From Catajapyx aquilonaris (Eukaryota), in contig JYFJ02001471.1 in assembly GCA_000934665.2 (NCBI GenBank), positions 1 to 64,000 of the forward strand: DNA of 64,000 bases, in the 5' to 3' direction. Both the position numbers and the translations under genes were made by a program. This document shows, piece after piece, positions 1-64,000 of this stretch. Within the stretch, counting starts at the first letter, position 1. Every line of letters starts with the position of its first letter. Under the pieces are notes generated by a model, which was not told the DNA's origin, searched no databases, and worked only from the letters and a program-made list of their open reading frames with translations.

Positions 1-483
1 ATTTACTGAGTAGCTTGAATGTTTAATGGTCCACAGATTGGCTTATTAGCATTAGGATGGCTGATGGACAAAGGCGCTTTGATCATCACCATACTACGAA
101 CCTAATTATTGTGTAAAATGCGAAAGTAAGATCTCTGGGTTACATTTATCCATAAGGTTGAAGATCTTACGCAGCCCAGTCTTGTTTCAGTCATTTCTAT
201 CCGTTACTTGGATCTTACTTTCCTTTTTTTTTTGCAATTCCGTAGGGAATTAGTTTTTGTGATAATATGCTTTAGAGTGGATTTACTTCTGGGGAACTGT
301 TCTTTTGTGAAGGTATACCATCAGGCAGGTGCAAAGGAACAATGGAACAGCATGAATGCTTGTACCTCTTAAGTTCAATAGCAATCCTGGGTCTGCAGTT
401 ACCCCTTTGGCTGCTCTCCACTAACATTTCAGAAAGACAAAATAATACGTACTTTGGAGAGTACTTTTTTTTTCCCAATGGGA

Positions 484-672
484 CTTAACGTCGGCCTATT
501 TCTGCCACAAGGCTCAACACCGATGCCAGAGGGTGGTGGTCCTCCTGAAAATTTGGCCACTCTGGGGATCTTCAATGTGGACTCGCGCAATGTCACAAGC
601 ACGTGGGACCGACGGCCTTACTTCCCCTCCCGGAGAAAAGTCACCGACCTCGGCTGGGTTCGAACCCACAAC
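484..672 (-). mobile_element. Truncated tRNA-derived SINE fragment
   Basis: Minus strand reads GTGGGTTCGAACCCAGCCGAGG (Pol III B-box) near 650-670; the GGGACCGACGGCCTTACTTCCCCTCC body resembles common arthropod SINEs. No A-box or TSD seen; boundaries approximate. Confidence 0.5.
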
Positions 673-1089
673 TGCAGTAATATTTAAAATGTTTTAGATT
701 CACCAGCTTACTTGTTCGTACATGTTACTACACAACAGGTAACAGGCTGCCCGTTACTGGGAAACAACAAAGTGCAACATAAATGAGATCATTGGATCTC
801 ACTGGTGCAGGAAGCACAGCACAAAAGTGTTGCCCACATTTTTCAGGATCGAAAAACCCAAGTCCCAGCACCTGGAAGCATGCAGTGGAACAAGTGAACC
901 AGACGGTACCGTCTGGTACCGTATAAATGGTATAATACCAAGAGCTTGATAATACAATGCAGCACACTCATCTTTTTATCTGCGTGTATTGCTGTGTCAC
1001 TTTAATGCTAATGAGAATTAATGATTAATATTCAACACATGTTTTATTGTTCCCTTTTATTTTAATACAGTACATACAGTCGTGACATA

Positions 1090-1372
1090 CAGTAGCCTCC
1101 CTCCCCTCCCACCTGCCCTCNCCCCCCCCCCCATCCATTTTAGATGCGCAGAGCGTGATGCGCGCAGATTCAGTGAGAGGACATCAATGGCGGAGGTCAC
1201 GTGACCCGGAGCGCTGCTCGCCCTCCCCCCTTTGGCCTCTTCTCTGCAACCATCCATATTCCCTAGTGTCGGACGAGAGGTAGATTCGCCCAGGGGCAGG
1301 GATCGTTGCACCCGCCGGCAGGGACTAGCTGGGGTGGAAGGAGCGGTGCAGCGGGCCAGCCCTGGCGGAGAG
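1090..1372 (+). promoter_or_regulatory. GC/CpG-rich promoter and 5' UTR of U2SURP
   Basis: GC-rich island directly upstream of ATG 1373; YY1-like AATGGCGG at 1186-1193 and palindromic E-box GGTCACGTGACC at 1195-1206. Confidence 0.6.
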
Positions 1373-12818
<11,446 letters not shown>

Positions 12819-13180
12819 GAGAGTTGTTTCCTTCCAAATGAGTGTGTGATTTTTTCAAATGCTCCTCCCCATATGCAATGTATTATGGTTACTTTCCCCG
12901 ACTTATTTGGAAAATGAGATGTAGATTTCAAAATTGTGATTCTTATGCCGCAATCTTGTTACGTGATTACTTTTGATTAGGACTGGTTGCGTGGTGAATC
13001 CAGAACAAGTGATTAACCTTATGCAAGAATCATGGATCAACCACCTGTTCTTGATTTACATTCTGTGGTGCAACCAGGCCTTAGTGGCAAGGTGTGGAAC
13101 CAGTTGTTTAATTTAGGTTTTGCATTCCCAGCATTTAAAAACATTTTTTTCTTGTGTCTTAATTTCCAAGGCATGTCTGT

Positions 13181-13219
13181 AATAAAGACTGACTAGCCAC
13201 AATAGTCATTTTATTTATT
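13181..13219. terminator. Facing polyadenylation signals of U2SURP (+) and LCMT1 (-)
   Basis: AATAAA at 13181-13186 on +; TTTATT at 13210-13215 and 13214-13219 (AATAAA on -). Confidence 0.6.
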
Positions 13220-13503
13220 CACAGTTTAGAGCTACAGTTAAACACTAGTATTACACACATGATCGACACTGAAAACACATTAACAGCCAACGAAGAATTT
13301 GAAAAATAATAACATTTTTTGGCATATCAATGAACGAAATGAGCCAACACTTGTTCCAACAAGGACTAACGCGTCAGAGGTCCATGTCCTTCTTTTTAAT
13401 ACCCCAGGTGTTGCACAGCAGCCATCTTGTTCTTTTGGCTCAATGACTAGCACCAGCTGAATGTGAGTGGCGTTTATATTAATAGTGAGCAGCAACCGGG
13501 GAG

Positions 13504-14631
<1,128 letters not shown>

Positions 14632-14879
14632 TTAAAATTTGCAGGCGGATCAGGGACAAAACTCTCTCTCTCTGGACACACACACTCAGAGTGACATTTT
14701 GACGCATCCACTTTTATTACCGATGGGAGACGCCATGACACTTTTTGGCGCAGAGGCAGGGTGATCAGGTGCAGCGGGCACATCCTGGGAGTTGGAGGAA
14801 GAAAAGATTCGAGTTAAGGCACCAAAAATGAATCCAAAGGCGATGGAAAGATAGGCGCACATTTGCACTCAATTGTAAC

Positions 14880-15300
14880 AATCGAGATGGAACATGCGGC
14901 AGGGTTGTCAGGGCGTGTTTATACTACGCAGCATTTGAAGTTGCAAGTCTGTGCGCATGCGCGTGTTATGAGGTCTGATTGCTTATTGGCTGGAATTATC
15001 ACAACTTCTTGCTGTGATTGGTGCAAGTGGCGACATTAAGTGATGTTAACACTTTCTGGCGATACTAGTCGATCTGTACCAATTCTCTAATTACATAAAT
15101 TAAATTTATATTAACTGCTATTAACTCTGATTATAATTTATGCACACTGTGACACATACATGAGGTACAAAACTGCATGAAAAACATTGCATGATGGATT
15201 AGTTGTTCCAGGTTCCGAATTGGCGCCTTTGGTCATTCTTCTCCTAGTCGACCCAACGGTGACCTGCAGCTGTCGGGAAGGGACGAAGAAAGGCTACACG
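14880..15300. promoter_or_regulatory. Putative bidirectional promoter LCMT1/POLD3
   Basis: Head-to-head genes; NRF1/Ewg-type palindrome GCGCATGCGC at 14953-14962 and inverted CCAAT boxes (ATTGG) at about 14985 and 15017. Confidence 0.55.
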
Positions 15301-18300
15301 ATGGATGACCCGGAGCAGGCCATGGAGACGATAGAGGCCCAGGTGTTTGACGAGGACAAAATTGTGAGCCGCTGGGTTGTCAATTTCGATTTGACTTGGG
15401 GGGATGTCATATGTGCCGGGACATTAGCCATAAGCTCCATAGTTTTGGTCGCGGTAAAAATGGGTTCCAATACTTCCACAGGTTACGTACAAGTGGCTCA
15501 GCATCACCCTGAGTGTGCCTGCAACCACTGCCAAGAGGTAGTCACTTTCTTGATGTTTGTTGCGGCATTGTTACTTACTTTTGCTTTGTATTGTAGGATG
15601 TTGGCTGAATTTTTGGCTCAACATGCTGGTAAAAAGGATGTGACTGCTACTTATTACATATCAGGCCAAAGTTCTGCGCTTGATGGTAGTGTACAGCAGC
15701 GAAAGATGGCAGTTGTTCGGGACAAAGACTGTGATGAGTTCAAGCGTAAGCTTGTCAAGGTTGAGTCTGAGCATGTGTACAGTGTCCAGAAAGGGCCCAT
15801 AAAGGATCTGAAACTACTGTTTGAAGCTGATGAGGAGCAGGTGTTGTCTGCATTGAAGACTGGAAAAATGTAAGATATTAAATAGTTTGTGTTACACTGC
15901 TTGTTGTCTATGATTTGGATTCTGGTTTGCAGATTTAACTCTATCAAGTATAAGAAAGCCGGCCAATACTCTGAGGAGCAACTCTACAAATTGTGTGAGG
16001 AATCAAGACGTAGGTTTCAGCCTGAAGTAGTGTCAACTCCAGTGCTGGCCAAGAAGAAGCCTGTCGAAGAAGTCAAAAAAGAGACCAAAAAGGAACCAGC
16101 AACCACACCAGGTTCAGCAGAAGTGAAAAAGTCTGAAGATGACAGTACTCCAACCAATGGAAGTCAGAAATCAAGTATTGGCAGTGGGAAGAGTCCGGGA
16201 GCCATGTTCTTTGCCCTTGCAGATAAGAAACAGCAACAGAAACAAGGGAAAAAGGGGTCACAAACTGCCAACAGGAAGAACACTCAGAAGATGACATCAT
16301 TTTTCAGTCGTACTCCTGCAACAAAATTTGATGATAGCCAACTATCAAAATCATGTGGTAGTAAAGGGGCAGAGACACCATTAGAACTTGAAAACAGCAC
16401 AAATACTACTGAGAAGGTAAGCATTACATGCACAGGTGGTCAAGTATTATTTTAGTTGGGAGGTGATAACCATGGTAGTTCTGTTCATATCTGCTTGATT
16501 TTCAATTTTTTGAATAGGCCTACTCCTAGCTCATTTTTTTGGAAGTTCCACTACCAGCCAGCCATTGAATTCGGTACAGTACAGCATTGGACATTCATCC
16601 AGTCATACTGCTAGTGACATTTTCTGAAGCAGCCGAAGAACGAATCTTGCTTGCACCGCTTGCACTATCCATATCTTTGATTTGTTCTTCTGCCGCTTCG
16701 GAAAATGTTGCTAGCAGTATGACTCAATTAATGTCCAACACTGTACTATTCCCTCCTATTCCATTCCTATTCCATTCCCTTCAATTCATTAATTTCATGT
16801 TACTGCAGTTCCACTCATTGTCAGTACCATTGACCATTTATTTTCCATTCAATTAATCTCTCCAGTTGTAATTAATTATTATCTGAATTGAATCGTGCCA
16901 GTTTCATTTGTACAATCATGTATAAAATTGTTACATGAAATGCTGACTTTCTTTTCCAGAAGGCAAGCAGTGCAGAGGTTCAACCCTCCAAAAAGACAGG
17001 TGGAATTTCTAGTTTCTTTGGAAAAGGGCCCTCCAAAGTTAAGGAGGGAAAACAAAAGGACGATCCAAAACGAGAGACCTCAACCGCTGAGGAGGAGAAG
17101 CCAAAATGTGAGCCAGAAATTAAGCCGGTAACAAATGGTCGTAAAGCACCAGCGAAAGCAAAGCAGAATGTATCAGCTCCTAAAAACAAAGGGAAACCAA
17201 AGGTGTCCCAAGCCAGGAAGAAGAGTCGAAATGATGACAGTTCTGATGAAGAGAACCCACTGCCAAGCAAGAGAAGGAAGAGGATAATTCAGCCTATGTC
17301 TAGCAGTGAAAGTGAAGGTAAATATCCGAACATTTTCTCTTCATTTAAATAGTGCAAATGAACTTACATTTATGTGACAGATGTGTGCCTGACAGTGCCC
17401 TCATAAACATTAAATATAACATACACATAAGAGGAGATAGCAGAAGCTATCTATGCATACTTCTAATGTGTTTTAATTCATGCCTGTGGGCTGTTTTCTT
17501 AGTGTTTCATACTGCTTCCAATCATGAAAATTAAGCTTTAATGCAAGTTTATCACAGGTATAAATTGTGCTTTTTATACTTGTAAAAATAATGACAGCGT
17601 TATTGAGGGGCTGACTGTTGTGTGGTCTGGGAGCTCCAAGAGCTTCATCGATAGTAGCTTTGTCTGCTGGAAAACATTATTTTTCCATCTATTTGATATG
17701 TCTCGTATTAGTCATTCCATGTGAAATGGGCCAGGGTGGTTGCTCGACCATCTAGTTAATTTTTTATATTTTCACCACAGGTAGCCTTGATATTGACTTG
17801 CTCAAAACTGTTTTTCTTAATTTTTTTTTCTGCCACCATGTTGGATTTATACTCATTTTTCTTCAACGCGGTGAGCGAAAGCGAGCAGTTGAAAGGGTTC
17901 TGAAAAAATGCTACTGTGTGGTATCTATTCAAGATAGGATGTTCGGGTTTTCATTTCTGAAAGGAGAGGTCTTGGCCTTTCAGAAAATGTACATACATGT
18001 AGGATAAAACTTTAGTAACTGGGACTTTAATGGTCATACTAAAGCTGCCAAAATGATAAATTTTGCCATTTTCAAATGCCTGTGAAATCAGAAGGGCTTA
18101 AAACAACAGCATGGATATTTTTTTTCAAGAGCTTTGACTGGGAGGGGATCCAGCCGTGGTAAAATAAATTCGCGGTTGCAAGGCCCTTCTGGCCTATTTT
18201 TGGTCAGAAATTGGAGAATTTTCGAAATTTGCGTACTTCAAGGTCAAATATCTCAAAAAGTCTAATTTTCAAAATTCTGCAATTTTGGCCATGGATACTC

Positions 18301-19666
18301 TTACTAGTACTTAGTAAAAAATCATGACAAAAACCTTGGGATTTTCACTTTTACTGTCTCGCTGTGAAACCCAGATGCCCGTAGCCACTAAGGCCGAAAG
18401 TCGCGTACAGTTACTGCATCCATCCCCGCTGGGTTGGGGGGGGGGAAGGAGGGGCGCCCCAGAAAGCATCCGATCTACTATAAAAGCAACGTCAAGAGGC
18501 TTCTACGGTCTGCTTGCTACTGGGGGTTGGATAAAGCGATGGAGGCGCGACTGGATGCCGGGAATGTTTAGGCATAGGCCTTCCCAAAAAAAAAATGGGA
18601 GGTGAAAAAGTGGTNCTTTCAACCTCCAAGGATAGGGAAGGAAGGAAGCGGCTGTGGCCTATTATACGGAAGCGACCCCGGAATTATCCTAGAAAGACCG
18701 TGGAAAACCACAGAAAACCACGGTCAGGGTTGCCGGCCCCGGGATTCGAACCCAGGACCTCCCGATTAGCAGTCGGACGCCCTATCCACTATGCCAACCT
18801 GCTTCGGTCAGAGACTATGAGGCTTTGGCTTTTTCAGATCAGACAGACATAAACATGACTAAACAATTAAAAACTGAAACAACAGTTGAGTGGGTAAGCA
18901 GAAATAAGGCCACATCTAGGCCTACATCTATAGTAAAGCCACATCTGCCCATCTTCTCATGAGAGCAAGCTGAAGTTTTACTTCTGTATCATTCTTTCTG
19001 GTTTCCAGCCAATATTTGTAGTTTTGTTACGTCCCATAGCTCAGGTGTCCAGTAGTCCCTTGAGCACTTCAGGTTTTATCTCATTGGAATACGAATATCT
19101 TGCACCAGTGTTTTAAAAAAAATCTTGATTGCATTTTTTGTTTTTGATGAAAAAGGAGTAGCCCAAGTTATGAGAACTTTAATATGGTTAAGTAAGGTTA
19201 CCAGTGTTTTAAATTCAATATTAACGTAATTGACATCGATTTTTCAGAGTCTGATAGTGAAGATCCATTCCCATCTCCGGAACCAATGCCAATTGACGAT
19301 GAAGGTGAAGGTCCAGAAGTGAAAAAAGAATCTGAAATTCTGCCAAGTACCAAAAAGAGAACGATGAAAACTATTGAAAAGACTTATCAGGATGAAGAAG
19401 GATATTTCGGTATACATAAAAAATATACAGTGTGATTCTGTGTTCTTAATGAGAGTAGGAGCATTCTATTCTCTGTTACTCTCGGTGCTTTTTTAGTGAC
19501 AAAAAAGGAAAAGGTTACCTGCACAGACTCAGAAGATGAGGAGAATCCTATACCGCCATCACTATCAAAAGAAAAAGTAGTATCGAAAAAAGAGGCAGTT
19601 CCAAAGAGGCAGTCTCCAAGAAAGACAAAGCAAGCAACACTCAGTAGTTTTTTCAGTATGAAGTAA
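15301..19666 (+). CDS. POLD3: DNA polymerase delta subunit 3 (p66/Cdc27/Pol32), about 521 aa; exons 15301-15363, 15482-15537, 15597-15869, 15933-16416, 16960-17317, 19248-19409, 19497-19666
   Basis: N-terminal DEDKIVTYKWLSITLSV...AKRMLAEF and HVYSVQK; Lys/Glu-rich disordered middle; KTYQDEEGYFVTKKE motif; C-terminal PIP box KQATLSSFF. 1566 nt in frame. Confidence 0.92.
16578..16747. mobile_element. Small palindromic MITE-like hairpin in POLD3 intron 4
   Basis: AGTACAGCATTGGACATT...AGTCATACTGCTAG...GAAGAACGAATC pairs with GATTTGTTCTTC...CTAGCAGTATGACT...AATGTCCAACACTGTACT (about 69-bp arms). Confidence 0.75.
18630..18809 (-). mobile_element. tRNA-derived SINE (head and conserved body; may extend to about 18400)
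   Basis: Minus strand A-box TGGCATAGTGG (18796-18786) and B-box GGTTCGAATCC (18752-18742); plus-strand body GGAAGGAAGCGGCTGTGGCCTA...GGAAAACCAC typical of insect SINEs. Confidence 0.75.
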
Positions 19667-22600
19667 TTTTACACCAAAGGTAGGGCACATTTTCATTTTC
19701 TTAATTTTAAATTTAATTTATGCTGTGAAGTTCTGATTTCTTTGTTCCCCATAAGGTGAAAGGACTGCTGGATAATGCCTTCATCACACATGATTAGTTC
19801 AGGTAATTATATATTTTGGTCATGGAGTCCTTACTGTGAATTGTATTAAAAGTTTTTCATGAATTTACAATACTGAGTTTTATTACCTGTTACCTGAGGT
19901 ACAGTGTGTAGTGGGTACAGTACATGATCACTGAAGCCAAAAATTCACATGATGAGGGGTTGCAGAAAAATTATATTGGATCCATGCCATATTATTTCCA
20001 TTATTTTTTATATACAAGTTGGGTCAGACCTTGCAGGAAAACAAAAAAAGAGAGGGTTTTCTAAAGTGGCCTTGAACGTCCCAAAATAACACTTCAGCAG
20101 TTCAGCAACGAACATTACCTTTGGAACTGCCAAGGTCTAACAGTCAAAGTCGACCCATTCGCTCCCGAAGAATACCATTTCAGCAGATTCCATAAAAAAG
20201 CAATATCTTCCCCTAACTACTTCCGTACCCAATATCTTTTCAAAATGAGGGGTGAGCGATTGTCACAGTGAGGAACTCATCAACAACAGCTATAGGTTTT
20301 ATTTTCAGGCATTGTCATCAAAGGGATTTAAAAGTGCTGTCCTTTCGTATTAATCTGTCTGGCCCAAGACCCATCCCCTGTTGTTGTCTTTTTTTCTCTC
20401 CCCCTAGGATCTTGTTTGAATGACCAACTTAGGGAACAGTTAACTTAATTCAGGAAAGTACTAGACCAGTTTGCTGCTCTCAGCCCCTTTCCTTTTATCC
20501 CATTGCCAAGAATTTATTACAGTAAGAGGAACATTGATCAAAGTTTGGCTTACTGTACGACCAGGGAGGGACATTTAAAAAAAAGAAAGAAGAGGAGAAG
20601 AAACTGTAGGACGCCCAGAAAAATCAGTGTTGATAAACTATACAGCTTAGCTTGTGAGCACACTTTATTTTAGTGGCAATTTTCCTGCAAAATGCCACCC
20701 TTGTTTACTCCCATTGCTCCCACACCGCATGCACATCTCGGAAGAAGTAAACAAGATCCATAGCCCATTTAGCTCATATTGACGCAAAATGCACTCAGGT
20801 CTGAATTATCAAGCCCCCTCATAAGAGCTGCTGAAAGGATTTATTATCCATGGAGGGACTTGGTCACTCCAGGGTCATATACAAATTTTATGGCACCAAC
20901 CTCATTTTGGACACTGGATTTTTTTTTTTTCTGTGCTAAGAAGTGGGTGAGGGTTAAGAGTCGTGTGGGTGGATGTATGGCCCCATGGTCTTAATATATC
21001 GTCTGGAGTATCCCCTTCTAATCGGCCTAATGCTCTGGAGGCACCCCTATACCCGTAAACCCTGGTTGGAAGACATCCTAATGGCTCCCTCTTTCTCAGA
21101 GGGGATTTAGACGCCTTATAGGAAAGTCGTTTCGACACCAATTTCATGTGCTTGAAACAAAAAAGGGCATGATTATGGCCCTCCCTGATAAGAGAGGAGA
21201 ATGGCCTTGACACTATCAAACTATCACAGTAGGGTGTAATCGGGTTTGAATCGTCCATACCGTGATAGGGCCCACTTCCTCTCTAGGACTTTAACCCTGT
21301 TCGTTTTCCTGTACTAGGTACGAATCTTTATTGTCCCCTACCTATACCAGACATCATAATGTTATTTTCAGGTCTGTTATCGATGGTCCTGACCTATGGC
21401 TATTCAGTCCCAGGGAACGCACAAAAGCTAGACTGATTTATGACCGATTAGCACTCAGGTGATACATTGTTCCAGACTGTCATACTCGTAAATAGGAGGG
21501 GCTATTGTGCCACATTTTGAACATTTTAACTGAACGTTAAGAGGTAACTGTAGTTAAGTTCTTAGAATGTGATTGGAGGCTGGGCCAGAAGCGTGCCAAC
21601 CATTTTGAAAGTGTTCAGTAAGGATTTGTGAAGAGAAGAGAGCTTGAGAAAGGAAGAGGGGGGGGGNGGGGGGTGGATGTAGGAAAGAAGGAGGAGTTGG
21701 ATGTATTTATCTTACAGCCTTCGTGCCAACGGGGAATAAAAGACCAAAGGGACGGGATGGGAATGGGTGTCAACTAAATCTTTTCTTGCCACTTTCTACT
21801 ACTTTACTTTGTCTAAACTTGTTGCAGCCCCTCATAAAACCAGAGAAAAAGAAACACTCTTTTTTTTTGCAGGTTATCCACATCGCAAATTACTGACAAA
21901 TAGTGGTTTATGTATAAAATTGCGATATTAGATTAATTTTTTGACCCTTTGCCAAAAATTCGGGTGGGTTAAACAAATGAGGCGCTCTATGAGTTTGATC
22001 TATTACTCTCCATTGGAGTGTAATAAGGTAAAGTGGATGAGCCAAAATGATTCAGTGTTAATGAAGTCCGGGCAAAACGGATTTCATTCCACAATAAGCG
22101 AACTGCACGGNTTTTTTTTTTTTTTTTTTTTTTTTTGGTCGGAGGGGGGAAGGCGGGTTGGAAGGGAGGGGAGCGGGGTTAATGCTCGTTTTTTCAAGTG
22201 TCCGTGTGACATCTGCAGCGTAACACGATTAATGGTACTGGTACAGTGTAGACTGCTTTATATTTAATTACTAGAGCTTGCGGCGGGTTCTGAGGTTAAA
22301 GCTCTGGCCTAGTACTACAATGGGTTCGATATATAGGGATGACGAATGTTTGTTTATTAATCCTAAGCAGGGTCTACCTTAAGGCTACTTGTGGGTTGTG
22401 GGTATATGTATGGTGGTGTCACGTGGGGAGGTTCGGGCCTCGGACCCTAGAGGGTGTTAGGGAGGCTCTTGCAAGATGGGGGTTGTTGGGAAACTCCCTA
22501 GCTACATATTAATTTACTGATGAAATTGAGGAACTAGATAGCTTCCCAACTTCTTATCTCCCTATAGGCCACCCAAAGTTTTATTGCTTCAGCAGAAAAG

Positions 22601-25169
22601 TAGTTCTCTCAAACTTTGTGCGCTGCATTTGTAACTATGTTAGACCATGCACTTCGACGATGAACCGAAAGCCATGTGTTAATTGGATGCGAGCCTTAAT
22701 ACGCGCGAGTTGTTTCCTTTCCAAGATAGAAGCTGGAGGGAAGTGGCTTAGCTCTGGTGGAAATCAAGGACATAAACTGTCTGGCGAGGCTTTTTGCCCG
22801 TCGTGGAGCCCCAGACCAGACCTCTCGAATCCACTCCCAACCGTGAAATACGCACGTTTGGAGGTAAAACCTTCCCGCCAAAAAGGGTCTGTTTTTCCCA
22901 GAGATCCCGGAGAGTGCACGCATAAGTGATTGCCTGGTGCAGCTCTGGTGCAAGAATTCTTACAGAAGGTTGGAAACTGAAGAAAATCTATTGGAAATGA
23001 ATTTTCTTGCGATGCTAACTAAGCTAATAATATTTAAAATAACTAATAATTGCAAACACTAAACGAGCAACAGGGATGTAAATGAACATACTTGTCAGGA
23101 TAAGAGCGCTACTTTTCACTTTTCATCCTTGCATGATGCAACTCAAATTACAATGGTGTCCATACATATCATTGCTCAATATTCAAATATTCTGATTAAC
23201 ATCAGCACTCACGAACCTAACATAATAGTCCTGATAATGTAGAGTCTATTCTCCGTAGTCGTCATGTTGATCGTGGAATAAAAAAAATGATGGCGACCTA
23301 GCCTTCTAGTATGGGGTAATCGTTTTCGGGGATTTTAATTGTGAACTGCCTCGCAATGCGGTCATCTCAGTTTAGGTAGCAAAAATGAGACCCGAAGTAC
23401 TGTACTTAACATGGAATTTACGAGGCTTATAAAAAGAGAGCACCTAACAATCGTGCGGTTGAAAACTCTCATTTTGACTGCATCCGTTTTCTCTACCCCG
23501 AAATTGAGCGATAGGCCTTGCAGGGTCCCCCCCTACTATTCGGATTATTTACGAATGCGCCTCGTTTGATCTCGTTAAATTCTGCAGAATTTGCGTCAGA
23601 AATATATGCAAGACCTTTTTGATGGTTTGAATGCCTGCTTTCTTTTTAGAGAGGCGGAGCTTCCATTCATAGCATTGAGCGATTTATTCTAGTCGGTGCT
23701 TTTGCTTTATAGTTAACCCTTATTCAAGGGGACAGAAATAACAGCTTGCCCCTCCGGATATCTGCATTGATGTATACGAACTGTGGATGAAAAGGCTGCT
23801 CTATTATTTTCTATTGTGCTCATTTCCGCCTACACTTGATGACAACTTGATTTTGCATTTATTTTAGTAGCTCGAGAGGATATAGGAGCCAACAACCTTT
23901 TTAGGAATATGATATTGAGATTTTTTCAAGTTGAAAATGGATAGTATTGTTAATATTATTTGAGTAGACGTTTCCGTTTGGTGTGAGGAATTGAGGGGGG
24001 TTGATGGGGGTTAAGGTGGGGGGTGAGAGGGGGCATATTTGGCTTATCTTCTTCCGGGCCGCCCAGACTCGTGCGTTATGGCCATGCGTGAATTCTGACT
24101 TCTTAAAATATGCCTTAGGCCAGCACACGCGTTGGTTTATGGGTGCACCAAGACATGTAGCCATTTTCTTAAACCTCACGCGATACTTTTTATATGTTCA
24201 AATAGGCAGGGTGGGCCATCTAAAAAAAATAATTGGGCAACGATTGCGGCGATTACGTAATAATTTGCGGCAAATAGTTACATAACTATGACTATTCTTT
24301 AGGACGCGACATGGACCAGAGACATTTTCCCGACGCCAATCTTCTGCGACGAATCTTCCCACCCTACCACCCACTTTTTTTTTTCTTTTTCTAAACCAAC
24401 TCTGGCGACCCCTCTTCTTGTCCAGATGGAGGGGGCGACGTCCTAGATGCCTATATCCTACATCCTATTTCGGCGTCTGGTATAGTATAGGACCCAAACC
24501 GCCCCCGGATTTTGTGACTTTTATCTGGGACCTTGAGCTCATTTCATTGCCTTGAACTCTATGGAAGATGAAGAAAAAGGAGATATGTATTTATTACGCT
24601 GCGGCTAACTTGTCTGCAGCCTTTTATTGACGTTTCCTCATAATTTTGTAGCCCTGATTTCTGAGAGGTATTGAGCCGGAAAGGGGGCTTTTCTTAACGT
24701 GCACCAATTGCACAAGAGGTCCGGAGGAAATGACATGTTTCCTGCTACAATTTCGACACCTTTCCAAGAACAGGAAAGGTTTAAGCTGATTGGAGTTGCA
24801 TTGCAGGATGTGGACTTTGAATTGTGCAACTTGTGATGTCCATACCTTATCGGGAGCATAAGGAGTAATTCGCAATTCGCAATTGGACGTAATATTTTGT
24901 GACCAGAAGCCATCGATAGTTGGAAAAAAAATGTGAAAAGTAATATCTTCCGGATAAACTTTCACAGTAATTGAATTTTTTTTCTCCCGCCGAATCTATA
25001 TTGTACAAACAGTAGAACGTGGCGTGACATATGAAAACTCTGGAGTATTTATCTTAATATTTCTTAAATAGCGTTTATGCCATTTGAAATGGGAATTTAA
25101 CAAGTGGAAAGCTTGCACCATCTAAGCCACGCGAGTTTTCACTATTTGTTATCTCAGACCAATGATCTA

Positions 25170-25326
25170 GAGTTCGTTCAACTTGAATCGGACACGAATT
25201 ATTTTTTTGAATTGAGAAGCTCAACTGTAAAAAGTGCTTCAGTCATTTTGAATCATGGAGTTCGTTCAACTTGAATCGGACACGAATTATTATTTTGAAA
25301 GTGAAAAGTGTGAAAAGTGCTTCAGT
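25170..25326. repeat. Imperfect tandem duplication, about 88-bp period
   Basis: GAGTTCGTTCAACTTGAATCGGACACGAATTATT at 25170 and 25258, each followed by AAAAGTGCTTCAGT. Confidence 0.8.
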
Positions 25327-26503
25327 TCGTGATTCAAAATGACTTATTGGATGGAGACATAAATATTCAGCATAAGTGTATCTGGTGATTTCCAGGAATA
25401 AAAAGCTATAATATTTTATGAGATGAACCATACAAAGCGGCGCTATTTTAAAATCTTTTCATTCTAACCTTTTGGATTCTATTATAAGTCCTTATGAAAT
25501 AATAATGTAGCCTACTTTCACATTACAAGTTGAATAAACTATGCTCGGATATTTGGATATATAAGTGGTTGGTAAAGGGTAGTCTTTCCGGCTCAGAAAC
25601 TGCAAGGAAAGGCCTCAAAAACAACCACAGTTCCGCAAATCTGAAAAGATTTTCTTCGTAAGCGATGATTCATTTCAATATTATCTGCAATATCAGCGAC
25701 ATCCCGAACGATCCCTCGATTATTTGTGATATGGATCAGGAAGATTGGTGGTTCGGAATGGGACGTCTGTCCTTCCCTTCCCAGCTCGCCTGACCTTTCC
25801 AAAGGCAATGGGACAAGCTCTCGGTGGCCAAACGAGTCCAAACGCGGACGGGGAGTGCCACCATAAAACTCCGGGACCAACTTGTCCCATCCGACTCCCT
25901 AAGTCATAGGTTGCTGATTCTGCTGAGATCGGCATCCAGCTTTTTGATCGAAAAGTTCAGGCATAGAAATGTCTCTATTCCAGTTCTTCCAAGTTGCTCG
26001 CATTGGGTAAGGTCAACAAGAGAGGTCGATGAACCTGTAAAATTACTAATGAGACCTCTGGTTCATCCATCGGTACATTGTATTGTCCACTGGTGTTCCT
26101 CAGGTAGGACATGCAGGGGCTGGGTTTTTTTTTGGGCAATGGCACGCGATGGGGGGAAGGACCTTCCACAACCCGAAAAGTTATGGCGTTTGAATGGGAG
26201 AATGGGAGTACGTGACGTCAAGGGCGTCGTCGTCAATGACCCTCTGGTCCAACAGAAGGAAGGGCAAGATGATGGAGACTCCCCATGCTTTTTGACCAGG
26301 GGAGGGACCAGAGACGCCCGCCAATAATGTCCGCGAGTGTAGTAAACCGCGAATAATCGTAAGGCGCTTGCTCTGTGTCGACGGCGGCAGGCGTTGACGT
26401 GCGTCGGCAGGAGGAGGCCGAAGAAAAGGGAGAAGAGAAGGTAGCCGCCGCTCAGTCCAACGACCAAGCCACCACGTTTCGGGGGTGTCCTCAGGAGCAC
26501 ATC

Positions 26504-27862
26504 ATGGACTGGAAGATTCTGGCTGCTGCTGGATGGATGGCCACATTACTCATTATGGTGGAATCTGGTAAGTGAGACATTACCATTACTGAATGACTTT
26601 CATTTATTAAGTGTGTCCAAGAGTGTGCAACCAGGGTAGCAGGTCAGGAGCAGCGCCCGTATAAAATAGCTAGTGTGGGCGTTTGTCTGGTGGGCGACAA
26701 CACGGAAGCAACTTTTTGAAAGAGCTTTCGTGCCCAAAGTCTGGAACAGTGTGTCTTCGCCCACGTCTCGTAGTAATGTTTGTAGTAGTCGCCCACCTGT
26801 GGTGGGGAATACGTTACTGGCACGTGATCCATTCTGTGACACACGATAGTCTCACTTGTATAGGCCTATATTTTTTTTTTTTCATTTCTCGTATGTAAAT
26901 TACAGGGTTGAAGTTCTCGGGTGTGGTCCATGGAGAGACGCTTAAGTACCCTCTAAAGTTCACGAGCGTGCAAATGCTCTTGGCATAAAAGTCCAGGGGG
27001 CAGTCAGCGATAAATCGACCTGGAACCTGGTACTTGTCTTTTTCGAGGAAGGAAGAAAAATCTTCTTCGCTTCGGATTTATATTTCCGGGCCAGACATTG
27101 GCTTAGGTTCCCGTCAGGACTTGTAAGTTGTTACTGTAAGGCCGTCCGAATACGAATGGCCGTACATCTTGGGTGAGGAGGCGCCTGCAGGGTGTCTCCA
27201 GTATTCTTTGATGGATCTGCTCAGACACTTTGCAGACCTACCAAGTTTTTGGAAATTGTTTACCCCCCCGGACTTTAGTAAATCAATGTGCGGATATAGG
27301 TCTTATTGCTGGAGAGGTCTTACTTCATTTTTATGGCAACTATGATGCTGGGTTTATAACGGCGTCTGGTTTTACAGTGTTTAGAGTCGGTTCAAGTTGG
27401 CATTGATTCATGAAGGAATGGGTAATGTTAGCGTGCCTGATAGCACATGCAAGTTATCAGATGTTGGGAATAAGTTCCTACACCAAACTTAAGTATTGCA
27501 TTAATGTCAAAAACTTATTCCTAACATCGATTGATCATCACGTGCTTATTCAGGCTCCCTGTTGTCCTGCGGAAATTGGCCATTACAACGTGGATTGAAG
27601 CCTTAATTGCCATAAAAATGGGAACGGCAACCAAACGAGGTTTAAGTGGAGGGGTTCACTATACTGGAGAAAAGTATGTGCAAGTGTGTGGCGCCGACCA
27701 CAGCAATTTCAACGTCAAGTTGATATTATTAAACCGTCATCTTCTTGAAGTGACACTTTGATAAAGTTTGCTACTGATACTTGTATATAAATCAAGAGAT
27801 ACTGAAACATAATATTCCCATTTTACCCGAAGCACAAAGAATTAAGACCTATTTGGTCGGAT

Positions 27863-27898
<36 letters not shown>

Positions 27899-30800
27899 AC
27901 ATCTAAATATCACTTAATGTGCTTGCTAAATGAGGCAGTTGCAGTTGTTAAATTGCCGCAGAATAGGTAATAACTACTGATTAATTTGCCTGTCAGATTG
28001 TATCAGACGCCACCGGAACAAACCCTGAACCAACTCCAGGGAATTGAGAGGTCAAAGTGTCATTAAGTGCCAAGTAGTCAGTGGCAGGAGAAGTGAAGGG
28101 AACGGTAGGGGGATGTCTCGTCATCGTAAATTCATCCCAGCTCTCCGGAGGGTCTACCCATGAGTAATAGCTCCGAAAGATGCAATAAACTTCTATACTC
28201 CTTTATAAGACGCAAATAATATAATCTTGAAAATGTGCGTGGTCATTACTAAGTCCAGTAATGACAAGATGTGATATTATATGGCACGTTTTCAAAAATA
28301 ATTGGCGTATACTGATAAATTATTTAATTGCAAATGTTGCTCATTCGGGGGTCTATCGCACTATTAAGCTCCAATTTATGTATCCGCGAATCAAGAGGCA
28401 CAGTTTGAGAAATGAGATCCACGAACAGTTTGTCATGTTCTCTAGAGAAAATGCGTGCCCGGAATGATATGTTGTAGATCCCCCTAACCGTCCCGTTCCT
28501 GCAATAGCCCCCACTGCTCTTCTATATACGAAAAGGCCGGAGATGAAGAGACTGACAGATTGGCCTATCTGTTTATATATGGATAGGATACAGGAGATAG
28601 ACCCCCCTGGCCTATCCATCTTTCCAGCTCTTCCTATCTGTCTCTGTCCCACATCTCTTGCCTTCTTCCTCTTTGCCACCCCCGACCATTTTGCCGTCCC
28701 ATCCCACCCTTGACCATCCATCTCCTGCCTACATCCGGGCCTTATATTGCCATCTCTGTTGGATGCCCTCCCCTTCCCTCCTTCCTTATCCGCTTCAGAG
28801 TGGTCAGAATGGTCCGATTTGGATGGATGAATCGGTGCTCCGGATCAAATCCGGGTTACTTGCGACCGCTGTCACCACGGATGACTCCATGCATTTGTCG
28901 GTGGTCGAATGTTGGGGGCTTATTTTACGAAAGGGGGTGTTAGGTTCGAGCCCTGGATTTGGGAGATCAACTGGGGGGGATTTAGTGGATTGCAGCTGAT
29001 GAACTTTAGAAACATTCAGGTCACACTATAGGAATGGGGGTAATGTAAAAGGGGTGAACAACTTTTTGATCAAATATATCCTGACATACCAGTGCAAACC
29101 TTTTGCCTCTACTGCGTACCGGGATGGCTACATTCCAGGATACTGTAGTACCACTGTCTCGCCAGGTCGCGTCTTATTAGTAAATCCTGTTCTTTTCAGC
29201 CAAAAACCAAGCTTGCCGGTTCTCAGGACGGGACTACTCAGTGGGACAAGTGTGGTACCCACGACTAGAAACACAGGGGATGGTCTTCTGCGTCACCTGC
29301 GAATGCCAGCAGGTAAGGTCAACATAAAAAATATGGGGGTTGAAACAATGTGGGTTTCACATGAATGAACGTGAAGGGTCATTCACTCGAGTATCATCAT
29401 CACTTCCATCATCATCAAGGAAGTTTCCATCTGGAAATGCGCGGAATAAACGAGGCGGAATTGCCTGCTGATGGCTCTGAGAAGTGCCGCTTCCTTTTTT
29501 TCTCTTTCTCTCTTTTTTTTNCCCCAAATCCCTTCGCCTGTAGTTTCTTATCAGGCGCATGCCTCGGTCTGATATAGTCTTAGCTTCTATAGGAATAGTC
29601 ACACGGAGAAACAATTCGCTCAGGGGCAGCAGAAAGTGACAGTTGATGTTGGCCAAGAGCACTAAACCTCCATGAGTCTGTTTCCTGTCTGGTTTTTGGC
29701 ATGCTTCAGCGGGACATTATCTCTTTGGGACCTACGAGTGTGGTCCTGTTTCATCACTTGTCCTATAAGCTGATTATTCGAGCATTGCCCCTGGTATATG
29801 CCATGTTGGAAAAATGTAACTTAATATAAATTACCATTTTGCAATCAATGCAAAGTCTATTGTTTCTTTTGTTCTTGCCTGTTGGAAACTACTTTTTGGC
29901 TGATGTAGAATATTTTACAATACTTAAGCTGATTGTATTTGCATTTAGGGTGGAAAACTGAACTGTACTAGCCAACAATGCCCTGTGAACTGCGCAGATT
30001 TGGATTCACGTGCTGAAGACTGTTGCAAAATATGTAGAGGTAAGTCGCTCTTATAGCTTCTATATTATCTCCTTACCTTCCGGATTTAGAAGGTATTTTG
30101 CACATAGAAGGTAATTTATAAGGTAAATGGTTAAGAGTGTACTGTCCTTCTATTTTGTGTTAATTGTTCCAGTTAATGCACAACTTCTTAATATAGGAAA
30201 GGCAGGGCATTAAAGATAATCCAATTGCATATCAGGTTATGATTTGACCATCATCCTCAGCAACACGTGGTTCCATTGATTTCTAGTAGAGCTTTCTGAT
30301 GTCCGTGGGCGGATGTGAAGTCATCTGGATTAGAGGAAGCTTAGAGGGGCGGATAAGAAGTGGATTCTGAGTGGACATGTGGAGGATGAAAAGGGAAGGG
30401 GGTTGGATAGTTGATTCCATTAGAGAGAGGAAGAGAAGCAGGGAGCATGGAAAGTGCATGAACAAAGTGCATGATGGAGGAACCCTCCAGAAAAAAAAGA
30501 GTTGTATACTGGGATGGAACATTGATCCAAGTGCCTACAGGCGGGATAATTGCAGAGTTACGGATGCTACTTGGAGTGGGAGAGGACGAAATGTGGTGAT
30601 AGCTGCTGGACTCGATCCAACATCACCTATAGATGAGACTGCAGATAATTTTTGGGGTTGTGTTGCAAACAGTCACGTTTTAAGGTGTGTTTTGAACCTT
30701 GAGGGGACTGGAAGACAAATTGGTTGCAATTGGATCCATGAAGGAAAGGGGCGAAGGTTGAAAAGTGGATGTGGTAGAGGAAAGGCAGCAGTTTCCATGC

Positions 30801-33800
30801 AGGCCTACGCAATGATAATGTAGTGGATTGGGTGGGTCATAAATCGCCAAAGGCGCCCTGATTTACGGGGCACAGGCGCCGGAGTCTGCTTTCTTCCAGC
30901 CATGATTTATTCCCATGCAGTTCTCTCACTATATTACACAAGAAGAGGGCGACTACTAATACTCTCTTCCCACGTACAAGTCATTATCATCCCATTCATT
31001 TTGTTCCGGAATTTCATAGAGGGGGAACCACTTGGGGGGGGGAGGGGGGAATATTGATAGTTTCAGGTACTATAGTCGTATGACTAATGGATTCTACGAC
31101 ACACAAAATCTGTCGCTGCAGAAACAACATGCCCTCCACCCTACCCCCCCAGTTCTTTTGTCGGCACTATGCAGATTAGAATGAGAAAACAAATGCGCAG
31201 TGAAGCTTCAAGTCCTGTTGGCATCGGTTCAGCATCCATTTCCTGACGACCTGCTGCAAGAATATCAAATCTTGCCAACATAATCCGCGCTTAAACATGA
31301 ATAATACTGTAAATAATTAATCGTATTAAAATTTTTGTGCCATTTTTGTGAGGGCAGAGTCACGTGGAGGAAACGCAGGGACATCTTCCACACCCCTGTC
31401 CGCTCCAGAAGTAGTGTCCTGCCTACATCGCGGCCGTATCTATAAGGACGGAGAAGCATTTACTTCAAACATAACCGGACTCGAAGTGACCGCTCCTAAC
31501 CAATGCGTCCAGTGCGTTTGCCAGGTCAGATCACATTTTCCAGAGTCACCTTTCCTGCACGTGCTCATGTTTTTGTTTGTTTACTGCTAACAGGGAGGAA
31601 TGGTCTTGTGTCAGGTTAAGTCATGCCCACCGACGGACTGCCAAAATCCCATCCATGTTTCCGAAGACTGCTGTCCTCTTTGTCCAGGTAAGTATATGAA
31701 AGGGAGGTCAGCTTTGACGAGAGTGATGAGTAATGGATGGTATTACGAATAAAGCATAATTGAGCAAAAGTACGTCATTGGACTGTTGACAAAAACTGAT
31801 TCAATAGACTAATGATGCTATTACTATTTTTGATAATGCATAGTGCGTAGTAAAGTTGGTGGTTGGAGATGGGTTGAGGCAAAGTTAGGAGAGGTCGTCG
31901 CACGAAAGGTGACAGGATGGGCGACAGACTAGAGGCATTGGGCCAGAGCTTCCCTCCTGGCGCCAGACGACGCCACTTGTCTTTCTCTTTCCTTTCCTAT
32001 ACCACTACCAACCCCCCCACCACCACCCTCCATATCTCGTTTGCTGGATCGATACACTTTACCCTTATCACCGCAAATTGCCCTCTCTCTATAATATATA
32101 TATAAGTTTTTTTTTGGTCAAAATCTTAATTACAAATATTGGACCATCTTCAAACTTTTCCTATAACCATAATATTGATGAGATTTGTTGAGGGAAATTT
32201 TAGGAAAGTGAATAGTGCAGCCGGTTACGTGTTGGGTTATGCAACTTACACTACTGTACAGTAAGTTAGTGAGCCAGAGTCATCACTACCAGAGTTGTAA
32301 AACTTGGCTAGACGTATATAAAAAAAAACTGGGTATTTGCACAATGCATGTAACCATGGGATTTTTACGACTGGTCTGTTCTGAAAAGGTCCACTTTGAA
32401 TTCATGTAAGCAACCCAATCATCTCTTAGAGTGTATTTGGATTACGCTGTACTGAATCTGTAAACCTATTTTTTATTCCTTTTGTGGAAGACACTTGGAT
32501 TCATGTGGAACGTGTGTTTCCATAAAAAGGGTTGTAAAGTGCTTTATGCGGAATGAAGATATAAGCCAGTAACTTTTTTGGGTGTTGAATAAAGCTGGAT
32601 TTTGCACAAGATAAACTGGTGGACAAGAAGAATAAGCTAGCCGCATATTTTTCTCTCTTTTTTGTTGTAAAAAAAACTTAGTTTGGAACTTGTTGAACTA
32701 CGAGTTCGGAAATGGTCAATTTTGATTCAAGTTACACGTCAGCAAATTCGTGCACCAAAAGTTTCTAAAGACTGTTGCTATAAGAGCCACGAATAGTGAA
32801 GCATTTTTCTACAAACGGCATGATTCTGACCTTTTCTTTGACACAGATTACACCGATGCATCAATGAGAGCGTACAACTCGCCCGTCGCTTTCGGAGATC
32901 GTGTCCCATCTCGAGATCGCAAGGAACAAGATTGTGTCTCCGGTGGAAGGTCTGTAAAGTCCGTTAAACCAAAGAACGACATGACGTCACGTTCACCAAG
33001 CTCTTTCCTCCAATCATATCCCCGAATCGCTTTGCATGCATATACTACTGCGCATGCTCATGAAACAGGTGACGTCAGATCGTTCTCTCATTTAAAGGAC
33101 TGTAGATTTTTGTGTATCTGCTGTCTGCTGATTGCATCTTCTGACAGGTACTACGTGCATGGGTCCTCGTGGCATCCGGTGATGGGTCCGTTGGGTCCGA
33201 TGGACTGTGTGCTGTGCCGGTGTGTCCAAGGACGGATTGAATGCTCTCGATTCAAGTGTCCCAACAAGAGTGAGCTTCCTTGCGCCAAACCGACCAAAGT
33301 CTTCGGACAATGTTGTCCCGTCTGTCCAACTCAAGGTACCGCCACACATATCGTGCGTGCGTGTCGAGTTTCCTGTAGTTTTTCCTTCCTGTACTTCCTG
33401 GTGTAAAGATAGGTTCTCAGGGAGAGGCGAACTCCAGTGTACAACGGGCAATACACGAATTGTTCTGTACCCTGGAATGTACGATGTCAAAAATGTTTCG
33501 GACAATGTACAGCAGGTTTAAAAAAAATTTAACATGGATAGAGTGCTGATAGTTTGTTCGAAGCTTTTCTGGCAGAAGTGTAGTTAGGTTAGAGGGTTAC
33601 AGCTGACTGGTCTTTCCGGGTGCAGCTGATGGAGCCTTGTCGACCAGGAGGTCACCAGTGGTGGAAGCTTCCTCCTCCAGGTGTCCTCCGGCCCCGGGGC
33701 AGGTGCTGGTCTACCTGTCCAGAGGAGGAGGAAATATCTCCGAGTTCATCCAGGTGGGCACAAGGCCATGTGTCTCATCGCACACACGCAAATGAATGAC

Positions 33801-34762
33801 CCTGTGACCCATGCACGATCCCATGGCACCCGCTCAGTAGCTTCTCCCTGAGACTAAAACGCTGCACTAACCGCTTCTATATGGAGGCAATAAGCGTCGA
33901 AAGAATTAGTTCTCACCACTGATCTTCTTTGTTGCAGTTCCTTTTCGAGTCAACGGACGGCGGGGACACGGAGCACCATTCTTGGGTCTTGCGCCGAGGG
34001 GCCGTCGAAACGTTCAAGACCCAGCATCTTTCGCGAACAGACCTTGAGGCTCTCATGACCAAGTTCACCTTCAGACTTCTGGGAGCCACCTCTCAAAGTG
34101 AGTAAAGATGTTGACATATCTAACTGTTCATTTCTTATGACCTGGTGTTTTGACTCACCCTGTCCCAGAAGAGTATATGTGAGGCGAAATTTCTCGCGAT
34201 TTCTTTTTAACAGCCCTTCTCTTTGATGATGGTCTTTTAGGTTATCACATCGACTTAATTGAGGGAATGGTTCTTCTTAACCTGAGAAGGGGAAAAAATG
34301 ATAGCTCGATTTATTTCAGCGTTGCACGCGATACTGCAATAACTCATTGGTGTCTGTTGTAAAACGGACGTTTTTTTCGGGGTTAAAAGGACTCCACCCT
34401 AAAATCTTAAGATTAATATGACCGAACCTTTGAAACATTGCAATACCTTGAGATGAGGTATTTTCGATTTTTATAGCACCTTGATTACGTTGTAAAGGCC
34501 CTTCACACTGAATTCGATTGTATCAAAATGACTTTGAATTTAGGTGCTAGGATAGGTTAAGTACTCTGTTGCATGTGATGTCACTCAATGTTTTTTTCCC
34601 CCCCTACTTTTAATGGTGGCAGAGCACGTGGAAAAGCTGGGTCGACGTGGAAAGAAGCTGGAAAAACGTTGCAAGTCCCGATGTGGAGCCAAAGTGTTAG
34701 CTCTGGACAGGCTGCTCAATCTACACCCTCCTCTTTATCCTCGCAAGGACTGCCCCACGTAG
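26504..34762 (+). CDS. CHRDL: Chordin-like protein (CHRDL1/CHRDL2 type secreted BMP modulator), about 415 aa; exons 26504-26567, 29200-29312, 29949-30039, 31358-31524, 31594-31687, 32847-32949, 33148-33335, 33626-33753, 33938-34097, 34623-34762
   Basis: Signal peptide MDWKILAAAGWMATLLIMVES; VWC1 CRFSGRDYSVGQVWYPRLETQGMVFCVTCEC...CCKIC; VWC2 CLHRGRIYKDGEAF...PNQCVQCVC...CCPLC; VWC3 CVSGGRYYVHGSSWHPVMGPLGPMDCVLCRC...CCPVC; C-terminal HSWVLRRGAVETF...FRLLGATSQ...RCKSRC resembles the CHRDL1/2 tail. 1248 nt in frame. Confidence 0.85.
27863..27898. repeat. (TAC)12 microsatellite
   Basis: Directly visible perfect trinucleotide repeat. Confidence 0.95.
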
Positions 34763-37499
34763 GACCATCCTGACCGATATTTTTTGTGTACACAACGAAG
34801 AGAAAAAAAAATGGCGGTAAATTGCTAAAAGAGCAGTTTTCCAAATCTGTGGAATGCCACGGAAAACATTGCATTTTGCTGCTGAAGTTGAGAGCCGAAG
34901 ATTGATTTATTTGTGACGAATTCATGGTGACTATCTCTATGAATTGGGCCATGTGGCCAGAATAAGCGTTTCTAAGAAAGGCAGGAAAAAATAATAATGT
35001 TGGTTGGAGTGGGGGAGGGTGAGGAGAATATACTGTACTTCAAGGTGTTGATCAACTTTTGCAACAATAAGCTGTGTGGTACATCTGTTGTGAAATGCAT
35101 TCGCAAAGGAGAATTCTGAAACATGAGTGTGCAGTTATTAAAAACGTCTTCACATATATTGCTTTCAAAAGAAAACTAATCTAGTCACGAAAGCTAGTCA
35201 TAAGAACATTGTTGCATAAATTTATCAACACCCACATAGGCCTGAAGCTAAATTCTTTTTAAAACGCAGCAAATTTTTAGATATAGTGTGACTCTCGTCA
35301 CTGCCCAGAACAATCAAATGCACTAGAACTTGGTAAAAAAAAAGAGACGGTTCAGGGAAGAGCGAAGAATTTCATATGTACTACACCTGTTGTTTCTTAT
35401 AAACTTTATAAGCACAAACACCAGTTTGGACGGGACTCGTTGAGCGGCTTCTTTCACATGTTTTTGCAAGATCATCCTTGTACTATTCTACCTTCCTGTC
35501 TTCTGTCTCGTGATGTTTTCTAGTCTTATTTTGAGGGCATTTTTTCACTAACTAAATGTGTAGCATTGTAGAAAATGTTTTGTTTTCACAGTTTTAATCT
35601 ATGCCTAATACAATGTAGTAAGGCCAAGGAAAGGTGACGATGATGTCATAGTCGCAACGCCTCTGGCAGTGTCGCTCATAGTAACAGTGATCTGCATTTA
35701 CGAAACATCCAGTAGCTAGAGATCGTTTGAAAATTAGATGGCATTTAGTGGAGACTTTTATGCGAGAGGCCGACACCTTTTTCGACGTCATAGTCACCTT
35801 TCATTTGGCCAGTTATAACAATATACAGTTGAAGGAGTGGAAAGCAGATTTTTGTCGAGTGATTTCCTTAATATTTCTGAAGGAGTTTAAGTTTAGTCAA
35901 AAATAGTTTCTCCTTTGCAATGGCCACTAATGGCGTAGAGTTTACTCTCAAATATTCTGTTCTGTAATAATATAGGCCCTACAGTCAAATAGCATTACGG
36001 CAATGCAACAGTTTCATTCCAAGTGTTATAACTTTGTACTTGTACACGTATGACTTTTTAGAACCATTCCAGAGTAACACGTTTTTTAATATCTCGAAAG
36101 TGCCCATAATGGACATGTTATTTTTTGAAGTAGTATTTATTTATTTGTTTATTTGTTTGTTTATTTATATTTGCTTTCTACTCCTTCAGTTGTAACTGGA
36201 CTCGCTAATAATAATTTATGTTGCACCTGTGGCGTGCAGATATGGCACTGTCCTCTTTTTCATGTCAATTTTTGGGATTTGTAGTAGACAGTGAAGTAGT
36301 GTAAACACTCTTGTACTGTACATGTACCTCGTAAAGCAATGAGCAAAGGTGCTGAAGGTCAGTCAAAAACAATCAGACCCATTTCATACACTCACAAGTA
36401 GAATATTTTTTTGCCTATACAAATACCCCCGTATTTATGAGATTCACTGAGCATACAGTATTTTAATCATTTTACAAGCACCTTTGCACGATGGCAACTG
36501 CCTTTTAAATGTACGTGCAATAATAGAACTTGACAACAACGCATTTTTTGTTATTGCTGTACCAATTTACTTTTTTTGCAGCATAATGTTCAAGGCAAGA
36601 AAAGTACTACAGTGCACTCAGGATGAATCAGTAAAAGGTAGGTTATGTTGTGCATAATTATGTGCATATGAATTCAGATGCACTGCTTATGCAACCAGTG
36701 ACACTAATCATCTACATTTCCCCCCTCTAAAAGCATAACTTAGTCTAAAAGTACAAAATTAATGTCATTCCGATTGGAGATGGTAGAGAATTTCCATCTT
36801 GGAAAACAATATTCATCTTACGGGTTGTTGGAAGCGAATGGTAGTTATATATATTTTTAACACGTAATAATATTTGATGCCGCACGCAACAATGACTCTT
36901 CACAACCAAAATATGACGCAGAGAGAGTTACAAGGTTTGTGAAATCGTCACGAAATCGCCTTATCTTCCTTTTACACAAGAGTTGCCATATAGTCTCACT
37001 ATGCACATTTCGTTCCTTACAAGTTTACAACCCAATGCACTAAAATCCAGCAAAATTATGCAAGTTTCAGAATATATGTCCTTTACACATTATTTTCCTC
37101 TAGATTTCTACATACGACCAGTTTTAGTGTTACGAAATAAACAAACAAAAACAGGGTGTCTTTCCTAATCGCCCAGCAAGCGATAAGTCCAGGTAAATAA
37201 TATTGATAACGTGGAGTACATTACGTAATTGAACACATTGCGCATTGTACTCTTAAATAGAGGTCACATGTGGCTGTACAAACCCCGCCAACATGTTATG
37301 ACAGTTGATTCTATTGCAATATTTACCACTCATCGATTACATAATGTGAATATGCCAGTATAGGAAACCTGCATTATAATCGGTTTTATGACAGATATGA
37401 TAATAAATAAATTAATTGAATTGGCGATTTTATCTATGAAAAGTAAACACTTTTTTTTTTTTTGTGGTAAGCACGTTTGATAATAAGCGCTGAGTCTTA

Positions 37500-37683
37500 G
37501 TTTCGGAATTCGGACGCAGCAGACATGTGCTCGTGACGTCACAGCCGCCTACGTCACCCGCTGATCCATTGGGCCAAAAAGGCCATTGGGTACACCTACA
37601 CTCCGCTTTCTCCCTCTGCTCCCGTCCAACTTGGATCATTTCTACTAGTCTCATCCAACGGACCACTGCACTTCCAAGCAAAG
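37500..37683 (+). promoter_or_regulatory. ACADVL proximal promoter
   Basis: Full CRE palindrome TGACGTCA at 37534-37541, half-CRE ACGTCA at 37551 and two inverted CCAAT boxes (CATTGG) within 150 nt of the ATG. Confidence 0.5.
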
Positions 37684-40330
37684 ATGAAGCGTGTGGGGAC
37701 CGTCCTCCTCAAGCTGCAGAAGAGCGTTGCGGCAGGGAACTGGGAGCAGGGAAGGTGAGAGGGCTCGTTGTGTAACTTTGATGTGTGGGAATGTGGGTAC
37801 AGAGCTCTTGGTACAGGGGATGACAATTTCTGATTACTAAACCGGCATTCCAGATGTGTACGGGCATTGTCTGCCAAGCCGCAACCAGCAGAGAAGCCGT
37901 CGCATGATCCCCCGAAAGAGGCAGCGAAGGCCGCACAGGGGCCGGCGGAGTCGGGCTCGTTTATGATGAATCTCTTTCGAGGGCAGGCCCAGATGGAGCA
38001 GGTGCTCCCGTACCCCGAGCCTCTCAATGCGGATCAGAGGGACACCTTGGCTATGCTGGTGGATCCTACCGATAGGTTCTTTAGAGAGTGTAATGACCCG
38101 CTTCGGAATGATGCTGAGGAGAAGGTGCCTCCAGAGCTCACAGAGGGCCTGAAGGAGATGGGAGCGTTTGGTATTATGGCAGGTACCAAGTATGGGGGAC
38201 TGGGGCTCAACAACACCCAGTATGGTCGCATGGTTGAAATTGTTGGGTATCACGACTTGGGCGTTGGCATCTTTCTCGGTGCTCATCAGTCCATTGGGTG
38301 GAAGGGAATACTGCTGTTTGGAACTGAAGAACAAAAGATGAAATATCTGCCAAAGGTCTCATCTGGTGAGCATTTTGCCGCATTTTGCTTAACCGAGCCA
38401 TCCAGTGGGAGCGATGCAGCATCTATACGCGCTCGTGCTGAGCTGTCCAAGGATGGAAAGCATTGGATCCTTAATGGAAGCAAGATATGGATCAGCAATG
38501 GTGGTATTGCCGAGGTTATGACTGTCTTTGCCCAGACCAAGGTGAAGGACGAAGCCACTGGCACTGAACGGGATAAGGTCACTGCCTTCATTGTTGAGCG
38601 CAGTTTTGGTGGCGTAACATCCGGACCCCCTGAGAAGAAGATGGGAATCAAATGCTCCAATACAGCTGAAGTTTACTACGAGGATGTCAAGATTCCTGTT
38701 GAAAACGTGCTTGGAGGAGTTGGCAATGGCTTTAAGGTGGCTATGATCATCCTGAACAACGGCCGATTTGGAATGGCTGCTGCCTTGAGCGGGACGATGA
38801 ACGCATCTATCAAGAAGGCAGTGGAACATGCCACGCAGCGCACCCAGTTTGGACAGAAGATCGATTCTTTTGGTACCATCCAGGAGAAGCTGGCTCGGAT
38901 GGCCATGCTGCATTACGTCACTCAGTCCATGGCCTACATGGTCAGTGGGAACATGGATCGTGGAATTGCCGACTACCAACTGGAGGCTGCTATAAGCAAG
39001 GTATGCTATATCACTTGCTTGTGGACTGGATTGAACTGACTTGCTGTGGGTGAGTTAATGACTGGAATTCTGCAATTTTCAGGTCTTTGGCTCTGAGGCA
39101 GCATGGTCAGTGACAGATGAGGCGATCCAAATCTTGGGAGGAATGGGCTTCATGAGGGAAGCGGGGCAAGAGAAGGTGCTTCGGGATATTCGCATTTTCA
39201 GGATTTTTGAGGGAACAAATGATATCCTTCGCCTGTTTGTGGCTCTCACAGGTGAGTTGACTGGTTGCAAACCAAGGAATCGTTACTGTATTTGTTTATG
39301 CAGGTATGCAGTATGCTGGCGGTCACCTGAGGGAGGTTCAGAAGGCCTTGAAGAACCCAGCTGCCAATGTGGGCCTCCTGTTTGGCATGGCAGCAAAGAG
39401 GGCCAAGCACAGTATGGGACTCCCAATATCAATGCCGATCGACCAGCATGTCCATCCTGACCTCAAGAAGGAGGCTCAACTGCTGGCTGAGTCAGTAGGA
39501 GCATTTGGATATGGGGTGGAGCAGCAGCTGATCAAGCATGGGAAGAACATTGTTGACAAGCAATTCCAGCTGAACCGGGTGGCCAACGCAGCCATCGATA
39601 TTTATGCCATGGCTGTCGTCCTCTCCAGGGCATCAAGAGCACTCTCCAAAGGGCTTTCATCTGCTTCACATGAGAGGGCCATTGCCAGTGTGTGGTGCAA
39701 TGAGGTATGACCTGTGTTTATTAAACATGTTACAGGGTACCAGATGCGCAGTTTTGGGTTCAGCTGCTTCCAAAACTGTCATGAAGCTACCCTAGATCAA
39801 TGAACAGTGCCTTCTGATGACTGCACCAATATTAGCTGTAAATGTGCAGACAGATACGAGGCATACAACTTACACAATATATTACAATTTTTTGGGAATT
39901 GTTTTGCTGCATTCTTGGGTCTGTGTTTCAAGAGGTGTGGCGAACTTACAAAACTGTAACTCCGAATTGGTGTTATACTGGCAAATAATGTGGGGAATGT
40001 ACCCAACGCCAGATTTCCCAATAGGCAGAGTAGGCAATTGGCTTGCCTATACCATGTGTTAACAACACAATAAGGAAACCAGTGGCAGGGTTGTTTCAAT
40101 GACAGAGTTATTGGCACACACGCTTCATTTGAATGCAGGGCAGGTAATTATTAAACCTGAACATGTGCTAATTAGATTATTTTCTTTTACAGGCATCTGC
40201 CAGAGTTCAACAAAACCTCAGGAGCCTTGAGTCATCAGCGCAGCTGGAAGACTTCAGCACAATGAGTCAAATAGCGAGGGAGATTTGCGAAAATGGAGGT
40301 GTGGTGGCGATAAATCCTCTGGGGATTTAA
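37684..40330 (+). CDS. ACADVL: Very long-chain specific acyl-CoA dehydrogenase, mitochondrial, about 641 aa; exons 37684-37754, 37854-39000, 39083-39251, 39304-39704, 40193-40330
   Basis: Basic N-terminal presequence, [59 protein letters not shown], catalytic [24 protein letters not shown]-type C-terminal extension ending NPLGI. Confidence 0.95.
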
Positions 40331-40500
40331 ATGATGGCATGGAATATACGTAAGAAGTTGGTGGTCAAACCACAAAGATAGCAACCATATTGTGTATTGC
40401 ATGCTTCGTATTGCTCAGGTCAGTGTTATAAACAAGTATTTTTTGTGGCTGAAACCCAAGAAGTATTTTTCAGAATATTGTCTACGAGTGCCTGTTCTCC

Positions 40501-40586
40501 AATAAATCAATGCAATTTCTGGTTGTCCCGAGACCCCATTTCCACAAGATAAAACCAGAGAAGATAATCAGTAACATAAATTTATT
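40501..40586. terminator. Facing polyadenylation signals of ACADVL (+) and shark (-)
   Basis: AATAAA at 40501-40506 on +; TTTATT at 40581-40586 (AATAAA on -). Confidence 0.5.
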
Positions 40587-41495
40587 TCTGTGTTACTGTC
40601 AACACCTGTATTTACATTTGCCTGTAATGTACTATAAAACCTGTAAAAACATTGTAAAAGTTCTAAAAAATCAACGCTTCTTAATTTCTTGCAGCTCCAA
40701 TTGTCATAAACCTCATAACCTCTAACTGGTCTATATAAATCCATACAAATGCAAAAACCAACATGTAACGAATTGCAGAACTTACAAAACTCGGGCTTTA
40801 CAGGTCACTTTGAACACAGCTGGCATCCAATTGCCACATGTTTACTCAACACATGAACTTGTATTCTCTTGACTACACATTTAGAACGTCAATATTGAAA
40901 CATCAAGATGACACCGAGAAAAATTCAGGAATGGAAGATTCAGTAAGCTAATAGTATCACAGTAATAACAATGGATCAAATACTATTGGCAACAACTCGT
41001 ATTTTGTACTTGCACCGGTAACCATTCCAGAGAAGGGGCTGTCCATAAATTATGCTACTTGGTTTCTCTAGTATTTCACCCGCTTCTGGTAATGCATTAT
41101 CAAGCTCTCTAATCACATTCCTTCCTGTCAAGAGCATGTGACACATGCATGTTATATTCCTTCCCTGTAATTCCTAACTAGTCAAGATCCCCCACGGTAT
41201 GGCAGAGATCCCTTAGGCATCCAGGACGTGATTTTTTTTCTATAAAAACTGGTCATGTCTACATCCTGGGTATGTAAGCAGTACCGTGAGATACTTTCGA
41301 ATGCACACCCCTCACTCGCAGTGACTTGATAATTCTGGCCCCCTAATGGCATTACGTAATTTGTGGACGACCACAGGTATGGCACCATTCTGATTTGGCC
41401 TATCTCTGTTTTGATTCATGCCAGCCAACTGGGATGAGCTAAAATTTACAACATCAACACACTGAGAAATGCCATAAATGTGAAGAGAAATGGGA

Positions 41496-44400
41496 CTATA
41501 GAATGTCCCTTTCCATGACCAGTTGTCGTATGTTGGTGTATTCCGGGTTGGAAGTGAAATATTCAAACATGTCCTGGAAGGACGGCCTGTCCTCGGGCTT
41601 GTATGCCCAGCACGACTCCATCACTTTGCCTGTTGACAGTGGGCAGAGGTCTGGCTTTGGCAGCCTCTGCCCACTTTCAATGAGCTCAATGACCTCGATC
41701 CCTTTCATGTCACCGTATGGTTGCTCCCCCAAGGAGAACATCTCCCACAAGGTGATTCCGTAGCTCCAGATGTCGCTGGCATGGGAGAAGGTCCCGAAGT
41801 TGACCGACTCTGGAGCATACCATTTGAGGGGCCACCGTCCTCCTTGAGAAGCCCTGTAGTACTCGCGCCCTGCTCCAAGTGCACGGGACAGCCCAAAATC
41901 GGAAATTTTGGCTTGATGGCGTGAAGACAGGAGGATGTTTCGGGCAGCCAGGTCGCGATGAACAAATCGTTCTGACTGAAGGTACAGCATTCCACATGCT
42001 ATCTGGGCAGCCCAAAGACGAAGATCCAAGGTGGGGTTAATTGAGTTTGGGTGGCCCAGAAGATAGTCCAGTAGAGAGCCCATTGGCACCACCTCTTGAA
42101 CCTGCAGGTGTATGGTATATTTAAAACTTTGACCACGTTGACTGCATTACTCCTTGCTGATCACGTGCAAATTTATCATAATCTTCATACGATATCATCT
42201 TATATGGAATATTCAAACTCCCATGCTGTAGAAATAATAACATTCCACATCATACCATCAGCAGAGGCGGTCCTTTGCATATCCCAACAAGGCTGACAAT
42301 GCAGTGGTGGTGCAGGCGTATCATGACTTTCGCCTCTTGCATGAACTCTTCTCTGCTGGTCTGCAGTTGCTCTGCCTGAAGAGTTTTCACAGCTACTTCT
42401 CTTGACTCTCCTTCGGAAGCACCTGGAGGGGTGTAGGTTGCGCGAAACACAGCTCCGAATTCACCCTCACCTAGAACCTCCCCTAACACCAATGAGTCCC
42501 GTGGGATGGAATCTGGAATAAAAAGGGCAAGTCAGCCATGCATGGTCAAGGCACAGAGTTTACATCACAGCCACACCACACTACTTACCTATATTGCTTA
42601 CTTTCACTTGCGTAGGTGATCCTGGTGATATCTTCCTGGGGAGTGGAACTGGTGGTAATGGCCTCTGCAATGTCTTCCCATTCACCTCGGGTTCCTTATT
42701 CTTGATCTTCTTCTTCTTCTTTGTTTCCTCGGGCTTAACTGGTTTTCCTAGTGTGGTGGGTAGCCCATCTGACAAAGCACTGTAGTGCACTATGACGTGC
42801 TCTAGGCTGTCCAGGTACGGTCCATCATCTATGCAGTACCGTGAACCTCTCTTCTGTATCTCAAAGTTGAAGAGATGTCCCTGGTGGAGCATGGTTAGGA
42901 CATACATGCCAGGCTTCCTAGGTGTCTGACGCACTAGGTACACTCCACCTCCGCCAGTAGCCACCCTGTGAAGGCGGTTCTGTGCTTCCTGACGATCGAT
43001 GACACCATGGTACCAATCTGATTGGTTTGCTTTTGCAGATGGTGGACAGTAACCTTCGAGAAGCTCATAACATTCAGTGTGTCCACCCTTCAGTGCTAGA
43101 TCAGAGGGCGTTTCGTCAAGAGTTGTTCGTGGACGCACTGGTGCATTTCTTGCCAACAACTTCTCTACACAATCGGTGTGCCCCCGGCTGGCTGCCTCAT
43201 GCAGGGGCACCCAACCAGTTTCAGGGTTTCTTGCTTGTGGGTTGGCACCTCCAAGGTCCACCAATATGGTAACGGCACTGGGACGGTTAGTCTGTGCAGC
43301 ATAATGCAGAGGGGTGTACCCGGCGGTGTCCCTGGCATTGACACTGGCCGCAGCCTCAATCAACTTCTTCAAAATATCATCTGTGCCAAGTTCACTTGCC
43401 AGGTGCACTGCCGTCTTCCCCTCCTGGTTCTTAGCATCAATGCTGCGGTAGCCACATTTCAGGAGCTCGCTCACAACCATGTAGTTTCCTGGAAGAATGC
43501 AAGAAAGTTCAGGCATAGTCCAATGCAATTGTTTGAAATTCCAGACTTACCACTCCTGAGTTTAAATAGCCTTGGAGTGCTTTTGGTAGGAATAGGAACA
43601 GGTCAATTATTATATGCAGTACTCCTAGTGGTGTATTTAATAAAAACTGAACTTATCTAAGTCACAGGTGATTAATTTGAGAGTATGTGAGTACATTTGG
43701 TGATGTGCTATGACTTTAGACTCCTGCTTACTCTGCAGTGAATTATACACAGCATGAATATAAATCATTGCCATGCCCCAATTCGGATATGGACAGGCAA
43801 TTTATGTGTGTATCTTGCGCACACACAGCTCCTGGTTCCTAGTCGTCAAGAGCTTGGCCCTTTTGAAAGTGACTTTTTGGACAGTGCCCCCAGCATTCTG
43901 TTGGTTTATTAACTTTTTGATATAGTGTGCCACCCTGACCAAAGCAGCCTTGGTGCAGGTGTCTACATTAAAGCCATCTTTTGCAACATAAATGCAGGCA
44001 GTAGACATTATACCAGCAACATACAAAAGTTTTGTGATTTAAGGAGTATTCCAACACATCTGGGACCATATTAGCAAATTGGTCGAAGCATCATGCTATT
44101 ATGACCCTTTCATTGCATGCAGATTTACCCAGGTTTCCATTCATTCAAGAAAGCCAAACGCTACCTTCTTTGGTGGCGCGATGCAGTAGATTTGTGCGTC
44201 CGTGCCTGCGAGAATCCGGCGGCGGTGGGTTCTTCTTGACACTCCGTCCAAGCTTGGTGATAAGTCCATGAGACGACTCCTGGTAATGCTCAATCAGAGT
44301 ATCCAGACCATGGATTATAGTCTCCTCATCTGCCAACAACCACATATTAATACCGGGGCTCCTTCCACACAGCCACACCTTGCCTGTAACATGTCACCTC

Positions 44401-44693
44401 GTATATTACCAATAGAGAAGAAGGCATCCTCCCCATGCCTGCGTATCTGGTAGTGCACGATGTCTCCCTTGTGCAGCACGCTCAGCACGTAGTCCCCCAC
44501 CGCCGAGCTGCTCTCTCGAACCAGGAACAACCCTTCCTCGTCTTCGTCTGCAATTTAAGAAGCCACAAGAGTGATTGTCACGTAATGATTGTCCGGGGAA
44601 ATGTGTCTTACGCAGGTTTTCCTTCAGGATCTGCTCCGCGGCCTCACGGGAGAGCTTCCCGTGGAACCACGCCACCGTCTCGTCCCGGCTCAT
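41496..44693 (-). CDS. shark: Tyrosine-protein kinase Shark (SH2-ankyrin-SH2-kinase), about 715 aa; exons 44693-44612, 44547-44410, 44329-44165, 43488-42589, 42512-42256, 42101-41496
   Basis: MSRDETVAWFHGKLSREAAE SH2, RRHGRTNLLHRAT and ankyrin repeats, second SH2 WYHGVIDR...IDDGPYLDSLEHVIVHY, kinase GEGEFG, VAVK, HRDLAARN, DFG, YYRASQGGRWPLKWYAPE. 2148 nt in frame. Confidence 0.96.
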
Positions 44694-44819
44694 GGTTTCC
44701 GCCTCGATCTGAAACGGGCCACGGGGCATCATGACAGCCCATTTGCAAAGAGACTAGAGCTGGCTACAGAGACAGACCAACGCAAAATGATTTTTTACCC
44801 AAGCAGTCAGCAGACATGA

Positions 44820-45292
44820 CCGGATGTGGCCATCAAGTGAAGATGAGGAAGTATCGATACGGTGTGGGGATCGAAAAAAAGTATCGATATTTCTAATTAG
44901 GTTGGGGTGCGTGAATGACAAGCGGATGTTGTGACGCCAGTTGGTGCACGTGCTAATTAGTTGTTATGATGCTCATTTTAAATGAGGTAGAGACAGGTGC
45001 AATTAGTGCCATTAGTGATGCTGGGTGTATCGATACAGGCTGAGTGTTTACACAGCCAAGTTACAGAGTTGTAGCCAATCACAACGCGATTCTGCAGCAC
45101 ACTGGCCAATCCGGAGATTCCCGCAACTGCGCAGTGAACACCAGCCGTTTTGAGTAAACGTACTATTTTAATTAGGAGCTAATTACATTTTACTGTGCGC
45201 GTTAAATTGTTATGATAAAGCGATGCAGAGCACTGGTAAGAGACGGGAAGTGACGTACCTTTTCGACGAGGATGCGATGCTCGGTTGTTTCC
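44820..45292. promoter_or_regulatory. Putative bidirectional promoter shark/Roc2 with three DRE motifs
   Basis: TATCGATA at 44852-44859, 44882-44889 and 45028-45035; CCAAT boxes at about 45076 and 45106; GGAAGTGACGT at about 45246. Confidence 0.65.
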
Positions 45293-45539
45293 ATGATGGC
45301 GGACGAGATGGGCACTTCTTCAGAGAACAACAACAACAACAACAACAACAATCCGGCCAAACCGGGTCTGGAGTCAGCAGGGGCGGCCTCCGGGGCGGCT
45401 GGTGGAGCAGGGGCAGGGGGAGAGGAGAACAACCACAAGCTGGACAAGATGTTCACCCTGAAAAAGTGGAATGCCGTGGCCATGTGGAGCTGGGACGTCG
45501 AGTGCGACACCTGTGCTATCTGCAGGGTGCAAGTCATGG
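45293..45539 (+). CDS. RNF7: RING-box protein 2 (Roc2/RBX2/SAG), first coding exon only; remainder not found in window
   Basis: [32 protein letters not shown] then donor [15 protein letters not shown] distinguishes RBX2 from RBX1. Start at ATG 45293 or 45296. Confidence 0.93.
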
Positions 45540-45825
45540 GTGAGTCACTCCCAACTGGAGGTGGGAGAACCTTTGATTGCAGCTTTTTATCTGTGTAGCC
45601 CCCATTGAACCAGTCTGAGAGAAAAACAGGTCGGGCTTAAGACCTGAACTTTGATCAAGTGGCTTACACACATTTGCAGCAGGAAGATGCATGCTATAGG
45701 GATGGATCATGTTGCAGTAAATGCTGGATGACAGTTCAAGACATTCTGCTGCCTGCATGTGTTCATGATATTGCTGTGCAAGCTTGGTTATTATCAGATG
45801 TAGTCAACAAGTAATGAGCCGTACA

Positions 45826-46494
45826 TATGTTGTGGAAAAACTGTGTAACCGACTATAACGCTGGCTGGCAGCGATAACCGTAAGAGCTTAGAGAAAATTA
45901 TGCGCATGTGCACGTTCAGCTAGAGGAAGCAGGGGTCACATTATGTGATCGAAAAGGAAGCAACCCGCCGAAAGCACTGTCCAGTCAATAAAAAATGGGC
46001 TGTAGGCTAGATCAATGTAATATTTAACTTTTTCCGAAAGTATTGCCAGTGCCGATTTAGGTATTTATCCCACTGAGACACTTGGTGTACAATGGCCTGC
46101 TCATGGAAGTCCTTGGGTTGTTCTTGGAACCACATCCAAACTTTCTCCACTTCATCATCCATCTGCAATCTGCAGGCAATATGCAAGCTTTCAGTTCACC
46201 GAAAACATGAAAGTAATAGGGGAACAGGTTGGTACTGTAGTGGACGGATGTCAGAGTACTTCCACTTCAATTTATGCACAAGATCTTTGATGAAATTTTC
46301 TGTATGGGGGCGGGCATTATCATGGCATTCTCGCATGCAGGGATTGTGCTTGGACGGTGCTTTCGGCAGGTAGCTTCCTTTTTGATCATGTAATGTAACG
46401 CCTGCTTCTTGGCGCACATGCACATAATTTTCTTTAAGGTTTATCCTTGCCAATCTGTATTATTGTCTGTTCCATAGTTTTTTTTTTTTACAAT
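45826..46494 (-). mobile_element. Decayed mariner-derived element with long imperfect inverted arms and transposase remnant
   Basis: Arms GAAAATTATGCGCATGTGC...AAAAGGAAGCAACCCGCCGAAAGCAC versus GTGCTTTCGGCAGGTAGCTTCCTTTT...GCACATGCACATAATTTTC; minus-strand HDNARPH motif in ORF 46196-46453. Confidence 0.8.
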
Positions 46495-46917
46495 AAATGC
46501 AGCTTGTTTTTTATTGACTGCACCTAATACAAGTCATGTGACATTGATTTTTGGGTGTTGGTCTAAGAGCCCTGAATCACATACTGTTGGCTGTCAATCC
46601 AAAATTGCAATGGAAGTTGGATCGTTAGAATGGTTATGCGCTGCAAATCCATCTTTGATTGGTGTGAATTACATGGTATTGCCCAAAACTTATACTTTGC
46701 GTGCAGGCTATGATAAAGCTCATTTAGGGTGGGTTGTACTGTACAATACTGTGCTGGACATATTAGCAGTCCCTTTTNGGGGGGGGGGCTATCAAAAAGT
46801 ACAGTGGATTACATAAATGCTTGGCCCTACAGGCAAAATTAATGCTTACCATTACCAAAGCCACCTGCAATGGGGTTATATTGAGATATGTCTGCCTGAG
46901 TGTTGCTGCTGTATATA

Positions 46918-47468
46918 CAGTAAAACTTCCGTAAGTCGATAGAAGATTCGAGTTAGAGAAGTTTTGAATTTTTAAGCACATACAACTCCATAAGGAAGCC
47001 TACCTTTATATCCAGCAACGAAAGGGGTTCAAAACTTACAAATAACTGTTACTATCACACTGCAATGTTCCTCATTGTTTTGTTGAAAAAACTTCGTTAT
47101 GGACATTTGCCTACTCTTAGATCAGCCCTCACTCTAAAGGATTCAATATTGTCACAATCATGTCAAACACTTCTTTCGATAGACGGAGATCAGGAAGGAG
47201 CCTTTCTGTACATGTGGCCTACTCTCCACCCTTCGGCTGGGAAATGAGAATTTTTTTTGTACTTGCCAACATGAACTTTGACTTAGGGAGACTGAAAATG
47301 CATCAATATCCCATGGTAAGGCCCTGCCTGCACTTCGAGTTATGGAGAACTTCGAGTTATAGAAACTTGAGTTAGGGAAGTTTATTTCCTATTATTTTAC
47401 ATTGTGACCAACCAAGGTCATAATTATCTTCGACTTATAGAAAAGTTCGACTTATAGAAGTTTTACTC
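46918..47468. mobile_element. pogo/Tigger-type MITE (copy 2 of the 6890-7357 family, inverted)
   Basis: TA|CAGTAAAACTTC...GAAGTTTTACTC; internal CCTACCTTTATATCCAGC and AAGGATTCAATATTGTCACAATC are reverse complements of copy 1. Confidence 0.85.
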
Positions 47469-48201
47469 ATCTGTTTGTGACAGGGTGTTGGCTTTTGTAT
47501 AAATGTTCGTATGGAAAGGAACTCCAGTACTTGTAAATGACAGGGGTGAACCGGTGGTGAATGGGTTTAAAATCATATTCATAGAGGCAGCTCTCACCCA
47601 AGAAACACCTTATCTGAATACCACCAAGTCTGGACACCAAACTGCAATAACCGAGGGTAATTTGAGGCTCAGCTGGTGGAGTTGTCATGCCTTGTGCATG
47701 TAATTTCTGAGTTACTGTGTGCTAAATGCATGACAACTCCACGTCTTACTGAGTTACTTATCCCAATTGCGTTATCCATTGGAGTGAGTTGCATGCAGGT
47801 AAGGCTGTGCGTGAAGTCTGCCATTGAGCAGAACATGAAGTACTGTAAGGTAAAAAGTGTGGCAAGTTCATACGACATAGATAGCTTAATTTTAAAATGC
47901 CTTCCAATCATCAAGTTGGTGTGTCATAATGCATCAAATCTTCCTGCCATGGTTGCTGTAAGAAAGGTGTACTGTACTCTCGATTATCCGTGCTAATGAA
48001 TGCATGGTGTGCCCGGAAAAATAGCAAAACATGGATAATCCGAACTTGGTCCTAGATACGGTAAAAATGAGCTATTTCACAGACTGTTTTAAATGAACTA
48101 TTGCATAATTATACTCTATGCCACTTTAAATCAAGTTTAATCAAAATAATAAAACTTATCATTCATTTTTAGTTTTTCTTCTGGAAAAAGTTTGCTATAT
48201 T

Positions 48202-48495
48202 CAGTGGCGTAATGGGGGGGGGGGGGCTGCCCTCCCCAGAAGCCTTGCACTCTCCCCCTAAAAATGACAGTTGCATAAATTGCATAAATGATTGTGTAGT
48301 TTTTATGGCTTCATTTACTTGTGACGCAATTTTTGTACAGCATGAGTTTATACTGTACATAAATAGATAATTTCAGTATATTTCATTTCCTCCCAAAAAT
48401 ACTTTATGATAGGGATAGGCTATCTCACAGGAAGTGGCCATGCTGCCTCCACCCCTCCCCACCCCACCCAGAAAATGTGTGTGGTTATGCCACTG
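48202..48495. mobile_element. hAT-type MITE with 8-bp TSD
   Basis: CAGTGGCGTAA...TTATGCCACTG termini flanked by GCTATATT and GTTATATT (one mismatch). Confidence 0.75.
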
Positions 48496-48671
48496 GTTAT
48501 ATTTCTTTGTTTGTGAGACATACTGACATTCTTCAATATTTCAAACTTTGGTTTTTGTTGATGAATGTTAATCTGCGCCCAGAAGATCGGGAATACAGTG
48601 TAAGAAAAAAAGTGGAAATTTTTATGCACAATTTAAGCATGATATAAATATTATTGAGCCTCACTTTTTAA

Positions 48672-49114
48672 CCCTTAACTACGTAGGTGGAGCCTGAGAG
48701 GCTCCAAGCACTATTTAAACGCATGTAACTTTTACATTGAATTTTATTTTCCCCTGTCCTTCCGTGACTTTGTCAGAAAAACCTTCCTAAGCATGAAAAG
48801 GAAAGAAAAAAATTTTAGTCCCTATTCTTTGGTTTTAAAAAATTCGTAACGAGGAACAGGTCCCTCCTGGAACAGCTCAGGCTCTATATCTCGTAGGTGA
48901 AGCCTGAGCGGCTCAAACATGATGTAACCTTTTAATTTAAAAATTTTCCCTGTCTGAATATGCTGACTCAGCGTGTGATTTTTACGTATTTGGAAGCCTA
49001 AGGATCTGAACTGCACTTTCTGTATGGGAAAAGTCCAATATAACAATTTAGTTGATAAGCAGAAATTTAAATATACCGTTGGAGCCTCATAGGCTCCACC
49101 TACGTAGTTAAGGG
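48672..49114. mobile_element. piggyBac-type MITE with TTAA TSD
   Basis: TTAA|CCCTTAACTACGTAGGTGGAGCCT...AGGCTCCACCTACGTAGTTAAGGG|TTAA, perfect 24-bp TIR extending into an internal GGAGCCT/AGGCTCC palindrome. Confidence 0.9.
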
Positions 49115-49256
49115 TTAATGCAATGTTATAGAGAACAACTTCCATTAAAAATTGTGCCAAGATCCTGGCATGGATCCTTTGTGTTAATGCCATGTCATTA
49201 TTGTGGGTTGCTTTTATGCCAGAGATTACTCATTATAACTTAGTTTTACAGTTGTT

Positions 49257-50037
49257 CAGTTGACTCTGGATATAACAGCCTCGGTTATAACGGACTTTCG
49301 GTTATAACTAAACAGACTCGAAAGGCCAGTCCCGCCATACTTCCATAAGGTCCTGTGCAATCTTACTCCTGATATAACATACTCATTTGTACAATACCTC
49401 AGCTATAACAGACAATTTTTTGGCCCCTTGGAGGGAAAATACACTGTTTTTTATTATATAAATTCCTTTCCCTTGTGCAGGATGGCAAAAAATAATGGAG
49501 GGGGGTGATTTTCATATCTGTCACTGATCTAAGCCACTCAAAGTCATTCTTTTTCTGGGATATGTGGCAAAAAGGAGACGGCAGAAGAAAATTATATATT
49601 TTTTAAAATCATGCCTAATTTACGGGGGTGCGAATTTTGCCTTTTTGTCAATAGTTTCATTAATAAACGCAGTAGTGTGCATTATAAGCACATGGAGAGC
49701 AGAAAACTTGTGTATTCGTTGATTGGTTTGGTTTATTTAGAAGAAGCCAAAGCAACTAGGACTATCTGGCTAAGAGAAGACGCAAAGGTGGGACAGATGG
49801 AGAGAGAATCGAAGAGAAAAAAGAATTGTGCAAAGATTGAATTTTTAAAAGTTATGTCTTTGACTTGAATATATCAAATGCTGATGGCCGTAACGACATA
49901 AAAACTGTAAACAATGTTTTTAAAATATAACTCAAGGGGTGTATTTGTTGAAAAATGGCGATTTGGCTATAACAGACCTCTGTTATAGCATACTTTTTCC
50001 ATGGTCCCTTGAAAGCTGTTATATCCGGAGTCAATTG
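49257..50037. mobile_element. Second pogo/Tigger-type MITE family
   Basis: CAGTTGACTCTGGATATAACAGC...GCTGTTATATCCGGAGTCAATTG|TA with repeated GTTATAAC/CTATAAC subterminal motifs. Confidence 0.78.
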
Positions 50038-50489
50038 TATGAGGAATTACAAAAAATTACAGGTGTACAATTGGTGAAACTACAACAGTTTTGATTTTTT
50101 TGACAAGAAGTGATAATTGCAGAAGGCATATCTGCCTACAGTACACCCTGAAAGTTAGCTACAAGTAGAATATTAAATACCTCCATGGAAAACTATAAAA
50201 AAATAGTGCAGTGTACTGTAAGCAACAAATAAGTAATTTCTTCTTGATTTCATAATTTTGTGGGGCTCTCTACTGCTATTCCATGCACTGCGTATTATTG
50301 CACAATGAATGAACTAATTATGTAAGTCAGTGCACATGGTAAGTGACAACTGCGTAACATAATTCACACTGAAAGTCATCTGTTGACATCTGGCAGCTTC
50401 TCAAAGTTTTTACTCTAGGTGCAGGTCACAAGGTGATAAGATTACTTGGCTGATTGTTAGGGTTGTGTGCAATCTTCCAAAGGTGAAAG

Positions 50490-51052
50490 TACTAGGGGCT
50501 TTCGGAAAGTCTTGACGCATTATTTTTTTGCCACAAATACAGGGCCCATGCAGGTTGGCAGATAGGCACACATTATCAAGAGATTCCTCCTGGAGCCGAA
50601 TGCACTGGCATTATCGGTATGTCAGCCTCTCCAAGCCCTCCAGGAACCAAATTTTGGAGGTGCGTCACACACAACTGCTTCCTGTTCAACACTGTCCTCG
50701 AAATGGTGTCAGGGAAGAGGTTTTTTCATGGATCCGAATAGGTGAAAGTCACTGGGGGCCAAGCCAGGGTGAGTACTGTAGGTGTGGAAGCATCCAAACC
50801 CAGATCCATGAAAAAAAACCCTTTGCCGATGCCATTTCAAGTATATTGTTGACAGTTGTTGACTGTGAGCAGTTTTCTGGGAGTGTGTGCTCTGCACCAC
50901 CAAAAAGTGGTTCCTGGAGGGCCTGGAGAGGTTGTCATACCCATGACTTCTGTGCATTTTGGTCCAGGAGTGTTCTATCGATAATGTGTGCCTATCTGCT
51001 GACCTGCACAGGCCCTGTGGCAAAAAAATAAAGACTTTGAATGCCCCTCGTA
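50490..51052 (-). mobile_element. mariner-derived non-autonomous element with about 180-bp inverted arms and transposase remnant
   Basis: TACTAGGGG...CCCCTCGTA termini; arms GCAGATAGGCACACATTATC/GATAATGTGTGCCTATCTGC; minus-strand PGLAPSDFHLFGSMKK resembles the mariner YSPDLAPSDFHLF motif. Confidence 0.85.
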
Positions 51053-53909
51053 GATGAAGTTACTTATGTTATGTGCAAGGAAGGGTTTTCAAAGTTTATT
51101 ATCACTGTTACTTTATCCTGTTGGATATGCTACAGTGTGTTGATGCTCTGCCTTCAAGTGGAGAGCAATGCATGGCTTAGAATTTTAACCCAGAGTGTGG
51201 TACAGAACAATGCATTGTGAACCAGGTGTCACATGACTGAACATCCACTGTATCACTGCAATTCATATTATTATTTGTATGAATGACTAGCGTTATTGCT
51301 GAGGAGTAATTTATTACTTCAATCAGCAAGATTGTATTTCCTGATAACCATTTTAGCCACCATTTAAGTGACTAATGGTCTTTCTTGGACAAACCCCATT
51401 ACAGAATTATTTATAGGGACCTACTCGATTTTGAATCAATTATAACACATAAAAGGAGAAAATGAAGCAATAAGAAGTTCACAGCATCGTAAAGTCTGTC
51501 CAACGAGTGTTTGACTTCATTGCTAAATTAAATCAATGAAGAGGTCCCAAGAAAAGTTATTAAACAAGAATAATTCATGTCAGTCCCTTATATGTTCAGG
51601 CACAGTGTATAAAACTATGAAACTGTGCCAACTGTTGCAATTTTTTGTTTTCTAGAAAACACAGGTCAAGGTTGATTAGGTGACTGACAGGTTCCAAAAC
51701 CTGTCCACACAGATATTGAAACAGACCGAAATGTCATCGACCCTGCACACCCTACAGTTTGGCTCCAAAACATTGATAAATGTTTGTGATATTATCATTT
51801 GTACTTGGTATCACTATGCCACTATACTGTATGTTCAACTCGTACATACCAAGGGGCATAGGGCTGTCTTATAATCCTTTATTCAGTAAGTAATAATTTA
51901 ATTTCAAAAGGAGGAAAAGGCTGGCACCATTCTTAGGCATTCCTGAGTGATTAGTGTCACCTGAGGTGGCCAAGAATAGTACAGCAAATACAACCCACAG
52001 GTCTCACCACACAGAATTCTAATGAACGAGTCAATCACTTTCTTAGAATGAAGAGTGACCATTAGGCAGTGCAAGGCCAACCACCCTGTAGCTTCGTGTA
52101 TGACTAATAAAGTAATGCCGCCCAGTACTGACCCAAGTTAGTTTGCCTCATTTGGTTTTTTGATGGATTAAATTTTTAAATGTTAACTAATGCATGAAAC
52201 ATATTTTATATGACTGAGTAATTGTTGTTGGTACTTACCTTTGTCGACCATTTTTATATGGCTGAAATTGTGAATGTACAACAATATTTGCAGTGTTTGT
52301 CACGTGTTAGAGTTGTTTGCATGAGGCAAAGTAAACAAGTGAATGTGCCTGTTTGTAAGTGATTCATGAAAATGGCAGTGCTACAGACACATTTTCCCTT
52401 CAGCAGGTGTCAATGCCCTGTGTGCTGTTACTTTTACCGGGCCAGAACATTATTATGCAAAAACATTGGTGTGCATAGTATCAGATAGTATGTAGTGAAC
52501 CGTGAGTTAGAATTTACTTCCGATGCAATATATAAATATCCTGCGGGATTACGCGAATTGAGTCACATGCAGGTTGAATGAATGAACTAGGGTATTACAG
52601 AAATAACTATGATAAGTATGACTTACGAGGTGTTTGTGGTGGATATTTAGGAAGAAACATGGTGGAAGTGTTACCTTTGCTGCCACTGGCCGGAGGAGGT
52701 CCACCTTCTGAATTTTGGGCTGCTGCAAGGAGCATACTTCTCCCTCACCTGCCCGGGCTACACTTCAATAGAGGAAAAAACTTGAAGGTCTGCTCCCAAG
52801 GAACCCCAAGACGGCTTTACAAACTGCCTATTTTCCTTGGGGCAAGGTCGCTTCCTTTAGTCATGGCAGGTGTGACTCACTCCTTGGCAGGAGGGGGGAA
52901 AAAAACATTCATGCTGTTGGGTTAGGAATTCCTGAAGGAGTTTATGGACCTCAAATGAAACAAGCAAACTTTGGAGAAAATATTTTCATCAAGCTTAGTT
53001 TAATTGCTTTATGGTTCATCCCTGTAGTGTCCTCAAAGGACAACTTTCATGGGGAAACATAATGTAAACTCCAAAACGATATTTTTACATTTTGTTTTTC
53101 CGACCATACACACACGCTTATTGTTTCACTCAAACTGTTATTCATAAAAATGCCATACAATAACTTACAAGTTCACTGTGACCAAGGTCACACGGAAATG
53201 TCTCTTCTTCACTTCGGTCGACTAAAACTTTCATACTTGACACACTCATAGTCCCCGTAACATAACTTGTTCGTCTCAGTAACGTACCCTGCACATATTG
53301 GGTTTGGAGATTTTTTTAAACGTTTAATGCAGCAATTGTGCTTGATGAAACCGTTTATACTGTACAGTCGCGAGTTTTGGAAAGGCATTAATAAGCCTCC
53401 ATCGATGAACTGAGTCGACTCAACGTGTAACTATAATATGCTTATAATTTTTAGAGTATGCTTGGCAGCATAATATGGCAGCGCAACAATGTTTACCATA
53501 CAGAGCAGTAGCCAGCACTGCCTGTACGAGCAGATTTAGAAATTCAATCAATTTGTCTACCAAAAATATTATTTACAACAGTTCGTATCGATTGCACCAC
53601 AGAACAAATAACTACTACCCGACTCTGGTTCCACTGTGTAAACAGTTGGAAGTAAGGGATACAGGCCCTCATCCATATGTGGAGCACCCTGGGCACGGAC
53701 AAATGTTTTTTACTCCAAGAGATGCATCTACAAAAGAAACGCTGCACAATAATGGAGCCCGTTACCCCGACGTTGAAGTACATTTGCCCTCAGCGGTCAT
53801 CAACCACGCCAAAATGAGAAAAGGCATCCGGCTCGGTCCTTTTTGCCACATGTTCCTGAGTGAACACACCATTCCCAGATCTGAATCACATTGTAGATAA
53901 GTACTCTTC

Positions 53910-56900
53910 TTAGAGAGAGTTGGGCAAAGGCTTGAGATTGGCAATGGAACTGACACGACGGAACGGCCTCCCTGTGAGATTCTTCTCAATGTCGTCGAGA
54001 CTCTTGCCTCTCGTCTCCGGGACGCAGAAGATGACGAAGAAGAGTCCTACCAGGCAAATCCCGGCAAAGAGCCAGAAGGCTCCGTGGATCCCAATCGAAT
54101 GGGAAATGTCCGTGAAGGTCTTGGTGACAATGAAGGTGCAGGACCAGTTGAAAGCGGTGGCGAAGGCTGCTGCAGCGCCTCTGATCTTTCCAGGGAACAC
54201 CTCACCCATCATCAGCCAGGGGATGGGACCGAATCCGAGCGAGAAGGCCACCGCGAATACCATGAAGCTGGCCAGAGGAAGCCAGCCGTACTCGGACACG
54301 TCGTGGCCTCCTTCCTTCATGTAGAAGAAGGTGCCGAGAATACTGAGACTGAGGATCATGAACACGTCCGAGATGTAGAGGAGGATCTTGCGGCCGAGGC
54401 GGTCGATCAGGCAGTTGGCGATGAAGGTTGCGGCGAAGTTGACCACGCCGACGATGATGGTGCATAAGTTGCTGTCGATGGTGCTGCCAGCAGCGTTGAA
54501 GATGGATACGGTGTAGAAGATGACGGCGTTGATGCCGCTCAGCTGCTGGAAGAACATGAGACCCAAGGACTGCGCCATAGGTTTGGTGTACTGGCGGTTG
54601 AACAGGTCTCGGAGCTTGGTGGCGTGCTTGCGTGATCGCATATGGGTGTTCTCGATTTCTTGCATCTCGCTGGTGATGTCGGTGCTCTTTCCTCGAAGCC
54701 ACTGCAGGGCGTTTTTAGCCTGCATTGTTTTGTCTGTGGAAAGAGAAGTTGAAAGCTGCGTAAGTTGATGCTCAAGTTGTAAAACTTACGTGCCAATAAC
54801 ATCACTTTTAGAGAAACTATATTAACTTCTTACCCTTTGAGATGTACCATCTTGGTGTTTCTGGAATCAGGCACATGCAGACGATGAATGGAACGGGAAG
54901 GCATGCACCCAAAATGGCCAGGTCGGACCAGTTGAGGTAACTGCCGGCGCAGAAACCCAGAAGGACTCCTAAGAAGAGATAATACGTCAGAATCTGCAAA
55001 AACTGCGACAAAGCAGGTCATCATACCTATATTTCCGATTGTTGTAGGCAGGAGACCCAGGGTTCCTCGTACTTCTGGCTGCACTGTTTCAGCTAGGTAC
55101 ACAGGCAAAGACAGGGATGCAATTCCAACACAGAACCCTCCAATGGCTCGTCCAGCATATATCATCCACACGTTCTGGGCGAATGCAATCAGTAACCATG
55201 CTGGCGAAAGGATAACAGAGTTATCATTTGATGTAATCGATTAGCATCAATACAGATATATTTGATATTGGTACTTACACAGCACGAACGGCAATCCAGT
55301 TCCCAAAATGGTGTGCTTTCTGCCGAGATGTTCGATAAAGGTGCCACCAAGAATGCCTCCCAAGAGTGCACTCAAAGGCATGAGACTTCCAATCCAGGAT
55401 GCCTGCCAAGGGAGAGTTCAAATTAAATGGGTGCATTCTGAGCTTCAATTTTACATTTCGTAGTCGATAATGATTGGCCCTCATTTGAATGTTAATTTGA
55501 AAGCACGAGCTTGTTACAAAATGGATATCAAGCTGTCAACAGCAGCGTCATGTTTTGTGACGTCGTAACTCATAAGCAAATTTTACCAGGAGCCAAGTAA
55601 ATTGGCTGCATATAATTTTACTGTAGTTACGATTTGGATTAGAAGAATACGTTGAAAGCATTGTTTATGAACGAACCTGTTCATCATCGATGTAAATTCC
55701 GCTACCTTCCTCTTGCATGGACGCAATGGCCGGTGACGTGTAGGATGACATGAAACCGACGATCATAGAGCCCAAAGATACGCTCAGAGAAGCGATGACC
55801 TAGAAAGGAATATTGGGCAATATTAGTGACCCATATACGTCCTAATTTTTAACGAGGATTTTCAGATAGGACCGAGGACTATTGATCAAGAGTGTACTTT
55901 GTGAAGCAACGCTGGATATTTGATAAAATTAATGCAATCTGTTGGGGAGGCAAGGGTCATACACTGTCGGAAACCAGCCTCTGCCATCACGTAGGCCAGC
56001 GATATTTCTATTGGCAAGCTGTCTGTATTTTCCATGGCATGGTGCGTAACTTGGAACAGAGGGGTTGCTGTGTCACATGTGCAATGGATGGTCTCATTGA
56101 TAACACATTGGAATAATATCGGCGATGTAACTTGATATGACGAGATGTGTAAACAAGGTCAATAATTTTTGCGGTTACACAAGGTTAAGGATATAATTTC
56201 AACGAACATTCGTGATTTATCCGCGATTATAGGCTAGTAAACATGTGTTGAGCTTGCGGGGAATGCTAAACTACGCTAAACTACAAAGTGATCTTGAAAA
56301 AGAAATGATTGTTGGTACAGTATAATGTGTGCATTATACTGTCTAGGGTGCTTTGATTTTGACAGGGCATTAAAGGACCACAAAAATTAAGGATTACAAA
56401 AATGATATAAGGAGCTGGAAAAAATGTGACAAAATTGCTGGGTTTTGCAATACCAAAACCAGACGTGACAAAACATGGGTTTCACTTTTTCGTGTTAGTA
56501 TTTTTACGTATGTACTATATCGCTCAAAAAGATAGAGACGATTGGCATTTGATTCAAGTGCAAGTTGCACTTGAGTCAAATGCAAAATCGTCTCTATCTT
56601 TTTGGGCGATATAATACAACTTCCTAAAAATTGTGACGGTCGGAGGAAGAGATCCTTTCTTGGATACTCATTTTAGTACCGTAATGCAAACAATTCTGAC
56701 ACTTTCTATGGGGCTTTGCAACTACATAGATCTTTCACGGGATGACCAATATATTATTCAAAGACCTTAATGTAATGTTTAAAAACTGATATGGCATATT
56801 TCAGGGAATAATTATTATTCTGATCAGGAAACTGGAATATGCTTGTTGCATAACCGAAAGGATGAATGTTGACTGTGCATTCTGCGACTTCCCTTGTTCT

Positions 56901-58907
56901 CGCCATGTTTCTAGCGTGGTCCGTACTACCGAACAAACTGTAGCTATGCACATAGCACCAAATTGCGTTTCATGTATTTTGTGCGAAAGTTGTAAACACG
57001 TGATATGAGCGATTCAGAGCTAAATGTGATACTGCGGCCTATTTACGCCCCTTACTCGACATGTGGTCACACAACCTACATTATATACGAACTGTTAAGC
57101 AATTCCATAAGGCGCAATATTTTGTGAGAGTCTCTATTGGGACCAAATGCGCTTACCTGCGACAAAGTACATTTCGGTCTCTGAGCTTCGGTCCCTGGGA
57201 TCTGGAGGTCAACATGGGTATCCGCTCGAAGCAGCATGTTGATGGACACACTCTGATTCGACCACCCTATACGAAACGATCTCCTCGCGAGCACTCTGGC
57301 ACATTGGCGATCGCAACTCGTTTTATTCTATCACCACTCTCAGCGGATTGGCCGATGAGCCTTGGTGACGCGGAATCATTTCAGTGATAACAGAGGAACA
57401 GTGGGATGGGCAATGAGTGACAACGACCGGATTGATGGGCAGGGGTGCTGCGCGGGCGAACTCTTGACATTTTGTGGCGGCGACTTTTATCCGTAGAGGT
57501 TTCCAGGGGAGAACATGTTTACGTCGTTGTTGTTTACTCCTGAGCATGTGACGGAGTAGTGTTTCGGGGATAGAGATGAACGAGGATGACGTGCTTATTT
57601 TTTGGGGGCGCATATATGCGCAGATTGTTACGACATACGTTGGGGATGGGCATGGTTTGTGGTTCTTTGCGGAAATCAGGGATTCACAGTCTGTGATTGG
57701 CGGGGTGTAGGATGTTCGTGTAGGGTGGAAGTATGGGTATAGAAGTGATGACGGTGGATCTTGTATCCCTTGGCCTCTGTTTGCCAGCAGAAGGGACCCC
57801 CGTCATTTTACATCACGAATCTGCCCTTGGTGTGACTCGTGACCTATGATCAGACCCTTTCAAGATAGCATAACATAACCTCTGAAACGTGGAATCTGGT
57901 TGCAATGTGAAGGCGGTTTTTATGCATACCTATTAATGGAGAATATAAGCCAATACATCATTTACATGTATTTATAGCTGGTCCTTCGACTTGTACTCAG
58001 CTCGGTTAGATGTGATTTTTTTTTCTTGGGGGGGGGGGGGGGATGTTGCCACCCAATCAGTGTATACTGCAGAACGTGCAAGGCAATAAAAATAATAGTC
58101 TAGCGAATGTCTGAATGGCGAAACCCATTTTTAGAACAGTTCAAGATGGAGTCTCTGATTAGAACTGAACCCAAGTAAGGCATCATGATTCATGATGTAT
58201 TTGTGATAACAGGTAGGAAATTGGCGGCAGTTATGACGTTTCTAGATTTCCCCATGTCTATAGATTGCCTTCATGGTTGCACAGTGTAGCATAAACCGCC
58301 AACGTGGTAGAAAACTGATTTTGCGACATTTATAACCCATTTGTGAGTCACCTGACGTTTTTGTAACATGACTGCTTGGTGTAGGGGAAATTAGGCTATC
58401 GTTTGTAGATCTATCCCTTTAGCGATCTCTTTCTACTTTCAAAACGCTGGCGCTGTGAAGTGTCTAAAAGTAAGAACGTACCAACATGATGCAATGTAGC
58501 CCCCCAAAAAAGGTGAGATTACGTAATGGCGGTGACAGGCTGTACGTTTGTTGATCCCCATCGTGCCAGCCCCGTATCCAAATTTATGACTGAAGGCCAG
58601 TAACCTAATTTGGATTTTGATATCCCATGCCACATGCCGCTGAACTTCTGACATTCTGGGAGCCACTCTGTCTTACCTGTGGGCCGATGTTCTTGACGCG
58701 AAACTCCGGTTTCACCAATTCCGAGTCACTGTCTTCCTCAGGGTTGACTGGCGTAACCACAGTGTGGACCAGTGGGTCCAAATCCTGGAGTTCTTCTGTT
58801 AGAACCGGGTATAAGGGCTTGGGATGTCCTTTGTCATCCACGAAGCCATTGCTGATCGGCACGTTCTCCTCGTCCATAACTTCGGCTGTGTCTTTATGCG
58901 GTCCCAT
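53910..58907 (-). CDS. Tret1: Facilitated trehalose transporter Tret1, isoform A about 536 aa; exons 58907-58677, 55799-55677, 55402-55279, 55200-55027, 54968-54834, 54733-53910
   Basis: Sugar-porter motifs [88 protein letters not shown] and the Tret1-type tail [12 protein letters not shown]. The 77-codon first exon ends in phase-0 CAG|GTAAGA; it is less certain than the shared exons. Confidence 0.9.
56516..56613. repeat. Near-perfect 98-nt palindrome
   Basis: TATATCGCTCAAAAAGATAGAGACGATT...TCAAGTGCAA-G-TTGCACTTGA...AATCGTCTCTATCTTTTTGGGCGATATA. Confidence 0.9.
57157..57237 (-). CDS. Tret1: Tret1 alternative first coding exon B ([27 protein letters not shown]), isoform about 486 aa
   Basis: 27 codons ending CAG|GTAAGC in phase 0; resembles the recalled short insect Tret1 N-terminus MKILMRADTH...CTFSQ. 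Confidence 0.88.
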
Positions 58908-61900
58908 GTTGTTTGGCCCTCATCCACGATCACTTGTACTCCTGAGGACGCACCTTATGATGACACCTCCACGTGTTTACCGCATTCTGGCAAGGTCTGG
59001 TCGCCTGAAATAGAATATCGTACAGTAAGTAGCATGTCCTGTGAATCCGGAAGTATTTCCTGTCGTAAATTTTGATAGCGCAATGTACGATATGGCGAAA
59101 ATGAGGCATTGTGTGAAGTGACTATTACGTGATTTCGGGTTTATATCTAGAGATGGTGTTGGGTTGATAGGGGGAAGCGATGGGCCAATTAATGCACTTT
59201 GATCAGGTATCCTGGATATTACGTGTAGACTATATAGGTGGTGGTCATCTGGTAATCATGTGTACGTCACACATGCTCAATGGGGAATGAAAGTAACTGG
59301 GACACGAATTTCAGAGAAAGTCCATAATTTGATATGATACAACGGGCTCTTGTCATTACGTACAGTAGGTGTTGTGTTTCAGTTCCTGTCTCATTTATTC
59401 ATGTTCCTCAATTGTCACCCATCTGATGAAATGTGGGATTGGCATGTACTTTATTGGCTGAATATGAGCAAAATCCCCCCCCCCCCCCCNCCCCTGACAT
59501 AACCATCGTTAACTGGTAGCCAAATGAGGAAGCGACTGTCGGAACATTGCAGTCGGACCAGTACCTTCTATTCCCCACGTCCTGTGCCAAGTTCAGTGCC
59601 GCCTTTCATGTGAATCACGCATAATTAAAAGGCGTTGCTCGACACGTCAAGTTCGACGTGCTGTCTGACTGCTAATCTACACAATTTTTCTTTAAAAGAC
59701 TGCGTCGTACCTACTTTAAATTTTTTTCAGTAACAGGTGTTGGCAAAGTAAGTTGCGTTTAAAAGCACAAACATGTTTGTTCAATGTGCGCAATTGTTTT
59801 TTATCGCTCGCCTTGAACATGGGTGGGAAACCAGGGAATGGCCGTCGCCGTTTCATTTTCGCCAAGGTTGCGTAACGTTGCAAACTGCATGCATTTTGTC
59901 GTGCCATTTCCTGAGCGTCCAACCTTTGACCAGTACACACACTGAAACGAGATACGCGCGAAATGGTAAGCAACAAAGAATCTGAAATTTTCAACCGGAT
60001 GCGACCGGTTATAAGCGGTTCGCGTTCGTCGATTAATTTGACGTCACCTTGGGCAGAAGTCAGTTCGCGATGATCTTTTGCTCTGAGGGCATGTGGGTTC
60101 AACGAGCAGGTTTCCGAACTGGATTAGGCAGATAATGTATGATAAGTGTCCAGTTGCAACTGTATTGTTCAGCTGGGGCTATTGCATTATTGTGGGTTAC
60201 GGATGTAAATCAGGCAATGCACGTAAGATGTTCACGTGTCAGGTTTTTTTTGGGGAAGCTTGATTCATGGCCAAGGAAGTCGTCCGTTCACCTCGTGAGA
60301 AATATTCGGCGTGTAAAAAAAAAATGGCGTAAGGTTACGACCGTTCACGATAAGATCAGTTTGATATCAGTGGGCAATAGCAGATACAGTAAGTCGGGCA
60401 TAAATTTTTATATCCGGTGCACATTGCTCCTGATAGAATATCTGGTGTTTGCAAGTTGCTGTGTAGCCTACCCAAAAATTAATGTACTAAATATAATTAA
60501 TATTTGTTAGAGAAAAAGTTGGAGCACGTTTTTTGCTGTAATTATCTAATGTGGATATGCAGTGTGCAAAGTTGTAAATGCTTATTTAGTTAATCGCATA
60601 TTAGTTGGATCCTTGAGCTCGTGCCCTATATCGCGAGATGAGCAGGAAATTAAAAGGAGAAGTAGAAAAATATGTTGAACAACAGTTTAATAGCTTGAAG
60701 TGCATGGCCTTCGCATGAACTCTCAGTACACACATTATCGGGGTTGATATTATGGCAGACTGGTACGACTGTCGCCAGCGGCTGTCCCTGTCCGTTTCGC
60801 CAATCGGGTGGCCATAAGTTAATCACATAATCAGGTTGAATGCAGGTATTGCATGCTAATTACGGGCTGATTGCGCACTTTTACATGATTTGTGAGACGT
60901 CTGAAGGGCAGTTGTGAGGATGCAGTTTCTAAGGCGTATCATTGACGCATGAATCGACGTTTTTACATGTTTACTGCGTGTTGCGGGTTGCATAATTCGG
61001 AGTGACGTGAAAATAGGTTGTTATAGGCTTGTTGGCGATGAAGCGGATTTTCTCTGCATGGAGGGAAGTTACGGGGATTCAGGAAACAAAGATACCTAAT
61101 TGGAAGTTGTATGTTAATGGCAGATATAAGTCATGTAGTCCAGGAAGTACAACAGGTTATTCTCTGTGACTTATGATCCCGCGATAAATGGGTCAGTTGG
61201 AATTGTGATTAAAGATCAGTTCGATTACTAGTCAGATAAGTTTTTTTTAAAGGCGGTGACATAAGCCATTTCGGACTCGTTAATAGAGTGGGTGGGTGGG
61301 TGGGGGAAATCAAGGGCGTTCACTCGATACAATCATGCCACTCTGGTCATTTACACCGGTGTCTTTCGTTAATGTCAAATAACCATCGCGGACCTGTAAC
61401 AATAGCTTGCCGCACCTGAAGTAGTGTCAGGCAGCTCGGTTCGTTGACGTGTATCACCGTTTATGCGGTCTAATCGTGACCCTGTACTTTCAGTACAAGG
61501 GCAGTGAGATATCAGTTGTCACCTTGGATACATTTTTATTCATAGCGTGCACAATTATTTAAGTCCATTCAAAAGCCAGAATTTTGCAGGCTGCAAAAAT
61601 GCGCGACGTCAAATTTGGCTCCGGGAAAGATTACTGGAATCAGAGGTGAATCACCATGCACGCTGTGGGCTCATGGGGCACTACTATGCACGAGGAAAAG
61701 GTTGTCGACACGTGCCTGTCATTTGTGGGTACCCTAATGCATACTGATGCATTAGGCTCCGATTTGCATGCCAATTCTTTAATATCCTGTTTGAGGAAAC
61801 TGAGAAAAGTGACATTTTCGCGGACATGAATCGAGAGTAACGACGTACGTTAATACGTAGTACACAAAATGGTATTTATGAACGCATGGTGTTGCATGGC

Positions 61901-64000
61901 AAATGGGCACATTGTTTTAACAGGTAACCTTCAGAATCGCATGCAATGAGTAAAATTGATCACATGCACATTTGTTTCGAATATGACTGAACGTCAGCTA
62001 ATGGCATATTTAGAAAATGGGTCAGGATAACCTCCTCAAACCTGGGCTTGTGTCGTCTCTTGCTGAAAAACCTGGAACATAATGTTAGCTATTTGCTCCT
62101 ATTTGACTTAAAACGACTCGCACAATGCACAGTAGTAGACAAACACAAATCAACTTTGCTAGTAACACATTTATTGGTATTGGTATAAATTAATTTACAA
62201 ATAGTGATTTCACTCAATATGTAAGCTCAATGAAATGTGATACTTTCAACGAAGTTAATTATATATTTCAGTCTACTCGTTGCACCTTCACTTGTAATGC
62301 CACACCACAATTATTGTACCCGTGGTCTTCACACCTTCGCCATCAAATTGAGTCCGATTGGTTCATTTCTGCAGGACCACGACACTTCTTGCTCTTACCA
62401 ATCGCGATGCTACAAGCTGACCTCAGGAGTTAATGCGCCAAGCCACTGACTTGCAGGTCTCTAAACTTCTGGGAGGGAAATTCTTACACGAGGCGTCTGG
62501 TCGAGTCCTTTATAAGCAACACCCCCAACCCAGCCTGACTTTCCCCTCGACGTACCCACGCTGCCTTTTGTCTTAACAGCAGGTAGTGAAGCTGTAGAAA
62601 GAGCCGGCAACTGCGGATTTTTTTGCGTCATAGTGTTCCCGCCCATTGGGTACAATAATAACCTCGGGCTCTTTCCTGCTGGAGATATGTTTGTTATATC
62701 GCAGGGTGGCGTAAAATACCCTTTGTTAAGACATGGCTGCTGCATGTGCTTGAAGGATGGCTATCACCAATGCCTCATAGCGGGTGTTATGTCATAGTTA
62801 TAGCACTCTATTCCCGGAAGCTAAATATGTTGATATAGTGCGGAGGAGATGCGGTATTGTGCCCCCAGGAGAAATGAGTCAGCTAGACAGGTTCAGGTCG
62901 ATAATATTCATGGCGCCACTTTAACATTATTAAATGATATTATGCGATAGTTATGTCTTCATTGGCAGTATTTCATGAAAGCTAATAAGCATGTTTGTAT
63001 GTTTGCGCTTAATTAAGTCTGTGATATTGAAGATTCGAATAGTGGTTTATCAAAATCCGTCCCTGGCCCCCTATCAGATATGCCAGTTTCAACAGCAAAA
63101 GGGTTTAAAAACACAGATAATGCCGTCTTGGCATTGTGATAATGCCAGTGCAGTTATCATTGAGGTGGAGTAGTTGAGGGACGTTAACACGATTATTATG
63201 TAATAATATTGGCACCTAGGTATTTCAAGTTAAGTGGCACTTTTGATAAAAAATATTGGATCATTGTGTTATGTCGGGTATCAGCCACAACTATGCCGAT
63301 GAAAAATAACAATAAATGGACATTCGGACCAATTATTGGGGGTACTCCTTTGGTGCCTTTCCACTACCTACAAAGTTTCAGGGACACACCCAAATACACA
63401 CTACTGACCCTGCGTGTTTTTGGCATTCACTTGCTCCGGCCCTACTGTTGGAGCCGTTTGAAGTGTATATCAGGACTTGGACATCTAATTGGGATAAGAA
63501 GTAGGATACACTGATAATAGACCTGCACACTACCGATATTTCGTCAGCCGGAGATGGCGTGTACTTTGCACCTTCGCATCCCGCACAAAACTTGGGACCA
63601 CCCGACGTACATCGAATAGCGGTGTGCCCTAGAATGCGGGTAATCCAAGTGTTACGTATATTACGTAACATTTGGATTACCCGCATCGACGCAACCGCGC
63701 TAACCACAATGCCGCAATTCCGGATACAGGTGGGCGTTAATATCTGAATTCACATTGCGAATATTTGACACCAAATATGTATAGAATAAGAGGTGACCTA
63801 CCGGGGTGCCCTGACCGATCCGTACCGGCGGTTGAGCAGCCCCGACGCCAGTGCAGTGCACCGAAGGTGTGCTCGTGCCACCTAATATAGGCTGTGGCGC
63901 CGGCGCCCTTGCAAGAATTGCGCCAATCGATCCTTCAGCTCTCGCCAGGCCACCAGCGCACCACGTGCACACATGTGGTGGGGTCCCTCAACCCCACCGT

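Follow-up and report, generated by a model that had tools for sequence, protein, structure and literature searches.

Evidence for a Tret1 gene nested antisense within a large intron of Roc2 in Catajapyx aquilonaris

Genes and features at the locus

The window, the whole stretch of 64,000 nt of Catajapyx aquilonaris DNA that was analysed, carries the first coding exon of Roc2/RNF7 on its plus strand and a Tret1 sugar transporter gene downstream of it on the opposite strand (Table 1). The translation of the Roc2 exon opens MMADEMG... from the ATG at 45293 or 45296, with an additional in-frame ATG at 45272, includes a poly-Asn run encoded by (AAC)9 and closes ...QVM. Full-length Rbx2 queries matched the exon in the window with an E value of 1.7e-23 (tblastn), and its best database matches among proteins named RING-box protein 2 are 76-100% identical. 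It encodes the conserved cullin-binding strand and the first Cys pair of the RING. Both the N-terminal strand and the first zinc ligands are of the Rbx2 type and not of the Rbx1 type; Rbx1-like fungal and protist loci are just 41-57% identical to Rbx2. Across the core of the exon, identity to a shark RING-box protein 2 reaches 100%.

A complete Rbx2 is a RING-H2 protein (zf-rbx1, PF12678) with the C-terminal ligands ..WGECNHSFH..CPLCQ. In an alignment of Rbx2 proteins the invariant RING Cys and His residues lie on either side of the split at which the window exon ends, and the codon that is split there after its G (45539) gives a phase-1 intron. The preliminary description had the exon stopping at QVM with a donor at 45540, which is borne out by the G/GTGAGT found at this position. 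In the fly, Roc2 is described as binding Cul5 as an E3 ligase subunit (PMC2500221).

Table 1. Features of the Roc2-Tret1 locus (positions in the window)
Feature	Position	Strand	Basis or remark
Roc2/RNF7 (RING-box protein 2) first coding exon	45293-45539	+	tblastn, database matches, X24 contig
Splice donor GTGAGT, phase 1, after ...QVM and G	45540-45545	+	sequence; contig alignment ends at 45539
Part of the inferred Roc2 intron within the window	45540-64000	+	at least 18,461 nt; acceptor and exon 2 would lie outside the window
Repeat-rich stretch of the Roc2 intron	46450-51060		short X24 contigs
Tret1 last exon: CDS 54733-53913, stop 53912-53910, 3' UTR to at least 52990 (contig end)	52990-54733	-	contig, Pfam
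Tret1 coding exon 6 of 7	54834-54968	-	contig joints, GT..AG borders
Tret1 coding exon 5 of 7	55027-55200	-	contig, GT..AG borders
Tret1 coding exon 4 of 7	55279-55402	-	contig, GT..AG borders
Tret1 coding exon 3 of 7 (first transmembrane region)	55677-55799	-	tblastn, contig, GT..AG borders
Predicted alternative first coding exon, short Tret1 isoform	57157-57237	-	homology only
Tret1 exon 2: 5' UTR and long-isoform first coding exon (ATG 58907)	58677-59004	-	tblastn, contig, borders
Tret1 5' UTR exon, at least 29 nt	62399-62427	-	joint 59003 to 62398 (cut +1)

The structure of Tret1 was read from a spliced contig of sequencing run X24 (record 4, 2,657 nt). The kind of this run is recorded only as '?', and we take its contigs to be RNA-derived because they are spliced. 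The contig defines a single Tret1 gene at 52990-62427 with seven exons, whose lengths total the 2,657 nt of the contig, and six GT..AG introns, all of whose borders read CT..AC on the plus strand. The 536-aa open reading frame is intact, from the ATG at 58907 to the stop at 53910-53912. Because the contig ends at 62427, it shows no transcription start for Tret1; a second X24 contig (record 7) is unspliced across 62179-62427. Tret1 probably has two alternative first coding exons, judging from homology. The predicted short-isoform exon has 27 codons (MLLRADTHV...), ends at CAG/GTAAGC, in the same phase (0) as the long-isoform exon, and matches the N-terminus of a 490-aa Tret1, P0127 (tblastn, E 4e-4). 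No X24 contig covers it, which is uninformative either way.

The protein belongs to the Sugar_tr/MFS family and is a Tret1 orthologue as distinct from the Tret1-like paralogues. Pfam reported Sugar_tr (PF00083) for the last exon (E 5.7e-59) and for earlier exons (1.3e-10 and 5.8e-3), and the last exon is 87% identical to P0123. Identity to proteins named Tret1 is 60-70%, compared with 39-47% to the long tandem paralogues, and in a paralogue-rooted tree, where the root was formed by eight half-proteins from four tandem paralogues, the protein was placed within a clade of 32 Tret1 rows, supported at 100/100. Within the Tret1 trees, where its lineage is represented by this one protein only, it branches outside the winged insects and adjoins the springtails. 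Table 6 of PMC4231875 refers the function of Tret1 to Kikawada 2007 and Kanamori 2010 and gives SLC2A8 as the human homologue; the window gene is predicted to be a facilitated trehalose transporter from the name of its family.

A Pfam search of 39 ORFs in the intron returned no other protein family (E <= 0.001). The repeat-rich stretch drew many short X24 contigs at 90-95% likeness, with depths of up to about 190 per bin, contains similar peptides on both strands and includes an inverted duplication near 50516-51059 (an 'opposite strands' joint from 50610 to 50933). Remnants of a mariner-like transposase were considered as the filling of the intron; as Pfam found no such family at this threshold, the stretch is described simply as repeat-rich. 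Noncoding DNA of about 7.4 kb and about 3.4 kb flanks or interrupts Tret1 within the intron. Seven single N positions occur in the window, two of them inside the intron (46778 and 59490).

Extent of the Roc2 intron

A second spliced contig bears on the donor of Roc2. The first 239 letters of X24 record 3 (780 nt) correspond to 45301-45539 with 0 mismatches, and among the pieces listed the other 541 nt have no place in 44500-64000 and no joint from 45539. The donor of Roc2 exon 1 is in use. Four runs were compared in all; of the others, X1 gave no match to the sequence, and X6 and X22 matched no more than a short repeat at about 58.0 and 59.5 kb.

The C-terminal half of the RING was sought by three routes. 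Five full-length Rbx2 queries (tblastn) found no such half on either strand of the whole window, the best match to it being at 24.3 kb on the minus strand with an E value of 0.062. A profile HMM of the C-terminal half, searched against 3,873 six-frame segments of the window, gave a best E value of 0.12, and the three RING motifs searched for had 0 occurrences in the window. Since the contig has no listed piece in 44500-64000 past 45539 and the window is without the C-terminal half, the intron would span at least 18,461 nt (64000-45539). The tblastn and HMM results agree with the earlier claim that the second half of the RING is not to be found up to 64000 and that the intron exceeds 18 kb; a Roc2 exon 2 between 45540 and 53900, which would have contradicted the claim of nesting, was searched for and that span has none. 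The further claim that all Tret1 coding exons lie antisense within the intron also holds, as the coding sequence runs from 58907 to 53910 on the minus strand, inside 45540-64000. A phase-1 intron that interrupts the RING domain after ...CAICRVQVM would thus extend from 45540 beyond the end of the window, with exon 2 downstream on the same scaffold.

Database models of Rbx2 show a similar truncation. Among the best 120 models listed, 115 are without the C-terminal half of the RING, and 102 of these continue with G after QVM, into the intron, as would be expected if their intron lay at the same position. Models that contain exon 1 only adjoin Tret1 in three independently assembled genomes.

Two other readings of the Roc2 exon were weighed. 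The first is that the genes are neighbours but not nested, exon 2 having been placed elsewhere by mis-assembly, a scaffold break or an inversion, so that the intron of more than 18 kb would be an artefact. Such a reading could draw on the fact that Roc2 exon 2 was not observed and on the single Ns in the window and the intron. We consider it very unlikely, as splicing at 45539 joins the exon to contig sequence not present in 44500-64000, the C-terminal half is missing from the other 44 kb of the window as well, the fly locus is described with exactly this layout (PMC2500221), and the exon-1-only models beside Tret1 come from separate assemblies. The second reading takes 45293-45539 as a degenerate or truncated Roc2 copy with a non-RING 3' exon, the functional Roc2 lying elsewhere. 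In its favour, a Pfam search with exon 1 alone returned no family; however, full-length Rbx2 proteins match the 30 conserved residues of the exon at 100% identity, the reading frame is intact, and a consensus donor stands at the conserved position. The depth of the Roc2 contig (18.7) is also comparable to that of Tret1 (41.6), contig depth being a poor measure. A degenerate copy therefore appears highly improbable. With two spliced contigs and a window that lacks exon 2, the nesting of Tret1 antisense in a Roc2 intron is strongly supported, and Roc2 exon 2 would lie beyond Tret1.

The pair in Drosophila and other hexapods

In D. melanogaster, Roc2 is described as having an intron of more than 25 kb within which CG8234 and CG30035 lie in antisense orientation (Reynolds et al. 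2008, PMC2500221), and these genes are listed as Tret1-2 and Tret1-1, respectively, in Table 6 of PMC4231875. The fly arrangement given in the preliminary description is therefore in print. Common to the fly locus and the window would be a Roc2 coding sequence split by a very large intron and a sugar transporter antisense inside it. The fly has two tandem Tret1 genes, whereas the window has one, in an intron that would run for at least 18.5 kb and past the edge of the window; fly Roc2 is also described with a small intron upstream of its first coding exon (PMC2500221). A single Tret1 copy is given as the usual insect state in PMC13419077. Our literature search found no paper naming Roc2 or RING-box protein 2 together with Tret1. 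The sole published description found uses CG numbers (PMC2500221), and the accessible part of the Tret1 survey (MBE 2026, PMC13419077) does not mention RING-box, Roc2, RNF7 or Rbx2.

The two genes carry consecutive identifiers in all four species in which they could be paired, which speaks to adjacency only, with strand and nesting unseen; adjacency is read here from the usual numbering convention. In the springtail Orchesella cincta, ODM90713.1 (Rbx2) and ODM90714.1 (Tret1) share one 35,539-bp contig. Consecutive tags on one contig were found in two wasps, in Ampulex (KM043_004282 and KM043_004283) and in Microctonus (PV325_000070 and PV325_000069) for Rbx2 and Tret1, respectively. In Anopheles gambiae, Tret1 is AGAP005563, consecutive in number to AGAP005562, which is listed as RING-box protein 2 in Table 5 of PMC11412053.

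A metagenome scan with exon 1 showed Tret1 at 0 of 6 loci among the matches listed, which comprised five Rbx1-like fungal or protist genes and one animal contig (1.2 kb, exon 1 only); a low-complexity Asn pattern swelled the matches, and the counts apply to those listed. Prokaryote genome contigs scanned for contaminating host DNA gave 80 pattern matches, none of which was confirmed. Vertebrate RNF7/SAG and SLC2A8 (GLUT8) belong to the same protein families as Roc2 and Tret1, and are not known to be linked.

Taken at this level, the Roc2-Tret1 pair is probably as old as the hexapods. The preliminary description had called the nested pair ancient and conserved, and this stands for the neighbourhood, through the adjacency in a springtail, two wasps and Anopheles and the position of the window Tret1 outside the winged insects; the nesting itself was unseen in those species. 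The pair is an old but ordinary case of conserved gene order. On balance, we consider it very likely that the window holds the 5' half of Roc2 with a wholly nested, single-copy, antisense Tret1, the same pair as in the fly and inherited from a hexapod ancestor.

Persistence of the pair

Retention of the pair would be mainly structural. Since exon 1 carries no part of the RING ligand set beyond the first Cys pair, Roc2 would be halved by any rearrangement that breaks once within the intron; for Tret1 to leave would require a rarer event, for example duplication or retroposition. Roc2 and Tret1 would each have their own promoter and regulation. Fly Roc2 nulls are described as viable with only slightly lower female fecundity (PMC2500221), so that the structural argument may presuppose stronger selection against breakage of Roc2 than there is.

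The preliminary description had also seen in the conservation a hint of regulatory constraint, for which we find no support. The nest might be kept by regulatory coupling as well, either through Tret1 enhancers that fill the Roc2 intron, with Roc2 a bystander, or through antisense Roc2 transcription that tunes Tret1. Several observations would be in keeping with this: the neighbourhood is kept in five hexapod lineages, overlapping gene pairs elsewhere are described as extensively rearranged even between close species (PMC3689595), noncoding DNA lies around and within Tret1 in the amounts given above, and a single data set (X24) contains both genes in spliced form, although such contigs have no power to show co-expression in the same cells. 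A fly insertion in the large intron is reported to abolish Roc2 mRNA and yet not to reduce the expression of CG8234 or CG30035 (PMC2500221). By analogy these fly data argue against strong regulatory coupling, a purely structural constraint explains retention equally well, and we consider a regulatory contribution rather unlikely. We also regard as unlikely the broader proposal that a hexapod-wide nest, from springtails through the window lineage to flies, is kept by functional selection that couples a Cul5 ligase subunit to the main trehalose transporter. If that were true, antisense transcription through Tret1 or shared intron enhancers would be involved, and the nest would function as a regulatory unit rather than persist as a frozen accident.

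Nested genes that persist are described elsewhere in insects. Across insects, the nesting of the TipE cluster in a host intron has likewise persisted for hundreds of millions of years, and both structural and functional constraints are discussed for it (Li, Waterhouse and Zdobnov 2011, PMC3240667). In contrast to the single transporter gene in the Roc2 intron here, that nest is a cluster of related channel subunits; its nesting is described as post-dating the crustacean split and as lost in beetle and silk moth (PMC3240667). In D. melanogaster, 2mit in intron 11 of timeless2 is likewise described as a protein-coding, antisense, intronic gene, the genes being unrelated to those studied here (PMC3786989).

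The locus adds a non-insect-grade hexapod to a nested pair so far described in print for D. melanogaster only. Roc2 appears to be systematically truncated by annotators because another gene occupies its intron, and knowledge of the layout lets them join both Roc2 exons. While it overturns nothing, the locus contributes one more long-lived nested pair and may serve as a test of structural versus regulatory explanations of microsynteny.

Roc2 exon 1 and its transcripts

The coding exon 1 of Roc2 (Rbx2, RNF7 or RING-box protein 2), whose translation includes a nine-asparagine run, (N)9, and then PAKPG, stops at QVM. As the preliminary description had stated, a donor (GTGAGT) follows at 45540, and the G before the cut makes the intron phase 1. 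The asparagines, in the variable N-terminus, are encoded by (AAC)9, and this stretch was skipped as a repeat in the contig alignment. A search of 5.8 billion proteins with the exon 1 protein returned 1,062 matches at E ≤ 0.001; among the best 120, named relatives were mostly 'RING-box protein 2' from insects, a springtail, a spider and a shark. Pfam found no family in exon 1 alone, as expected since it encodes half a RING.

Five full-length Rbx2 proteins from this search were used as tblastn queries against the whole window, both strands. Exon 1 was recovered at E 1.7e-23, and no match to the C-terminal half of the RING was better than E 0.062 (at 24.3 kb, minus strand). An HMM of that half, made from an Rbx2 protein alignment (A1), gave a best E of 0.12 against 3,873 six-frame segments of at least 8 residues, and three diagnostic motifs were absent. 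These searches bear out the earlier statement that the second half is absent up to 64000, and the remaining 45 kb of the window were likewise negative.

No sequencing run listed in a search with exon 1 was on record as RNA. Runs with a small share of matches probably hit the (AAC)9 repeat or the conserved core. One run, X24, of unrecorded kind, held 0.61 of the sampled exon 1 words, and its contigs were aligned to 44500-64000. The first 239 letters of record 3 (780 nt) match exon 1 without mismatch. Among the matches listed within 44500-64000 there was no other piece of this contig and no joint from 45539, in an alignment whose listed joints include far weaker ones than that joint would be; the other 541 nt must thus originate outside this stretch. 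Record 4 (2,657 nt) aligned in seven blocks with six skips, every skip being CT..AC on the plus strand and thus GT..AG on the minus strand. Because these contigs are spliced, we infer that X24 is RNA-derived; spliced forms of Roc2 and Tret1 both occur in this one data set. Since neither transcript boundaries nor levels can be read from contigs, 62427 and 52990 mark where the contig stops and are not mapped ends.

The antisense Tret1 gene and its surroundings

Exon borders of Tret1, the facilitated trehalose transporter gene, were taken after 'cut +k' joint shifts of the contig alignment, and the seven lengths total exactly 2,657 nt. The exons carry one ORF of 536 codons. All lie on the minus strand beyond 45540, in agreement with the proposal that the intron holds every Tret1 coding exon in antisense. 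We consider it very likely that Tret1 is nested in the Roc2 intron, with Roc2 exon 2 presumably beyond the window.

Features of the window and their positions
Feature	Position	Strand	Basis or remark
Surp, CID and cwf21 domains	10209-12617	+	Pfam on ORFs
Leucine carboxyl methyltransferase	13770-14423	-	Pfam on ORFs
DNA polymerase delta subunit 3 (CDC27/POLD3) domains	15181-15870; 19436-19663	+	
tRNA-Ser(GCT)	18731-18802	-	
VWC domain	32726-33403	+	Pfam on ORFs
ACADVL/ACAD9 domain ORFs	37834-39707 and onward		
SCARNA8	39734-39870	+	Rfam RF00286, 59.2 bits (gathering score 53), E 7e-9
Tyrosine kinase, ankyrin repeats, SH2	41499-43546	-	
Roc2 coding exon 1	45293-45539	+	
Repeat skipped in alignment	45315-45358		
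(AAC)9 run	45320-45346	+	
Record 3, first 239 letters	45301-45539	+	X24
Repeat debris	46.4-51.1 kb		
Inverted duplication	50516-51059		
Tret1 exon 1	62427-62399	-	X24 record 4
Tret1 exon 2	59004-58677	-	X24 record 4
Tret1 exon 3	55799-55677	-	X24 record 4
Tret1 exon 4	55402-55279	-	X24 record 4
Tret1 exon 5	55200-55027	-	X24 record 4
Tret1 exon 6	54968-54834	-	X24 record 4
Tret1 exon 7	54733-52990	-	X24 record 4
Tret1 ORF	ATG 58907, stop 53910-53912	-	
Candidate alternative first coding exon	57237-57157	-	
Record 7	62179-62427	-	X24, depth 4.2

The last exon matches Pfam Sugar_tr (E 5.7e-59). Used as a query, this exon retrieved 1,537 proteins at E ≤ 1e-20. P0123, a 539-aa database protein, ranked first with 88% identity; next came proteins named Tret1, which belong to numerous insect orders and to two springtails (60-70%). 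The long tandem 'Tret1-like' paralogues come no higher than 39-47%. An ML tree with eight half-proteins of four such paralogues as its root places the window protein within a Tret1 clade of 32 rows (support 100/100).

The candidate alternative first coding exon (27 codons, starting MLLRADTHV) ends CAG/GTAAGC and agrees in phase with the long-isoform exon; it matches the N-terminus of a 490-aa short Tret1 from a midge (E 4e-4). Since mosquitoes and flies have pairs of long and short isoforms among the matches listed, the two-start design seems to be shared with the window, where the exon is predicted and no X24 contig among those listed covers it. Record 7 (249 nt) continues without a splice across the donor of the Tret1 5' UTR exon; it represents an unspliced form or else an alternative first exon of greater length.

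Elsewhere in the intron, Pfam found no family in 39 ORFs between 46021 and 63987 (the 57 ORFs of at least 75 aa starting after 45300, minus Tret1 exon ORFs, overlaps and N-containing ORFs), and neither Rfam nor ARAGORN gave a hit beyond 45293. Short X24 contigs align to the repeat debris in large numbers, at high depth and with 90-95% likeness. The inverted duplication, with opposite-strand ORFs for similar peptides and a contig joining 50610 to 50933 on opposite strands, has no Pfam family and is probably a palindromic transposon remnant. No gene other than Tret1 can thus be recognised in the 18.5 kb of intron within the window. Single N bases stand isolated at seven positions (1121, 18615, 21667, 22111, 29521, 46778 and 59490); the two in the intron, 46778 and 59490, adjoin G or C homopolymer runs and translate as XGGG.

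Of the 165 ORFs of at least 75 aa that start before 45300, Pfam covered 150; the other fifteen lie in 1060-29716 (six) and 44190-45636 (nine). The gene with Surp, CID and cwf21 domains is presumably U2SURP-like. The tRNA, within the span of the plus-strand CDC27/POLD3 gene, is another small nested gene, and SCARNA8 is probably intron-hosted since it lies between the ACADVL/ACAD9 ORFs. The kinase gene, with a Shark-like layout, is transcribed away from Roc2 in a head-to-head arrangement, with less than 2 kb from its last recognised ORF to the Roc2 start, and the two genes may share a promoter region.

Age and persistence of the pair

The Drosophila arrangement given in the preliminary description is in print: Reynolds et al. 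(PMC2500221) place CG30035 and CG8234, named Tret1-1 and Tret1-2 in Table 6 of a second paper (PMC4231875), on the opposite strand in a Roc2 intron of more than 25 kb. The parallel is real and already published. Sharing of the pair by other hexapods was assessed by accession or locus-tag numbers, on the convention that these follow genome order. The numbers were consecutive in all four species with pairable identifiers, and no species with both identifiers had non-consecutive ones, which reads as neighbourhood and not as strand or nesting.

Identifiers of Rbx2 and Tret1 in four hexapods
Species	Rbx2	Tret1	Contig
Orchesella cincta (springtail)	ODM90713.1 (63 aa, exon 1 only)	ODM90714.1	35,539 bp (both)
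Ampulex compressa (wasp)	KM043_004282 / KAG7201531.1	KM043_004283 / KAG7201532.1	12,629,125 bp (both)
Microctonus aethiopoides (wasp)	PV325_000070	PV325_000069, fragment PV325_000068	482,968 bp (all)
Anopheles gambiae (mosquito)	AGAP005562, 'RING-box protein 2' (PMC11412053, Table 5)	AGAP005563	

When the best 120 of the 1,062 Rbx2 matches were sorted by the sequence after QVM, 102 models without the C-terminal half continued with G, the read-through of a G/GT donor at the same position; others without it continued with A (4) or D (3), five were full length and six did not fit the motif used. On megabase contigs the missing half fits an exon 2 too distant to be joined; on short contigs it says little.

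In the paralogue-rooted tree the window Tret1 and P0123 are sister to the three springtail rows (95/90). In an unrooted analysis, drawn on Collembola, the two separate from Collembola and also fall outside the 36-row clade that contains all the named winged-insect rows (SH-aLRT 99). For ACADVL, another window gene, named relatives reach at most 76% identity. The window lineage therefore probably belongs to the hexapods near springtails and not among the winged insects, a placement drawn from a single gene. With that lineage at one end and the fly at the other, the pair would date to the hexapod ancestor, a split several hundred million years old. The description 'ancient and conserved' is backed across hexapods as far as adjacency goes, by the springtail, the two wasps and the mosquito.

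In a nested arrangement the Roc2 pre-mRNA must cross at least 18.5 kb, including the whole antisense Tret1 unit, and inside the intron Tret1 possesses one or more 5' exons of its own. Because invariant RING Cys and His residues lie on both sides of the split in A1, one rearrangement breakpoint in the intron would destroy Roc2, and the nest is probably kept chiefly because it is hard to undo. The same structural argument has been made for the insect nested TipE cluster (PMC3240667). The viability of fly Roc2 insertion mutants, reported in PMC2500221, somewhat weakens the structural argument for Roc2. Regulatory coupling of the two genes, at which the preliminary description hinted, is a possible alternative reason for retention. 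In PMC2500221, a P-element in the large intron left no detectable Roc2 mRNA or protein, and RT-PCR found neither transporter gene's expression reduced. This argues against the two transporter genes depending strongly on Roc2 transcription, and the hint has no support here.

No surprise to the specialist, the locus is a tidy example of long-lived nesting, and it has value for annotation because most Rbx2 models among the best 120 of 1,062 end at exon 1.
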